Shown here: positions 1 through 64,000 of the stretch, one piece after another
Layout of the letters: the number at the start of each line of letters is the position of its first letter
Numbering within the stretch: the first letter of the stretch is position 1
Assembly: GCA_032718475.1 (NCBI GenBank)
Contig: JAUCBJ010008389.1
Location: forward strand, 103,568 to 167,567
Reading direction: 5' to 3'
Origin: Nemertoderma westbladi
Lineage: Eukaryota; Animalia; Xenacoelomorpha
DNA length: 64,000 nucleotides
Position numbers and translations under genes: made by a program
Notes under the pieces: model-generated
Told to the model about the DNA's origin: nothing
The model's input: only the letters and a program-made list of their open reading frames with translations
Database searches by the model: none

Positions 1-1909
1 AGTTCGCAGACGGAAGTAATTTAATTAATTCGTGTCTACCGGTTGGCGTTTGACCTTGAACCGCAATAGGTAAAACCCAATATAGTAAGTGGGTTGCAGA
101 CGTTTGTTATAAAGTCTTTAACATGATTTCGTGATTTGATGAAAAAATGGGGGCGAGCCATGAAGCGAGTGAAGCCTTAGCATATGGGTTAAGGTTATAG
201 TATTTATAATATTATTTTAATTTGATTATTCTACCTATGGGGCGAGCCATGAAGTGAGTGATAGCATCGAAGTAAGGTTATGACGCAACAACTAAAAAAG
301 GTAAATAAACACAGACTTATGGGGCGAGCCATGAAGTGAGTGATTGGCGTTTGACCTTGAACCGCAATAGGTAAAACCCAATATAGTAAGTGGGTTGCAG
401 ACGTTTGTTATAAAGTCTTTAACATGATTTCGTGATTTGATGAAAAATGGGGGCGAGCCATGAAGCGAGTGAAGCCTTAGCATATGGGTTAAGGTTATAG
501 TATTTATAATATTATTTTAATTTGATTATTCTACCTATGGGGCGAGCCATGAAGTGAGTGATAGCATCGAAGTAAGGTTATGACGCAACAACTAAAAGAG
601 GTAAATAAACACAGACTTATGGGGCGAGCCATGAAGTGAGTGATTGGCGTTTGACCTTGAACCGCAATAGGTAAAACCCAATATAGTAAGTGGGTTACAG
701 ACGTTTGTTATAAAGTCTTTAACATGATTTCGTGATTTGATGAAAAAATGGGGCGAGCCATGAAGCGAGTGAAGCCTTAGCATATGGGTTAAGGTTATAG
801 TATTTATAATATTATTTTAATTTGATTATTCTACTTATGGGGCGAGCCATGAAGTGAGTGATAGCATCGAAGTAAGGTTATGACGCAACAACTAAAAAAG
901 GTTTAAAAATTTCTCCCACCACCTCACCCGCTTATCCCGCTATCACCATCCGCCTAGTCTTCTTCCTCATCCTCAGCATCATTACCACCACCACCATCAC
1001 CCAACATCCCCATCATTCCTTCCAACATTGAAAAAATGGGGCGAGCCATGAAGCGAGTGAAGCCTTAGCATATGGGTGCCATTAATGAGTAGTGGGGCGA
1101 GCTACGACGAAGTAAGGTTATTGTATTTATAATATTATCATTATACCAACAAATATTTCAACCGATAATTAATTATACCAACAAATAATTTAACAAATTT
1201 ATAATTTTCTACCACAAAATAATAATAATTATTTAACCATGTCTGACTCGTTACAGAGACACCACCTACGAACGCGACCTATTTATAATAATAAAGTTTC
1301 TACCGCTCGAAATATTCACACTGAATGTTTAATCTTCTTTATTTGAGGTATGTTTTCATCATCCACGATGTCCTCTTCAAAGTCGCTGATATCTTCATAC
1401 TCATAGCTAGGTGTTTTATTCACGACGAGATCAATTTTTCGCTTAAGCGCTTGTTCTTTCATGGCTTTAGGTGTTTTCATCTTCATCTGAGCGCTCACAC
1501 CCCCAACGAGGGTATCAATATCCTTATAATCATTCCTTTTTTCAGCGCTGCCTCTTAGTTCACTTTCCGCAATCGTTGGCAACCAGATTTTTTTCTTACC
1601 TATTTTCTTAGCGGTGACTTTTACTGCCTCGGACGTCTGCAGCTGTCTAGCGTTGTTCAGCATTTCCACTTTCATGGGTTCCTCGCCCGCTAATTCATCA
1701 ATCGCAGCCTCAACAACTAACTTTTTAATCGGTAGAAAGTCACACCCAGTCGGAATATAGTGGCCCGCGTACTTCTGTAATTCCTTAATTATCTTGACAT
1801 TTGCGTTGTTTCGAGGGATGAAAATAACCTTGGTGTCGAAGTTGTGGGACAAATATATCCCGTTTTCGTTAACGATCGATGTGTACCTTATACTAACCTC
1901 GTCGATATT
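1..1909. repeat. Left inverted arm of the Polinton, with about 3 copies of a 300-bp tandem unit (about 43-900)
   Basis: Near-identical reverse complement of the right arm. The 178-aa ORF appears in both arms, and the 63-aa ORFs recur 300 bp apart (292-483, 592-783). Confidence 0.9.
1316..1909 (-). pseudogene. Inverted duplicate of the 3' half of the Polinton gene at 19598-20853
   Basis: The 178-aa ORF is nearly identical to 20317-20853 but lacks the upstream part of the gene. Confidence 0.75.
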
Positions 1910-2326
1910 ATCAATAAAAATAATGAAACTGACTCATTTTTAAAACTATATGGCAGTGTGGGCCATCCCAATAAAAAGAAACGCCGCGAACAGCGTCGAG
2001 TTTATTTCAAAGTTGGCGATAAAGTGCGTCTGAGTTTAACCGCGACGCCATTTTCCAAAGGATATACACCTAACTATACCCGGGAAATTTTCGAAATTTC
2101 TAGAATACGGATGGATCGAGAGCCGTACCCTATGTACGAAGTTATGGATGTGAATAGGCGTGTTATTAAAGGGACATTTTATCAATATGAAATGAAAAAG
2201 TTGAAAGAACCGTTTGAGTTCTTACCAATTGAAAAAGTAATCAAGGAAAAAGTAATAAACAAAAAAAACAGGGAAAAAACAATACCTGGTAAAATTCGTT
2301 GGTTATGCGAAGCACCGGTGGGTTGA
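1910..2326 (+). pseudogene. Polinton/Maverick retroviral-like integrase, C-terminal part only
   Basis: FKVGDKVRLS...FSKGYTPNYTREIFEI...PYPMYEVMD...IKGTFYQYEMK matches the Maverick integrase C-terminal pattern (F.VGD.VR...F.KGY...EIF...Y...D...I.G.FY..EL). The catalytic DDE core is replaced by the inverted arm. Confidence 0.85.
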
Positions 2327-2338
2327 TAGGATACAATA

Positions 2339-3192
2339 ATGGATCGCTTACATTTGACATTGACTTCTGACGCCAGTCTAGATAAATATCCTAACAACAC
2401 CCTGAGCGATTTTACAATTGAATTGTCCAAACCTATTCCCATTACCACGGATTGGGTTGTGGGCCTAAAAGAAATACAATATGTATCAACTTATAGGAAT
2501 ATTGAGCAAAGATCCGGAATTAAAATTGGCGAATACATGGAAGATGCGGATATACCATTCCATATTGCTCCATATAATCTTATTGAAATCGATCTTAATC
2601 ATGGGCTGTATGCTTCCGTTGAGTCAATTATAAATTATATTACCGTATATTTGAAAAAAAATTCCATAGCACATCATGGTTTCTCCGATGTTAAGTTTAA
2701 TTATCACAAGCACACATCGAAAATACATTTGCATTCTATGAAAGGACGCTATTTCCAATTCTACGGGGATTTAATAAATATATTTGGCTTATCGTCTTTA
2801 AAAAAAATAACATACTTGGTCTTGACGCGTTTTGGTCAATACATTACAACCCAGAAGACAACTTACTAAGTTTAGGCTCTAGAAATTCAGACAAAAATGG
2901 AATTGACTTTCCCGAACCCTGCGATATAACGAGGGATAGACATACAATGTTTATATATACAGATATAATTGAATCTTCCCACGTGGGGCATTCTATGGTT
3001 CCTCTGTTGCGGATAATCCCGTTAAAATGGGCAACCATACTCATTTATAAGTCAAGAGTTCGAAGACACTCATTACAAACAGTTAAAAATCAAAAATTTG
3101 TTAATACAATTAGTATAACGCTTCGCGATCAGAAAGGAAAGCATATAGTGTTTCACGGTGGTAAAACAATTTTAGTTCTAGAACTAAAAAAA
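2339..3192 (+). pseudogene. Polinton minor capsid (penton, PX) gene, frameshifted
   Basis: The N-terminus LTLTSDASLDKYPNNTLSDFTIELSKPI...DWVVGLKEIQY and the C-terminus MFIYTDIIESSHVG...PLLRII...ISITLRDQKGKHIVFHGGKTILVLELKK are typical of Polinton pentons. The gene is split over ORFs 2339-2869 and 2947-about 3192. Confidence 0.8.
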
Positions 3193-3199
3193 ACAGGAA

Positions 3200-5565
3200 C
3201 AGATTTCACGCTGAATTCTGAACTGTCTATAACACTTGACAGTGAACATACCCTAGTATTATTTGGAGCAGAGGTTGTTACTGCTAATGACTTAATTTCT
3301 TTGAAATAACATGTCGATACATTGTGCTCATTGACTGTCTTATTTGGCCATGTGACTTCGCCCCCCCTAGACTCAGAAATTTGGGGGCATGTCTCCAAAT
3401 ATTTGAGTTTATTAATTGTTCTGCTGACAGACCTCTCGTTGGAATATCAGCCGGGTTCATTGAACCTGGACAGTGTCACCATTGGGCATTTAACTCGTTT
3501 GTTAATTTACGAATTTCTGCTAGGCGATTTTGAACAAACTGCTTACAGTTTTGGTTAGTTGATTTTATCAAACACAAAACGTCGTAAGCGTCAGCTATCC
3601 ACAAGTATACAGTACATTTTGTTGTTGAAAATCGTAGTCCTGTAAATGTGAACTTTGTTAATCTAGTCAAGATTAACGCCCCTAATAATTCTAGTCTGGG
3701 TATTGACTGTTTAGCCAGCGGGCATACTTTTGACTTGGCCGACAAAAGTGTGACGCTGACTGATGTATCAGAGTATTCTGCTCTGATGTATGTAACAGCC
3801 GCATATAATTGTTTACTTGCATCGGAGAACCCGCGCAATTGAATGGATACAATTTTTCGTGTTGTATTGAATAGACATCTGTTAATTTCGAAATGCCTGA
3901 GAACTAAAAGTCCATCAACCCATTTCATCCACAATGGAAGAAGGAGTGAAGGAATTTTCATCCCATTCAACCTTTTCCTTTGCCAAAGTTTGTAGTGTCG
4001 CTTTCATTGGAGCAGTGTGTAAGGTGCGAGAAACCCCAGTGGGTTGTAAATTCTTGCAATTAATTGCAGCACGCCCCTTTTTGATGGTGTAATGGTTCAT
4101 ATATATTTGCGAACACTACTTAGATCAAAACCTAATTTGTCATCATTTAGATGCCATAATTGCCCTAAAACGCGACTAGTGTTATTATTTTGTGGTTCAG
4201 GTTGTGCAATAGAAACTTTAGCATGTTTGAATATCTTCAAGTTTGTTATCTGTACTATCTATAGGATTTTTTGTGATTACTATTTTTGCTAGTTTCTATT
4301 TGTTTCATTTCATTTTCTTCGGTTTGATTGAAAATTTGTCTTAGTTCTTTATCGTTTGTTTTCCAACGACGAATATTAAAACCGTCTCTAGCTAAGATTG
4401 CCTTTGTCGCCAATTGGAGTTGTCGACCTTCTGATATGTCATTGACCCCCGTATTTAAATCGTCTACATGCATATTATTGTCTTGTAGTTTAGGGATTGC
4501 AGTCGCTTCTGGAGTACTTGCGGATTTCGATTCTAATTGTAAGCGATGTTCTAACATGGCACTTAATATGTATTGTGACGACGTCAGACCGAAAGCTGCA
4601 CCAGTGTATCTACATGCTTGGAGTTCTTGATTTTCTGAGTTTACATCTTTTATGTTTTTTATCCATAAAACGTAAATAGTTTCTGTCCGCTTGATCAATC
4701 TGACAACGCATAAATGCTTGTTCTTTATCGGCGCTTATTCCTATATTTTGGATGCGGAAATATAGTGAATTGCGGCATTTATAACGTTGTCATATCTTTC
4801 AAGGAGATCAGTTTTGATTAAACGCCGTAACAGCGATGATAGTTGCTTGGAGCAAAATGTGAAATGATCCAATAAACTTTCGGGATTAATTTTCCTCGGT
4901 ATTCCTACTGAATATAGACCATCTATTTTTGTTATATTTTCTATGATGTTTGTGGTTTTCTCATCAGCATCGTTTATTCCGATGCTTTCAAGTGACCAAA
5001 AATAATTCAACAAATTTATCAGATTATCATTGTTATTGTTAGTTTGTGATTTGTTCGACTCCATTGTTTGAGTTTCTATTAAGTTGCATGTAACATTGTT
5101 TGATTTGGTTAAATTTGTTGAACCATGAAAGTTTGTTCCATAAACTTTCCCTGATAGTAACCACCCTACTCCGCTGTCTATAGCTACGAAATTAGAGTCA
5201 GATGAGCGGATACAAGTACCGCTGGCAAACTCCCAGTAGTAGTCTGCCCCTACAAGTAGTTGTACTGGAAATGTATCATGTGAGTCTGACATTAATGTAG
5301 GATCTGCGAGATCTGTTGCCTTGAGTGAAAGTTTTGCTCTCCATTCACTAGAAGTTATATTATTTTGTAATGGCTCACATATTTTTGGTACAACAACTGC
5401 TTCTATAGCAGCAATTGACCCATTCCGCAACAACAAGTTTACTTTGAATATCTGGTGATTTAGCGCAACCTTCTTGCCTCCACCAAATCCTTGAACGGAC
5501 ATTCTTTCTTATCCAATTGGCCTTAAATTATGCTCGTTAACAAATTCTTGTGTAATGAATGTCCA
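3200..5565 (-). pseudogene. Decayed Bel/Pao pol fragment (protease, RT, RNase H)
   Basis: Protease LLVGADYYW and GWLLSG (4741-5502); RT FGLTSS and HVDDL (4255-4698); Pao RNase H GFSDASKQLYAA...SKSKVCPL...SIPRLELLGA (3476-3970). Multiple frameshifts. Confidence 0.88.
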
Positions 5566-5869
5566 ACAGTCTTCATAGAGCATCAACTTGTGATATTCTG
5601 AGAGACAAAGTATTCTGCTACACGTTTAGTATAGAAGCTAAACTTCTTAGTGTAAATAGCTTTAGTAACCATCAACCAAACGCAGGTAAAGTACGTGACG
5701 CGCAGAAATTTTAAAATATATTTTTTTTAATGTAAGTCCAAAATCCAGCGAATTGAGCACCTTGAGGTAATAAATGAGTCCACAGCAGCCAAGTCACGTA
5801 CTTTACCAAATTTTCCTCGGTATTCCTACTGAATATAGACCATCTATTTTTGTTATATTTTCTATGATG

Positions 5870-6620
5870 CTCATGGAATCACTGCTAACTGATCATACAT
5901 ACTGACTGCTGAAACATTGCAAACTCGTAACAATCAGTGTTCAATTGTTGTTTTATACTGCTATTTACTGTCAGTTCTTCATAATATGGTTGATGAATTA
6001 TTATATTTGGAATAACGATAAATAACCCCGAAACCCAATATTCTTGATATACCGAAGGTAAGAGAGAAAGGTTACCAATAACGATTGTGACTTATGTTGA
6101 AGTGGTTTGAAGTGAATCTAATGTTATTTGATAGACCCTACATGAGTCAGCCTGTGTTCCTTTTATATGTGACTAAAATCAGTGAAGATTGGCAGATTAG
6201 TGTGCAGTATTGTGCAGCATTGTGTATGAGTGAGTCTGTTAAAGAAGCAATTCCTAAAGAATGCGCCATATATGTGAATTATAATTAAGCCATATCGTTG
6301 TGAGTAGTTTAAGTCATAACTCTGTTTATATAGATAAAGCGCCACGTCCTAAAGGAACTGTTAATATTCCCGAAGGTGAATAATATTGTCAGAGATTATA
6401 TAATACTGTCAGTCGAATAATACATTAGGCTTACATAGCAATAAAATTAAACCGTCGAACCCAATCTCCCGGGAATCTCCAGCGGGTGAATGGTCGCGCA
6501 CAGATTGGTTTCGACTAGTGTAGTGAATCAAATACTTGTCATAGACTAAAAACAGATTTAATATCTAGAAGACATCTTAATTTGGTGGGTTAAACTGCCA
6601 AAGGTCTGAAAGCGCGAACA
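5870..6620 (+). repeat. 5' LTR of element 1 (truncated, last 751 bp)
   Basis: Direct repeat of 17057-17807, ending in CA. Confidence 0.9.
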
Positions 6621-8812
6621 TTAAAGGATATAGCTTCTTTGTTGCAGTAAGCAATAAAGTTGAAAGTACCGGTCAACCGGTACATCTGTAGGTCAGTAGG
6701 CCCAACTGCCAGAACCGGTACCAGTAGGCCTGACTACCTAACCACTCGGACCGGTACCTACAGCAGTACAGATACAGCAGTATTATTCGATTTTGATAGT
6801 TGTATACCGGTAGGTCTTAGTACTTAATCAGGGAACGGCCGCCCTGATTTTTTATTGAGATTTTACTTATTTCTGTCAAGTTTTATTTATTTGTAGGCCA
6901 GTATTGAACAGAAGGCGTGTAAGCCTGATCAGATTGTACAGACGATTTGTAGGCTGAGCTGTTGTCTGATTGCTGTTAAGTGTGTAGAGCACTTGTCCGA
7001 TTAAGTACGGTTAGGAAGTAGGGGCAGCCAATGCGGTAAGGTAAACCCCCAACTAAAGAATAAGTCGCACTACTGGGTTAGATCGCATACTCCCTAATCA
7101 TTTCGGAGTCTGCATGTCCTGTGGTTTATTTAGGCTTGAGAGTAGTCTGCCATCGTTTAGTCTGTACTTTGTTTGTGTAAGTCTGTACGGGTAGCGTATA
7201 ATTTTATTTAAATAATTTGTAGGCTGGATAGTTGTCTGGCTGTTATTATGTCTGAACGGATTGCCGCGTGTGTAGATCATCTGTCCGATTAAGTACGATT
7301 AGGCAGTAGGGGCAGCGAACGCTGTAAGGTAAACCCCCAACTAAAGAATAAGTCGCACTACTGGGTTAGAGCGCATACTCCCTAATCATTTCGGAGTCTG
7401 CATATACCGTAGTTTGTTTAGGCTTGATAGTAGTCTGTCAGTGTTCGGTCTGTATTTTGTTTGAGTAGTTTGTACGCGTAGCGTAATATTTATTATTCAG
7501 AGTTTATGCGATTATTCGCAACATTCAAGTCCCCAAGTTTGTTCCTACAGTAATTGTGTTTGTTATACATACCGCTATAGTTAAATTAACCTCGGTACTA
7601 CACGGGCTGCTTGGCGTAGGTAAAGACTGGTGATTTTGTGCATCGGTCACTCCAGCAGATGCCGTGGTTCTTTTAGCTGTTCAAGTATATTTAATTACTG
7701 ATTATCTGTTGTACAAGTACTCGTACCTAATTTAGGGTTTAGTGTACAGTGCTTTCCGAGAATAATTAGTGTAGGCATTATATTTGTGTTGTAAAGTGGT
7801 TGATAGGCACATTCGATTAGCTCTATTAACTTCTAGGTAGGGACACTCCGTGATACATAACGTAGTACCTATAGCGATACGGCTATAGGTCGTCAGGCGG
7901 TGGTATTTTCCTATCTGGACAACACAGCGTATTTACTACTACTTATTATTTCAAATACCGTAGTACCCTGTCCGTTGTAATAACCAGATTTCTAACCCTT
8001 TGTTAGGCTGGTTAGTAGACTTCTTGTAAAATTACCCTAAAAATTCGTATTTGTGTTTTTGTAAATTTTTGTGTTTATTTAGAGATTGTAATCTCACCCG
8101 AATTGTACGTAATTTGTAGTATTAAGTAACTTAGGTAAATTAGTATTATTTGTTTTAGTGTCTCATAAGTAACACTTCATTGAAAGCGCACCGCTTTGTG
8201 TAGTGATTACCCCCAGAAATAATAACATTTATTTCAAACATTGACAAAACCCATTAAAACGGGTATATATATATTATAAATCAAATCTAACGATTTATAA
8301 ATAGTAGGCCTACCATATAACAATTAGGTCTCAATATCAGTTGGACTACTGCTCAAATAACGGTAATAAAGTAAGTAAGTAACCAAGTAACCCTAAAATA
8401 CAGAAATTCAATTATTTAAAATAATTGATATACCGGTATTTACGATAGGCCTATTATCTTTATTTCTATAAATTTAGGCTGAAATTATACCGGTACTTGT
8501 AATTAATTCTAGTCCAGAATTATATATACTATAAATTGTAAGCTGTATACCGGTATTTCCGATAGGCCTATTATATATTTATATATATTTGTGCTAAAAT
8601 TATACCGGTATTCTGTGATAAACCTAGTCTGTAATAATACTTATATAGTTATATATACTATAAGTATACCGGTATTCTAATATATTATATATATATCACG
8701 CTACACTGAGTAGCAGTACCGGTAATTAATTACTAGGCTAGCAGTTAATACTGAGTTATTAGACTTACTCAGACTGTAATACAGCAGTAGACATTCAACA
8801 GTATACATAGTC

Positions 8813-11800
8813 ATGTCTGATACTAAGCAGAACCTGTCAGACAGTTTATTAGATGTAACTATCTGCGACTCAGATAGAGACGTACAACCGTCTGGTCATA
8901 AATCCAGTTCACCTCCCACTGTGAGGAAGGTCATCCCTCCAGTAGTAATAACAGAACCTAGGCTGGTCCAACATCGTAGGTCTATCATAGGCACTCGAGC
9001 TCAGGTCAAGCGGGACCAAAAGGCAGCGGAACAGCAACAACCCACTAGTCAAGAACTTATTCCTCAGCGGCCCAGCAGCTCCAGTAGTGAGGATACTGTA
9101 GAGCTGACACCCGAGAGCGGAGCAGAGATGACGGATGCGGTTTATACGGATCCCCTTCTCATCCTTCCTGCAGCCGTGCTCGCTGGGTTATTGATCGCGG
9201 TGGAAGAACACCAGATCGATTGGGCGAGAAGTCAACGGTCAACTAGAGATAGTTACGCGGGATACACTAGTGAAGAACTGAAGTCTATTGTCGAGTCGCA
9301 ATGGAACTTCCCCGGACCCGGACTCCCGTTTGATTTATCAGAAGCTGCCTGGGAAGACATACACCGGATGGGAGTAGCCAAGGAAACCATCGATCCAGCT
9401 GTGTGGAAGAGGTCCGCAGCCGGATACGCACAGGGATTCTTCAGCTCTATGGAGCGAATAGAAAAGCAACTTTTTCAACAACCTCAAGGACCTCAAGAGC
9501 AGGGATCGCTGCTTTATCAAGTTAGAGAAAGAGTTCTGCGGATTAGGCTAATCTTATCCGCCTTTGAGGAGGCTTCTAAAAGAAAACAAGACACGTCGTT
9601 GCAAGTTGCCGTAAAGACTTGGTTTCAACGGGTGAGTCGCCAGGTTCAAGGAGCAGCTCAGTGGAAAGCTCAGTTGGAGGAGCGCTCAACCCATGGAGAA
9701 TCAACAGACGCTACTTTTTCCCAAGTGGAAAGTGAAGCGACGGCAGAGAAACCGCATAAGAGGGATGCCATTGATATCTATCTGTCAGACTATCAGCGTT
9801 TTTTGGGAGATGAAGAGTTGAGGAGAAGGCTAGAGGGACTTAGCCCTAATAGCGAAGGAGCCAAACTCGTGTTAGATGCGATTGATGTGGATAGGTTAGC
9901 GGCGAACCAAGCTAAATTCGATGAACAACTCCGCATCGCTAGAGAACAAGAAGAACAAGTAAAGAAAAAACGTATAGAAGATAGAAAGACAACGGCAGTG
10001 GCAGCAGCAGTGGCAGCGGCAGAAGCCGAAAGAAAAGCGGCACTGGCAATAGCAGAGGCAGCGGCAGAAACCGAAAGAAAAGCGGCACTGGCAATAGCAG
10101 AGGCAGTGGTAGAAGCAGAACGGAGGGCATCTGAAGAGGCAACCCAACTAGAGTTGGAAATTCTTCAAGAGAAGCAAGACAACTTCAATAAACAGTTAAC
10201 AGCGAGCAATATGCAGATGATGAGTCGATCTACTCCCAAGAGACAGGGGTATACATCATCTGAGGAAGGCGATACCACCGACACTGAAGGCGGAGGAAAT
10301 CGATCTCGCCCAAGCAGACGTAAAAGAACATTCCACCGGCAGAAATTGCCTGATTTGCCTCCAGCTGTTAGAAGGCAACTAAATAACACCAAAGTAGGTA
10401 GTACAGAATCCACAGACCAAATAATTACAATAGAGAGACTCCCTACTATAGTAGATGAGCCTGAAATAATTAGGCCTGTTCTTGAAATCACCCCTTCGGT
10501 GATAGACATACCTGTGCTCCCTGAGACTACCTCTAAATTCCCTTTGCATAGCACTAAGCTACCTGTGCCCCGTAGAACTGCCCCGGATACAGTTCAGGTC
10601 CTGGACCCCGAGCGAATTATTCATAATTTGTCGCCCGTTGTCCCTCGTCCGCCCGCTACGACGTTGGCGGATCCCGTTTCGGCGGTTGATTGGGTAGACG
10701 AGAGACGGCGGGGGATGGATATTCTCCTCGGAGAGATGAAGGAGAATCGGATACGCTCCTCCCAACAGGTCCGAGAGTTGGAAGGGACTGTCCAACATTT
10801 AAAGGGAACAGTGAGGGAAAGCAAGTTAGAGTTGCAAGAAGTGCAGCAAAATATCGCGCTAGAGCGCGATAAATTAGTAAATTTACAAAAGGGTATACCA
10901 CCACCCCCTGTAACAATGTGTCAACCCGTTAGGTCTGAAGTATCTCATGCGCAAGGTGTGGAGCCTACACGCATCTATACTGCTAGCGAAGTAGAAACTC
11001 CTATAGTGAACCCTATTAAGGGTAATTATAGACCTGTTGATAGTGATATTCCCTATAGACTGGATCATAATCCGAGAAATTTATATACCGATACCTCGAT
11101 ATTAAATAGCACGATGGCCCAAGAAAGTTTTACGCGTCAAATGGCTAGAACCGAAGCCCGGCAAGCGGTAAAGGTTGGAGAGATCGTAAAGTTCAATGGA
11201 GATGAGATGAAGTGGTTACCTTTTAATGAATATTACAAAGATAACATACAGAACTCTGTACTATCTAATGGAGAAAAACTTAGATACCTCATCGAGTGCT
11301 TGGAAGGATCTCCCAAGTTAATGGCGTTAAGGTTTATTGGACATCCAGACGGATTAAGACAAGTTTGGGATACACTAAACATCAGGTATGGTAATAGGAA
11401 TAACATAGCTGGGTATTTGTATGCAAAGTTGGTAGCGCCCCGAAAGTTTATTAGCAGCGGGATTATAGAGTTTTCCGATGAAATTCAGGAGAGCTGCAGA
11501 CAATTAGATTGGCTAGGTAAGTCTCATGAGTATCAGAGTGCTATGGTTATTAGAGCAGTGGCTTCTGCTTTACCGAAGGGTGGAGTAGGTACACGCTGGG
11601 ATAGGAAAGTGTTATATATGATGGAACAACAACGACGAGACCCTACCATGGCTGATCTCATGTCATTCTTAGATGGAGAAGTGAAATTACAGCTCCTAAG
11701 GCAGTCTAGAGAGAAGACATTGGAAAACAAGGTAAGTGAGAAACCCGTTTCTAGGAGAAGGGTAACACCAGTATGTTATACCGACGACGGTGAAAGCCAA

Positions 11801-13762
11801 ACTTCTCAAGGGGAGGACAGCGGGAAAGACACTGACAGATCTTATGTCAATAAAATGCCTAAAGATCAGGTAAGTAAATCCGAGTCTCGACCCAATGACA
11901 GAAGGGAACCGGTACAAAAAACCCTTCCTACGTCTCCTAAAAGAATTCAGGTGAGAAAGCCCGAGGAAAGAACAAGTGTGCACCACATAGCACAGGTTAA
12001 AGTAAGTAACATCAAGCCGAAATGTGTGCTGTGCGACGGGCCCCACCGTTTAAATGCGTGTGATAAATTCCTGAGGAAATCACTAAAGGATAGACGTGAA
12101 GTCATGTGGGATAAGCGGTTGTGTTATAATTGCCTCAGACGAGGACACCAACGGCGAACCTGTAACTCCGACGCAAGGTGTGCAAAGTGCGGCGCAAAAC
12201 ATCATATCTTGTTACACACGGAATTCGAACGAAGCAGCCCGAGTCAGGTAAGTGAGTCCGAACTACATGTCCAATTCAGTGATGTGAACGACACTGATCA
12301 ATCTGAGATGGAAGGATTCTATACGGACGAGTTCTCCGACCAAAACGAATCCTGTTACCTAATAAACACCACCGCAGTGTATCGAGCACTCGTGTATGAA
12401 AAAGACACAGACAGCGACCTCACCCTAACTACTTCAGATCAACAACCATCTTGGAAAGCGCCAACTTCCAATATAGGAATCCGAGAATTTCCTGTAGTCC
12501 AGTTACGGGTCCACGGACCTCAGAAGAGCTATATAGTGAACGCCCTCCTGGACTCCGGTAGCACAGGAACATTCATCGATAAAGAACTAGCCGAAGTCAT
12601 CTTTGCTGGACAACCCATGTTCCGAACCAAGCTAAACATGTCAGGAATCATGCAAGTTTGGAAATCTACAGTAACAGCTGATTATTATGTAGGCGCGTTG
12701 TCCACCCCCCAGGACGAACTAGGAGAACATAGCATAAGGTCAGTGAAAATGGTGGCTATAAAGAACTTCGCTACTACTCAAGCAGACCTTTATAATTGGG
12801 ACGAGGATGAGAGCATCCAACATCTTAACATACCTCGATTCCAGACTGATTATCCTGGAGTGCAAATACTCATCGGCCAAAACGCGCATGAGGCGCTGGA
12901 GACATTAGAGAAACGACCTGCTCAACCGCAGCCACTACAGACCTATGCGGTAAGAACTAGAGTAGGTTGGTACCTTACTGGACCTTCCCGTAGAATGCTC
13001 AGGGAAAGACTGCTTCAAGATCGCGTCTGCCAGGTGAGTGAATGGGAAGATGATACTAGTGAGGGAGACGACCCAACTGAGGGAACACCACACTCCTCAG
13101 ATAATGACAATCTTAGCTCCAATGTAGATCAATGGAGATATTGCCCCAAGAAGTTTAATCCAACGGACATCGCTTTCAGAGGAGCGACTCCTCAAGAACT
13201 GACAGATACTATAGACCGGTTAGGTGAACCCGACTTCCTGAGTAAGGAGAATGAATGGCCTCCCCATCTTACTCCGACTGAGATTAGACCAGCCAAGGGA
13301 GCGGAGAAAGTCGAACCTGAAACCCGGACGGGTGGATCGGAGTTATTTGAACCCGGGATAGATCTGTCGGTATTACATGTTGCCAGGGACGACGCCGTGG
13401 ATCTGGGCCTCCCCTCCGCGAGTGGATCCTTCATGAAGATCAGAGAGAGCGATTGGAGCTCTGGAACATCAGACGTCTCTCAGGGACTCTCACCTCTCCT
13501 GCAGAGAGCGACGGACCACTATAGCTCCTGGAATCGGCTTTGTGACGCCGTCATATACTTTGAGCGATGTTTCTATCGTCACTATTCCAGGACGAAGAGG
13601 AAACCTGGAATTGTATTCAGGATGCAGCGACTCAATCACCCAGTCGGTCGTTTGTGTTTATCGGAAGGGAATGGAGGACTCTCCGGAAACTGTGGAAGGC
13701 AAGATTCTCTTCCCACGACCACCTCCCTAATCCTTCAAACATCTAGGGACTCCATAACGTAA
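8813..13762 (+). CDS. Bel/Pao Gag-protease polyprotein (1649 aa) lacking RT, RNase H core and integrase
   Basis: Pao gag core KFNGDEMKW...EKLRYLIECLEG; three knuckles CVLCDGPHRLNAC, CYNCLRRGHQRRTC, CAKCGAKHHILLH; protease ALLDSGS...ILIG...RTRVGWYLTG. It then jumps in frame to the post-RNase H remnant WRYCPKKFNPTDIAFRG...PDFL...WP. Confidence 0.9.
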   Translation: MSDTKQNLSDSLLDVTICDSDRDVQPSGHKSSSPPTVRKVIPPVVITEPRLVQHRRSIIGTRAQVKRDQKAAEQQQPTSQELIPQRPSSSSSEDTVELTPESGAEMTDAVYTDPLLILPAAVLAGLLIAVEEHQIDWARSQRSTRDSYAGYTSEELKSIVESQWNFPGPGLPFDLSEAAWEDIHRMGVAKETIDPAVWKRSAAGYAQGFFSSMERIEKQLFQQPQGPQEQGSLLYQVRERVLRIRLILSAFEEASKRKQDTSLQVAVKTWFQRVSRQVQGAAQWKAQLEERSTHGESTDATFSQVESEATAEKPHKRDAIDIYLSDYQRFLGDEELRRRLEGLSPNSEGAKLVLDAIDVDRLAANQAKFDEQLRIAREQEEQVKKKRIEDRKTTAVAAAVAAAEAERKAALAIAEAAAETERKAALAIAEAVVEAERRASEEATQLELEILQEKQDNFNKQLTASNMQMMSRSTPKRQGYTSSEEGDTTDTEGGGNRSRPSRRKRTFHRQKLPDLPPAVRRQLNNTKVGSTESTDQIITIERLPTIVDEPEIIRPVLEITPSVIDIPVLPETTSKFPLHSTKLPVPRRTAPDTVQVLDPERIIHNLSPVVPRPPATTLADPVSAVDWVDERRRGMDILLGEMKENRIRSSQQVRELEGTVQHLKGTVRESKLELQEVQQNIALERDKLVNLQKGIPPPPVTMCQPVRSEVSHAQGVEPTRIYTASEVETPIVNPIKGNYRPVDSDIPYRLDHNPRNLYTDTSILNSTMAQESFTRQMARTEARQAVKVGEIVKFNGDEMKWLPFNEYYKDNIQNSVLSNGEKLRYLIECLEGSPKLMALRFIGHPDGLRQVWDTLNIRYGNRNNIAGYLYAKLVAPRKFISSGIIEFSDEIQESCRQLDWLGKSHEYQSAMVIRAVASALPKGGVGTRWDRKVLYMMEQQRRDPTMADLMSFLDGEVKLQLLRQSREKTLENKVSEKPVSRRRVTPVCYTDDGESQTSQGEDSGKDTDRSYVNKMPKDQVSKSESRPNDRREPVQKTLPTSPKRIQVRKPEERTSVHHIAQVKVSNIKPKCVLCDGPHRLNACDKFLRKSLKDRREVMWDKRLCYNCLRRGHQRRTCNSDARCAKCGAKHHILLHTEFERSSPSQVSESELHVQFSDVNDTDQSEMEGFYTDEFSDQNESCYLINTTAVYRALVYEKDTDSDLTLTTSDQQPSWKAPTSNIGIREFPVVQLRVHGPQKSYIVNALLDSGSTGTFIDKELAEVIFAGQPMFRTKLNMSGIMQVWKSTVTADYYVGALSTPQDELGEHSIRSVKMVAIKNFATTQADLYNWDEDESIQHLNIPRFQTDYPGVQILIGQNAHEALETLEKRPAQPQPLQTYAVRTRVGWYLTGPSRRMLRERLLQDRVCQVSEWEDDTSEGDDPTEGTPHSSDNDNLSSNVDQWRYCPKKFNPTDIAFRGATPQELTDTIDRLGEPDFLSKENEWPPHLTPTEIRPAKGAEKVEPETRTGGSELFEPGIDLSVLHVARDDAVDLGLPSASGSFMKIRESDWSSGTSDVSQGLSPLLQRATDHYSSWNRLCDAVIYFERCFYRHYSRTKRKPGIVFRMQRLNHPVGRLCLSEGNGGLSGNCGRQDSLPTTTSLILQTSRDSIT

Positions 13763-16572
13763 CAACATATGGAGTGGGTGTGTGACTCTATTATTTTATA
13801 TTATTATTATTATTTTTATATTTATGTATGTATTACTATGTAATTTTATTATAATCGTTTTATTTAATTTAGTAGAATATTATTTAGCGATTATTTTGTA
13901 GAATAGTGCAATATATTCGTGTTTATTATGTACATACTTACTTATATTATATTTAGTGCGACGGCGAAGAAATAATTATTTTTCTCTTTCCTTACTGTCC
14001 GTATTATATTATAAATACGTAACTACAGTAAGATGAAATGTCTGTACTTATTAAAGTACAATAAAGCCACTACTATATTTAAGTATTATTGGTAGGCAGA
14101 GTATTAGGAATGCAAAGTTCAGATCCTCGTGTCTCGGCTAAACCAAGCTCTGGGTAGACCTTGGAAACGACTTGCCTCTTCACACTGACATTGCTTCGTG
14201 CGATATTGCTCTCATACCGTATATTAAATAATACATATAGTAGCGTGATGTCCCTTTAACAGTAGCGTATAACGCAAAATAAATCTGTTAAACCCTTTGA
14301 CCATCTGTAATTCTAGTCGATTAAGATATCGTGGCACCCACCGATATACTTGAAAGACAAATTATAGAATCAGTGGTTAACGTCCCCAGACAAGTTCTGG
14401 AATAAATCGGTGCCCATCTCAAATATTAATTAGTTAATATTTACAAATCAAATAAGTCAAAATCTGTAAAATTCAGATCCTTCAACAATTCTAGTCAATT
14501 AAGATATCGTAGCATTTACCGATATTCTTAAAAAAGACAATTGTCATAGAATTAAGGATCTTGTGTCCCTAGACATGTTCTAGAATCAAAATATGTCCAT
14601 TTAATTATCAAATAATAAAATTTCAGGGAATAAATTTAAATTCATGTCTTTTAATGAATTTAATAAATTGCCATTTTTACGCAATTTATAAAGTTCCCAA
14701 AATTCCATTAATTAATAGATCAAGGGAGCGGAGATTTATCTTATCATGCGTATGAGTGTGTGAAAGTCTCCCAAACATAGTCAATAGCCGATAAAATTCA
14801 TAAAGTCATGTATAAAACAGAACATTGACTATTAAAGAATACTATTAAATAACATCCCAGATCTGTATGCATTGGAATTACTCTAATTCTACCGCTAGCT
14901 TTGCATAATGTCACCATAGCAACAACCACGCTAGAATTAGAATTGAGTTAAAAGAACAATAGAAAGCTTGTCCCATTAAATAGCATAGGGAATAAATAGC
15001 GCACTACTAGTATCCAAGGATACATAATAATACAGTGACATTCTGGAAGGTATTGACTAACGGACAAATTGCCCGAATGTGTGTAATTTGTGACAAGTTG
15101 TGTGTGTGGTATTTGTGAGTTTATAGGTGAATGTTACTGCTAAGGTGTGTTTACAGTAGCCAGTCGCAATCGTAAAGTAACCTAACTCTCCAAGGAATAC
15201 CTGAAGTACATCTAAGCCTTTGGGACGGACAGTCGAGTGACTTGTGCCAGTTGTCGTTGTCGTTGTGCGGCTACGTCGTTGGCGAAAGTACGGCGGCGAC
15301 GACACATCGGCGCTGAGGATCTCGTCCTGTCCGGGGGTTGATTGAGGTAGGCAGCGACGCCCGCTCGCCTAAATATAAACTCATTATAATATGGATAAAC
15401 TCATATATAGCAGATATGACGGAGTTGATAGAAGATGGTCTTGTCATCCTATCGATTTACACAATACGGACTATGTCGGCTATATATCCTGCCCAGCGGA
15501 GTCGGAACCATAAACGGAAATTCGAATGCGAAAATTCTATTCGAAATCGACTCGAAAGAAAAGACACTTAAGAAACAAATGGACGCGGTAACTCCAACGT
15601 ATATTTGGAATTCTTGATAGAAGCATTGTAACAACAAATAAATATCACCCGCGTTTACCCTACCAGACGTGCGTCTTTGGTATTATTACGATAAATGCCC
15701 TAGACCCAACTAATAAACGGAAAGACATAAACATCCACGTAAACCGAAACTTGTTGACGTATCACCTATGCTCACTCGGTTCGAACGATCCTGGAGTAAA
15801 CCTACGATCAGAGTCCCGGAATACTCGGTCAAACCTCCTCATTCCTTAGTTGGACCTCAGACCTGCGATCTTGGTGGTGTCGCGGATCCTCGCGGACTGT
15901 ATTCACTGTTCAAAGATCTAGTGCTACCCTAACAATTAATCGGTAACACTCCGACAGTGATTTCTAGCTAGCCGCCCATCTTACCTAGCCGGATTGTGAC
16001 GCGGACACCTAATATCACTATCCAACCGTATGGTCGTCCACGTTTAACGCGATACAACCCCTCATCAAGGTGAAGGAGAGCGTTGTACGAAACGAGTTAA
16101 ACGCTATTTTATAAAGATCAAAAAGGAAACCTGCGTTTGTTCAGATAAACGTAAGTTATAACAGTGAGTCCAATCGATAAACGAATTGGCCTTATCTCAA
16201 TTCGATTGGGAAATCCAGAATCTCTAAGAAGTTATCGAACTTGGACGATCCTATTCTCTGCGAGAGTTTTTGGATGAACGTATCCAGCTACGAGCGGAGG
16301 AAAATCAGCTCGAGGAGAAGCAGATCGAAACGGCAGATACCTCGACCACAATCCTACACCTTCTGATGCAATCATATTGCACCCTTCACCCAGGAGTTAT
16401 GGCCCTCCTAGTAAAGTGGCTCCCCCCAAAGAGAAAAAGACTCTTGCTAGCCTCAAAAAACTGCGTAAACGCCGTCTGCGTAAGAAAGACTAACTGTTTA
16501 GAGTATCTTTATGTTTTTAGAAACTGTGATTTTTATATTTTATAGACTGAAAATCCCATTTTCTGGGAGCGG

Positions 16573-17807
16573 TGTAAAAGCCTTTGCTGAATTGCCCCGT
16601 TATTTTTATTATCTTTTACATTAAAATACTCTGTAGTTGATTTAATAAGTGTAAGAGACCGTATTATTGCTGTATCGGTGTTTTTAGAGGATCTAAGACC
16701 TATTTCCTCCGTATGTGTACTGTGAAAGGCATATTTTATGATTCTATGGCAATTCGTGACGCAAAGGGGTGATAGCTACTCTTGAACAGTAGTTACTATG
16801 ACTACGGTTAACAGCTGACATTCATACGTGTTGATTTCCTTTGTTCTACGGCGTCTCTCAGTTCAGTCAGCCAATTAGAGCGTTTTGTGGCTCCTTGTAC
16901 AGAAAATTTCCGAGAAATGACGCAATGCCTATGTGCAGTGTTTACATTCAGTCCTGAGCCAAAGAAAGAACGGCTTGAAAGTATTTTGTGCTTTACTGTT
17001 TTTAGTCTTACACTAGTAGGTTTAATTACAAGGACATATATCCTTTAACTACCTGACTCATGGAATCACTGCTAACTGATCATACATACTGACTGCTGAA
17101 ACATTGCAAACTCGTAACAATCAGTGTTCAATTGTTGTTTTATACTGCTATTTACTGTCAGTTCTTCATAATATGGTTGATGAATTATTATATTTGGAAT
17201 AACGATAAATAACCCCGAAACCCAATATTCTTGATATACCGAAGGTAAGAGAGAAAGGTTACCAATAACGATTGTGACTTATGTTGAAGTGGTTTGAAGT
17301 GAATCTAATGTTATTTGATAGACCCTACATGAGTCAGCCTGTGTTCCTTTTATATGTGACTAAAATCAGTGAAGATTGGCAGATTAGTGTGCAGTATTGT
17401 GCAGCATTGTGTATGAGTGAGTCTGTTAAAGAAGCAATTCCTAAAGAATGCGCCATATATGTGAATTATAATTAAGCCATATCGTTGTGAGTAGTTTAAG
17501 TCATAACTCTGTTTATATAGATAAAGCGCCACGTCCTAAAGGAACTGTTAATATTCCCGAAGGTGAATAATATTGTCAGAGATTATATAATACTGTCAGT
17601 CGAATAATACATTAGGCTTACATAGCAATAAAATTAAACCGTCGAACCCAATCTCCCGGGAATCTCCAGCGGGTGAATGGTCGCGCACGGATTGGTTTCG
17701 ACTAGTGTAGTGAATCAAATACTTGTCATAGACTAAAAACAGATTTAATATCTAGAAGACATCTTAATTTGGTGGGTTAAACTGCCAAAGGTCTGAAAGC
17801 GCGAACA
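16573..17807 (+). repeat. 3' LTR of element 1 (about 1235 bp)
   Basis: TG...CA ends, preceded by a PPT-like GGGAGCGG; AATAAA near 17627. The start is inferred from the PPT/TGT junction because the 5' LTR is truncated. Confidence 0.8.
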
Positions 17808-18480
17808 ACTGGCAAACTCCCAGTAGTAGTCTGCCCCTACAAGTAGTTGTACTGGAAATGTATCATGTGAGTCTGACATTAATGTAGGATCTGCGAGATC
17901 TGTTGCCTTGAGTGAAAGTTTTGCTCTCCATTCACTAGAAGTTATATTATTTTGTAATGGCTCACATATTTTTGGTACAACAACTGCTTCTATAGCAGCA
18001 ATTGACCCATTCCGCAACAACAAGTTTACTTTGAATATCCGGTGATTTAGCGCAACCTTCTTGCCTCCACCAAATCCTTGAACGGACATTCTTTCTTATC
18101 CAATTGGCCTTAAATTATGCTCGTTAACAAATTCTTGTGTAATGAATGTCCAACAGTCTTCATAGAGCATCAACTTGTGATATTCTGAGAGACAAAGTAT
18201 TCTGCTACACGTTTAGTATAGAAGCTAAACTTCTTAGTGTAAATAGCTTTAGTAACCATCAACCAAACGCAGGTAAAGTACGTGACGCGCATAAATTTTA
18301 AAATATATTTTTTTTAATGTAAGTCCAAAATCCAGCGAATTGAGCACCTTGAGGTAATAAATGAGTCCGCAGCAGCCAAGAGGTAATATTGCTGTTTCCA
18401 AAACAGCCTTTATTGACATTTCAAACTTAACAATATTGAGGGAATTTGATGTAAAACAAAGTAAAGTACGTGAGGTAGAC
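17808..18480 (-). pseudogene. Duplicate copy of the decayed Bel/Pao protease region
   Basis: 17809-18380 repeats 5222-5793 almost exactly, then continues into the AVLETAILPL protease-leader motif. Confidence 0.8.
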
Positions 18481-19597
18481 ATATCGTTTTGCAGGCTTCA
18501 GTTGCGGGTGGATAGAGTTGTCATCCAATAGACGCCGAGCTCCGGGTGGCCTGATGGGCAGGATTCACAGTGTGTGATGCGCTGGCACTGCTTAAGTGGT
18601 CAGTTATAGTCCATACAACTGTCACCTACTTTACGAAAAAAAAATTTTATGTCACGTACTTTACGAAAAAATATTTTTATGTCACGTACTTTACCATTGT
18701 AAATGTGTCAAAAGCACAGAATTTTCGAGAAATGTTCTACGCAAAACATGTAAATATACTTTAATATTGTAGATTCCACTTTTAGTTACCTTGGAGCTAA
18801 ATTTGACTTTATAAAATAAAATAATACATATTTTTGGTAAAGTACGTGACATTCAAATTGCCTCATGCAAAAATCAAAAATATTAGTCAGTCAACTCGTT
18901 TTAGATCATGAACAACGTGGCATCGCATTCCCAAAATGTATATATTCCATCTGAAAAGGCTGAAAATAGCAAAACTGTATTGCATTATATCAAATTTTCA
19001 AAATACAAAATGTCTCTAATTTTTAAAAAAAAGTTGAAATTTTAACGCACCAGCTACCAGAGCAATTTACGATACTAGAATTTATATATTTGAGATTTAT
19101 AGTTTCAGATTCGTATTCTGCGATAAATTTCGATCTAGTAAAAGTTCACAAAAGCCAACCATACCTAATTTTTAGAAATGAGCCCTTGGTTGACGTTATC
19201 GTGGAACGTGCCAAATACAGTTGACGTCAATCAATTTAACCGTGAGTAATATTCTGTAGAAATTCTGGGGTGTGTCTATAGAAATTTATATAGACCGCAT
19301 TAATCGCCACCGCAAGCTGTTACCACTTACGTCAACCAATTTAAGCGTAAATAAATATTTCCATTGAAATTTAGGAAGTTTTTCAAAAAAAAAATTATCT
19401 CAGGACAATAGCGATTAAACCGGTTGAGTGGTTAAAATATACCCGTTATCCCGATAGCCCATCATTATATTATAAATACGTCGTAAAATACTTTATTTCA
19501 TCATTCGGGTTAATTGATTATTTCATATTTTTTCGTGCATTGTTTTAGCACAATATTATTGATTATTTTTACACTTAATATTTCACAAAATTTGTCG

Positions 19598-20853
19598 ATG
19601 GAATCTGTGAAACCGCCACAATCAAAAATGACGCCATTAAGTGGTAGCTCTACTAGCAGTGTACCCACCCCATACGTAACAGTGGCTACGGGTAAGAGTT
19701 CGTGGAGTCTCGAGTGTTTGGAAGAAGGAATAGAAATAAAAGCATTTAATGGGAAATACGTTTGATTCAATCGTTGGGGTGATGCCAACAAAGGACGCAA
19801 TGTCGTGCAAGAATCGGTAAGTCTTACTTACCAGAACATAAGATTCCTATTTGACTTCCTCAATTATAAGAAAATAGCTATTGAATATTATAAGGAATAC
19901 ACCAGAGGTAATTTGTTTATAACACCCATAAATCACGCGTACTTACGCATTGGGAAAAACGGCGCATCAATCTTTATCTCGCGAAGAATTCTAGATGTCT
20001 TACAAAACATCTACGCCAAAGCCGTTCTTTCCCGTATTGAACCAAAAAAGAAGGAAATTCACGATGAGAATTTTATGGAGTTCGAAGATTGTGGGTACAT
20101 TGGATATATCTACGACTTTGAAGGGCAACGATTTGTCGGCGTTTGGGAAGCGGATGATATAGGTAGACAGCGGAAGGGTGTTCTATATTACAATGGGTTG
20201 AATCTCAGAGCGGATGAATTCTGTTTGCTCGACTTTAACATAGATAAGAATGTCAGGAGAATATCGACGAGGTTAGTATAAGGTACACATCGATCGTTAA
20301 CGAAAACGGGATATATTTGTCCCACAACTTCGACACCAAGGTTATTTTCATCCCTCGAAACAACGCAAATGTCAAGATAATTAAGGAATTACAGAAGTAC
20401 GCGGGCCACTATATTCCGACTGGGTGTGACTTTCTACCGATTAAAAAGTTAGTTGTTGAGGCTGCGATTGATGAATTAGCGGGCGAGGAACCCATGAAAG
20501 TGGAAATGCTGAACAACGCTAGTCAGCTGAAGACGTCCGAAGCAGTAAAAGTCACTGCTAAGAAAATGGATGAGAAAAAAATCTGGTTGCCGACGATTGC
20601 GGAAAGTGAACTAAGAGGCAGCGCTGAAAAAAAGAATGATTATAAGGATATTGATACCCTCGTTGGGGGTGTGAGCGCTCAGATGAAGATGAAAACACCT
20701 AAAGCCATGAAAGAACAAGCGCTTAAGCGAAAAATTGATCTCGTCGTGAATAAAACACCTAGCTATGAGTATGAAGATATCAGCGACTTTGAAGAGGACA
20801 TCGTGGATGATGAAGTCATACCTCAAATAAAGAAGATTAAACATTCAGTGTGA
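19598..20853 (+). pseudogene. Polinton accessory gene with PC4-like ssDNA-binding segments and an acidic/basic tail (one stop, one frameshift)
   Basis: ATG at 19598. A TGA at 19763 is followed in frame by ORF 19805-20281. The frame of ORF 20317-20853 is open back to 20248, so the three pieces look like one gene. YIYDFEGQRFVGVW...KGVLYYNGLNLRADEF resembles PC4. Confidence 0.5.
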
Positions 20854-22651
20854 ATATTTCGAGCGGTAGAAACTTTATTATTATAAATAGGTCGCGTTCG
20901 TAGGTGGTGTCGCTGTATCGAGTCAGACATGGTTAAATAATTATTATTATTTTGTGGTAGAAAATTATAAATTTGTTAAATTATTTGTTGGTATAATTAA
21001 TTATCGGTTGAAATATTTGTTGGTATAATGATAATATTATAAATACAATAACCTTACTTCGTCGTAGCTCGCCCCACTACTCATTAATGGCACCCATATG
21101 CTAAGGCTTCACTCGCTTCATGGCTCGCCCCATTTTTTCAATGTTGGAAGGAATGATGGGGATGTTGGGTGATGGTGGTGGTGGTAATGATGCTGAGGAT
21201 GAGGAAGAAGACTGGGCGGATGGCGATAGCGGGATAAGCGGGTGAGGTGGTGGGAGAAATTTTTAAACCTTTTTTAGTTGTTGCGTCATAACATTACTTC
21301 GATGCTATCACTCACTTCATGGCTCGCCCCATAGGTAGAATAATCAAATTAAAATAATATTATAAATACTATAACCTTAACCCATATGCTAAGGCTTCAC
21401 TCGCTTCATGGCTCGCCCCATTTTTTCATCAAATCACGAAATCATGTTAAAGACTTTATAACAAACGTCTGCAACCCACTTACTATATTGGGTTTTACCT
21501 ATTGCGGTTCAAGGTCAAACGCCAATCACTCACTTCATGGCTCGCCCATAAGTCTGTGTTTATTTACCTTTTTAGTTGTTGCGTCATAACCTTACTTCGA
21601 TGCTATCACTCACTTCATGGCTCGCCCCATAGGTAGAATAATCAAATTAAAATAATATTATAAATACTATAACCTTAACCCATATGCTAAGGCTTCACTC
21701 GCTTCATGGCTCGCCCCCATTTTTTCATCAAATCACGAAATCATGTTAAAGACTTTATAACAAACGTCTGCAACCCACTTACTATATTGGGTTTTACCTA
21801 TTGCGGTTCAAGGTCAAACGCCAATCACTCACTTCATGGCTCGCCCCATAAGTCTGTGTTTATTTACCTTTTTCAGTTGTTGCGTCATAACCTTACTTCG
21901 ATGCTATCACTCACTTCATGGCTCGCTATTATAAATACTATAACTTTATACTCACTTCACGGCTCGCCCCACAACTAGTTGCTTAGCAATAACTATAGAA
22001 TTGTAATATTGGTGGCTGTCGTTAGTTGAATACAATAACCTTACTTCGATGCTATCACTCACTTCATGGCTCGCCCCATAAGTCTGTATTTAGTTACCTT
22101 TTTAGTTGTTGCGTCATAACCTTACTTCGATGCTATCACTCACTTCATGGCTCGCCCCGTAGGTTGAATAATCAAATCATGTTAAAGACTTTTATAACAA
22201 ACGTCTGCAACCCACTTACTATATGGGGTTTTACCTATTGCGGTTCAAGGTCAAACGCGTGCGGTAGCCGCCGTTAGTCTGTGTTTATTCACCTTTTTTA
22301 GTTGTTGCGTCTGTAATAGTCTATCATGTTAAAGACTTTTATAACAAACGTCTGCGACCCACTTACTATATTGGGTTTTACCTATTGCAGTTCAAGGTCA
22401 AACGCCAACCGGTAGACGCGAATTAATTAAATTACTTCCGTCTGTGGACTGGCCTTATACCGCATATGTCACATATACACAGTGGTGACATATGTTACAT
22501 ATGCACAATGGTAACCATAGTAACCATAGTAAGTGGGTGGGGCAACAATAGTAATCATAGTAAGTAGGTGGGGCAAGAGCCGTTCGGCAAATTCTTTAAC
22601 ATGGTAGACTATGGCAGACACTGTCTCAATCCCGGTGTTTAGCATACTACT
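20260..22651. repeat. Right inverted arm of the Polinton, with 300-bp tandem units and terminal ACTACT
   Basis: Reverse complement of 1-1909 (position 1 corresponds to 22450), plus extra partial units at about 21900-22400. Followed by ATTATT, a candidate 6-bp TSD whose left copy is not visible. Confidence 0.88.
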
Positions 22652-22763
22652 ATTATTGGCCCAAAATAACCAAATAGGAATTCCTAGTTACTAAATTTAT
22701 TTGAATATTTGGACGTTTTTAAGAGTTTATCGTGCCTTGGTTTCTGTTAATATTTACGTGTTA

Positions 22764-22856
22764 TGTGGGGCGAGCCATGAAGTTGGCGGAGCCTTAGCGA
22801 ATTGACACTGTTAGGGGGTGGGTCAATTTATGCAAATAGTTGTCGTCGTCGTCGTT

Positions 22857-22934
<78 letters not shown>

Positions 22935-24080
22935 GTCGTCGTCGTCGTCGTCGTTACGATTTTGACATGCTAATAACTTTGTCAGATTTAAAGCTGCCAA
23001 GTTGAAAATTTGTAGGTATCAATATGAGCAAAAGTTGAGATTTTTGAGAGACTTTCAGACACCATCAGTGCAATGGTCTCCCGCTAGAGGGCCACATGTC
23101 TAAACATTAAATGCCCTCCCATTTCTTTGCTTTTAATCCGTTTAAGCTGAAACTTGGCAGATATGTATTAGACCATTAGCTGTGACTTTCAAAGGAGGCG
23201 AATCCATCTGCAGTTCTCCAGTCTGCCGCTAGAGGGCGAAATGTCCCGAATGTGAAATTATTCTTCCATTTAGTTGTTTATGATCTGATTACGCTGAAAC
23301 TTGTCATATATGTACTAGATGACATCCTGAGTCTTTGTGTGGATTGTAATCGGTCCGAAGTTTTCCAGTCTGCCGGTAGAGGGCCACATGTCTAAACATT
23401 AAATGCCCTCCCATTTCTTTGCTTTTAATCCGTTTAAGCTGAAACTTGGCAGATATGTATTAGACCATTAGCTGTGACTTTCAAAGGAGGCGAATCCATC
23501 TGCAGTTCTCCAGTCTGCCGCTAGAGGGCGAAATGTCCCGAATGTGAAATTATTCTTCCATTTAGTTGTTTATGATCTGATTACGCTGAAACTTGTCATA
23601 TATGTACTAGAAGACATCCTAAGTCTTTGTGTGGACAGTAATCGGTCCGGAGTTTTCGAGTCTGCCGCTAGAGGGCGAAATGTAGGAAAGTGATAACCTT
23701 CGCGAATTCCTTGATCTTAATCTATTTAAGCTGAATTTTGGAATATACAGTACCGGTGTGTACTAGACCCCATGCCTCGTCTTTGTGAGGAAGGTGATCG
23801 ATCCGTAGTTCTTTAATATGCCGCTAGAGGGCTAAATGTATGAAAGTGAAAACCTTCCAACATTTCGTTATTTATGATCCGTCAATCGGAAACTTGGTAG
23901 ATATGTAATAGACCATAGGCTGTGGCTTTGTAGGGAAACTAATCCTTCCTTCTTCAGTTACCCAGTCTCCCGCTAGAGGGTTAACGTTTTCCGGGAAAAT
24001 CTTCTCCTATGTGTATCCTTTCGAGTTGATACTTAGCATTAACTCATTTCACGTGCTGCGCGAAGGCCCCACTTCGTGTA
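22764..24080 (+). mobile_element. DINE-1/HINE-like non-autonomous element with a (GTC)n microsatellite and internal tandem units
   Basis: 5' end TGTGGGGCGAGCCA; (GTC)n at 22843-22953; about 150-bp units marked by CCGCTAGAGGG; 3' end GCGAAGGCCCCACTTCGTGTA with subterminal inverted GTGGGGC/GCCCCAC. The family is assigned by architecture only. Confidence 0.6.
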
Positions 24081-25059
24081 TATTATGTTAAGCTCATATA
24101 ATATGTTATGTAATTAATTATAGATTAATTATTGTCTGTATCATTGTTTAAAGCAAATTATAGTTTATACTTGTACGGTTATTATTGTCGGAAGTGTATA
24201 TTAATAAACAAAGTTACGAATAGTATATATTTATCTTTATGTTTAAGTTAACAATAAGTTACAAAAATTTATCTTTAGGTTTAAGTTAACAATAAGTTAC
24301 AAATAACATAAATTTATCTTTAGGTTTTATGTTTTGACATTTATTGAAATATTTTTAGTGTTGTGTAATAATGATTTTTGTTTAATAATATGTAGTCAAT
24401 AATAATACAAATACATCATATGTATGTAGTTGTTACTGTATAATGTCTAAAACATTATGATCTAATAATGTCAATAAACCTAACTAACTAGGAATAGATT
24501 CGTACTGTATAGTATAACTACAGTACATATTGACATGATTATGCGAAAAGTACGACGATTGTATTTATATAACGATGAGCGAGCGCAACGAGGGAAGTGT
24601 ACATAAATATGTGACGGGATTGAGTTCAATGATCCCGACCGGGTTAGGTTGTACGCGTCACTTTGCTGCTGGGCTGCTGAACTAATATCTTGGCCGAAGG
24701 CCGTCGGGAAAATAACAGAGTTTGTGTTTCTCGTTGTTAATGTTCCAATGATAATAGCACAGAATGTATAACAGATAATAGTAGAAATTGCAATACAGAA
24801 TGATATCAGCAGTATATGAAAATGACGGTCTAAACTATTGCCGGTCCCTAACTGTGTGATTAATGAACTGACCGGTAAATCAGTAATCAGGATAATTATA
24901 TGATTGATACACATACATATTGGTTTCACCTCTACTCTACTTTGGCCTTTGCTACCCAATGGATGCTTTCCTATCTTTCCCCACGTGCTCTCCTGCCCGC
25001 TATTGGCTTATATACTAATTGTCACTTTGGCTACTACTAGGATCGGCATGCTGCATTGC

Positions 25060-25715
25060 AGCTGCATTTTTAAGAATGCTGTGCCGGCTTATCGACAAAA
25101 TTGCACCGCCACAACTCCCTATCACCCATGACATTTGCTAGATCATCCGCATCTTCAAGGCCAGTGTCCTTTAAGATGCGCCTCAAGAAAGTCATGGGCT
25201 GTCCACCATGCTTATTCACTCCATGAGGCTGCCAAAGTAGAAGATTATACACTGGTTGGTCCTCACGGCGAAAGCAATGTCCTGCAAAGCGGAGGCGATT
25301 TTGTTCTAGTGTCAAGCTTGGGGGAACCAATGAGACACCTCCAATGTTATATAGTGTCTGGTTGGAGATGTGTGCAGTGTACTTGACACAATGAACCCGG
25401 CGTAGCATTCTTGTGAATGTGCCATCCAGAGATTTGGTGTCCTCAGCAGTTAGAACCCAGCATGGAGGAGTCCTCCATAGAGGAGTACTGGATCTACTGC
25501 TGCTCTAAATAATCGGACCTTAAGTTTCCGATTAATTCTCGGTGACTTCCAAATCCTGGAAAGCCTATTCAAGGCTGCCCACTTTGGCACTCCCTGTAGG
25601 TGTTACCCCCTGCCGCTAGCCTCGACTAGCTGGGTACTCCCTCTGAGGTGGTTTGACCTCTCACCCCTCTCTGTGGCTTTAGGGCCTGTGTCGCCCCCCC
25701 GAGTTGGTTTATGAG
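25060..25715 (-). mobile_element. RTE-clade non-LTR retrotransposon fragment
   Basis: RLRFAGHCFRR...LLLWQPHG...GGQPMTF...DTGL...MGDRELWR matches the RTE ORF C-terminus. Confidence 0.75.
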
Positions 25716-25998
25716 GCGAGATTATTAATGGTAATCTCATATCGCCAACTATATTGGTAAAATGTCACTGGTCCCATTTTCGGGAGGGTAATGTAAGGGA
25801 ATATACAAGCGTCATAAACGCTGAATAATGCTCCACAATTAGTACAATGCAGTTGGGTACCTCTATCTATCTATAGGTTATCTAGGGGTTATCTACAAAT
25901 CCCTACACTGTAGGTCCTATATACTGTACTGTGCAGTAATAAATAAAGAACTACTAGGCCTATACATAGACCTACTGAATTTAGTTATAGTTAACACA

Positions 25999-27719
25999 AT
26001 GAACCAAATATTATTTATCGTTGGTTTGTGCGGCCTTATAAGTTTGGCGATGGCAGCGAGGCCTATGGACATTGAAGACGACGACAATCAGGTGAAAATT
26101 TGTTCGAAGGTGGATGGAGACGGGAGAGCCAAGTGTTTGGTGGCGAGAAAAAGGCCCGGGTCCGATGATAATGCGGCTGGGGGTCAAGGCAACAAAGGGG
26201 CCATTGTCATATTTGACAGAGAACAGGGACAGGAAAAGGTGAGTGGTAATAATCATAAACTGATATTAGCCAGGCCAGGAGGACGTTAAGCGTGTACTAC
26301 ATTTGGGAAAGCTGCATTTAGTAGTGCCTTTTGTGGATGCTTCTTATTACAACTATTTGACTTCTAATGTTGTTCAAAGTTGTTTAATACATTACAATTA
26401 AATGGTTCTAAAACATTGGGAAAAATACCAAAATACGTAGACTTATAGACAGGCAAGCTTGCCAACGAGAGCTGGCAATATGGACGGATCCATTGCTATA
26501 AATATTGTTGTAATAAATTACGCGCCTAAGCAGGGCAGCCTAATAAGTAATAACGATAGTAACAATGTGTTGGCAACCTCGAGGTTAAGACCCCCAGACC
26601 CCTTCCTATATAATAAATGTATAAGTAATAACGATTGAGACCCAATAGTTGTCAATGTGGAGCAGACAGCATACATAGGCCTACACGAAGTGGGGCCTTC
26701 GCGCAGCACGTGAAATGAGTTAATGCTAAGTATCAACTCGAAAGGATTATAAAAACATAGGAGAAGATTTTCCCGGAAAACGTTAACCCTCTAGCGGGAG
26801 ACTGGGTAACTGAAGAAGGAAGGATTAGTTTCCCTACAAAGCCACAGCCTATGGTCTATTACATATCTGCCAAATTTCAGCATAAATGGATTAAAAGCAA
26901 AGAAATGGGAGGACATTTAACGTTTAGACATGTGGCCCTCTAGCAGGAGACTATTGCTCTGATGGTGTCTGAAAGTCTCTCAAACGTCTCAACTTTTGAT
27001 CATATTGATGCCTACAAATTTTCAACTTGGCAGCTTTAAATTCGACAAAGTTATAAGCATGTCAATATCATAACGACGACAACGATTTCACTTTCAGACA
27101 TTTGGCCCTCTAGCGGCAGACTGGAGAACTGCAGATGGATTCGCCTCCTTTGAAAGTCACAGCTAATGGTCTAATACATATCTGCCAAGTTTCAGCTTAA
27201 ACGGATTAAAAGCAAAGAAATGGGAGGGCATTTAATGTTTAGACATGTGGCCCTCTAGCGGGAGACCATTGCACTGATGGTGTCTGAAAGTCTCTCAAAA
27301 ATCTCAACTTTAGCTCATATTGATACCTACAAATTTTCAACTTGGCAGCTTTAAATCCGACAAAGTTATTAGCATGTCAAAATCGTAACGACGACAACGA
27401 TTTCACTTTCAGACCTTTGGCCCTCTAGCGGCAGACTGGAGAACTGCAGATGGATTCGCCTCCTTTGAAAGTCACAGCTAATGGTCTAATACATATCTGC
27501 CAAGTTTCAGCTTAAACGGATTAAAAGCAAAGAAATGGGAGGGCATTTAATGTTTAGACATGTGGCCCTCTAGCGGGAGACCATTGCACTGATGGTGTCT
27601 GAAAGTCTCTCAAAAATCTCAACTTTTGCTCATATTGATACCTACAAATTTTCAACTTGGCAGCTTTAAATCCGACAAAGTTATTAGCATGTCAAAATCG
27701 TAACGACGACGACGACGAC

Positions 27720-27751
<32 letters not shown>

Positions 27752-30700
27752 CAACGACGACGACGACAACTATTTGCATAAATTGACCCACCCCCTAACA
27801 GTGTCAATTCGCTAAGGCTCCGCCAACTTCGTGGCTCGCCCCACAACTTGGATTCGTCCAATATAATATAGACTTGGAGGTATAGCACAAGGCTCACAAG
27901 GCTAATACACACTGTACGGTGTAAAAAGTAAAAGTAAAGTAAATTTTCTTCGGCCGCTAGGCCAGGGATTACGCACACAGTCTGACGACTTATTTCCAGT
28001 GCGGTCCCCCCAGAACTTTACTCCCCAGAGGTAACTCCAGTACTCTTTTAGCTACCACTTAAGGATGCAAGGCAGAGATGCGCCCTGGCTGGTCCCTTTA
28101 AAAAGCATTAGTGCCGAAACGAAAACTGCCCTGGCCCATGTGAGGATCGAACCCACGACCTATGGGAGATGTGAATTCAATGAAACCACTACACCATAAT
28201 GTGGAACCTCGTGTACATATCCGGAATCACTTAATACCGAAGAAATGAGTTAGTAAGGGTGTACAACATAGTATACGTTAGCCCATACTGAAGTACACGT
28301 TCGTGGGGCCTTCGCGCAGCACGAAGTGAGCAAAGCCATTAGCATATGGGCACCATTAACGAGTTGTCTGCCGTTAGTCAGAAGTCTTCAACACAATACT
28401 CGTCCTCCTCTTGTGCCTCGTTACGTTCGTTCGCTTTTGACCAAACTTCAGATTCTTTCTAAACTTTTGACGGACTACATACGTACCAAGTTTCGTTTAA
28501 TTTTATCGAGGAATAACCGAGTTATTAGCGATCAAAAATTTACGACGACAGACGACGACGACAGACGACGACGACGACAGACAACTCGCCAATGGCACCC
28601 ATATGCTTAGGCTTCGCTCACTTCGTGGCTCGCCCCACATAGGCATAGTATTACTGCCTAGGCACCGGGTACTACCTAGGCACCGGGTACTGCCTAGGCA
28701 CCGGCAACGTGTACACGTTCTCGGGGGCATTGCACAGCAGAGGCTCAGTTATGAGACACAAATTAAAATTGAGTGATTCTATTATAAAATCGGTACGGTA
28801 TTTTGTATTTAATATATTTAACCGCCAATAAATCAAAGAAGAGGGGAAAGTTCCTTCCCTTCAACCCCAAACCCCATTCCTAATCTGCAACACCCCAACC
28901 CAAAGGCGCACTGAGGATTGATGACAGGCAGGTATTGAAACAGCATGTGTTTAAAAGTAAGATATTTTAGACGTGGAGGCGTCAAAATGTGTACGAAATA
29001 TTAATAATTACCTTATGCCGATGTGGGGCGAGCCACGAAGTGAGCGAAGCCTTAGCATATGGGTGCCATTGGCGAGTTGTCTGTCGTCGTCGTCTGTCGT
29101 CGTCGTCGTCGTCTGACGTCGTAAATTTTTGATCGCTAATAACTCGGTTATTCCTTGATGAAATTAAACGAAAGTTGGTACGTATGTAGTCCGGCAATAG
29201 TTTAGAAAGAATCTGAAGTTTCGTCAAAAACGAACGAACGCAACGAGGCACAAGAAGAGGACGAGTATTGTGTTGAAGACTTCCGACTAACGGCAGACAA
29301 CTCGTTAATGGTACCCATATGCTAGAGGCTTTGCTCACTTCGTGATGGGCGAAGACCCCACGAACGAGTACTGTTACTGTAGCCTTGATACTGAAATATT
29401 ATTGAATTAATTTTTCTTTTTTCTTTTTAAAGTTAGCTAATATATTTTTCATTCCTTGTGTAAGATAAGCTTAGATAATTACGTTTCTGGATTATTGAAT
29501 GTGGGGCGAGCCACGAAAGTAAGCGAGCTTAGCATACAGGTACCACTAACTCAATCGTTGTGTCTGTTTTCTGTCGTTCTGTCGATCTGTCGTGTTCAAC
29601 TTTAAACGTTAATAACTCAGCCAAATCTCGATGAAATCTATCCAAACTTGGTACACATGTTGTTTGACAAAAGTTTAGAAATTTTCAAAGTTGAAACCTG
29701 AATTTGCGTGTGGCCTTCGTGAAGGTAAGATAAATGTGGCCTTCGAGAAGGTAAGATAAATTAAGTTAATTGATTACTTAAGTTGATTACGGTAAAAACA
29801 GCATTTTAAACCTGCCTTTTATGGAAATTAATTATTTTATAGTATAAGCTATGCATAATTATACTTAAAAATTATACAGCTGTAATCCCCATACCCCATT
29901 CCATTATAGTTTTTAATTAGTTCAAGTGATTTGGTTTAAGAAATGTGTTTTTATTAGAGCTAAACGTAATTAAGTTATTAAAATGCCATCGCCACGCTAT
30001 ACTTCCCTCTCTCATCCCGTCATTCTATACTTCCACCTCCATCATTATTTGGCATGCTATTGCCTAGCCCAACTGCTGGCGCGGGGAACCAGTCCAACCA
30101 CATCAACACTTTACTCGGCCAGCAATGGGTAATTACATAATCTATAGGACATAGGCATAGTAGTGTAAGGTGCCAGACTATGAAGCCGCTTGTTATTACA
30201 GTATTATTATTTATCTCGCAAAATGATTTCCTGAGTATTTAATCGTGATTCTTTATAGAATAATTATCTAAATAAATTCGTTGATAAATTAATATTTCAG
30301 AATCAATACTATCGGCATAAGTTAAGTTTTAATTTCTTACAAATTGTTTCGCCTCTATGCCTAAAATTTGAAACACAAATTTCCTGTTAATAACTGCCTT
30401 TCATCAATCCTCTGTGCGCCTTTGGGTTGGGTTGTTGCAGATTAAGAGGGGGGCTGAAGGGGGGGAACTTTCCTCACTTGATTTATTCTTCTTATTATTT
30501 TTTTTATTATTATATTAATGTATAATAATAAAAATATATGTTATAACAATTATTAATATTTTATAATTATAATACTCATAATAATTAATATTTAATAATA
30601 ATTATTATTTATTATATTTATTATTATTTTAATTATAATTATAACATACATTAATATATATATTTATATGTTATAATAATTATATTAATTGTGAATTTAT

Positions 30701-33700
30701 TTTTTTATTTTACTGTATTATTTATTTCTTACTATTGTTTTTTTTGTTAGTTTGTACGGGGTGGTAGACTCTATTATTTACCTGTTTATGTTTTAGATAT
30801 CTACAACAAGCCCCCTGTTAGTCAGTATGTCGCGTGCGACCTTTAAGTATCATTTATTCTTATTGGCGGTTTGGTTAAATTTCTTAATTACCGATTTTGG
30901 GATAGAATTGCTCAAATTTAATCTGTATCTGATGACTGTGCCTCGTGCTGCGTGAAGGCCCCACGAACGTGTTTTTAATGTCCTACTAACTAAAAGATAT
31001 AAAAATATAATTTCAACCTCCATTTTATTACTGTTTCTATTTTATTCCCGTTTTATTAATGTACGTATGAGTTGCAGGTTAACCCATGGAATACTAAATA
31101 TAGACGGAACCATACTAGTGTTATTTCGTATTTTGCATAGAAGGGCTATAAGAATTTTGCTTAAAATGTACAATTATAATGAACATTAATAATCTATATT
31201 TAGTATTCCATGGTTAACCAAAGTTATTAAACAATAATTTGCAATAACGTATATGTATCCGGACGTAATTGTTCCCATTACCCAAAACAATAAATAAGGT
31301 TTCCATTTGTCTGGGTATCTTTTGTCCTAGACCCATCCAATAGGCCACCTTATTATTCTCTTGTTGCTGGTAGGGTAGGACAGTAGGAGGGACTGAAACC
31401 ACCATTATTAATTTTTAGGCTACAGACAGGATGGTTGTTGTATTTAGAGACGTGAGGATTAGTGGCCAAGCAGCTGCCGGTGGCCAAAACCTGTTTACGG
31501 GAAACGTCTTGAATACTCTAACCGTGCAGACAGTGGATCGATCCTGGCCCGGTCCTGATGAAAGCGGTGAGTTCAGTTTAGTAGAAAAGAAACACAAAAA
31601 CCACAGTCTAAGAATTCAGCGATTATCGACCTCAATCACGATCGCAGAATGGGTGAAATAGGCAACTCCAAACAGATCAAACACGATATGCCTATAATAT
31701 TGAACAATCACTCGCCACTACATGTTGTGTATACATGTGCAATGATGATAAACATTTAAAATAATTAAATATAAAAAAGCAAATTGTATATCCATTTATT
31801 TTAATTAGATGACCAACTTATTAAATGGATCGATGGAAAATCCTACTGCATTATTTACGGTCAGGAAACCTGCTGGGCCAGCAGGCCCTCTAATTTAGTG
31901 GGACGAAAATTAGTGTAGGCCTACTCGATTATATTACACTGGGTGGGGCGTACAGTAGTCCACTCTCTGTGAGAAGTGAATAACATAATCTCTATGGGGG
32001 CAGACAAAGTAAGTAACCACCACTTCAAGCGTTGCTGGATGCGCTCTAGCGGGAATCTGGAGAACTGCTGAATCCTCCCACGCAAACTATATTTCAGATT
32101 TTCGACAGACTACATCACATGTAGTCTGTATACCAAATTTGGTTTAATTTCATAGGTACGTTTATTTCGTCGCCTGCCCCACTATTATATTGGATAAATA
32201 TGTGGAATGTCCAGTAGTAAGATACTGTATAATATTCCGGAAAATTATAAGTTTCTTTTCGCAGATTTGGAAACAAAATGCGTTCAACTGGAGTGGAATC
32301 TTGGGGAAGCCAAAATTCGTCATTTGTGTTGCCTCTTTGATGGAAACGGAACTATTACAGTAAGTTGTTTGGATTACACTGTTGTATGTAGCAAGCGAAA
32401 ACATGCAAGCAAAGGGTCGGTCGAAGCCGGAGGCGACCCGAATGCTCCTCTTTCGATAGATGCTACCCGAGGGTATGGGTGGACGCTACTCTTATCCCAA
32501 GTTTTGCACCCAAAAATTCAACTGGTACTCATTTGATCGACGCCAGTGGATGTAAAGCTGAGTAGTAGACCCTGGCGGGGCTGAACGAACATAGATTCAA
32601 TAGATTGCAGGCCCGGAGCTCAACTAACTGAGCTTGTCCCACACTTTCCTCCGCTACGTACTGCTGTACGTAGCGGACAGTAAATTAATGCTTTTTCAGC
32701 TTGTCTGAATCAGGCCTATACAATTTTTAGGTTGAAGGAGAAGACATCGCTGTTCTTCGGGGAAACCTCAAATGCAACATTGAGTTCGATGACGTCACTG
32801 GTCTTCAACAACAGGATAAATTTCTGAATATCAAAATGCTGGTTCTCTCAAAAACAGAAGACACAGCTGCTGTTCCAGAGGATAGTGAGTGCCTGCAGGA
32901 AGATGGATCGAAATGCTTAAAAAATAAACGTTTTGACTTGCCGGAAGGGAACGAAGTGATATTCCCCACTTCCGTAAGTAGAGCTATAAATATAAATAAA
33001 GCCATGAAGATTATTGGCCTACACGTAGCCTATTTTCTGTGAATAGATTATTCATTCCTAGTCATGTAAGGTATTAAGGTAAAGATTACGGTGCAAACTG
33101 TACTTTCTGCTGCGTGATGCTAATTTAGTCTCAAGTGCACAATGCGTAAACTGATAGATTATTATAGTAAGCTAAAGTAACGAAACAATAGTTTATTAGT
33201 GTTTTAGATTATTAATTTCACGAATAAACGGACATAGAGGCTCATAAGAAAACCTTCGCAAATAATCTATTTAATGATTGGATCTCATGCCTAACATCCT
33301 AAAGTATCTGAAATTAGAAATAGGAGGCAAATCCCGTTATGTGCGGGCTCCTACTTGAAAGTTGAAATTTACTGTTAATTGTTTTACGTTTTCCAAAATT
33401 GCTGTGCGAATTTTGCCTACAATTAAGGCGGAAATACAGTCATTATAAATAACATTAATCCTAGTCTGTTTATTTGCCTGTGTGAGAGATGGTTCAACCT
33501 CGGTTGTGTTTAAGAAATAAATTAATATTGGTTTCCTAGAAAGCAATCAACTTCGTTTGAAAAAGTAACAAAACGCTATTGCGAATTTTGTAATTCCGTA
33601 ACGAAAACATGACATTTTTAAAATAGCTTTTAAACTACTCAACATGTGACATTCAAATTCTAAATTATCTTCCTCTAACCGATGGGCAATACTCAAATAT

Positions 33701-36472
33701 TTTCCTTTTGTGGCAATGTGATATATAAGTCGATATATTTGCGTTACGAAATTACAATTTCACCTTTCGGAATTACGTTACGGAATTACAATTTTCCAAA
33801 ACTGTATGACGTTAGTGTTGGTGTAGAGTGGTGCACTGCGAAACGTTAGTGATTGTGTAGACTGGTACACAGCGAGACATCAGTGTTGGTGTAGACTGGT
33901 ACACAGCGAGACATCAGTGTTGGTGTAGACTGGTACACAGCGAGACATCAGTGTTGGTGTAGACTGGTACACAGCGAGACATCAGTGTTGGTGTAGACTG
34001 GTACACTGCGAGACATCAGTGTTGGTGTAGACTGGTACACTGCGAGACATCAGTGTTGGTGTAGACTGGTACACAGCGAGACATCAGTGTTGGTGTAGAC
34101 TGGTACACTGCGAGACATCAGTGTTGGTGTAGACTGGTACACAGCGAGACATCAGTGTTGGTGTAGACTGGTACACTGCGAGACATCAGTGTTGGTGTAG
34201 ACTGGTAAACTGCGAGACGTTAGTGTTACGTTGGTGTAGACTGGTACACAGAGAGACATCAGTGTTGGTGTAGACTGGTACACAGCGAGACATCAGTGTT
34301 GGTGTAGACTGGTACACAGCGAGACATCAGTGTTGGTGTAGACTGGTACACTGCGAGACGTTAGTGTTATGTTGGTGTAGACTGGTACACAGCGAGACAT
34401 CAGTGTTGGTGTAGACTGGTACACTGCGAGACGTTAGTGTTATGTTGGTGTAGACTGGTTCACCGAGAAGGAACATTAGTGTCGTTCATAATGTATTTCT
34501 AAGTTTTGTTATTCAATATACAATGCATAGGAGCCTTATGATTATCATCGATATAACACCCCCCCCCCCCCCCCCCCCTTACACAAGTAACTGTAGTTTC
34601 TACAGTTACCTCTAACGTTCGCATTCAAAGTATTGTATTACAGTATATTGCCATTTTTATACCAGAACAATATTGTCCTAATTCAATGACACGACCCCCC
34701 CCCCCCCCCCCCACAAATATTTCTACAAATCGTAATGATAAATGAGATTGCATGAAATTTGTAACAAAGAGAGTTTCACTTCTCGACCACTTAGTGGGTG
34801 AGCCAGAATTTTTATTTTTGCTTTCAATATTTAGCTACAAGCGTCAAAAAGTGTCCCGGCGATATTGCACAAGTTCCACCGCAGTTATTCTTCAACCTTG
34901 TAGTGGTGATTTGTTGGTGCTGATGTCTAGCTGGCTGTGCAAGGATTCCAAGGATGTAAAAACATTTTAATTTGGTTAGGAAGTAGCTGAGATAATGAGC
35001 GTTCAAAAAATACATGGTTTTGACAGTACGAGGCTATTTTATTCTATTTAATAAATACACCATAATCTGGAACAGATTGTTGATGTATGAATATCTATGT
35101 AATAGTATGATTAGAAATGTAATGCATTGTTGCCCAGCTACTTAATGGAATAAACAAAATGTTCCAGAAAATGATGCATTAATTAAATAGAATAAAACAG
35201 CCTCGCACAGATGCAAAACCATGCAACATTTGAACGTCCGTATCTCAGCTATATTTCAACGAAATTCAAACTTTAATTAAATTTCAACTTTAAAAAAATT
35301 CCAAAAAACCCTTGTCTTTTTCGTGTATTTCCGTAACGTAATGTTTGTGGTATTAAAAATAATAAATCCGAGGCAAATGGAGTAAAACTAACGAAATCAA
35401 TGTGTTCTCTGATAATTTGTCTCACTATGCTCCACAAATTAACGTTCGTCATCTTCGAAACACCAAATAACTCTTTATCTGGAAAAAGTCGTGCGAAATG
35501 TAATTCCGTAACGATGAAATTCATGAGATGTAGTGCCGCCAAAACAATGTTTGTGGGAGCAAAACGGTTTACATTGCCACTATATTCGATGGATGCGTAA
35601 GCAAATGGTATGTAATTAATTGGCCACATTATAGGCCTAGTGTAGTACAGTAATACAGTGCTATTGGATTAAGTGTGTTAGTTTTTAACCGAGAAAATTT
35701 ACTTCAATTCTCTATTATCCAGATAGTGGCGCACATTGGCAGCAATTGAAAAAGGTGCTCTAGCTCAAATGAAATAAAGTTTAGTTTATTGTTTTGGTTA
35801 GAAAACACCGATCCGATACTGTAACCTGATCCGTTTTCCAACAAAACTAATATTTTGCATCAGCGGTAATTTTGTGACATATTGGCCTGGTATCATAAAG
35901 TTATCGTAAAGTTACGTTAACATAATGTGAGAAACCCATTCTCCTTACTGTACACAGTAAATTGCATTATTTTTAATTAATTTTACTTTAATGAATTTAA
36001 ATTTCTTAATGAATTTTAATTCTAAAATTTTATAGATAATACATGCGGCGATGTAGACTGAAGCTTATACTGAAGTTAGGTTTAACACCACAAGTGTGAG
36101 TATTTAGTACGTATGTATGATTTGTGGTACCGTTACGAATGAAACAATGGCAAACATATTTAGCGTAAATTAAGGCAAATTTAACAATAAAAAAGGTTTC
36201 AATTCATGGTGTTTGTATTTCAGTGTCAACGCGAGATTGCCGCAGGTACCGCAGAGTCTGTCGACCTACAGATTGAAGCTACGAATAACGGACGCCGACC
36301 TGGGTTCCGAGTGTCTATACCTCTACCGGGAACCAACTCGGATTCGAGTGTCGCAAAGATTGTCTGCGACCCCATCTACCTGCCGGGTGGCGGCGATCAG
36401 TCTGCTGCTCCAGTAATGTCTCCCATTGTAGTCCTGGTTGCCATGGCTGCTTTATTTACTCTAATCCACTAA
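25999..36472 (+). CDS. Multi-exon secreted, probably GPI-anchored protein, SAARP/CARP4-like (copy 1); exons 25999-26238, 31419-31566, 32265-32359, 32731-32973, 36224-36472, possibly more
   Basis: Signal peptide MNQILFIVGLCGLISLAMA. All listed exons have canonical AG/GT borders and compatible phases (0,1,0,0). Hydrophobic C-terminus SAAPVMSPIVVLVAMAALFTLIH. The first two exons are duplicated at 55817 and 63336. Confidence 0.8.
26682..27845 (-). mobile_element. DINE-1/HINE-like element, same family as 22764-24080, opposite strand
   Basis: Same termini, (GAC)n tract and internal units in reverse complement. Confidence 0.65.
27945..28162 (-). mobile_element. tRNA-derived SINE fragment
   Basis: The minus strand reads AGGTCGTGGGTTCGATCCTCACATGGGCCA (T-arm/B box) followed by a non-tRNA body. 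No A box/D-arm is visible. Confidence 0.45.
28294..28639 (-). mobile_element. Short DINE-1/HINE-like element with about 50-bp subterminal inverted repeats
   Basis: Same terminal motifs as the longer copies, with a GTC/GTCT tract; inverted copy of 29022-29370. Confidence 0.65.
29022..29370 (+). mobile_element. Short DINE-1/HINE-like element
   Basis: TGTGGGGCGAGCCACGAAGTGAGCGAAGCC...GGCTTTGCTCACTTCG...CCCCACGAACGAGTA. Confidence 0.65.
29500..30972 (+). mobile_element. Third DINE-1/HINE-like subfamily copy, AT-rich interior
   Basis: 5' TGTGGGGCGAGCCACGAAAG and 3' GAAGGCCCCACGAACGTGT. Parts recur inverted at about 28710-28930. Confidence 0.5.
32440..32640 (-). mobile_element. SINE fragment with a Nin/Deu-like core
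   Basis: The minus strand has CTCAGCTTTACATCC...GTCGATCAAATGAGTACCAG, resembling conserved invertebrate SINE core domains. Confidence 0.4.
33808..34482. repeat. 34-bp minisatellite (about 19 copies) in an intron
   Basis: The unit CAGTGTTGGTGTAGACTGGTACACAGCGAGACAT is repeated head-to-tail without spacers. Confidence 0.95.
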
Positions 36473-38509
36473 AAATAAAACTGAACTACCAAAAATACTC
36501 AGATGTTAGACTTTAGACTTTAGTGCACAATTATTGTAATCTTGTATTTAAAACAAATAATCGAATATTCACTTAATGTCGATCGATACATTACATACAT
36601 TCAAAATGTTAAGTAGGACGTACAGTAGTTAAGTAGGATTATATTGTTAACGACGTTAACAGTGCGAAACATAGGTCCTACACGTATTTGTGTTGTTGTC
36701 TTGCTCTTGTTTAGGCCTAGTGTAATATAACCTCCACTCCTAATTAATTTCAATTTACATAATCAGTCGTTTATCGACCTACTAAAATATTAATTTTACA
36801 ATAAATTTTAACAGGAAAATCACAAAAATATTCAGTTTCCACTAAATACATTAATTTATCACTCATATTTATTAATTATCACTACACGATCTATACTATC
36901 ACTCACAATGCAGTTTTATTTTACATAACAAAATTAATTATAATAATTCTAAAAATATAAGGCAGATTATCCTAAAGTTAGCTCTTTAGTCTTTAACAAT
37001 CTTATACATTGACAAGACTTATAAAATAATTGATGTTGAATAATTATTATTAAGATTAAAATATATTATTAGGAATTCGAAGAAAGCAAATTGTATTGAG
37101 TTAGTACAGTAGTATTGGCAAGTTAATCTCATAAACCAGTCTAGTCTAACTTTAGAGTAGCCTTGTTCGCATTGTTCCAGGTTTAGGCCTATAGATTCCA
37201 CCGTCTTCGTTCCAGGTTTAATACTGTAATAGACTCCGTTATCCGTCTCGATCGCTTCGGTATGCACCATCTTACTGGGTTTAATAAACTCCATCGCTCT
37301 GTTTTGTAGATTACTTCGCCATCGTCTGATCGCTTTGGTTGCGTGTTTAATATTGTAGCCTAATTCTAATAGTCGCCACCGTATCGTTCTGGATACATTG
37401 AATAGACTCCATTGTCCATCACGATCGTTTCATTGTTTACGTTTAATTGACTCCGTTGCCTCCTCGGATTAGGAATCCGGCCGGGTTTCGTAGATTCCGC
37501 CATCGTTCAGCAGTTCAGTGTTTTTAATCAAAGCCATAATTCCGGCACCACGATCAACGATTTCGAAAGTAGCAGACAGACAGACTCCGTCAACAACAAC
37601 ACTCGGGGAACAGGAACATACTATACTGTACAGTAGAATCCACTCTAATCTACTTTGCTAAGGTACTTTTGCACTTTATTATCTGTATCCCTTACGGTAC
37701 CGGTATCGATTTATGAATACGGGTACAATAAAATATAAGATGCACAGTACAATGGAAAGGAGCTAAACTAGAAATAACAAATATAGTTACCGTAGAAACA
37801 TCACCTAAATGTTATAATCACTGAAATTTGTAATCTTTAATAATTATGGTATGTTAACACTCAAACATGTTAGGTTAGGAAATAAATATCAGCCCAATTT
37901 AGATTCTTTACCTTGTCTAAAGTTACAGAAAGGCCATGATAATAAAAGGGCTACGGGTTCGAGGCCCAGGCCTTGCACGATTTGCAGTGGGCATCAGGGA
38001 GCTCGGGCGAGTCTCTGAGGCGAGAGTTGGGATGGAGAGGAGGATCGCCAAAACAGTCAACATCGGGATTACAGGCGACGCCCATGCCAGCGGGCGCCGA
38101 GGGCGATTTCGCGAAGAAAAGACCAGGGGAACTAGAAGGATGGAAAGTCACGGGCGAGAGCCAAGGTGGGAAGGGACACAGTGGGTCTACCGGGATACCG
38201 GGTTTGGATCTACTCCCAGCGGAGGACGAGGATGACGACGAGTTCGGGGAGATACCTCCCATCGAGAGGATCGGCCACTCAGACAGGGACTGGGTTTGCG
38301 GGAGAGTGGTGACGGCCAGCGGGGCGAGGGCCTTCTGGGATAAACCCGGTAAGCGGGCCTGGGCGCATGAGGAGCCGGCGATGGATTTCGTGGGGAGCAC
38401 CATCAGATTGAGCAAACAACCGGGAACGGCACCACGGGTAGTGTTCGGAGAGACGATGCCGAGGCGAGACAAGGACATAGATATGGACAGAGACGTTAAC
38501 GTCCAGAAG

Positions 38510-39050
38510 TGTTAGCTTATTCAATCCCGCCAACACCCCATAAAGTTATAAGCCGATAAGCAATATTGGGAGCCACGAGATTGGGCAATTAACCAACTCG
38601 TGCCATCCCAATAAGAGTGGGAAGGAAGCACACAATAGAGGGTCAGGGGCCAAACCCCTAACCCAGGGAGAACAGGTGGAGTGAACGGGAATACTCCACG
38701 GGGCGCCAACAAGGGTATTAACCAATCAGAGGGGGGGAATGGCATCGATTGAGTAGCAGTAAGGCCACCGTGCAATATAACCAATAACCTATTAATCAGT
38801 GATTCAGTTATCTCAGTGCAGCAGTGCTAGCGTAGGGTACAGTCAATTAGTTTAGTTAGGGGATCACGGGACTTTAGTTACCGTATCCCGCCTTGTACAC
38901 ATTATATCTATATCTATATCCTATGCCCTATTATTATTATACACCGAACTTCAGAACTCAGTCACTCTATTTCACCCTTATACACGGCGGGGACGCGTGG
39001 ACTAAATTACCACATCGGATAAATCGGGATCCCTCCTGGATCCCGTCACA
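38510..39050 (+). repeat. 5' LTR of element 2
   Basis: Direct repeat of 51459-51999. TATA-like AATATAA at 38774 and TCAGT initiator-like motifs at about 38796-38817. Confidence 0.96.
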
Positions 39051-39130
39051 GTAACTAAATCCGAGCTGCCGCCCCAGTTAAACTCTGAGAACTACACTGC
39101 TAGCTAGTCGAACTCCACCGAGCAGACGAG

Positions 39131-42100
39131 ATGAGTGAATCGGGCGAGACACCGCCGCGGACCCCGGACGAAGATCAAACGATCCGCGAGGCCGCGACCA
39201 AGCGATACAGGCCCACAACACCGGAGCCATCGATAACGGGCGAACCGGAAGTCCAGAACGAGGAGAGCCTGGAACCCGAAGTCGAGCCGAGAGAGAAAGA
39301 GAGCGAGATGGCGGGAGATGGAGATGAGTCGACACGGAACGGAGAACGGCGCGCCGATGTCGCCGGCCAGCTACCGGCCGAGGGCGACGAGCGGCCCACC
39401 GAAACGGTGGGGCCGACGGTGCGACGCCGGACGCGAAGAGACGGAGGAGAGATTGGTACCGATGTCGCCGGCCAGCTACAGGCCGAGGGCGACGGACGGC
39501 CCACCGGAACGGCGACGGTGGAGCCGCCGGTACGACGTCGAACCCGGAGGGACGGAGGAGAGGTCGGCGACGAGGACGTCGGGGTTTCAGAGCGACTTCG
39601 ACGAGCCTACATCGCGGCCCGGAGGATGATAAAGGACGCCAAGAAGGAAGGGGCGAAGGTAGACGAGGTGAGACTGAGAAAGCGACTAGGTGAGTCGGAT
39701 AGACACTTTAATTATCTAATACGTTTTGGGCAGAGAGAACTAGCCGAAACGAGAGCACATGAAATTGCCGGGGAACTGTTTGAACTATGGGAATGTGGGA
39801 GTATGGAACCTAGCGTAGCGTCAGTGTACATAGGGCCATACTTGGTCGATGCCCGGGGAGTAAAACCAGCGGGTTGGAAGGGACTCGAAGGGGGCGAATC
39901 CGAGGTTAACCCCGAGGATTCGGCCTCGTCGGTCGGAGAAAGCTCCGGGAAGCGGGGGAAAATCAGTAGGTCGGGAAGGCGGGGGAAATCCGTCGTAACC
40001 GATAAGTCTGTTACATCCTCCGCGAAAGGAAGAGCGGTGAGAGAGATAGGTGCCGAATATCGTCTCAGCATGGCAGAGAAAGATCATAGAGAAATGAAGG
40101 AACGGCTAGAGGAAGGGAGAGTGCGGTTAGAGAGGGAAACGGCATTGCTTAAAGAAACAGGAGAGAGGGCCGAAAGGGCTTTGAAAAGCCTAAGGGAGTA
40201 TGATGAGATAGAGGAAAGGGAGTGTAGGGAGCGTGAGGCGAGAGGGGAAAAGGAACGCAAGGAGCGTGAGGCGGAACGCAAGGAGCGTGAGGCGAGAGGG
40301 GAAAAGGAACGCAAGGAGCGTGAGGCGAGAGAGGAAAGGGAACGCAAGGAGCGTGAGGCAAGGGAGGAAAGGGAACGCAAGGAGCGTGAGGCGGAACGCA
40401 AGGAGCGTGAGGCGAGAGAGGAAAAGGAACGCAAGGAGCGCGAAATGAGACGAAGGGAGAGTATTAAGAGCGCTGCAGAGTCGGCCATTAGGGACACCCA
40501 GGAGCGTGAGAGGAGAGTGGCAGAGACTGAGGGAGAGAACAAGAAAATAGAGAGACTACAGAGTGAGTCTGCGGGAGATGAGATTAAACGGGCGCACGAG
40601 TTGCAACTCGTGCGAACAGCGCCGTCTGAAAGCGGGGCCGGCTCGAGTATTTTTAGGGAGCCGGGGGCCGTAGATACATTTATTAATACCCCACTGACAG
40701 GGACCGCACGACAGACTCAAGACTGGTGCGACCGTACGGGCGGGGGGGGTAATAATAATAATGGTACAGTAGACGTTGTTAATATTGATAATACCGTATG
40801 GGACAACACTAATCAAACCTTTATTACAGGTAATGCTTTACATAGTGGTAGTAATTTAAATTTAAATCAGAACGCCCCTAGTATTAATGTAGGAAATAAC
40901 TCTAATATTAATGTAGCTACGCAAAATAATTCAAATAATCAAAATAATAACCCAGATTCGAATCTACAAAATAATTTAAATAACGCAATTACGCAAAACA
41001 ATTCGAATAATTTAAATAATGACCTATGCCCGAATTTACAAAATAATTCAGATAACGTAGTCGTGCAGAATAATATAAATAACTTTGTTCCAAACGAACA
41101 AAATAATTCCGTTTCCAATATGGGTGCTATTAATGTAAACGCGTCGGGCCTGCATAACCAGGAAACAGAGGGCCTGGTAGGCCACGTAGTTAGTAGACAG
41201 GGAGCAGAGGGCCTGGTAGGCCACGTAGTTAGTAGACAGGAAGCAGAGGGCCTGGTAGGCCACGTAGTTGGTAGGGAGGGAGTAGAGGGCCTGGTAGGCC
41301 ACGCAATAGCAGAGGGAGAGGCGGGGGTGAATGGACCCGACCGCAGTAGGGTTGATGTGTCGACTAGAGAGGTATATAATAGCGGGGAGAGAGGTAGCGA
41401 AGTTAGATGTAGCGAGTGGGGGGGGGGGGGGGCTACGAGGACCCCACGACAGAGAGTTAGCGGCGAGAGGGGGGGGGGGGGGGCAAGGAGTGTCCCACAG
41501 CCGTCAGCGGATAATGCGAGGGCCGATATAGGTAAACCGCAACGACCGGCGACGGAAAGTAATAGGGGGATCGCGAGTATCCCCAGCGGCGTGCGACCGA
41601 GCAGAGAGAGACAGGTTGACGTCGCGAGAGGGCGGACGAAGCGTCGAGCCCGATCAGAGGAGGGAAGAAGAACAGTGGGGTTTAACTGGGACCAGACAGG
41701 GGAAACTATACAGCACCCGTCGAATCCATTGGAAGCGCAGGCGATAGGGATGGCCACGTTGATCGATGCTTTGAAAACGAGGATCGAGTTACCACCCGTG
41801 GAACCATTCAAGTTCGACGGGAGTAGGCCGGAAGAATATTTACAATTTCGGCGAATGTATAGTAACGAAATACTAACAAAAAACTTGACGCAGGCGGAGT
41901 GCCTAAAGTATCTACAAGTGTACACGGGAGGCCCAGCATACGATATCGTGAGGCAATACCAAGGAATAGAGGGCGGCTTCACGACAGCATGGCGGGCACT
42001 GGATAGGGAATACGGGCACCCGGCCAAGATCATCAGGCAGACGCTGAGAGGCATAACATCGGGTGGCCTACAGGACAACCCCGTTAGCATTAAGACGTTT

Positions 42101-43735
42101 GCTAACAAAGTCGAAAAGGCGCTAATCGTACTGAAGACGCTAGACGCGCCGTACGAGCTCAATGCGTCCAACAACATCACCACGATAGCGCAGGCACTAC
42201 CGAACTGGCTGCGCAACAAGTGGAGAAAAATCGCCTTCTCCACTCGAGATAAGAAGGGTGCGGAACCAGGTTTAGAAGAAATGTCAAACTTCTTAAATTA
42301 CGAGGCTGAACTAATAACGGACCCAGTCTATAGTGAAGATAGCCTGGGAAAGGGACCAAAGACAGATCACTACAGGCCGAAACCAGAGCACAATACATCA
42401 AACGCATTGCCGAGGCTCAGGCAATCATTGCCATACGCAGCGACGCAGGGGACTGCAAGTCCACAGGCAAACGGAGATAAGACAACATCATGGAACGGAC
42501 AGGGGAACAATAACAACATGAATAAACATAACCCCAGTACGTCCAGTAGGCCAAATCCAGTCAATAAGAATAGTAGGGACTTTGGTACGAACATAACTGC
42601 GATACGCAATGCATTGTATAAAGAGGGCTACGACCCAAAGAGCAAATGCCAGTTACACGCAAATGCGCTTCATAAAACCATGAACTGCAGGTACTGGCAG
42701 GCGCTACCGAGGCAAGACCAGATAGATTACGCGTCGAGCAATAAAATCTGCTCGCGATGTGTGAAGAGTGGACACAAGGCCAGGGAGTGCCAAGAGAAGC
42801 CGGTCAAGTTTGGCCAAAGGAGAGGCCAAACGATGGCAACGAGCACGGTAGGGGCGAAGAAGAGAGGCACGGTGTTACTTGGAGTAGTACCGGTGCGAGT
42901 GATCGGGGAAGGCAATCGATCAGTAACAACATTAATGCTGGTTGATAGTGGAGCTGCCATCACATTAGTCGAGGAATGGGTAGCCGAAGAAATAGGATTG
43001 AGAACAAGGCCAAGCAGAATGGCGGTAACAACCATCTCTAGCAAAGATGAGATCCTAGAGATGAGGACAGGACGGTGCGCAATTGCAGCAGTAGCACCAG
43101 GATGCGATTATGGGGCAACCATCGACCCCATCCAAGTAATAGAGTCAATTAACATCAATGCCAGGCGGCCAACCAACATCGAGGTCGAGCAATACAAATT
43201 CCTGGACAACATTGACTTCTCGATCCCAGACGTGGACGTTAGGAAGGTATCCATCATAGTAGGAATGGACTGCCCGACGGCCCACGAAAGAATGCAAACG
43301 GTCTTCGGCGAAGACAAGCAGAGCGACCCGGTGGCTATATTAACACCATTCGGGTGGACGCTGAGTGGTCCAATTAAGAGCAAGATACCATTCAGGATGT
43401 CGGAGACATCAGGATGCATGTTCGCGGGAACAATGCAGGAAATGGGTGATGAGGGAGCAGAGGAGCAGCTTAAAAGACTGCTCAGACAAGACTTTGAGGG
43501 ACTGAAAGAGACCGGGGTCGGGACCTCGGTAGAAGACAAACAGGCTCTACAAAGCGTGGAGGAATCGATGACGTGTGATGAGGGGCGGTATACAATAGGA
43601 ATGGTATGGAAACTACCGAAGATACCGCTACCCGATAATAGGGGGATGGTACTCACGAGACTTCGTAAGCTGAAACAAACACTAAAACGGAGCCCCGAGA
43701 AGAACGAGTACATTCACAAAACCATTAAGAAGTAG
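39131..43735 (+). CDS. Bel/Pao Gag-protease and start of pol (1534 aa), ending at an in-frame TAG
   Basis: Gag core PFKFDGSRPEEY...LKYLQVYTGG; knuckles CQLH...HKTMNC and CSRCVKSGHKAREC; protease LVDSGA...IIVGMD...TPFGWTLSG. Confidence 0.92.
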   Translation: MSESGETPPRTPDEDQTIREAATKRYRPTTPEPSITGEPEVQNEESLEPEVEPREKESEMAGDGDESTRNGERRADVAGQLPAEGDERPTETVGPTVRRRTRRDGGEIGTDVAGQLQAEGDGRPTGTATVEPPVRRRTRRDGGEVGDEDVGVSERLRRAYIAARRMIKDAKKEGAKVDEVRLRKRLGESDRHFNYLIRFGQRELAETRAHEIAGELFELWECGSMEPSVASVYIGPYLVDARGVKPAGWKGLEGGESEVNPEDSASSVGESSGKRGKISRSGRRGKSVVTDKSVTSSAKGRAVREIGAEYRLSMAEKDHREMKERLEEGRVRLERETALLKETGERAERALKSLREYDEIEERECREREARGEKERKEREAERKEREARGEKERKEREAREERERKEREAREERERKEREAERKEREAREEKERKEREMRRRESIKSAAESAIRDTQERERRVAETEGENKKIERLQSESAGDEIKRAHELQLVRTAPSESGAGSSIFREPGAVDTFINTPLTGTARQTQDWCDRTGGGGNNNNGTVDVVNIDNTVWDNTNQTFITGNALHSGSNLNLNQNAPSINVGNNSNINVATQNNSNNQNNNPDSNLQNNLNNAITQNNSNNLNNDLCPNLQNNSDNVVVQNNINNFVPNEQNNSVSNMGAINVNASGLHNQETEGLVGHVVSRQGAEGLVGHVVSRQEAEGLVGHVVGREGVEGLVGHAIAEGEAGVNGPDRSRVDVSTREVYNSGERGSEVRCSEWGGGGATRTPRQRVSGERGGGGARSVPQPSADNARADIGKPQRPATESNRGIASIPSGVRPSRERQVDVARGRTKRRARSEEGRRTVGFNWDQTGETIQHPSNPLEAQAIGMATLIDALKTRIELPPVEPFKFDGSRPEEYLQFRRMYSNEILTKNLTQAECLKYLQVYTGGPAYDIVRQYQGIEGGFTTAWRALDREYGHPAKIIRQTLRGITSGGLQDNPVSIKTFANKVEKALIVLKTLDAPYELNASNNITTIAQALPNWLRNKWRKIAFSTRDKKGAEPGLEEMSNFLNYEAELITDPVYSEDSLGKGPKTDHYRPKPEHNTSNALPRLRQSLPYAATQGTASPQANGDKTTSWNGQGNNNNMNKHNPSTSSRPNPVNKNSRDFGTNITAIRNALYKEGYDPKSKCQLHANALHKTMNCRYWQALPRQDQIDYASSNKICSRCVKSGHKARECQEKPVKFGQRRGQTMATSTVGAKKRGTVLLGVVPVRVIGEGNRSVTTLMLVDSGAAITLVEEWVAEEIGLRTRPSRMAVTTISSKDEILEMRTGRCAIAAVAPGCDYGATIDPIQVIESININARRPTNIEVEQYKFLDNIDFSIPDVDVRKVSIIVGMDCPTAHERMQTVFGEDKQSDPVAILTPFGWTLSGPIKSKIPFRMSETSGCMFAGTMQEMGDEGAEEQLKRLLRQDFEGLKETGVGTSVEDKQALQSVEESMTCDEGRYTIGMVWKLPKIPLPDNRGMVLTRLRKLKQTLKRSPEKNEYIHKTIKK

Positions 43736-46700
43736 GTCGAGAAAGGATGGGCCGTGGAGTTACCGGTCGACGAGCCGAACACGGACAGGACATACTACCT
43801 GCCACTCCACGTAGCATTAGACCCAAAGAAAGGTAAACTGAGGATGGTAGTCGATGCATCGGCAAAGACCGACAGAAAATGCTTAAACGATTACCTGTTG
43901 GAAGGCCCAAATATTTACAATTCGGGCATAGAAGTACTACTTAGATTTAGGAATGGGAAACACGCCTTCACGTGTGACATAGAAGGCATGTTCAACCAGG
44001 TCCGTGTAACGGAAGAAGACAGTGACAGTCAACGCTTCTTATGGTATAACGGCGAAGAAGAACCGCCGATAATACCAGCGTATAAGATGGTAGTACAAAA
44101 CATGGGGGCCAAGTCGTCCTCATTTACGACGACTATGGCAGTGAGAGACACGGTAAAGGGGAAGGAAGATAGATACAGCAGTAGGGCCGTCGATATGATC
44201 CGACGCGGCTTCTACGTAGACGACGGTATGGAGTCTGGAAATACGGTTGAGGAGATACTGGAAACAGGGCGCGAGGTTCGCGACATCCTGAAAGGATCCG
44301 GCTTCAACCTGACCAAATTCCAATCCAGTTCAGAAGAATTTGTCAAGGCAATAGAGGACAAGAAACCAGAATCGACCATGGACAACCCTACAACAGCCAA
44401 AGGACAGGACATGGCAAATAAGAGAACACAATCGCAGCAAAAGGCATTGGGAATCGTGTGGGATAGAGAAACAGACGAACTGAAGTATCAGCTGAGCCAA
44501 GAGGGCGCAGACACCCATACGAAGAGGGGTTATGTATCGTATATAGCAAGGATATACGATCCCCTAGGCCTAGCATCCCCATTACTAGTCACGGGGAAAC
44601 AGATACTCAAGAGAGTATATAAATTGAAGGATGAGTGGGACGTAGAGGTACCAGAAGACATCAAGAAACAGTGGAGCAGATGGACAGGAGACCTGGAAAG
44701 AATGGGAACATACAACATGCCGCGAGTGTATTTTCCGGACGGGAACATGAAAAGTCTGGACCTACATATGTTCTCCGACGCGTCGTTGGAGGCATACGGA
44801 GCGGCACTCTATTTAGTACAACGAGAGGGGGCTCACAAGCCCAGACTAGCCTTTAGCAAAGCTAAGTCAACGCCGCCAGATTCAGCATCTGTTCCCAAGT
44901 TAGAATTGACAGCTGCGAGACTAGGAGTTAGAGCCACAGCCTACCTAGTGGATACTATTCCCAACATAGTGGAGACACACTACTGGACGGACTCCATGGT
45001 AGTGCTTGGTTGGCTACACAACGAAAAGACGAGATACCCAATATTCGTCGCGAATAGAGTGGACGAAATAAGGGCGAGCACAGAACTGGAAAGGTGGCAC
45101 TACTGCCCAACAGACGAGAACCCAGCGGACTTGCTGTCGAGGGGCGTGGAACGCCACACTTTCTTAAAGAAGGAAGTATTGTGGCAACATGGGCCACAAT
45201 TTCTGAGCGATAAAGAGGCCTGGCCGCCAATGAGAAAGGTGGAGCCGGGCTCAGAAGTGGTGTCAGAGGGAGAAGAGGGAGACTCGGAGGGAGAAGAGAT
45301 ATACTCCCAGATGGTGAGGGAGATTAGGGACGTGCAACCAAAGCAAGAACTACGCGATAACCCGACGGACAAACTCCTCAGCTATAGTTCTAGTTGGTAC
45401 AAGACCAAGAAACTAGTGGCGTACTGGAGAGCCTTCGGGAATTTCCTCGCGGGAGTTAATAAGGAGAAGAAAACCAGGGAAACCATAGATCTGGAAGGAG
45501 CGGCCAAGGCAATAATCCGCTATGAACAACGGAAGAACTACGGCGACGAGGTGGAACGTGTCGGCAACCAACAGCACCTCCGACGGGACAGCGAGTTGAT
45601 TACGCTGTCGCCACAACTCAACGAGGATGGGATTCTAGTAATGAATTCTAGGGTGGGATATAACAACAGTATAGTCGTGCCACCGAAACCCATCATCATT
45701 CCCACAGGATCGCCTATAGTCCACCAGATCATATGGGACTCCCACAAATCGATACTGCATGGGGGCACCAACCGAACCCTCACAGAGATAAGGAGGACCT
45801 ATTGGGTCAAACAATTAAGGAAGAAGGTTAAAGCGGTAGTGGGGCAGTGCCAGACCTGCCGACGAGCGAAGAAGGAACGAGCCGTACAGGAGATGGCGCC
45901 ACTACCGGCGAGTAGGGTAAGACAGCACGACCCGCCATTTACGCATTGCGGTGTGGACATGTTCGGGCCGATAAAGATCAAGGTGATGCGACACACGGAG
46001 AAACGCTACGGTATTATCTTCGTATGCAACAATACACGGGCGGTAGGGATAGAACTCGCCCAAGATGCAACCGCATCAGCATTCATTAACGCCTTAGAAA
46101 GGTTTAGGGACCGCAAAGGTGGGACGATCGCAGTGATATACAGCGACAATGGCACCAACTTTGTGGGCGCAGAGAGTGAGATGGCAGAGGCCTTGGAAAT
46201 CTTAGAAGGAGAAGAAGTCAGGGCAGCCATGAGAAGACGACAAGTAAGGTGGGAAAGAAGGACGCCGTATGCACCACATACACTAGGATGCGTCGAGAGA
46301 CTGGTGGGCAGTTCAAAGCGTCTAATGACGAAGTTAATGAACACCCACATGGTCACTGAAGACGTCTTACGGACAGTACTTGCGAAGTGCGAGGGGATCA
46401 TTAATAGCAGACCGCTATACCCGGAGAATGATGACCCTGAGTCATTAGACGTGCTGACGCCTAGCCATTTTCTGATGGAAAGGCCAGCGACCATCGATAT
46501 GCGGGGTGTAGACCCAGATGACATACACTCCCGCCAAAGTTGGAAAGTCGCTAAAGCAATAAGCGCAGAGTATTGGAGGAGGTGGGTCGAGGAATACCTA
46601 CCCACGCTCCATAAGCGAAGCAAGTGGAGGAAGCCGAACAGGGAGTTAAGAGAGGGAGATCTCGTAATCGTCACGGATGATACTATCATCAACAACCAGT

Positions 46701-46852
46701 GGCGGTTGGCGAGAGTCGTAGGCACCTACTCCGACGAGGACGGAAGAGTCCGATCGGTAGAAGTGCGGATAGGTGGAAAGATAGGTGCGAAAGACAGAAA
46801 AACCTACAGGAGAGCAGTAGGTAAATGCTGTCTTCTAGAAGGGGCACCTTAA
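43736..46852 (+). CDS. Bel/Pao Pol: reverse transcriptase, RNase H, integrase (same frame as the upstream ORF)
   Basis: YYLPLH...LRMVVDASAK; DIEGMFNQV; FYVDD; FSDAS; PKLEL; NPADLLSRG; HGG...CQTC; GVDMFGP; SDNGTNF; ERLVG; LREGDLV...WRLARV. Confidence 0.95.
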   Translation, partial: VEKGWAVELPVDEPNTDRTYYLPLHVALDPKKGKLRMVVDASAKTDRKCLNDYLLEGPNIYNSGIEVLLRFRNGKHAFTCDIEGMFNQVRVTEEDSDSQRFLWYNGEEEPPIIPAYKMVVQNMGAKSSSFTTTMAVRDTVKGKEDRYSSRAVDMIRRGFYVDDGMESGNTVEEILETGREVRDILKGSGFNLTKFQSSSEEFVKAIEDKKPESTMDNPTTAKGQDMANKRTQSQQKALGIVWDRETDELKYQLSQEGADTHTKRGYVSYIARIYDPLGLASPLLVTGKQILKRVYKLKDEWDVEVPEDIKKQWSRWTGDLERMGTYNMPRVYFPDGNMKSLDLHMFSDASLEAYGAALYLVQREGAHKPRLAFSKAKSTPPDSASVPKLELTAARLGVRATAYLVDTIPNIVETHYWTDSMVVLGWLHNEKTRYPIFVANRVDEIRASTELERWHYCPTDENPADLLSRGVERHTFLKKEVLWQHGPQFLSDKEAWPPMRKVEPGSEVVSEGEEGDSEGEEIYSQMVREIRDVQPKQELRDNPTDKLLSYSSSWYKTKKLVAYWRAFGNFLAGVNKEKKTRETIDLEGAAKAIIRYEQRKNYGDEVERVGNQQHLRRDSELITLSPQLNEDGILVMNSRVGYNNSIVVPPKPIIIPTGSPIVHQIIWDSHKSILHGGTNRTLTEIRRTYWVKQLRKKVKAVVGQCQTCRRAKKERAVQEMAPLPASRVRQHDPPFTHCGVDMFGPIKIKVMRHTEKRYGIIFVCNNTRAVGIELAQDATASAFINALERFRDRKGGTIAVIYSDNGTNFVGAESEMAEALEILEGEEVRAAMRRRQVRWERRTPYAPHTLGCVERLVGSSKRLMTKLMNTHMVTEDVLRTVLAKCEGIINSRPLYPENDDPESLDVLTPSHFLMERPATIDMRGVDPDDIHSRQSWKVAKAISAEYWRRWVEEYLPTLHKRSKWRKPNRELREGDLVIVTDDTIINNQWRLARVVGTYSDEDGRVRSVEVRIGGKIGAKDRKTYRRAVGKCCLLEGAP

Positions 46853-46959
46853 AATGGAGTTAGAGTGGAGTTTAGTCGTCCAAGCTTTGGACTGAGGGGG
46901 GTGGGATTGAGGGCGAGACGCCCTTCCCACACAAATAAAATAAAAATAAAATAAAAATA

Positions 46960-47705
46960 ATAGTTAATTAGTTAGTAGGTACGTAGTACCTAGAGTTAGT
47001 TAGTTAGTTAGTAGGTACGTGGTACCTAGAGTTAGTTAGTTAGTTAGTAGGTACGTAGTACCTAGAGTTAGTTAGTTAGTAGGTACGTAGTGCCTAGAGT
47101 TAGAGAGTTAGTAGGTACGTAGTACCTAGAGTTAGAGGGTTAATAGGTACGTAGTACCTAGAGTTAGTTAGTTAGTTAGTAGGTACGTAGTACCTAGAGT
47201 TAGTTAGTTAGTTAGTAGGTACGTAGTACCTAGAGTTAGTTAGTTAGTTAGTAGGTACGTAGTACCTAGAGTTAGAGTTAGAGTTAGAGGGTACATAGTA
47301 CCGATAGTTAGAGAGTTAGTAGGTACGTAGTACCTAGTTAGAGTTAGAGTTAGAGTTAGAGGGTACGTAGTACCGATAGTTAGAGTTAGTAGGTACGTAG
47401 TACCTAGTTAGAGTTAGTAGGTACGTAGTACCTAGTTAGAGTTAGAGTTAGAGGGTACGTAGTACCGATAGTTAGAGAGTTAGTAGGTACGTAGTACCTA
47501 GTTAGAGTTCGAGTTAGAGTTAGAGGGTACGTAGTACCGATAGTTAGAGAGTTAGTAGGTACGTAGTACCTAGTTAGAGTTAGAGTTAGAGGGTACGTAG
47601 TACCGATAGTTAGAGTTAGTAGGTATGTAGTACCTAGTTAGAGTTAGAGTTAGTAGGTACGTAGTACCGTTAATTAGAGTTAGAGGGTACGTAGTACCAT
47701 TAGTT
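46960..47705. repeat. Array of about 22 short hairpin units with (GTTA)/(GAGTTA) linkers between pol and ORF3
   Basis: Core TAGGTAC-GTA-GTACCTA (7-bp stem, 3-nt loop) and a variant GGTAC-GTA-GTACC. Confidence 0.93.
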
Positions 47706-48203
47706 AGAGAGAGAGAGTGAGAGGTAAAAGGGGGTAAATAGGATATAGATATTAGTTAGTAGTAAGTAGAGTTAATAGCGAGAGGGGGGCATATGAGTAC
47801 AGCTGGATAAATCGTGCGGCCACACGACGCATACTGCTGTACTGCATGGGCCCACAGAGTAGGCCAGAATATGGATCAGAGAATAGAATAAATCCATAGG
47901 CAGTAGTAGGTAGTAGGACAGTAGGATCAAAACAAACAAATAAATAGAATAGGGCTAAAAATCGGAAAATAGTGGCAACACAAGGAAAGTCGTTCTAGAA
48001 CATAATAAAAGTAACGGACGGAAATTGTAAATTAGGCTGATTTACTAGCTCCGAAATTAATTAGGATAAATTTAGGCTAAAAGGTGCAATTAAGTAGAAA
48101 GTAGGCCATTATCGAACTGTACGAAACATCTTAAATACTTCACTCATCTGTATTGCGCCTTGGTAAGGCACCACCCTGCAGGTGAGCGAGTGTAGTGTTC
48201 GGA

Positions 48204-50738
48204 ATGGCGAGTAAGCTGATCAGGAAGAGAAAGGCGGAGTCAGGAGGAAAAGAAATACTGGTGGATTTCACCGAAAGACACCCGGAGGAGAAGACGAGAG
48301 GATACTACGAGAAGTTGGAAAGGGGTCACGCGGCACGAGCGCTGCAGGACCACTTCCGGGAGATGCACGAGCAGCGGCTGGTCGGGACCTACGGAACGCC
48401 GTCGCTGGACAACGCGATCTTCCAACACTTCCACTACGTGGTGAAAGGAGACGAGGCGAAGTTCGGGATTCCGAAGTATCCGAGGGAATCGCCGAGGAAG
48501 GACTGGAAAAGATTCATAGAGTCCGTCAACAGAGGAGGATATATGATCCTAGATGACGAGGGAACCGTGGAAGACGAAGCGGGTTCGAGACGAGGAACGG
48601 CAGGGTCGGCCAGGACCATACTCTTGCATTTGGCCGCGCCAAATGGGGACATCTTCTTATTCGACCTAGGGACGTATGGGAAGAGGGATGGGCCGAAATT
48701 AGACCGATTGCCGAAAGCGGTACAAGTATTAGTAAGAGAGAAGTCGACGACGAAAGTGGGATCGGCGATTCGCGAGGACGCGGAGAGGATCATTGGTCCG
48801 GACGCCACCAACCTCCTGGATATGCAGAAAGTCTTTATGGCTATGACGGCACCGGATGGATTGGGGGTGGTCGAGAACACAGGCCAATGCGGGGCGGTGG
48901 CGATGGGCCAATTATTGGGGCTCGTATGTCACAAACCGATGGACTGGGGAAAGTTTAGGGAAGAATACGGAGCAGAACTAGCGAACTTGCTGAAGTGGGG
49001 AGCGAGACCGGGAAAGCAGGAGGTATATCAGTTTCGCAGAGGAGCGATAAAGGTATATCAGAAGCGATATATCCTGCAGGAGGACTGGATGATGATAAGT
49101 TTGCTTAACTTATTCATGACCGTAGTTATCGAAAGGGAACCAGGGGCATTTCTGTTATCGGGATCACCCCTAAGCTACAGGAGAGCCTTTAAGACGGCCT
49201 TTGACGGTCTGGTAGACCACCCGGGGCTGAAGGGCGAGTCGGTGTACTACAACAGCCGACATCTGGTAGACGGGGAGACGGATACACCGTATCAGAGATG
49301 GGAGCAGCTAGAGGCGGACAGACGAGAAGCAAAGCGACTGGAAGAAGTCGCTAGACGGGAGAGGATAGAAGCAGAGGAGAGGGAAGAGGAGGCCGGGGCA
49401 CAGAGTTACGGCTTCGAGGAACAGGCGGGCCTAGACGAACTTCATTGGACTTCGTCAGGGAGTTCGGGGGAGTCTCTAGGGCGAGAATTGGGATGGACGG
49501 TGGGATCGCCGAAACAGTCGACGTCGGGGTTGCAAACGATGCCCATACCAGCGGGCGCCGAGGGCGACCAACCGCCAAGGAAGCTAAGGGAGCTAGAGGG
49601 ATGGAGAGCTACGGGCGAGAGCCAAGGCGGGAAGGGACATAGTGGATCCATCGGGATACCGGGGTTGGAAACACTACCAGAAGAGGAAGACGGCGACGAC
49701 GAGTTCGGAGAGATGCCGCCCATCGAGAGGATAGGCCACTCGGACACGGACTGGGTTGGCGGAAGGGTGGTGACAGCCAGTGGGGCGAGGGCCTTCTGGA
49801 ACAGATCCGGCAAGCGGACCTGGGTGCACGAGGAGCCAGCGATGGATTTCGCGGGGAGCACCATCAGGTTGGGCGAGCAACCGGGGACGGCACCACGGAT
49901 AGTATTCGGGGAGACGATGCCCGAGAGGGGCGGAGAGATCGACGTAAACAGGGAGAGCAATGTAGAGAAGTTCGCCTACCAGCGACTCCATAGACCGCGG
50001 AGATCGCTTGGGACGAAAGATGAGGTGGGACGGGAGACATTGGTACTCGGCTGCGACTACTGTGGGAGACAGACCCATCAAGAAAGCAGCTGCCTATACC
50101 GGTTCCAACGGGGGACCTTTTGTCTCTACTGTAGAGAACCAAGTCACAGGATGGGGGCGTGTCCACGGTTGCATAACCGATGTCCAAAGTGCCACTTTCG
50201 GGGACACTACGGACGCGAGTGCGACTGGATGAACGACGAGGAGAAGTTCACGAGGTTCGAGGAGTGGGCCGACGTCGGGGCCATGACGCGCCAGCGCATG
50301 AAGGCCCAAGAGTTCAAGTGGGGTTTCTTCCTCATAAACCAGGAGACCCACATGGAAATCATAAAGCGAAGGTTACCGTTTACCTATCAAGAGGTAGCAA
50401 CGGCGGCGTCGTTCGCCGGAGTTATGAACACGCAACGGTACCTGGACAGGTGGACACCAGAGAACCGGAGGGAGTTTAGGGATTTCTTGGCGGAACACGT
50501 ACCAAAGGCAATGAAAATGATCCTATGGGACGCCACACGAGGGAGACAACCAGGCCATTCTGAGGGGCCACCGGCGAAGCGGTATCGGGCATTAATAACA
50601 CCAGCGCCCAAGGAGCCGACGACCGGGATCAGCAAGGAAGTGGCGGCGAAGGTCCGGAAGCAGAAAGCGGATGATGCCAGAGGAGCGGTGATAACCAAGA
50701 AACGGGCCAGGGAAGAGGACGTGAGGAGGAACAGATAG
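48204..50738 (+). CDS. ORF3: DEDDy-like (RNase D/WRN/EXD/Mut-7 family) 3'-5' exonuclease plus three CCHC zinc knuckles
   Basis: ExoI ILDDEG; LLHLAAPNGDIFLFD; LPKAVQVLVREKSTTKVGSAIRED (ExoII); NLLDMQ; QKRYILQED (ExoIII-like). Knuckles CDYCGRQTHQESSC, CLYCREPSHRMGAC, CPKCHFRGHYGREC. First ATG at 48204. Confidence 0.8.
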   Translation: MASKLIRKRKAESGGKEILVDFTERHPEEKTRGYYEKLERGHAARALQDHFREMHEQRLVGTYGTPSLDNAIFQHFHYVVKGDEAKFGIPKYPRESPRKDWKRFIESVNRGGYMILDDEGTVEDEAGSRRGTAGSARTILLHLAAPNGDIFLFDLGTYGKRDGPKLDRLPKAVQVLVREKSTTKVGSAIREDAERIIGPDATNLLDMQKVFMAMTAPDGLGVVENTGQCGAVAMGQLLGLVCHKPMDWGKFREEYGAELANLLKWGARPGKQEVYQFRRGAIKVYQKRYILQEDWMMISLLNLFMTVVIEREPGAFLLSGSPLSYRRAFKTAFDGLVDHPGLKGESVYYNSRHLVDGETDTPYQRWEQLEADRREAKRLEEVARRERIEAEEREEEAGAQSYGFEEQAGLDELHWTSSGSSGESLGRELGWTVGSPKQSTSGLQTMPIPAGAEGDQPPRKLRELEGWRATGESQGGKGHSGSIGIPGLETLPEEEDGDDEFGEMPPIERIGHSDTDWVGGRVVTASGARAFWNRSGKRTWVHEEPAMDFAGSTIRLGEQPGTAPRIVFGETMPERGGEIDVNRESNVEKFAYQRLHRPRRSLGTKDEVGRETLVLGCDYCGRQTHQESSCLYRFQRGTFCLYCREPSHRMGACPRLHNRCPKCHFRGHYGRECDWMNDEEKFTRFEEWADVGAMTRQRMKAQEFKWGFFLINQETHMEIIKRRLPFTYQEVATAASFAGVMNTQRYLDRWTPENRREFRDFLAEHVPKAMKMILWDATRGRQPGHSEGPPAKRYRALITPAPKEPTTGISKEVAAKVRKQKADDARGAVITKKRAREEDVRRNR

Positions 50739-51458
50739 GTTCCCAGAGACGAGGGAACGAGGGAGTGAGACTGAGACTGGAAAGTGGTGCGCCTGGAAGG
50801 CGCCGCATGGAACGTACGAACTATTAAATACAAACTTAATTAATGCAAATAACATATAAGTGCAATTTGTATGTACGTACGTAGTGATTAGCAGTAAAAC
50901 ACACGATCGGAGTAAGTACTATAGTCATACAACCTTTCTCAATTAGCTACTGGGACTGGGGGATAACTGACTATGGCACTATGGACGAGACAACTGACAA
51001 TTTCACGCTTCTTGAGTGCGACGGCACGAGAGGGGGGGGGGAGGTTCGTCAGGAGAGCTAAAATAGTCAAAGTGGAGTTGAGGATCGGAGTAAGAGTGCG
51101 AAGTGCGGAGAGAGTGCGAACGCAATTCTAGTGTGGGGGGGGGGGGGGGAGAATGAGAGGCTGAGTGAGGGACGAGGAGGTCCGGGGGTATGAGAGAGTT
51201 AGGGTGAGAGTGAAGGTGAGATAGGGCGAAAATGTTGGGGAAACAAAAGTCGCGTGAAGAGGTGAGCGCGATCGGCCCGACATGAGACGCCAGGCACACA
51301 GGGTAGCGTTATCATACCCATAGGGGGCGGCCTGGAAAGCCGACCCCGGGAGAAAAGAATTCCACCCCACACCCGATACTAGATCGGGATCCAGCGGGAT
51401 TGTAACGCACTTTTTGGTTGATGCTATCTTCTTACCGGGAAGATAGCATGGGGGGGAG

Positions 51459-51999
51459 TGTTAGCTTATTCAATCCCGCCAACACCCCATAAAGTTATAA
51501 GCCGATAAGCAATATTGGGAGCCACGAGATTGGGCAATTAACCAACTCGTGCCATCCCAATAAGAGTGGGAAGGAAGCACACAATAGAGGGTCAGGGGCC
51601 AAACCCCTAACCCAGGGAGAACAGGTGGAGTGAACGGGAATACTCCACGGGGCGCCAACAAGGGTATTAACCAATCAGAGGGGGGGAATGGCATCGATTG
51701 AGTAGCAGTAAGGCCACCGTGCAATATAACCAATAACCTATTAATCAGTGATTCAGTTATCTCAGTGCAGCAGTGCTAGCGTAGGGTACAGTCAATTAGT
51801 TTAGTTAGGGGATCACGGGACTTTAGTTACCGTATCCCGCCTTGTACACATTATATCTATATCTATATCCTATGCCCTATTATTATTATACACCGAACTT
51901 CAGAACTCAGTCACTCTATTTCACCCTTATACACGGCGGGGACGCGTGGACTAAATTACCACATCGGATAAATCGGGATCCCTCCTGGATCCCGTCACA
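51459..51999 (+). repeat. 3' LTR of element 2
   Basis: Appears identical to 38510-39050. Confidence 0.96.
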
Positions 52000-53421
52000 A
52001 GAAGTTTGCTTACCAGCGGCTCCATAGACCGAGGAGGTCACTTGGGGCAAAGGACGACTTGGGGCGGGACGCATTGGTACGAGTCACAGGATGGGGGCGT
52101 GTCCACAGTTGCACAACCGGTGTTCTAAGTGCAACTTCCGGGGGCACTACGGACGCCAGTGCGACTGGATGGACGACGAGGAGAAGTTTAAGATCTTCGA
52201 GGAGTGGGCCGATGTCGGCGTCATGACGCGGCAGCGAATGAAGGCCAAGGAATTCCGGTGGGGTTTCTTTAATATTAACCAGGAGGCCCACCTGGAAATC
52301 ATCAAACGGAGACTTCCGTTTACTTATCAAGAAGTATCAACAGCGTCATCGTATGCTGGAGTGATGAATACACAGAGGTATTTAGATAGATGGGCGCCCG
52401 AGAACCGGGGAGAGTTCAGAGATTTCCTGGCGGAAAATGTGCCACGGGCCATGAAGGTGATCTTATGGGACGCCACTAGGGGAAAGCAGCAGGCGAAGCG
52501 AAGCGATACCGGGAGCTAATAACACCAGCGCCCAAGGAATCGACCACGGGAATCACTAGGGAAGTAACGGCAAGGATGAGGAACCTTAAGGAGGACAAGA
52601 GCAAGGGAGCGGCGACAACCAGGAAGCGACCGAGACAGGACGACGACAGAGGGAAGGAACTGAGATAGTTCCCAAAGGCAGGAGGAGCGAACTAGAACTT
52701 GGAGGGGGTATGTGGGGATGCCTGGGAAGGCACCACATGCGAAGTAATACGAACTTCTAAGTGCAAATTTAATAAAAGTGCAATTAGTATGTACGTATGT
52801 AGTAATCAATAGAATATAATCATATAATCAATATCCAATATAATCAAAGTAAGTAGTATAGTCATGTAACCTTTTCCAACTAGCTACTGGGACTGGGGTC
52901 CAATTGACTATAACAGGACGAGACACTAGACGATCACACTTCTTGAGTGCGACGGCGCGAAAGGGGAGGGTGAGGTTCGTCAGGAGTGAGTGGAGCGGAA
53001 CGAGTAGGGGTTGAGTACAGGAACGCAGGGGAGATAGTGAGAGGTGGTGTTGACGCATGTGGAGAGAATACGGGTGCAATTCAAATGGGGGGGGGGGGGG
53101 GGGGGTAAGAGGCAGAGTGAGGGACAAAGAGGTCCAAAAGTAGAGAGAAGTTAGAGTCAGTTTAGAGTAGAGTGGAGATTTAAAATTGTGTGAGAAGAGT
53201 CCACAATTGTCTCGAACCGAGACGCCAGATGTATTGGTGCGACATAGGTTGGGTTGCACCAAAAGGGGTGTAGTAACATCATCCCCAGAGGGAGCGGCCT
53301 GGAAAGAAACTCCAAGAAAAGAACTCCACCCCACACCCGATAGTAGATCGGGTTCCAGCGGAATTGAAGCGCACTTATGGGTGATGCTATCTTCTCACCG
53401 GGAAGATAGCATGGGGGGGAG

Positions 53422-54031
53422 TGTAAGCGGATTCAGTTCCGCTGCATTACCCTCATAAATGGGAAGTGGCACATTTTCAGTAATATGTCGGAGGTACGAG
53501 ATTGGTAATAACCAATCTCGTATCACAACCAATAACGGGGACAACACAAACCCCAAAGCCACACAAAGGGAGGTTAGAGGTCAAACCACCTCGGAAGGGA
53601 AAATAACCAACAGGGGGGGAAGCACTCCCAAAGAGGTGAGAGGCGTGAAGTAGGTTATCAGCCAATATGAGCGGGGGAGAGCATCCACTGGACAAAGGCC
53701 ACAATAGTGTAGAAATGATTACATATATATTGTCAATGTATAACATTACCGGCTCAGTTACTCAGTCATCAGTTCAGTGCAGACCGGTGATATTCTATAC
53801 CATCACCGTCACCAATACATATATTTACCGGTACAGCATCCATCATATATCAATGCTGCCTAACTGTAACTCTTACTGTGCTATCACACATGTATTCATT
53901 ATCCGAATATCAAGAAACATCAATTAACTCTTATCGTTTTACTGCAACGGCCTCGGCCTAGGTATCACCCAAAGGTAAACACGGTGACGCGTAATAGACA
54001 AATCCGGTCGGGATCCCTTGATCCCGTCACA
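53422..54031 (+). repeat. 3' LTR of element 3 (610 bp)
   Basis: Follows the PPT GGGGGGGAG; TG...CA ends; shares the terminal GATCCCGTCACA with the element 2 LTR. Confidence 0.85.
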
Positions 54032-55297
54032 TTGAATGCCGTCCCAATAGCAACAGGATCAAAAATCAGACAAAAAGATTGTCATTATTTCGTAAATGAA
54101 CTATATTGACTTTGTAGAAGATTTCAATCCATTATGTCATGCTGTTTTGCAGTTGCTATGCTTTAAATTAGAATTACGTGGTCCTTAGCAACTAGGTCGT
54201 TATTTTAAAAGGCCCAAAGTCAAAAATGTTTAATCTCCATGACCTTATTAAGTGGGACCAGCAGAACTCAAAACATCAAAAAATTGAATCCGTCCAAATA
54301 TTTTCGGCCCACCATTGTGGCTGCCGGACTATATACATTGACAAGACCATGGACTTCTAGAATTTATTAATCTATACCGGCACTGGAAATTGTTTATTCG
54401 GAAATACCAGTTGAGGCCTTCTTTCTGAATATTGCTAACAGTTATTTATTTTAGGAATCATCATATCTAAACCGCTACCATTTGAGTTTTTCTGAACGGC
54501 TTTTAATAAGTTATTTTGCATTAGATGCGCAGATTTCTCAGCTTTACTTATGTAGCGTAGGCCTGTGTATATAAAATAATAATTATATTTGTTAATAATA
54601 ATAATCAATTTGTATAGCGCCAAATTCACATTAGAATATGTTTTGTTTCTAGCCCCCCCCCCCCCCCCCCCCCCCCCTCACTCCTGCCCAAATAATTTCT
54701 GCGCCAGCTGTGGCTTTGTCGTGTTAAGTCTGAATAAACCATGGCGTGTCGTTGAATATTGTTTGAGTTTGAAAATGGAGTTCCAAATTTATTACCCCCC
54801 TCCACCTTATAATATTATCTGACATCTGATATTATCCATATGTTCCACTGCAACCTGCTCCTTTCCTTTAATTTGAAATTTAACATTGAGACGAGATTTT
54901 AATTTGTCGATAAGATATTATGTGTGTTTTCCCTTCTCTTCCTTAAACATATACTAGGCCTACTGAAGAAGGAATGCTGTACCCGTTTGTAAGAAACAGT
55001 ACGTTCTGTTATGTAGCAAACTAATCGCAAGAGGTGACGTCACTAACTACGAGCCAAATTATACCACTTTAACAACTGGTGATTTGAAATACCTTCATTA
55101 AACTAAACAATAATGCTTTTCTCCGAATATGACCTTAACGCATACATAACCAACCTGCCAATAAAAAAACACGATTGTGACGTAATTTTAGTGGAATTTT
55201 GATAATTACCGTTACCTGCCTAGGCCTACACACCCACCCATGCATATGCCTAAAGCACTATTTGTAAGGAGCAAGGAGATGGCTTGTGTAATGCATT

Positions 55298-55394
55298 AGC
55301 CAATCCCAATCACCTGGCAACGGCTGCTTTTGTGGGGCCCTCCGCCTATAATAAATTGCTATATAAGGTATTTATTCTCCATCTCATATCACTT
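55298..55394 (+). promoter_or_regulatory. Putative core promoter of gene copy 2
   Basis: Two CCAAT boxes at about 55300-55311, TATATAA at 55360 and an initiator-like TCACTT 29 bp later. Candidate non-coding exon donor AAG/GTTAGT at about 55494 and acceptor at 55804. Confidence 0.4.
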
Positions 55395-55816
55395 CGTTTC
55401 TCTAAGTTAAAAATATATTTACTCTTATGTTAACTTAATGTCTGATAGATAGAATAGTGATTACCAAATATCGAAATATCATCTTTCGTTCAAGGTTAGT
55501 AAGAAAAATAATGTTCTTTATCTTATAAAGATTGCAAAGCAGCATTGTCTTAAAGCAATTTAGTCGGACCTTTAATTCCAGTATTATAGGTCGCCTTGGA
55601 AGCACGAGGCACACAACAACAACTAAAATATAAATACAGTAGGCCTATATCAGATACCGGTAAGTTTCAAATAATCTGTACTCCGAATGAGATTTTAGTT
55701 TAATATAAGCTTCAAACAATCAACCGATTGAGTGAAGGTTTTATCAAAGTTTTTTTTATAGTATTACGTATATATATTATATTACGTATGATATTTTTTT
55801 CTAGTCAACCAACACA

Positions 55817-58800
55817 ATGAAACAAATACTAGCGGTTGTAGTTTTTTGCGGCCTTGTCAGTTTTTCGACTGCAGCGATCTCTATGGACGTTGAAAGCGAC
55901 GATGATCGGGTGAAAATTTGTTCAAAGGTGGATGGAGACGGGAGAGCCAAGTGTTTGGTGGCGAGGAAAAAGCCCGGGTCCGATAATAATGCGGCTGGGG
56001 GTCAAGGGAACAAAGGGGCTATTGTCATATTTGACAGAGAACAGGGACAGGAAAAGGTGAGTATTTTTTGCTTCAATTATTTGTCCACATAACACCGAGT
56101 GAGCTGGTACAGTAGGTCTACACTGTTTGTGTTGATTTCTATGTGCGAGACTGGAAGTTTTATTTTGTAAAATTTATTAATAATTACTTGTAGAAGTTTT
56201 TGTCACTATTCTCGAGGTATTTTATTTACCGAGCGTCAGCGAGATTAGATTTTTTCCATCTATGATTTTAGGCTCTTTCACTCTACAGGCGCCACTTTTT
56301 ATATGGACAACAACAGCGCTATTATACTTGGCTGACTTGGCGTACTTAATGGCTTGGTTTTGGGGGTGTACTGGTACTGTCTGGCATATTGGTTTGTTTT
56401 TTAGGTTGGGGTTTGTTGGTCAGGCACAAATCATAATTAAAGCAGTAATTTATCCCTAACCAAAATTCATAAGGTTCTAATCTACGAAACTGTGGAATTT
56501 CGGACTTTTTGCTATTGGCCCGAAGGGCCAATATTGATGTCCGAATAATTAGGGTTTGGGCCGCCACTAACCTGTTCGAGGCCCACGATGACCGTGAAAA
56601 CGCCCATGTGAAAAATACCAGGATTTCCATTTTCGGTCGACTTTTTATTGGAATTTTATAAATGAAGATTTTTTATTTTTTTTAATTTATCTTTATTAAG
56701 TGTTTTATAGCGCTAATTTCTGTCTTACAACCTGTACATTCGTTTATTTGTTTTGGTTTATAGATTCAGCCCTTCTGTAACCTGTGTTTTTGGTGAAAAC
56801 CTGGTATTCTTCACATGGGGTAACTGCAAAGTGAAATATAACGGCAGAAAGTCTGGTATTCTTCACATGGGCCCGTGAACAAGTGGCGCCTCTAGTGTGA
56901 TATCCCCGGATTTTAATTTAATACCTATTTGTTGCTTTCAATAATACACTTAACCGTGTATTACTGTAACACTTCAATTTTTTACTCTCGCAGGTTACAA
57001 AGTAATTCAGTACATTCAGTACATTAAACATTCTGTACTGTACATGTGATGTTGTGAAAGTTCCCAACCTAAATTACTGTGCGGTTTTTCAAATACTTGC
57101 TCGACTGCTATGTACTAACAGTACGTGTGGTGTGTGTTTACCATTAAGAGCTGAAACGTTGTAAAATGACACTAAAATAACCTACAGTAACTTACTAATG
57201 AAAGGTATTCATTATTATTTATTAGTAAAAATCGGTTTTACCGACGGTTTAAAAAGAGGTGCACATTCCCATTCATTTATGGGCTATTGAATTAAAACGC
57301 ATGTATGTATAACTGTAAATTAGAAGTAAAATTGCACAACAATAGGAGTACATAATAGTCCGAAAAACTCGATTAAACGCAGAAACGCCCATGTTTTGTT
57401 ATAAAACTCTGTTTGAGGCTATAGCAGACTTTTATGAACGTAGCCTGCTCTTTAGTTTTACAACTCGGATGTAGAGGTCGTAGGCGTTCTGTTAGATGTC
57501 CTCTATGGTAGCGGTAGTTCAGTAGAGACGATACTGACGGGAGTCCATGATCCAACGCTGCATATTTAATGCTGCTGTTGAGTCCCATGAACTTGGAAGT
57601 TGATCGCAGTAGCAATTAGTAGCTCTGAGTATGGTTCCAAGACAAGCCTTGACAGATTGCGTTGTGATCTGTGGTGTGTCAAAGAGAGTGTATAAACATT
57701 CGTTAGATACATAGTTGCCGACAAAGAGTAGGCCACGGAGTAGCTCTCTATAGTGGGCGTCAAGTCGCCCTTGGTCGTCGAAAGACATGCGCCTATGCTA
57801 AATCCTTGGGAGTGTAAGTAAGAGGGAACCTCGTATATATATTATGCAACATACACTAGCGTAGCGAGGGTAGGGTCCCAGGGTCCCGGGACCCTACCGT
57901 GGAGATTCCAACTTACACTACCTCTGAGAGCATTTTGCCATCGTCAAGTTCCGTTAAATTAAAAAAATTGTAATGACATAAATGCAATAAATCGAATATT
58001 ATACAAATTACGTTGTTCGAAGTTGAAGTTGCATTAGGCTGGCTGTTAGGAAGTCAGACCAGATACAATCCACATTATCCCAGGCATGTTGCCAAATAAA
58101 TTAAGTAGTATAAAGGAGACCATACCCCATCAAAGTGTTGTAGCCCCAGCCACAGCCACATAACCAATACCCTCCCTCCCTCAGGCACCCCTCCCATGAT
58201 AAAGCATCATATCATACAAACTTTTTAGAAAGCTAGCTTATTGCTTACATTATATCTCTCTACCAGTTGAATAGTCTGTAATGTAATGCAAGGGAATGGA
58301 GCCTAATTGACCACTGCAGGAGGGCGCCCACTGGCTCCTGCCTTGGTTACACTGCTTTGGTCACACAATCTCGCTGTGCCTTGCCTGTCAAGCTGGGTTC
58401 AATATAGGAAAGATAGCAAGATAGGCACTCTGATGTAATAAAGAAATGATGTAATATTATCTGGGCAAACTGACCAACGTGATTGGATATTGGATAGCGT
58501 GATTGGATATTGCTTAGCTTGTCTTGTCTGAGTCACAACCAGTTATAATACCCTTGTAAGACTTCATATTCAGATACTTCCTGTACATTTTACAGCTACA
58601 CCCTTTTATATTATTATCACAGTACTGCGGGTAGATTCGGGGGTGACTCTCTTTTATTAAATTTTTTATTTATTTTCTATTTATCATATCGCCTCGCCAC
58701 TTATATTATTAAACACAAACAGCAGGGTGGGCCTGGGTTTACTGCATACTGTACACCAATACGCAATACACGTAATTTATTGTATACAAATTCATGGAAA

Positions 58801-61800
58801 GATTTGAACAATGAAAGAAAGAAAGAATAGTTTATTAGAATAGCTTATTTATTACATAATACTGTAAGCAATTAATTTTATTATTATTATATTTCACCTT
58901 TTATTAAATTTAATTAATTTAAATTAAATTGTATTTTAGGCCTATTAAATATCTATAGCCATAACATTGAATATTACTAATTAGGCCTATATGATATTAT
59001 TATTATCTGGAATAATTATTATTAATTTCAATAATATTATTATTCTGAAAATTCTGCTGATAAGTTTGTCTTGTAAGTCGCAACATGAGTAGCAAGCGAT
59101 CCTGGCAACCAGATGGGTCGTATGGTGACTTGCGTGCTATGTTCGGCAAGTCGACTAAGCGACAGACTACATTGAGTGAGACATCGACGCTGTCCGCTCC
59201 GTCCCTGCCATTGTCCCGTGCGACCACGACCAGTCCACTCCTGGCAGCCTTGCCCATTGTCGACCGCAATGACATCGGTTTTGCGGTCGAAATGCGTGTC
59301 GATGGGAAACTAGACGCCATGGAACGGCAGCGTTTCTTAAATAACAGCTGGGTGCCGCCGGCTGACTACGAATTCCCGAAGATCATGAAGCAGGACAAAT
59401 CCCGTCCCAATGGTATCCGACCGCGCTTCCTCTCCCGCTGCCACCTTACGGGCCAGTTTGACTGCTTTGCTTATTCAGCCAAACTTCAAGGAGTCTTTTG
59501 CAAGTTAGTTTGATTCGTTGATGGTAAATACATGGTGCACGAGAAGTTTCTTTGCTTTGTGCATCTCAGGTCATGTACAGGCGCTGCTGTGGCTGAGTCA
59601 CTTATGAAGACTGTGAAACAGCTGGGTATTACCGCTCAGATGGTGGCACAAGGGTATGATGAAGCGTCGACCATGTCGGGTCAGTTTAAAGGTGTCCAAT
59701 CACTGATTAGGGAAAAGCACGGACAGACCCTCGCCATCTATGTGCACTGTGCAGCGCACAGCCTGAACTTGGCTGTACAGGAGGCCTGTGAGTTGCAGTC
59801 AATCCGCGCAGCTGCGACTGCAATAAATTCGGTTGCAGTATTTTTCAATGTCTCGCCGAAGCGAAGAGCAGTGCTGGAAGAGAAAATCAAGGAAATTCTG
59901 CCGCCAGGAACTGTAACTCAGGTGCTGCAGTTCTGCCGCACACGCTGGGTTGAGAAACAGGAAGCTGTAATACGCTTCAACCTCCTCTTCCCGGCAATTG
60001 TCGAAGCATTAGAGGAGATCAGCATGTGGGGCGGTGATTGTGGCAGCAATGCCCGTAATTATTCCAAGCTGCTCGAGGACAGCGAGTATGTCCTTGCTGG
60101 ACACATCCTGGAGTCTGTTCTAACTATAACCAAACCATTGTCGGAGAAACTGCAAGCCATAGACATCGACCTGGTGGAGTGCATGATACATGTTGATACT
60201 GTGGTCAAGGTTTTAAAAGACATGCGGGCTGACTCCACGCGGTTCGACAAATTGTTTGATGCTGCGGAGAAGGCACTCGGAGAACCACTACAGAAGCCAC
60301 GCATAAAGGCGAAGCAACGCAATATGCATCGCGCAAATCCGGATGTCTCCACAGCTCGTGACCACTTCCGAATCGCAATGTATATTCCATTTCTGGAAGG
60401 AGCTGTTGCACTGATAGAGGAGCGCTTCAGCAAGATCACGAAGCAGGCTCTGCTGATGGCGTCGCTGCTTCCGAGCCATGTCGTTGACAACACTTTTGAT
60501 GACATCAAAGAGTGTGTTGACTTTTACTTAGGTGGCGAGTTGCGTGGTCTGGGGTTGTCCACGGACATTGAGGCTGAGCTGCTGCTGTGGAAGAAGCGGT
60601 GGGAGTCTGTGGATGCCGGGGACCGACCACGCACTGTCCTGAGCACCCTTGCCAGCGTGAAGGTCAGCCTGAGCTGCTTCCCCAACATCAGGCTGCTGCT
60701 CAAGGTCTTGGCAACAGTGCCTGTTTCAACCGCAACAGCTGAGAAATATAAATGTCAAAAATATAAATGTATTAATTATAGTAAAACACTAAAATATTGA
60801 AAAGTTTAATTGGCCGTTCGGAATTCCCAAAGTTAAGTTGTTATAATGTAACAAAATTTCGTACATCATTTTATTATAGGTGCACTATTCAACATTAAAG
60901 ACCCTTGTTTATTTATGTAGACCTCCCTCGCTGCGTACTTTTGGTACATAAATACTCGTTTATTTTGTAAACCTCCCTCGCTATACTCCCTAGGTACATA
61001 AATGCACTCGGGTCATAACGCTTGAATAGTTATTGTTCACCAATTTGTATTATTACTTGTTATAGCTCGCAAATGTAAACTAAACCATAACGCGTTTTAA
61101 TGAAGTTACATTTTTATATGTTATATAATTAATAATTATTTGCAAAGTAGAAATTGATGCGATTTTGTATTTCCAGTAGATACACTTAATAATTGATTTT
61201 GTAATAATTATTTTGTTCACTAATTTTAATATTTTTAATTACTTTTAATTATTGCTAAAAAAATATATGTATGTATCATATTGTATATTGATCTAAACTA
61301 TAATTACTTGTAAAAAGGGGGGGGGGGGGGGGGGGGGGGGACTGGACGCAATAAAAATTCATCAATCTCAAAGAAAATATTAATACTTATTAGGGTCATT
61401 CTCAACAAAAGTGGCCAAAACCGACTTAGAAATTGTCCGGAACGTAATTTCTGTTTAGATTGGTGAATTTTTAAACGGTAAAATGTTTTATATATGAAAC
61501 TTGGCCTGAAAATTCTGCTCATCATGTTTTCAGGGTTGAAAAATCCCTGCATATTACCATATTTCTCTGTCAAACGCTAAAAAATAGCATTTTTAACACT
61601 TGTTTAAAGAATTTGCATAACATTTAGAGAGCAGTAGAATGACCCCATTATGGTCCTTGGTGTACAAACTATATATCATTCGGAAGCTTGAAAATTTTCC
61701 TACATTCTCAGATTAGTTTTTGGAGGATACAAATACTTCCGTTCCAGTAACAGCATAAAATATTATTAAATTTCAATATGACCCCTGTAATGTCCCAAAT

Positions 61801-63483
61801 GTTAAATAGAGGTTCGAAAGAAGCTATAAGAAGTTATCAGTCGGTATGATGATGCGCAAATCCAGCCTCAATTATTACAGAACACAATAAAAAAAACCTT
61901 ATTGAAAACGATCCAGTAGTTGCCGAGATTTTAACATCTATATGTGACAAACCCGGTATGTTCAAGATGTTTTGTCCCATGTTTTCCATTACTAATTCTG
62001 CATATAAATTTGCATGTAACATTTTGAATTAACAAAATAAAGTTATTATAGCAGATTAAAACATGGGCAATACAGCCATTGTTACTTCCAACTTCAATAT
62101 TAAAGTGTGCTCCCTACACATTCAATATCAAGATCAATTTGTCCCTCCATGTAATGGCCCTGTAATTGTCCCACAAATTACGTGTGCGAGATGCCATTAC
62201 AGTGAGGGACTGTCCCTTCTCTGTAATGGGAAATTTAGTATTGATTCTATGGCACACTAATTGGTGGGAAATTTGAAAAGCATCTGTATTTGGTCATTTA
62301 ATTTCAGGACTTAACTTTTCTGTTTTAATTAACTTACACCGTACCATTCTACTAACATAGATTAATTATGTATGGTCCGTTAAATTTACAAAATGGAAAC
62401 ACGAAACCATGCCTTCCACCATGCGAACTATTATGTACGAAGCATTCAAGTGCAGTGAAAGACTTCGCTATTTTGGATTTTACAGGGTTTGATATGTCGG
62501 ATGCTGAACTTTACCCCTCAATTATTGATTCTCTCCAATTTTTGTCTGAATGAAAACTTTATATAATTTCGAAGTTTATTGAATTTCGAATTCACTCTGT
62601 CCGAACTAATTTTGTTTCTAGGCTATTGTAGCAACTTACGAATAGTTTGGAATTGTCTGATTTTGGTTTCTTTTCTGTGGTCGATTATATTAATTTTTAA
62701 AAATAATACACAATTTTGACAAAACTTATCTTTCTCGGAAAACTTACTAAAAAGTTATGTATGGAAAATTTACTAAATACATACGTACATGACTATTATA
62801 TTGTTACAACGTGGGGACATCGCATTACACGGTAGGCCTACCAATAGATGAATATATTGTTACAGGGCTGGGACATCGCATTACAGGGGCAATTTACAGC
62901 CTAAAAATTCGTATTACATGGAGGGACAAACCATTACAGGCGGGACACATACTTTACCTTGATTATTTCTTTAAGATTTTATCTAACATCTCGGAGATTG
63001 TCACCATTGAATTCTCCTTAAAAAATGCTTTCAGAATATATATAGTTTTGTATGGTTTCAATGGAGTTCAAATTTCAGGAATATTTCAGTTCTATTTGGC
63101 CACTTTCGGTGAGAATCACCCATTAGAGGATTTCCTAAATTACTCATCTTTACGGGGGGGTGGGGGGGGGGCTTTACTGGGGGGCCAAATTACAATTTGG
63201 GGTCTGGGACCCTACCGTAGGAAATTCCTGGCTACGCGGCTGGCAACATATTATATATTATGTAACCTCGATTTATCTAAATCCTAGCCCGCATGAGTCA
63301 CTAAACGACTAAATTACGACTTCATTAATTTCTAGGCTACGGACAGGATGGTTGTTGTGTTTAAAGACGTGAGGATTAGTGGGCAAGCAGCTGCCGGTGG
63401 CCAAAACCTGTTTACGGGACACGTCTTGGATACTCTAACCGTGCAGACAGTGGATCGATCCTGGCCCGGACCTGATAATAGCG
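55817..63483 (+). CDS. SAARP/CARP4-like gene copy 2, first two coding exons (55817-56056, 63336-63483); continues beyond
   Basis: Exon sizes (240 and 148 nt) and splice sites are the same as in copy 1. The mature sequence is nearly identical and the signal peptide has diverged. Confidence 0.8.
59085..60800 (+). pseudogene. hAT transposase (ZMYM1/THAP12-like group), broken by an internal deletion and 3' truncation
   Basis: TTF-type zinc-finger start (W.PP..Y.FP...AYS...GVFCK); EKFLCF; QGYDEASTMSG; YVHCAAHSLNL; CRTRW; dimerisation domain FPNIRLLLKVLATVPVSTATAE, cut after the Glu. Confidence 0.88.
61393..63121. mobile_element. Non-autonomous TIR element nested in the hAT
   Basis: About 27-bp imperfect TIRs GGGTCATTCTCAACAAAAGTGGCCAAA / TTTGGCCACTTTCGGTGAGAATCACCC; no coding capacity. 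Confidence 0.6.
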
Positions 63484-64000
63484 GTGAGTTTATTGCTGAA
63501 ACTTATTATGTACTAAACTATAAGCTGTGTCTTTGTGTCAACAGGGGTAGGATACGATACGAATTTTAGTATTTCGTCTCGTATTATTTTCTTTGTTTCG
63601 AATTTCGTATCGTATAATACGACAATACGAATCATAGTATTTTCGTATCTTATTATTTTGTAAATATTAATGTTTTTAACAGTCAAACCAAAGATCACAC
63701 TACTTACAGCATTTCTTCGCTATCTGCAGACAGGAGAGGATCATTAATCACTATGTGAGGTGAACTCTATAATCCATACAAGGCATTGATGCATGATAAG
63801 ACAATAGATTCTATTGTAAATATGATAATTAATACTACAGTATTTACTAATATGTAACGCATTTTATATCTTTAATATTTGTTACATTGCTGTTTCCAGC
63901 GTTACAATCGAAATGTGTACAACTTGAGTGGACTCTGTCGGGAACACAAAAGTTTCGCCATCTGTGTTGTCTATTTGATGGGCCAGGAACAATTACCGTT

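Follow-up and report, generated by a model that had tools for sequence, protein, structure and literature searches.

Self-priming has been shown for Tf1/Tf2, the retrotransposons of Schizosaccharomyces pombe. In Tf1, according to the excerpted text of PMC7175516, the 11 nt abutting the 5' LTR are complementary to the element's own RNA. Self-priming has also been predicted from sequence alone for the Tcn1 clade (Ty3/gypsy) and for the plant elements TAR/Houba/Osr-1 (Ty1/copia), whose relatives are tRNA-primed (PMC6317226, in its excerpted sections); all of these are plant or fungal gypsy or copia elements, and none is a Bel/Pao element. Bel/Pao is the third LTR-retrotransposon superfamily, and its members are described as tRNA-primed, as the first-pass annotation of the present locus had stated: the excerpted ICTV profile of the Belpaoviridae names tRNA-Arg or tRNA-Gly (PMC8742986), and the Bel/Pao element Achilles is given a tRNA-Tyr site in the excerpted part of its description (PMC4580426). 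Primer sites are not mentioned by de la Chaux and Wagner 2011 (PMC3118150), and no statement of self-priming for Bel/Pao was found in the surveyed excerpts of the Bel/Pao and self-priming literature. Self-priming in this superfamily, if true, would mean that priming without a tRNA either originated or persisted in each of the three superfamilies.

The window, that is the whole 64-kb stretch of DNA analysed, harbors an element (E1) with a Bel/Pao-type gag and an intact Bel/Pao element (E2); all features described below lie on the + strand. The E1 ORF (8780..13762, 1660 codons) encodes a gag with CCHC knuckles and a DSGS protease motif, both read by eye in the translation, and its single Pfam match is DUF1759 (PF03564, E 3.1e-11). 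Pfam detects neither a reverse transcriptase nor an integrase domain in E1, so that this copy is internally deleted, and since a Pao-type pol domain match is missing from the deleted copy, its assignment to Bel/Pao is made by gag alone.

The 5' LTR of E1 terminates in ...GCGAACA at 6620. Directly 3' of the terminal ACA, the primer-binding-site position is occupied by TTAAAGGATATA (6621..6632), as first annotated, and the next TGG is found 453 nt downstream. Because of this distance, and because the 12-mers of metazoan tRNA 3' ends in the consulted table all end in CCA, the E1 primer position, judged by its sequence, is not a tRNA 3'-end site. Neither the window nor 52 metagenome loci yielded a tRNA gene, and no Rfam family was detected in the window. 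The tRNA 3'-end primer site, a trait of the Bel/Pao family that is descriptive and not phylogenetically defining, is thus absent from E1, and it is absent from E2 as well.

The exact reverse complement of 6621-6632, TATATCCTTTAA, is found at 17037..17048 and nowhere else in the window. It is the candidate self-primer: the 3'-terminal A of this partner site pairs with the base that directly follows the LTR, which is the geometry that the first-pass annotation had attributed to it. Under an order-1 model, the 12-mer would be expected 3.2e-4 times in the 1.2-kb LTR, 2.3e-3 times across the element as a whole, and 1.0e-2 times within the window (the LTR counts were run with a start at 16575, 2 nt short of the 16573 used below, and are unaffected by it). 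With a sliding anchor, a 12-nt anchored match to the E1 LTR occurs at 1 of 9000 internal control positions, an empirical chance of 1.1e-4; the match thus exceeds chance. RNAduplex predicts an extension of the pairing into 6633..6641, where a 2x2 loop (GC on the primer-site side) is followed by five more pairs between TTCTT (6635-6639) and AAGGA (17030-17034), with a predicted energy of -16.5 kcal/mol.

The 12 nt following the E1 5' LTR probably represent the family's own minus-strand primer pairing, in a Tf1-like mode of self-priming. In an intact copy, TATATCCTTTAA would be transcribed 5' of the primer site and form part of the LTR-derived leader of the genomic RNA. By folding back of this leader, TATATCCTTTAA would anneal to the 12 nt abutting the LTR, and the RNase H of the element would cut behind the paired stretch. 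The resulting 3'-OH, located exactly at the LTR boundary, would then be elongated across U5 and R, yielding strong-stop DNA. The E1 copy itself is a relic of this putative mechanism and not a working example, since it has lost the partner site from its 5' LTR and possesses no reverse transcriptase. A primer spanning a splice junction, i.e., an exon-exon joint after removal of a GT...AG intron in the LTR, was considered and rejected, the matches in E1, E2, and the metagenome locus L032 (see below) being contiguous; when split matches bordered by GT/AG were sought by script, E1 and E2 gave none and L032 a single weak one (7+4).

The location of the partner site within the LTR depends on where the E1 LTR starts. 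Self-BLAST reveals a 751 bp repeat common to both E1 LTRs (5870-6620 and 17057-17807, 99.87% identical), and the partner site is situated 8 nt upstream of this repeat, within which no anchored match to the primer site exceeds 5 nt. The first-pass annotation had placed the reverse complement inside a complete 3' LTR. The exact match stands, and its inclusion in the LTR depends on a start at 16573, where a TGT directly follows the putative polypurine-like tract GGGAGCGG (16565..16572). This tract is similar to the G-rich tract preceding TGT in E2 and in the loci L020, L031, L032, and L034, and we infer that the LTR likely starts there. The 3' LTR would then extend over 16573..17807 (1235 bp, TGT...ACA), of which the repeat covers 17057-17807, and the partner site would occupy its positions 465-476, leaving 759 nt to the LTR end. 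No second copy displaying the start at 16573 is present within the 64-kb window. In the read-depth profiles, which do not reveal the LTR start, E1-family depth drops directly after 17807, and the depth steps near 16324 and 17134, present in DNA runs, reflect sharing among subfamilies.

The 5' LTR (5870..6620) is accordingly best read as truncated and as having thereby lost the partner site, because of the G-rich tract and TGT at 16573, the lack of a target-site duplication around E1 in flanks inspected by eye, and a rearranged target: the upstream flank 5809-5869 duplicates 4888-4948 (family D12), and 273 bp of target (4949-5221) are gone at the 5' junction. The repeat in the window is confined to 5870-6620 and 17057-17807, however, and both copies can be read by eye as starting with TG(A)CTCATGG, in keeping with an LTR of only ~751-754 bp starting near 17054-17057. 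The two 12-mers would then be short inverted repeats flanking the internal region, next to the expected polypurine tract, and either of unknown role or a relic of rearrangement. The 3-4-fold rise in family depth near 17134 in two DNA runs, where the downstream part is more widely shared, also goes in this direction. Such ends, however, would have no target-site duplication and leave the missing 273 bp of target to be explained, for which a single deletion into a longer LTR is the simpler account. Furthermore, no purine-rich tract precedes 17054, whereas GGGAGCGG followed by TGT at 16565-16575 fits the pattern of the five other elements, and in E2 and L032 the LTR contains the partner site without ambiguity. 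A short LTR is therefore quite improbable, and a 1235 bp LTR harboring the partner site is the likelier reading.

E2 (38510-51999) offers a comparison in which the LTR ends were fixed independently, by aligning the two LTRs of the element, as was also done for L030/L032. Its 5' LTR (38510..39050, 541 bp, TGT...ACA) is 100% identical to the 3' LTR (51459..51999), which is preceded by the purine-rich tract gggaagatagcatggggggga, and the element is flanked by the target-site duplication AGAAG. By Pfam, the gag (39104-43735) comprises DUF1759 (E 8.8e-11) and an aspartyl protease, and the pol (43736-46852) comprises Peptidase_A17 (E 3.3e-40), Integrase_H2C2, rve, and DUF5641. The homologues of this pol are Bel/Pao-type proteins; the gag proteins of E1 and E2 share 22% identity. 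Directly after the LTR, the primer-binding-site position GTAACTAAA (39051..39059) is the reverse complement of TTTAGTTAC (38873..38881), a partner site inside the same LTR and 169 nt before its end. The expected count of this 9-nt match is 2.8e-3, equal or better anchored matches occur at 28 of 12100 E2 control positions (2.3e-3), and the first TGG is found 219 nt downstream of the LTR. E2-family read depth falls 8-fold after 39060, and six of the nine listed E2 joints begin at 39053-39061, which corresponds to the end of the paired 9-10 nt. TCAGT motifs at 38796, 38804, and 38813 would place the partner site about 60-80 nt into the RNA. In the minimum-energy fold of the E2 leader (38806-39110), partner and primer site are not paired, and the folding energy is ordinary (z -0.27).

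The same arrangement is observed in a metagenome family, L030/L032, in which the 9 nt after the LTR (GTAAAAACT) are complementary to a site in its own LTR, 91 nt before the LTR end, with 19 of 6400 control positions equal or better (3.0e-3). By eye, the first base of the L032 partner site is the A of a TCAGT, which we take to be an initiator-like motif, and an ATTAAA is found 13 nt after the site; both features would be expected if the site represented the first bases of R. The first TGG in L032 is 40 nt downstream of the LTR, and the best RNAduplex pairing is elsewhere in the LTR, not at the partner site.

These two families bear directly on the idea that the E1 complementarity arose by chance and that the primer is a host RNA, for example a tRNA half, a tRNA of mitochondrial origin, or some other small RNA. 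Several points speak for it: the E1 12-mer is A+T-rich, the first-pass annotation was free to choose among several elements and types of pattern, and the comparison with host tRNAs was confined to 3' ends. Moreover, tRNA halves are known as primers of Copia-type elements (PMC6317226, in the excerpted text). Against it, the E1 match has a low empirical chance, and the arrangement is replicated in E2 and L030/L032, two independent families that were tested afterwards. The three primer sites, TTAAAGGATATA, GTAACTAAA, and GTAAAAACT, are mutually different and each matches its own LTR, so that no single host RNA fits them and a shared host primer would not explain the pairing. Chance is also at odds with the fact that neither partner has a listed variant although its surroundings are variable, and it is on these grounds a very improbable explanation.

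This conservation is seen in E1 as an absence, among the variants listed, of any change at 17000-17067 in 4 runs, next to the variable stretch 17068-17131, and in E2 as an absence, among those listed, at 38866-38893 and 39016-39086. X6, a run from a second organism that may be RNA and consists of assembled contigs, giving no start, end, or level, includes a contig spanning the E1 partner site; over 609 nt this contig differs at 25 positions and has 21 gaps, yet no variant is listed for it at 17000-17067. The E1 12-mer after the LTR is kept in this second organism, on a loose end at 17807 in an X6 contig; coverage of the E2 stretch by X6 is limited to 38700-38851. Compensatory changes at the E1 and E2 partners were not seen among the variants listed, both sides being invariant across subfamilies. 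LTR alignments could not provide a covariation test, because the L031 LTR is not alignable with that of L032 and the LTR of E2' diverges from that of E2 around the partner site. The self-priming Bel/Pao lineage proposed in the first-pass annotation is thus supported in part, by the missing tRNA 3'-end site and by the recurrence of the anchored pairing in E2 and L030/L032, and in place of covariation within the family the partners are found to be simply conserved.

A conserved pairing may also be selected for a purpose other than priming. In Ty1, the CYC5-CYC3 cyclisation relies on a short stretch of the leader close to the primer site that is complementary to the 3' untranslated/U3 region of the same RNA, and a similar contact here could circularise the RNA or help strand transfer or packaging. 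The E1 LTR contains a single TATATAA (17584) and a single AATAAA (17627), ~550-590 nt downstream of the partner site, and no clear signal at the site itself; if these motifs are read conventionally, the partner site lies in U3 and would hence be missing from the 5' leader, which counts against its use as a self-primer. The distance of 759 nt separating the E1 partners within the LTR, unlike the short hairpin of L032, also favors such a role. A circularising contact, however, need not begin at the first base after the LTR, where the pairings of E1, E2, and L030/L032 are all anchored. Ty1 retains a tRNA-iMet site alongside CYC5-CYC3, whereas in the present elements the primer site itself is taken up by the complementary stretch, and no alternative primer site is visible before the distant first TGG of E1 or E2. 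In addition, the E2 and L032 partner sites are located well within the LTR, near initiator-like motifs. A role in circularisation is unlikely in view of these features, and self-priming remains the preferred reading.

Compared with Tf1/Tf2 and the Tf1/sushi elements, the elements described here likewise possess no tRNA site, and the stretch abutting the LTR would pair with RNA derived from their own LTR over 12 nt in E1, 9 nt in E2, and 9 nt in L032, the E1 partner being in the LTR as delineated above. The L032 partner may resemble that of Tf1 in starting at the initiator-like motif as if with the first transcript bases. Tf1/sushi elements are Ty3/gypsy chromoviruses, in contrast to E1 and E2, which carry Bel/Pao domains (DUF1759, and in E2 also Peptidase_A17 and DUF5641); neither the Pfam domains nor the E2 pol homologues are of the Ty3/gypsy type. 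E1 and E2 also differ from Tf1 by the position of their partners before the LTR end, and a location of the partner at the RNA 5' end, like RNase H cleavage, is putative here. The distance from site to boundary in E1, far above those of E2 and L032, counts against a Tf1-like arrangement. From ordinary Bel/Pao elements with tRNA sites, whose gene content and TGT...ACA LTR termini they share, E1, E2, and L030/L032 are distinguished by lacking a TGG near the LTR and matching their own LTR instead.

Other metagenome loci were surveyed as well. Blind scans for matches of at least 9 nt at 7986 ACA sites of the metagenome loci gave 15 hits for the reverse complement, 13 for the reversed, and 16 for the complemented sequence, i.e., no enrichment. 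With a poly(A)-signal filter, the numbers were 12, 15, and 4, respectively, again not enriched over controls, and L025, L033, and L054 therefore count as post hoc finds. The only scan measure above controls was the per-locus best match in one clade, observed in 9 of 26 loci, compared with 2 and 3 for the controls. Heuristic LTR-end scans of contigs without two LTR ends yielded no enrichment over reversed or complemented controls and were not used as tests; the pairings noted in L020 (10 nt), L054 at 574, L059, L042, and others are likely due to chance. Queries with single proteins and alignments returned no Bel/Pao relatives among viral contigs.

It is a doubtful extension of these results that a large metazoan Bel/Pao branch may have abandoned tRNA primers in favor of its own RNA, with an E1-type primer that would be an internal or U3-derived stretch ~760 nt away and not the transcript 5' end. 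Such a primer would require either that a long leader be cut internally or that another genomic RNA molecule supply it from its 3' end, and would, if true, amount to a mechanism distinct from that of Tf1. Annotation pipelines based on tRNA sites would, if self-priming is true, miss or misjudge such elements. The very high-copy E1 and E2 families provide natural material for mapping transcript starts and cDNA junctions.

Regarding related families, complementarity with different letters is present in E2 and L030/L032, and tRNA-type sites are found elsewhere. Four metagenome families have both LTR ends within the contig, and in two of these, L034 and L066 (both found with the E2 pol as query), a TGG occurs 2-3 nt after the LTR and the anchored self-pairing is absent. 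The L066 primer site corresponds by eye to a listed metazoan tRNA 3' end, and that of L034 is by eye two mismatches away from a tRNA-Tyr end, its anchored self-match being just 5 nt. The gag proteins of E1 and E2 share 20-30% similarity with those of the metagenome loci, which is too low for clade placement. In the pol tree, all four TGG-type loci are located in one subclade (support 94), and all five metagenome self-type loci in the other main clade (support 100).

The defective copy E1, whose primer-site position is 6621-6632, belongs to the Bel/Pao LTR retrotransposons. The one long frame of E1 (8780-13762, 1660 codons) gives a single Pfam match, to DUF1759, the Bel/Pao gag domain (E 3.1e-11), and CCHC knuckles and a DSGS protease motif are readable in it by eye. 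No reverse transcriptase or integrase domain was found in E1, and this copy is therefore internally deleted. The 5' LTR terminates in ...GCGAACA at 6620 and is directly followed by TTAAAGGATATA, whose exact reverse complement, TATATCCTTTAA, is located at 17037-17048; the letters, coordinates and pairing geometry described in the first-pass annotation are correct. Each 12-mer occurs once across the 64-kb window, and the nearest TGG, the start of a tRNA-type site, lies 453 nt downstream of the 5' LTR. An order-1 model predicts 3.2e-4 occurrences of the 12-mer for the 1.2-kb LTR, 2.3e-3 for the entire element and 1.0e-2 for the window. As an empirical control, the anchor was slid over 9000 internal E1 positions, scoring the longest boundary-anchored complement in the same LTR, and a single position (1/9000) reached 12 nt. 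RNAduplex supplements the pair with a 2x2 loop and five further pairs, at -16.5 kcal/mol. The complementarity is real and non-random. The 2.1-kb leader between the primer site and gag also harbors a tandem duplication of ~288 bp (6980-7208 and 7268-7497, 88% alike).

The repeat common to both E1 LTRs measures only 751 bp (5870-6620 = 17057-17807, 99.87%), and the best anchored match against it is 5 nt. This repeat starts 8 nt downstream of the partner site, whose earlier placement inside the complete 3' LTR holds only if the 5' LTR is truncated. We infer such a truncation, which would put the partner site within the LTR, from three lines of evidence: the lack of any target-site duplication around E1 together with a rearranged target, a tract at 16565-16575 (GGGAGCGG followed by TGT) resembling other Bel/Pao pre-LTR tracts, and the unambiguously intra-LTR position of the partner site in two other elements with such pairing. 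Upstream of the 5' LTR stands a 61-bp copy of 4888-4948 (at 5809-5869), and one base past the 3' LTR begins a 572-bp copy of 5222-5793 (17809-18380, 99.5%). E1 therefore lies within a second copy, itself incomplete, of a third Bel/Pao fragment, the target of E1 (3476-5808 on the minus strand, and 17809-18380; Peptidase_A17 at 3476-4003). Positions 4949-5221 are absent from that second copy at the E1 5' junction, a loss that a single deletion reaching out of the target and into a longer E1 LTR explains more simply than a deletion halting exactly at the LTR edge. A G-rich tract and TGT likewise precede the LTR in E2, the second Bel/Pao element of the window, and in four pol-related loci of metagenome contigs (L020, L031, L032, L034); nothing comparable was found before 17054 in E1. 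The E1 3' LTR would then span 16573-17807 (1235 bp), with the partner site at its positions 465-476. Read depths in the sequencing runs do not mark the LTR start.

The truncation point (equivalent to 17057) falls only 8 nt past the partner site, across the stretch 17049-17057, and a variable stretch of the E1 family (17048-17139) also begins directly after this site; their adjoining the site may reflect coincidence or a recombination-prone boundary. An inverted repeat of 1.7 kb (43-1912 and 20257-21926, 98.6%), containing 300-bp tandem units at 43-1042 and 21267-22311, flanks the region containing E1. A pair of inverted ends ~125 bp apart (5684-5698 and 5794-5808), made of GGTAAAGTACGTGAC and its reverse complement, is visible by eye and resembles a miniature inverted-repeat element; this end motif is repeated several times after 18380, near 18467, 18651, 18683 and 18838.

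E2 (38510-51999), also a Bel/Pao element, appears intact and very young. Both LTRs (38510-39050 and 51459-51999) measure 541 bp; they are 100% identical, bounded by TGT...ACA and flanked by the duplication AGAAG. It encodes gag, pol and, after pol, a third open frame (48186-50738, 850 codons) without Pfam match, possibly env-like; tandem repeats (46960-47711) separate the last two. Its gag shares only 22% identity with that of E1. Directly after the E2 LTR come nine bases, GTAACTAAA, that match the reverse complement of LTR positions 38873-38881. The expected count of this match is 2.8e-3, and 28 of 12100 control anchors equal it; the nearest TGG is 219 nt downstream of the LTR. In the minimum-energy fold of the E2 leader, the partners are not paired together and the energy is ordinary (z -0.27). 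An older relative surrounds E2; its segments at 37994-38463, 52082-52986 and 53278-53459 correspond to 49455-49925 (83%), 50142-51055 (75%) and 51311-51493 (84%) of E2. This relative retains the same purine tract and TGTAAGC LTR start, its LTR diverges downstream, and its 5' end lies beyond the window.

Metagenome contigs provided 79 loci with Bel/Pao pol relatives, 21 of them with a direct repeat pair; for four families (L030/L032, L034, L066 and L079) the contig includes both LTR ends. In L030, of the same family as L032, ...CCGTAACA closes the LTR and GTAAAAACT comes next, while the complementary AGTTTTTAC sits 91 nt short of the LTR end. The L030/L032 match is equalled by 19 of 6400 control anchors; the best duplex of L032 falls elsewhere in the LTR, not at the partner site. 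L034 and L066 carry TGG 2-3 nt past the LTR; compared by eye, the L066 site is a listed metazoan tRNA 3' end, and that of L034 is two mismatches from a tRNA-Tyr end. The longest anchored match in L034 is 5 nt. L079, whose LTRs are 77% alike and whose match is 4 nt, falls clearly in neither type. E1, E2 and L030/L032 therefore represent three unrelated families whose primer-site letters differ and in each case fit the element's own LTR, with the pairing always anchored at the first base past the LTR. Classical tRNA-type Bel/Pao elements are without own-LTR pairing. The E1 pairing is one case of a recurring Bel/Pao arrangement. By eye, a 9-mer of the E1 partner site (17039-17047), TATCCTTTA, is also present at L032:2071-2079, ending 4 nt before L032's own partner site, and TATATCCT is also found in the E2 LTR, ~30 nt past the E2 site.

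According to the ICTV profile, Bel/Pao elements use a host tRNA, Arg or Gly, as primer (PMC8742986), and a tRNA-Tyr site is described for Achilles (PMC4580426). Tf1/Tf2 are established self-primers, and Tcn1 and the copia TAR lineage predicted ones (PMC6317226, PMC7175516). Self-priming of Bel/Pao was not found stated in the accessible full-text literature, a scope lying mostly outside subscription journals. Tf1-like self-priming is the best explanation of the pairing, and somewhat more likely than not. The mechanism proposed for E1 would work as in Tf1, although E1 falls outside the Tf1/sushi clade.

A FastTree phylogeny was built on 44 pol rows: 44 of the 79 loci, those with near-full matches, were chosen, L047 was dropped and E2 added, and L025 and L066 were read through with X. 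All four loci with a TGG-type, tRNA-like site (L034 and L066, with L010 and L011 assigned by eye) fall in one subclade (support 94), and the other main clade (support 100) holds all five metagenome loci typed as complementary to their own LTR (L030, L032, L025, L033 and L054). The place of E2, a long branch, is unsure. This suggests, from few typed loci, a split of primer type at the lineage level.

In the window's organism, three DNA runs show the E1 and E2 families at very high copy number; a run of a second organism also contains E1. Among the variants listed for these four runs, none falls within 17000-17067 of E1. Across this stretch, the contig of the second organism carries 25 differences plus 21 gaps in 609 nt, many lying at 17068-17131, and in that organism too the 12-mer comes directly after the E1 LTR end. 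In some E1 subfamilies, 17048-17139 is swapped for 27 other letters, beginning directly after the partner site. E2 has no variant at 38866-38893 and 39016-39086 among those listed. The depth of its family drops ~8-fold past 39060, and six of the nine joints listed start at 39053-39061; the block shared by subfamilies therefore ends where the 9-10 paired bases end. One diverged E2 contig has the same LTR end and a different sequence after it, the partner site not being in view, and one minor contig carries GTAATTAAA, a change that would retain a G-U pair. The check for covariation suggested in the first-pass annotation hence yields co-conservation of both partners in E1 and E2, and no covariation.

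The L032 site begins at the A of TCAGT, which we take to be an initiator-like motif from its consensus, and ATTAAA stands 13 nt past the site. L025 (11-nt match, AATAAA 17 nt past the site) and L033 (10-nt match, AATAAA 1 nt past the site) resemble L032; both matches came from scanning and hence are not tests. E2 displays AATATA at 38774 and TCAGT at 38796, 38804 and 38813, positions from which its site would lie ~60-80 nt into the RNA. E1 is an outlier: 759 nt separate its partner site from the LTR end, and the only TATATAA (17584) and AATAAA (17627) of the LTR are far downstream of that site. If these signals are functional, the partner site belongs to U3 and is present in the RNA only near the 3' end; should transcription begin at 17037 or further upstream, a long R plus U5 results and an internal cut is needed. 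For E1, Tf1-like self-priming hinges on the LTR start and the transcription start.

A spliced primer made inside the LTR was found in neither E1 nor E2. Against self-priming speak the E2 leader fold and the L032 duplex described above, and also a blind scan of 7986 ACA sites of the loci, in which 15 reverse-complement matches of at least 9 nt compare with 13 reversed and 16 complemented, and with a poly(A) filter 12 compare with 15 and 4 in the controls. By the best match per locus, only one pol clade exceeds the controls (9/26 loci versus 2 and 3 in controls; 2/17 versus 0 and 2 in the other clade). In the poly(A)-filter scan, an A+T-rich 12-nt anchored complement follows ATAACA at 30646, with its partner at 30511 (30511-30657) and, 4 nt past that partner, a poly(A)-like signal. 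No obvious LTR element surrounds this complement; it is likely a low-complexity chance match. Two 24-nt anchored complements within 160 nt at L044:4914-5073 indicate a long inverted repeat near the contig end.

Follow-up and report, generated by a model that had tools for sequence, protein, structure and literature searches.

What primes minus-strand DNA synthesis in a retrotransposon that offers no binding site for the CCA end of a tRNA? The question is raised by element 2, a complete LTR retrotransposon of 13,490 bp that occupies 38510-51999 of the window (the whole 64,000-nucleotide stretch of DNA analyzed here). The bases that directly follow its 5' LTR are complementary to a short segment within that same LTR, and the answer we offer, tentatively, is that element 2 may draw its primer from its own RNA. 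The idea has to be weighed against three others: a cellular RNA that is not an intact tRNA end, a purely structural role for the pairing, and priming from the very start of the transcript.

A Young BEL/Pao Element in Need of a Primer

Element 2 is made up of the following parts.

38510..39050, plus strand: 5' LTR, 541 bp, TGTTAGC...GTCACA; 100% identical to 51459-51999
51459..51999, plus strand: 3' LTR, 541 bp, with the ends TGT...ACA as in the 5' LTR
38505..38509 and 52000..52004, plus strand: target-site duplication AGAAG, read directly from the sequence
39131..43735, plus strand: ORF1, gag (DUF1759) and aspartic protease, from the ATG at 39131 to a TAG at 43733-43735
43736..46852, plus strand: pol, in the same frame as ORF1, with RVT_1, Peptidase_A17 (Pao), Integrase_H2C2, rve and DUF5641
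46961..47709, plus strand: tandem array of a 36-bp unit, TAGTTAG-rich, between pol and ORF3
48186..50738, plus strand: ORF3, 850 codons from stop to stop, without a family match
51421..51449, plus strand: perfect 11-bp hairpin, ATGCTATCTTC / GAAGATAGCAT, immediately before the polypurine tract
51450..51458, plus strand: polypurine tract GGGGGGGAG, abutting the 3' LTR

The 5' LTR ends ...GATCCCGTCACA at 39050, a boundary set by BLAST identity between 38508-39050 and 51457-51999 together with the AGAAG duplication. The original prediction had put the end of the LTR at this base and had seen no TGG after it; the identical 3' LTR, the duplication and the sequence of the leader bear out both points. 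The hairpin that precedes the polypurine tract has a counterpart in element 3 (in the 53385-53413 region), a 5'-truncated relative of 75-84% identity (37946-38509 and 52005-54031) within which element 2 is nested.

Pfam recognizes DUF1759 (8.8e-11), Peptidase_A17 (3.3e-40), DUF5641 (2.9e-24) and Integrase_H2C2 (1.6e-12) in the predicted proteins, while RVT_1 and rve in pol fall below the gathering cut-offs. Homologues carry matching sets of domains, and the closest Pol relatives in the protein collection share only 35% identity with it. Element 2 is a BEL/Pao (Belpaoviridae) LTR retrotransposon, with the domain order, the TG...CA LTR ends, the short duplication and the polypurine tract of that group. 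Its pol contains the BEL/Pao-specific Peptidase_A17 and DUF5641, which places it outside the Tf1/sushi clade of Ty3/gypsy. One account, drawn on here in part, describes BEL/Pao elements as restricted to animals (PMC3601003), which makes the host of element 2 an animal.

For a member of this family, element 2 is large. The portion of the ICTV profile used here gives Belpaoviridae genomes as 4.2-10 kb (PMC8742986), against 13,490 bp for element 2, whose extra length comes from a long, repeat-rich N-terminal part of ORF1, the 0.75-kb tandem array and ORF3. No Pfam family matches ORF3, and its best Atlas score (0.83) gives no lead.

The family to which element 2 belongs is young, very abundant and evidently active; contigs matching the element number 43271, 20374 and 327 in three DNA runs from one organism. 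Identical LTRs, a target duplication, a polypurine tract, open BEL/Pao gag-protease and pol frames and sheer abundance together mean that element 2 must possess a working primer.

The Bases after the LTR and Their Complement

Four features in the 5' LTR and just outside it bear on what that primer might be.

38774..38780, plus strand: TATA-like AATATAA, predicted promoter element, a role suggested by its spacing to TCAGTT
38804..38809, plus strand: initiator-like TCAGTT, about 30 nt after AATATAA, with a predicted start near A38806
38869..38881, plus strand: proposed self-primer site GGA-C-TTTAGTTAC, complement of the primer position
39051..39062, plus strand: primer-binding position GTAACTAAATCC, directly after the LTR, without TGG

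The 80 nt of leader that precede the ATG at 39131 (39051-39130) contain no TGG, so the element has no primer site of the tRNA CCA-end type, a conclusion that applies to that end of the tRNA and not to its other parts. What the leader does have is a partner in the LTR. Positions 38873-38881 (TTTAGTTAC) are the exact reverse complement of 39051-39059 (9/9), and a bulged C38872 lets GGA at 38869-38871 pair with 39060-39062, which brings the helix to 12 bp. Both the perfect match and its bulged extension had been described in the original prediction, and both are there in the sequence. The site lies about 67 nt downstream of A38806, the initiator-like base at the predicted start, close to the 70 or so nucleotides first proposed. 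A presumed RNA run, X6, contributes one contig here, which reaches 38849 and ends at a polymorphic spot.

A complement of this size is unusual, to a degree that depends on how the question is put. When the LTR was shuffled 20000 times with its dinucleotides preserved, a perfect anchored match of at least 9 bases arose 63 times at offset 0 and 289 times when offsets of 0-5 were allowed. RNAduplex, given the 14-nt post-LTR stretch and the LTR, picked the 38869-38881 site as the best (-13.1 kcal/mol), an energy equalled in 30 of 2000 shuffles. When the same 14-mer was slid over the whole 13.5-kb element the site was again the best, with a runner-up of -12.2 kcal/mol at 41781-92. The complement is real and unlikely to be due to chance, whose level is about 0.3-1.5% before the original prediction's freedom of choice is taken into account (the test was picked after sight of the sequence) and is thus not extreme. 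In a survey of plant self-primers, drawn on here in part, the complement had to span at least 10 bp and start 0-5 bp after the LTR (PMC6317226); the longest perfect run in element 2 is 9, one base short.

The composition of the element has also to be considered. The motif TAGTTA(G) is present in 35 copies in element 2, against 0.7 expected, the majority in the array at 46961-47709, and the LTR itself holds TAGTTAG-related copies at 38848-60. Repetition of this motif is outside what shuffles of the LTR model.

It is here that the strongest of the alternatives comes in. The primer could be supplied by the cell, not as an intact tRNA 3' end but as a tRNA half or another small RNA, and the LTR complement could be a product of chance, aided by the TAGTTA repeats. 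We think this somewhat unlikely, though it accounts for a good deal: a 9-mer that is only moderately rare once offsets are allowed or energies compared, a second site in the element at nearly the energy of the first, and the excess of the repeated motif. Half-tRNA primers are, moreover, known in Ty1/copia lineages, according to the part of the plant survey used here (PMC6317226). Against it, no register of the sequence complementary to the primer position gives a U33, a purine 37 and a matching stem when judged by eye with textbook tRNA rules, and Rfam is blank over 38400-39300 (0 matches). The complement is also anchored at the very edge of the LTR, falls in the transcribed half of the LTR and sits beside a stem that is kept in relatives, to which we return below. 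ARAGORN finds no tRNA in the window.

A primer assembled across a splice junction was considered as well and rejected. No split complement with GT/GC-AG borders has both parts of at least 4 nt; four split matches have a first part of 3 nt, within U3, and the best non-canonical split complement, of 11 nt, is equalled in 36 of 300 shuffles.

The third alternative is the one closest to Tf1. GATTCAGTTAT at 38801-38811 complements the primer site at 9 of 11 positions by Watson-Crick pairing (10 of 11 with one G.U) and overlaps the initiator-like TCAGTT at 38804-38809, just as the original prediction had noted when it set out this weaker alternative on the putative initiator. The 5' end of the transcript (AGUUAU... 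from TCAGTT) would then pair with the primer site in the manner of Tf1 proper, and the downstream 9-mer would be a bystander. Element 3 carries CTCAGTTAC on its own initiator-like motif, which was the basis for the original prediction that its post-LTR sequence would be GTAACTGAG. We regard priming from the transcript's first bases as highly improbable in element 2. A start at A38806 leaves just 6 nt of the complement in the RNA, and the duplex is worth -6.7 kcal/mol, against -13.1 kcal/mol for the downstream site, with a pair probability of about 0.

Element 1

Element 2 had been presented as an independent second case, following the same logic as another repeat-bounded element of the window, element 1. 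We took element 1 as 5870-17807, bounded by 751-bp repeats that are identical at 750 of 751 positions. It has one ORF, a distant homologue (22% identity) of the gag-protease encoded by ORF1 of element 2, and is without a pol ORF and without a target duplication. Anchored complementarity between the bases after its LTR and the LTR itself stops at 5-6 nt, and the best duplex, at -9.3 kcal/mol, is equalled in 635 of 2000 shuffles. With complementarity no better than chance in this test, element 1 was dropped as a parallel case of self-priming, and the claim of a second, independent instance is not supported.

One observation on element 1 stands on its own. Its first 12 post-LTR bases (6621-32) are the perfect reverse complement of 17037-48, which lies 8 nt before the 3' repeat; such 12-base matches are expected about 6e-4 times in the 10.4-kb interior of the element.

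Folding of the R/U5 and Leader RNA

The pairing was also modelled in the predicted transcript, and the segments involved are these.

38887..38897, plus strand: helix 2, 5' arm, CCCGCCTTGTA, 10 of 11 pairs with 38981-38991
38981..38991, plus strand: helix 2, 3' arm, TACACGGCGGG, partner of 38887-38897
39000..39006, plus strand: U5 segment GACTAAA, competing partner of the self-primer site, 7 pairs with one G.U
39025..39045, plus strand: terminal U5 hairpin, CGGGATCC-CTCCT-GGATCCCG, with an 8-bp stem, present in every fold

In the MFE fold of 38806-39135 the helix between the primer position and the LTR site is absent, a point in favor of a cellular primer, and the RNA as a whole is no more stable than its shuffles (z = -1.07). 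Because the helix is missing from the MFE structure, we turned to pair probabilities and constrained folds. Imposing the helix places the RNA 1.6-2.8 kcal/mol above the MFE. Its pair probability is 0.06-0.17 in RNAs that start at 38801-38815; with a hypothetical start at 38870 it is 0.24-0.53 across nine pairs and about 0.5 for eight of them.

Once the helix between primer position and site is imposed, helix 2 forms unprompted, as does the terminal U5 hairpin, and the constrained folds become a three-way junction whose base holds the primer site. The original prediction had proposed helix 2 as the element that brings the partners together and had called for a fold of the whole R-U5-leader RNA. 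Both came out divided. Helix 2 pairs at 10 of 11 positions and appears in the constrained folds, yet its own probability is only 0.14-0.25; the fold as a whole produces helix 2 when the primer helix is given but leaves that primer helix outside the MFE and at low probability.

The site also has a competitor. The U5 segment at 39000-39006 resembles the sequence of the primer site, and the duplex of the self-primer site with 38994-39012 is worth -9.6 kcal/mol, with a pair probability of 0.02-0.08.

Related LTRs in the Window

The window contains two related LTRs, the 3' LTR of element 3 (53422-54031) and a minus-strand remnant at about 25070-24610, which we refer to as the fourth LTR and which ends AATCCCGTCACA. 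Common to these and to element 2 are U3 sequence, a TATA-like box followed by TCAGTT, a GACGCGT block, a terminal hairpin and the ATCCCGTCACA end. The TATA-like boxes of element 3 and the fourth LTR stand at the matching place; the stems of the terminal hairpins differ in length (that of element 3 lies in the 54006-54026 region). In this lineage, element 2 has the only 5' LTR-leader junction that the window contains. A consensus fold of the three related LTR halves was attempted and given up because divergence in the middle parts defeats their alignment; each LTR was therefore folded singly.

The single folds proved to have something in common. The MFE structure of element 3 contains a long-range stem, 53803-09:53981-87 (UCACCGU:ACGGUGA, probability about 0.57), at the place of helix 2, and that of the fourth LTR contains GUCAUUUU:AAAGUGAC (probability 0.76-1.0) at the same place. 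Between these two stems there are two double compensatory changes, C-G to U-A and G-C to U-A, and one change to G.U. Element 2 has CCCGCC:GGCGGG near that place. Stems of like position, together with the terminal hairpin in the relatives, show conservation of a structured R/U5 domain, which in the constrained folds of element 2 sets the site beside the primer position.

Conservation of structure does not have to mean priming. The pairing could instead be structural or regulatory: a stem between R/U5 and the leader could hide or expose the primer site, or could act in packaging or dimerization, much like the U5-leader and U5-IR stems of retroviruses, while the primer is something else. The relatives speak for this, with their long-range stem, terminal hairpin and compensatory changes in R/U5. 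The segment at the site's place in element 3 and in the fourth LTR is paired inside U5 in their folds, so its conservation may serve U5 structure only. In element 2 itself, the site can pair either with U5 at 39000-06 or with the primer site, which suggests a possible switch. We nonetheless consider a purely structural role improbable, and less likely than a cellular primer. It leaves element 2 without any identified primer, given a leader without TGG, and the first base after the LTR is precisely where the duplex stops, the place that the 3' end of a primer would have to take; a purely structural stem needs no such edge.

Variation among Copies and Searches of Public Collections

The abundance of the family in public reads allows the copies to be compared. 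We aligned contigs of four public runs to 38795-39085 at 80% likeness and took variants with a share of at least 2%. The 40 variant rows examined, of 46, fall at 37 positions in 291; for indels, 12 of 54 rows were examined. Among the variants listed there are none in 38866-38893, 38977-39012 or 39036-39054, and the variant-free run at 38866-38893, which contains the self-primer site, is equalled by other runs of similar length.

The primer site has a single change among the variants listed, 39055 C>T, at about 10% of depth in runs X1 and X3 and 27% in X5. A contig fragment shows it in context. It turns the pair with G38877 from G-C to G.U and still creates no TGG, and among the variants listed no compensatory change at 38877 accompanies it. 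Sister copies with a TGG-type site had been named in the original prediction as a finding that would count against it; none is seen among the variants listed from the public reads, where the one common change in the primer site is 39055 C>T. On those variants the duplex has one variable position out of 25 where about 3 would be expected, a difference that is not significant (P about 0.15).

Depth of coverage peaks at 38865-94, 38935-64, 38975-39004 and 39015-54, blocks that are common to many copies. The first, third and fourth of these also fit a structural role for the pairing. In two X1 contigs the LTR end is retained with 10-11 bases of the leader, after which about 90 nt are missing; this hints weakly that the conserved unit stops there. 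Taken together, the variation in the reads is compatible with a constrained pairing and is not proof of one.

Wider searches gave nothing related. A search of metagenome contigs with the LTR-end pattern returned 66 loci, of which 0 were related beyond the pattern; the combined pattern of LTR end and primer site had 0 matches in contigs of viruses and 0 in those of prokaryote genomes, and a Pol protein scan of viral contigs found 0 relatives.

A Proposed Model of Self-Priming

We are left with a preferred reading, that the pairing may provide the primer for minus-strand DNA synthesis from element 2's own RNA. On the sequence and the folds we see this as a real possibility that falls some way short of an even chance. 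The R/U5 region of the genomic RNA would fold back, with the stem 38887-97:38981-91 and the hairpin 39025-45 bringing the site to the post-LTR bases. A duplex of 9-12 bp could then form at the edge of the LTR. A nick by the element's RNase H after C38881 would supply a 3' end for its reverse transcriptase to extend through U5 and R, before the usual transfer to the 3' R. We infer the transcription start of element 2, the R/U5 border, the cleavage and the priming itself.

Several lines of evidence favor self-priming: an evidently active element without a tRNA-type site, a complement anchored where the 3' end of a primer should be, a position downstream of the promoter-like motifs and a conserved scaffold. 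Against it stand a helix that carries little weight in the thermodynamic ensemble and is 9 bp long, a site placed inside the predicted transcript and the fact that no covariation was seen. The internal position has a consequence of its own. With a site that lies some 67 nt into the predicted transcript, the primer would be a long RNA, and by analogy with the retroviral scheme, plus-strand synthesis could run on beyond the 9 bases that match, into unmatched sequence. If the model is right, with a primer that is internal and not 5'-terminal, one would want to know how plus-strand transfer handles a long RNA primer, a question that Tf1 does not pose.

A broader proposal is that this whole BEL/Pao lineage has abandoned tRNA priming and primes from an internal segment of R by way of the conserved stem and the U5 hairpin. 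We hold this to be conceivable, with slightly less confidence than we have in self-priming by element 2. Were element 2 to prime in this way, such elements would be overlooked or wrongly scored by annotation pipelines that insist on a tRNA-type primer site. Should the complement prove to be chance, element 2 would still have no recognizable primer site, and that would need an answer.

Comparison with Known Systems

Element 2 resembles the canonical BEL/Pao elements in its genes and their order, and in its LTRs, target duplication and polypurine tract. They differ in their primer: canonical members use a host tRNA, whereas the leader of element 2 has no TGG. The section of the ICTV profile used here gives host tRNA priming for Belpaoviridae, with tRNA-Arg or tRNA-Gly and 18 nt (PMC8742986), and the part of a further report drawn on here has Achilles primed by tRNA-Tyr (PMC4580426). 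In the portions of the literature on Pao and self-priming that we drew on, there is no claim of self-priming for BEL/Pao.

Other elements likewise lack a site that starts with TGG. Among them are copia, Osser, Bryco, Gymco-II and Bianca, all primed by half-tRNAs. Their sites match internal parts of tRNA-Met or tRNA-Ile, while that of element 2, judged by eye, breaks the rules of the anticodon loop. The fungal copia element GalEa, in the part of the study used here, is also without a classical primer site and has a conserved local structure, the 'Conserved Hairpin Site', in its place; the authors found no complement of the GalEa site in the LTR, and that of element 2 has one (PMC5445492). Retroviruses offer a structural parallel in the U5-IR, the U5-leader stems and the primer activation signal, in which sequences of U5 pair with others that flank or overlap the primer site. 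Retroviruses with U5-leader stems still use a tRNA primer.

The sources drawn on here, in part, treat self-priming in Tf1 as established and in the Tf1/sushi, Tcn1 and TAR lineages as predicted (PMC6317226, PMC5445492, PMC5443660), and the primer of Tf1 is the very 5' end of its RNA (PMC5445492). The TAR lineage, plant Ty1/copia elements such as Houba and Osr-1, resembles element 2 in that a self-primer was called from sequence, with a post-LTR complement in the 5' LTR. As far as that part of the survey goes, it demanded at least 10 bp, against 9 perfect pairs in element 2, and the superfamily and the host kingdom are different.

Element 2 also has much in common with Tf1 and Tf2 of Schizosaccharomyces pombe, Tf1/sushi and Tcn1. 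They too have no tRNA site, their post-LTR bases complement their own R/U5, and they share with element 2 a U5 hairpin adjoining the primer site and a multi-stem fold that joins the partners. The Tf1 primer is 11 nt long and is cut between nucleotides 11 and 12. Element 2 has 9 perfect pairs, or 12 with a bulge, against those 11, and its complement, known from sequence alone, is set about 67 nt into the predicted transcript, whereas that of Tf1 is formed by the first bases. The Tf1 group are chromoviruses of Ty3/gypsy and element 2 is BEL/Pao; if the self-priming reading is true, a third superfamily of LTR retrotransposons will have acquired or retained tRNA-independent priming.

Element 2 and its relatives

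Element 2, the BEL/Pao retrotransposon at 38510-51999, sits within ORF3, the third reading frame, of element 3, an older, 5'-truncated relative whose two pieces (37946-38509 and 52005-54031) lie on either side of it, and the arrangement is therefore that of a nested insertion. A fourth LTR remnant, of the same lineage, lies on the minus strand between 24610 and about 25070; it ends in AATCCCGTCACA, with AT-rich flank after that, and served as our third sequence for comparing R/U5 structure.

Elements 2 and 3 have in common a perfect 11-bp hairpin immediately upstream of the polypurine tract (51421-51449 and 53385-53413, respectively), with a changed loop. Between pol and ORF3 of element 2, a TAGTTAG-rich, 36-bp unit is repeated in tandem about 21 times (46961-47709), and the copy number of this array differs between copies of the element in public reads. 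The LTR has this TAGTTAG motif as well, at 38848-38860, and the motif also overlaps our proposed primer site. At position 38843 the window copy has T, whereas in two runs C accounts for about 86% of the read depth, so this copy of element 2 is not its family's majority variant.

Element 1 and its surroundings

In element 1 (5870-17807), the first 12 bases past the 5' repeat (TTAAAGGATATA, 6621-6632) are the perfect reverse complement of 17037-17048, which stands 8 nt upstream of the 3' repeat. This pair might serve as a signal for 5'-3' cyclisation or as some other kind of primer site, or the ends may simply be inverted, each with TTAA beside it. Element 1 lacks a target duplication and a pol ORF, and no clear polypurine tract adjoins the repeat.

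A 572-bp direct repeat, 99.5% identical between copies, flanks element 1 on either side (5222-5793 and 17809-18380), and beyond it an inverted pair of 1.67-kb copies (242-1912 and 20257-21926; 98.6% identical), with 300-bp tandem repeats inside, encloses the region. The repeat order is A-76 nt-B...B-1 nt-A, A being the 572-bp repeat. That is not the expected trace of a simple insertion, and suggests instead that two copies recombined or that the region was rearranged.

Coding capacity

The gag-protease and pol regions of element 2 share a frame, interrupted by a lone TAG at 43733-43735 with G as the next base; pol is likely expressed through stop-codon readthrough rather than frameshifting. 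Upstream of the gag domain, ORF1 has an N-terminal part of about 900 codons (39131-41800), rich in repeats and purines, and the ORF of element 1 has a similar long extension at its N-terminus.

40195-40440, ORF1 N-terminal repeat
40918-41057, ORF1 N-terminal repeat
41159-41303, ORF1 N-terminal repeat
48186-50738, ORF3, third ORF of element 2, 850 codons

ORF3 matched no Pfam family, and the Atlas offered no lead on it either. Element 3 has this ORF too, at 75-84% identity. At 13.5 kb, element 2 is longer than the 4.2-10 kb stated for Belpaoviridae, and its ORF3 occupies the position of the env-like gene found in some BEL/Pao elements.

Follow-up and report, generated by a model that had tools for sequence, protein, structure and literature searches.

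A third gene, ORF3, under purifying selection as judged from substitution patterns, was found in the env position of a Bel/Pao retrotransposon from Nemertoderma westbladi. Its predicted product joins a WRN/EXD2/Mut-7-type DEDDy exonuclease domain to three CCHC zinc knuckles. We tentatively regard ORF3 as a conserved accessory gene that may counteract host silencing by degrading or trimming RNA. The analyzed window comprises 64,000 nt (assembly GCA_032718475.1, contig JAUCBJ010008389.1, positions 103,568-167,567 of the forward strand); all coordinates refer to this window and all features lie on its + strand.

The element is bounded by two identical 541-bp LTRs with TG...CA ends (38510-39050 and 51459-51999) and by a 5-bp target-site duplication (38505-38509, repeated at 52000-52004); a polypurine tract (51450-51458) precedes the 3' LTR. 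One frame contains gag, protease, and the start of reverse transcriptase (39131-43735) and, further on, the rest of pol with reverse transcriptase, RNase H as well as integrase (43736-46852). The Bel/Pao affiliation given in the original prediction was confirmed with Bel/Pao-specific Pfam models, on which the assignment is based: DUF1759 (8.7e-11) and Asp_protease_2 in the first part are followed in order by RVT_1 (weak), Peptidase_A17 (3e-40), Integrase_H2C2, rve, and DUF5641 (3e-24). The PR-RT-RH-IN order and the LTR length, within 0.2-1.2 kb, are those of the group. The gag and pol domains and their order, the TG...CA LTRs, and the polypurine tract are shared with Belpaoviridae (PMC8742986; PMC3118150, de la Chaux and Wagner). 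In contrast, members of this family measure 4.2-10 kb and use a tRNA-Arg/Gly primer site (PMC8742986), whereas the element described here measures 13.5 kb, has a non-env third gene, and showed neither primer site; the site is a described trait in the ICTV profile, and the group is classified by pol. An in-frame stop within the reverse-transcriptase region (43733-43735), overlooked earlier, breaks the gag-pol frame, and the ORF3-bearing copy is therefore non-autonomous. The element as such is a young, multi-copy Bel/Pao. The spacer between pol and ORF3 contains a tandem array (46961-47709) of 28-40-bp units, 22 of which have a short inverted repeat, a potential hairpin; the array joints vary in length among contigs.

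ORF3 (48204-50738; 844 aa) comprises 844 open codons and a stop, in agreement with the uninterrupted frame of about 845 codons originally reported. Its start codon, the first ATG to follow an in-frame stop, has G at -3 and +4. The splice site proposed near CTGCAG (48176-48181) needs correcting: with GTGAGC directly behind it, the site is donor-like, and a simple scan for a pyrimidine-rich acceptor ahead of the ATG found none. The exonuclease-type domain (approximately aa 96-310, 48489-49133), delimited by profile alignments and a family-guided model, is followed by a charged helix-like stretch and an acidic, G/S/P/E-rich linker, recognized by composition (aa 311-612, 49134-50039). Next are the three knuckles (aa 617-630, 640-653, and 660-673; 50052-50222), which have the anticipated C-x2-C-x4-H-x4-C pattern and start at 50052, 50121, and 50181. 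Another domain (approximately aa 676-785, 50229-50558), recognized by conservation in a sister copy, had no match in family searches and is left without family assignment. The C-terminal basic tail (50559-50738) contains motifs at aa 789-795 and 832-834 that are kept in the sister copy, and an additional basic motif is located near the N-terminus (aa 7-10). We take the tail motifs to resemble nuclear-localization signals. Because of its low hydropathy (maximum 1.3 in a 19-residue window), single N-x-S/T site, and just two Cys outside the knuckles, ORF3 is not env-like; together with the basic N-terminus, these features bear out the earlier view, based on the lack of a signal peptide or transmembrane segment, that the product is not an envelope protein.

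The exonuclease domain was undetected in blind searches of Pfam, NCBIfam, PHROGs, PDB sequences, and 1.84 billion representatives. A PDB sequence search with aa 1-360 gave no match, none of the 7996 and 83 candidates scored in homologue searches (lengths 464-1477 aa) was significant, and nothing related to ORF3 was found in metagenome and viral scans or in phage and plasmid searches. The sole match in the 1.84-billion search, in which a stretch of 19 residues was counted across a 14-fold repeat, was rejected as spurious. When 41 WRN/EXD2/Mut-7-type exonuclease domains were combined into a profile that excluded the query, it matched ORF3 at aa 140-212 (HMMER, P 4e-6, which corresponds to only about E 0.1 over all Pfam). 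This local match spans the middle block only; it scored 14.1 bits, whereas the best of 5000 shuffles reached 5.9, and ORF3 was the best of the 276 window frames scanned (runner-up, 2.2 bits). The end-to-end profile alignment scored 38.9, against a mean of 9.9 and a maximum of 35.8 over 1500 shuffles, the best shuffle lying within 3 bits of ORF3, and against a maximum of 23.7 over 57 real unrelated windows. With both scores above all shuffles, the originally proposed DEDDy-type character of the N-terminal domain is supported.

The end-to-end alignment sets D117 (48552), E119 (48558), D192 (48777), Y289 (49068), and E293 (49080) on the catalytic columns, giving the motif D-E-D-E. The first four residues occupy exactly the positions where a D-x-E pair, an Asp, and a Tyr had been noted from the sequence. 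ExoI is represented by D117 and E119 on invariant columns, and ExoII by D192 on an invariant column inside the HMMER match. ExoIII had been described as Y-x3-E-D; the Tyr stands, but the column of the canonical Y-x3-D Asp is occupied by Glu293 and not by Asp294, the next residue. By these residues, the domain appears to be a variant rather than a canonical DEDDy member. The suggested WRN/EXD2/Mut-7 flavor is supported by the K-V-G-x-x-I-x-x-D ExoII block, whose K-V-G context is like that of WRN and EXD2, whereas RNase D and NrnC carry K-x-x-H. ORF3 aligns with the PF01612 subgroup of WRN-exo, EXD2, Mut-7 (Nibbler), EXD1, and Egalitarian at the ExoII motif K-x-G-x-x-I-x-x-D, at a block reading L-D-x-Q, and at a helix with Q-x-x-Y. 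The ORF3 domain differs from this subgroup in its low identity (12-22%), its position below Pfam detection, the two insertions that interrupt it before ExoIII, the last-metal Glu, and its encoding by a mobile element. A comparison by hhalign with a four-sequence alignment gave E 0.007; an RNase D/Pol I profile gave P 0.007, but its 7 sequences are too few to compare the two fairly. No Pfam match to an HRDC domain was found in ORF3.

The fold search suggested earlier gave a divided outcome. An unguided single-sequence AlphaFold model (pLDDT 32.5) was unusable, and fold searches with this low-confidence model were uninformative. A family-guided model reached pLDDT 72 and pTM 0.74, with about 90 in several core blocks, and its top fold matches were RICE1, TbRND, EXD2, Nibbler, EXD1, WRN, and Egalitarian. 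This agreement is circular: the exonuclease alignment steered the prediction, which had no control, and the model is for that reason not independent evidence but indicates only compatibility with an exonuclease fold. One might suppose that the domain is no DEDD exonuclease and that its motifs occur by chance in an accessory protein of unassigned family, as the 12-22% identity and the detection by the targeted profile alone, with no family, PDB, or homologue match in blind searches, could suggest. Against this stand two scoring schemes above every shuffle, three Exo motifs in order on the right columns, and a guided model confident in its core, and such a coincidence is very improbable. A DEDDy fold is very likely. 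Catalytic activity of the product is probable. In RICE1, a DnaQ-fold ribonuclease that is active, Glu stands in place of the last Asp (PMC5451212); this enzyme provides a weak precedent for Glu293 because its route is atypical and metal-independent.

The ORF3-bearing copy is inserted into an older sister element. The equivalent of ORF3 aa 400-589 was found to the left of the insertion (37946-38509; tblastn, 73% identity), and the rest of ORF3, the 3' UTR, the polypurine tract, and the 3' LTR to the right (52000-54031). The sister 3' LTR (53422-54031, 610 bp), preceded by the same tract, is 67% identical to the LTR of the ORF3-bearing element. Both elements share the layout ORF3-3' UTR-polypurine tract-LTR; in the ORF3-bearing copy the gene lies inside the LTRs, while the sister copy has lost its 5' end. 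In the sister ORF3, a deletion that shifts the frame affects knuckle 1 and most of knuckle 2, and a further break follows downstream; its identity to ORF3 over aa 647-782 is 84%. Values of dN/dS against the sister copy were 0.057 (aa 647-780), 0.105, and 0.196 (linker, aa 418-588) in three blocks, at dS 0.7-1.5. Among other copies, 32 of the 40 variants listed (of 114) in 48450-49150 were silent, against 33% expected; none of the 40 falls in a codon of the five catalytic residues, and indels stayed below 2% in this region (1536 and 938 contig records). By these measures ORF3 is intact and selected across copies. ORF3 could in principle be a passenger, either a recently captured, drifting fragment of a host gene or an insertion of its own with no tie to the element, and the broken pol frame of this copy would be in keeping with that. 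This view is largely refuted, and hardly credible, in the face of the low dN/dS relative to a sister with the same layout and a diverged LTR, the excess of silent variants across copies, and the lack of a flanking LTR or target duplication belonging to ORF3 itself. In runs retrieved using ORF3, where depth does not equal copy number, ORF3 and pol have similar summed contig depths. One sequencing run, RNA or possibly DNA, covers ORF3 and pol at trace depth.

DEDDy ORF3s were previously described in the Juno and Vesta LTR retrotransposons and the Athena/Terminon elements of bdelloid rotifers (Rodriguez, Kenefick, and Arkhipova 2017, PMC5408684). Of the precedents named in the original prediction, this one was borne out by that paper; the other, Cer1, was not upheld, as the paper on its CERV protein lacks the word exonuclease (PMC10309623). 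According to the rotifer paper, those genes are also non-env third ORFs 3' of pol, of DEDDy type, with one acidic position altered. By description, the carriers there are Juno/Vesta or Penelope-like and here Bel/Pao; the motif is DEED there and D-E-D-E here, and the accessible text describes neither knuckles nor a further conserved domain. Purifying selection here differs from the near-neutral within-genome variation reported in that text for sequenced env-like and GDSL ORF3s. The env-position ORF of Cer1 from C. elegans contributes to the RNA-export protein CERV (PMC10309623). CERV resembles ORF3 as a non-env ORF in the env position, with a nuclear RNA role that was shown for CERV and is presumed for ORF3; it differs in belonging to a gypsy element, in having no described exonuclease, and in its function, export of genomic RNA.

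The combination of a DEDDy exonuclease with CCHC knuckles is known from the cellular TbRND, the RNase D of Trypanosoma brucei, whose knuckles aid RNA cleavage (PMC7797062; PDB 7C42/7C45), and the claimed novelty of the fusion fails on this point, while the Bel/Pao location was indeed unreported in the literature searched. In both proteins tandem CCHC knuckles follow the DEDDy domain, and the first two knuckles align gap-free (E 0.2). TbRND, a guide-RNA trimmer, has four knuckles, a 28-residue linker, and a canonical DEDD motif, whereas ORF3 has three knuckles and a linker of about 300 residues; there is no evidence that ORF3 descends from TbRND. No report of a Bel/Pao element with a DEDDy ORF3 or with DEDDy plus CCHC was found in the literature searched, where comparable retroelement cargo appeared only for non-Bel/Pao groups, in rotifers. 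A Culex paper mentioning exoribonuclease was rejected as a precedent, the mentions concerning host genes.

The job of the protein is less certain than its predicted fold, and no observation favors silencing over the rival jobs. ORF3 may be a replication cofactor: its NC-like knuckles would carry the exonuclease, on genomic RNA, into the particle, and there it would produce a self-primer by shortening a 5' piece of the transcript of the element itself as far as the primer-site duplex, or clean or proofread cDNA 3' ends. No tRNA-type primer site, with a TGG start, was found within 90 bases after the 5' LTR. Instead, a non-tRNA-type position directly 3' of this LTR (39051-39062) pairs with an LTR segment (38869-38881), a candidate self-primer (12 bp, one bulge, -13.2 kcal/mol). 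This duplex stops right at the boundary of the LTR, and the 9-nt anchored exact match was seen in 25 of 20000 LTR shuffles. The isolated duplex is stable, although whole-leader folding did not yield this helix; a simple scan found no splice-built primer in the LTR, and priming by an internal tRNA fragment may be an alternative. The cofactor reading also draws on the knuckles, whose sequence matches to retroviral NC and TbRND knuckles are weak (E 0.045-0.4) and best with retroviral NC proteins; on the gag of this element, with two Cys/His knuckles (42647 and 42749) against three in the other Bel/Pao gag of the window; on a size exceeding the family range (PMC8742986); and on TbRND, which trims small RNA 3' ends (PMC7797062). 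However, self-pairing of this type (12/12) also marks the other Bel/Pao element of the window, which in a profile scan had no detectable exonuclease frame, though this element is defective, and the NLS-like motifs suggest the nucleus rather than a cytoplasmic particle. On balance this reading is rather unlikely. Its strongest form is more doubtful still: a Bel/Pao lineage would have independently captured a WRN/EXD2/Mut-7-type exonuclease, added an NC-like triple knuckle, and packaged the product to make a primer from its own transcript (or to proofread cDNA), needing no host tRNA.

It is likewise unlikely that ORF3 is an adaptor that binds RNA and whose nuclease is weak or dead. Comparable to Egalitarian, EXD1, or CERV, the protein would then bind unspliced genomic RNA for export or localization, perhaps at the adjoining array of 22 hairpins. 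The non-canonical fourth acid, the NLS-like motifs near the two termini, which the sister copy retains, the position of the hairpin array next to ORF3, the presence of Egalitarian and EXD1 among the close fold matches of the guided model, and the export function of the Cer1 ORF (PMC10309623) are consistent with this, as is EXD1, described in the rotifer paper as a DEDD derivative that is inactive but binds RNA (PMC5408684). In contrast, all four metal positions are acidic and the ExoIII Tyr is kept, unchanged by any of the 40 variants listed, and the array, being length-variable, could be an ordinary minisatellite.

For counter-silencing, a conserved extra gene outside the described Bel/Pao layouts (PMC8742986) fits a role in conflict with the host. 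The protein would be encoded by a separate subgenomic RNA and carried into the nucleus by the basic motifs at its two ends; the knuckles would, as in TbRND, grip single-stranded RNA and guide the 3' end of that RNA into the active site. The element would gain by degrading or trimming the RNAs that supply host small-RNA silencing; by analogy, the substrate could be antisense or precursor RNAs, fragments left by a slicer, or the 3' ends of small RNAs. That this would be the main job of ORF3 is possible, if somewhat doubtful. Rodriguez et al. allowed that such a nuclease could equally serve silencing or RNA processing, its activity being undemonstrated (PMC5408684).

Most non-env third genes of LTR retrotransposons are without an assigned function. 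ORF3 brings a second LTR superfamily into the range of nuclease cargo and, unlike the rotifer cases, comes with strong purifying selection across diverged copies. It is a single soluble-looking protein with which to ask whether animal retrotransposons encode an enzyme against small-RNA silencing or a maker of their own primer. The former, if true, would mean that an animal retrotransposon has an anti-silencing factor that is an enzyme; the latter would represent a new step in reverse transcription.

ORF3 occupies the env position of a complete Bel/Pao LTR element of 13,490 bp (38510-51999). The LTRs of this element (541 bp, TG...CA ends) are identical to each other, and the element is flanked by a 5-base target duplication and contains a polypurine tract just 5' of the 3' LTR. 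Gag and pol share a single frame and match the Bel/Pao-specific Pfam families DUF1759, Peptidase_A17, and DUF5641, with the pol order running from protease through RT and RNase H to integrase. Despite the identical LTRs, this copy carries an in-frame stop in the RT region (43733-43735). The stop likely reflects a copy mobilised in trans by the enzymes of another copy, a mutation right after insertion, or a mis-assembly. The 1.35-kb spacer between pol and ORF3 contains a 22-unit array of short inverted repeats (46961-47709), which differs in length among contigs and is possibly an RNA element or a plain minisatellite. Two Cys/His knuckles were found in gag (42647-42790), the first being C-x2-H-x4-H-x4-C, against three in the gag of a second, defective Bel/Pao element in the window.

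This second element retains a gag-like ORF (8780-13762), and most of its pol is gone. Its ends are arranged A-B ... B-A (5222-5793/17809-18380 and 5870-6620/17057-17807), with a 751-bp LTR-like repeat, whose 5' copy is apparently truncated, lying within a directly duplicated flank of 572 bp; this arrangement results from either aberrant integration or an assembly artefact. Its apparent insertion target is a set of decayed Bel/Pao pol fragments on the minus strand (3476-5508; Pfam Peptidase_A17, 6e-31). Other features of the window include a 34-bp tandem array (33733-34451) and short ORFs at 1316-3309 and 19766-21547, which we take to resemble Polinton/Maverick pieces (integrase C-terminus and minor-capsid-like protein). 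Part of these is present again, inverted, at 20257-21547, and the two ORFs scanned had no Pfam match. ORFs at 59064-60800 presumably resemble a hAT/ZMYM-type transposase; the longer one had no Pfam match at E 0.01.

In ORF3 itself (48204-50738), 844 codons are open, and the original prediction was right about where its acidic residues, Tyr, and three CCHC knuckles lie. The product has no membrane segment, carries a single potential glycosylation site, and has two Cys that do not belong to the knuckles; it is therefore not an env, as had been argued. Basic motifs, which we take to be NLS-like, are located near both the N- and C-terminal ends. After the exonuclease-like domain, about 300 low-complexity residues form an acidic linker that extends to the three knuckles. 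For the knuckles, the best matches are weak (E 0.045-0.4): NC proteins of retroviruses, and TbRND. A 110-residue domain with no family assigned lies 3' of the knuckles, inside the best-conserved block, and the C-terminal tail is basic, its basic motifs being retained in the copy of an older sister element. No splice acceptor for ORF3 passed a simple scan; the CTGCAG suggested as a splice site is followed by GTGAGC and looks more donor-like.

Blind searches for relatives or domains of ORF3 gave no match in Pfam, NCBIfam, PHROGs, PDB sequences, 1.84 billion representatives, or metagenome, viral, phage, and plasmid sets. A targeted reference profile was therefore built, seeded with four stand-alone PF01612 proteins of Bacteroidota; in the PDB, WRN, EXD2, and Mut-7 match them best. 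These seeds drew 211 relatives, 120 of them listed, and thinning at 70% identity left 41 of 124 domains. The resulting profile matches ORF3 at residues 140-212 with P 4e-6 in this targeted test, a value that would correspond to an E of about 0.1 in a search spanning all Pfam. The ORF3 N-terminus scored 14.1 bits, versus 5.9 for the top of 5000 shuffles, and ranked first of 276 window frames (runner-up, 2.2 bits). In end-to-end alignment, the catalytic core scored 38.9, versus a mean of 9.9 and a maximum of 35.8 in 1500 shuffles and a maximum of 23.7 in 57 real unrelated windows. This alignment, with which MAFFT agrees, places D117 (48552), E119 (48558), D192 (48777), and Y289 (49068) on catalytic columns and E293 (49080) on the last-Asp column; thus, the motif is D-E-D-E plus Tyr. 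The K-V-G context of ExoII is of the WRN/EXD2/Mut-7 type and differs from RNase D and NrnC, and no HRDC domain was found with Pfam.

AlphaFold gave a pLDDT of 32.5 without an alignment and 72.4 (pTM 0.74) when guided by 25 family members. Foldseek matched the guided model to RICE1, TbRND, EXD2, and Nibbler on top (12 matches, E up to 0.001), and VIA-align placed DEDDy-type chains among its first 15 matches (Z 10.5-12.2, rmsd 3.2-4.3, 154-178 residues). Being family-guided, the model is compatible with a DEDDy fold rather than independent proof of it. The proposed DEDDy assignment is thus supported by motifs and profile and amended in its last acid: the N-terminal domain is very likely DEDDy-type with a non-canonical final acid.

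ORF3 is a gene of the element and is under selection. The young element inserted within ORF3 of the older sister element, which remains at 37946-38509 and 52000-54031, has lost its 5' part, and terminates in a 3' UTR, a polypurine tract, and an LTR of its own, the LTR being 67% identical to that of the young element. Between the two ORF3 copies, dN/dS is 0.196 for residues 418-588, 0.105 for 589-614, and 0.057 for 647-780, with dS of 0.7-1.5 across the three blocks. Since the sister element lacks the N-terminal domain, selection on this domain was read from contigs of public runs. In one run, 44,579 contig records align to the 16-kb region at identities from <90% to >99%, and the family therefore has many copies. 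Variants above 2% were found at 114 places in 48450-49150. Among the 40 best-supported of these, 32 are silent (33% expected under random transitions), and the codons of D117, E119, D192, Y289, and E293 are free of variants. Indels in this interval all stay below 2% (1536 and 938 contig records).

No TGG-type primer site was found after the 5' LTR. Instead, the first 12 bases after it (39051-39062) pair, with one bulge, with LTR positions 38869-38881, stopping at the LTR boundary; the exact 9-base anchored stretch of this pairing was equalled in length in 25 of 20000 LTR shuffles. Two weaker complements to the primer position are located in the LTR (~38801-38811 and 38850-38858). This pairing is a self-priming signature, and the second Bel/Pao element has the same one as a perfect 12-base complement (6621-6632 with 17037-17048).

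The ORF3 product would be an RNA-binding 3'-5' exonuclease, likely acting in the nucleus, whose knuckles would hold the substrate as in TbRND. Its main job is, tentatively, counter-silencing, the most probable of the readings: ORF3 is dispensable family-wide yet strongly conserved here, a pattern expected of host-conflict genes. Competing closely with this is a doubtful but serious role as a cofactor of replication, serving self-priming or the cDNA ends. The self-pairing signature would suit such a role, but the second Bel/Pao element shares it with no detectable exonuclease frame, which weakens the link between priming and ORF3. Another close rival, a nuclease-poor adaptor for RNA export or localisation, appears somewhat less probable still. 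The present results fit all three roles, and the preference for counter-silencing is tentative.

DEDDy ORF3s with a DEED motif and predicted activity are described in the available text of PMC5408684 for the rotifer elements Juno, Vesta, and Terminons, and again in PMC6338049 and the available parts of PMC6431247 and PMC5718144; the motif of ORF3 is D-E-D-E in contrast. PMC6338049 also lists a DnaQ-like exonuclease among LTR-element accessory domains. The Cer1 precedent invoked earlier found no support: the available part of PMC10309623 assigns the ORF of Cer1 to CERV, a protein of export, and names no exonuclease. Nor is the fusion with knuckles unprecedented: TbRND combines DEDD with CCHC fingers, four rather than three (PMC7797062, available text). 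RICE1 resembles ORF3 in having Glu for the last Asp and is active by an atypical route (PMC5451212, available text). Only gag, pol, and env are given as Bel/Pao genes in the ICTV profile (PMC8742986) and in the available part of PMC3118150, and nothing further came from the available text of PMC12440569 and PMC3286476. In agreement with the original prediction, no Bel/Pao exonuclease ORF was found in the literature covered, most subscription journals, Repbase entries, and supplements lying outside it.

Given the rotifer precedent, the TbRND pairing, and a putative function, ORF3 is less surprising than first held: both the exonuclease-ORF3 concept and the combination of exonuclease and CCHC motifs were already known, as far as the available text of these sources goes. 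ORF3 is nevertheless real and selected, and what is new in it is the carrier superfamily (Bel/Pao), the exonuclease subgroup, and the triple knuckle.
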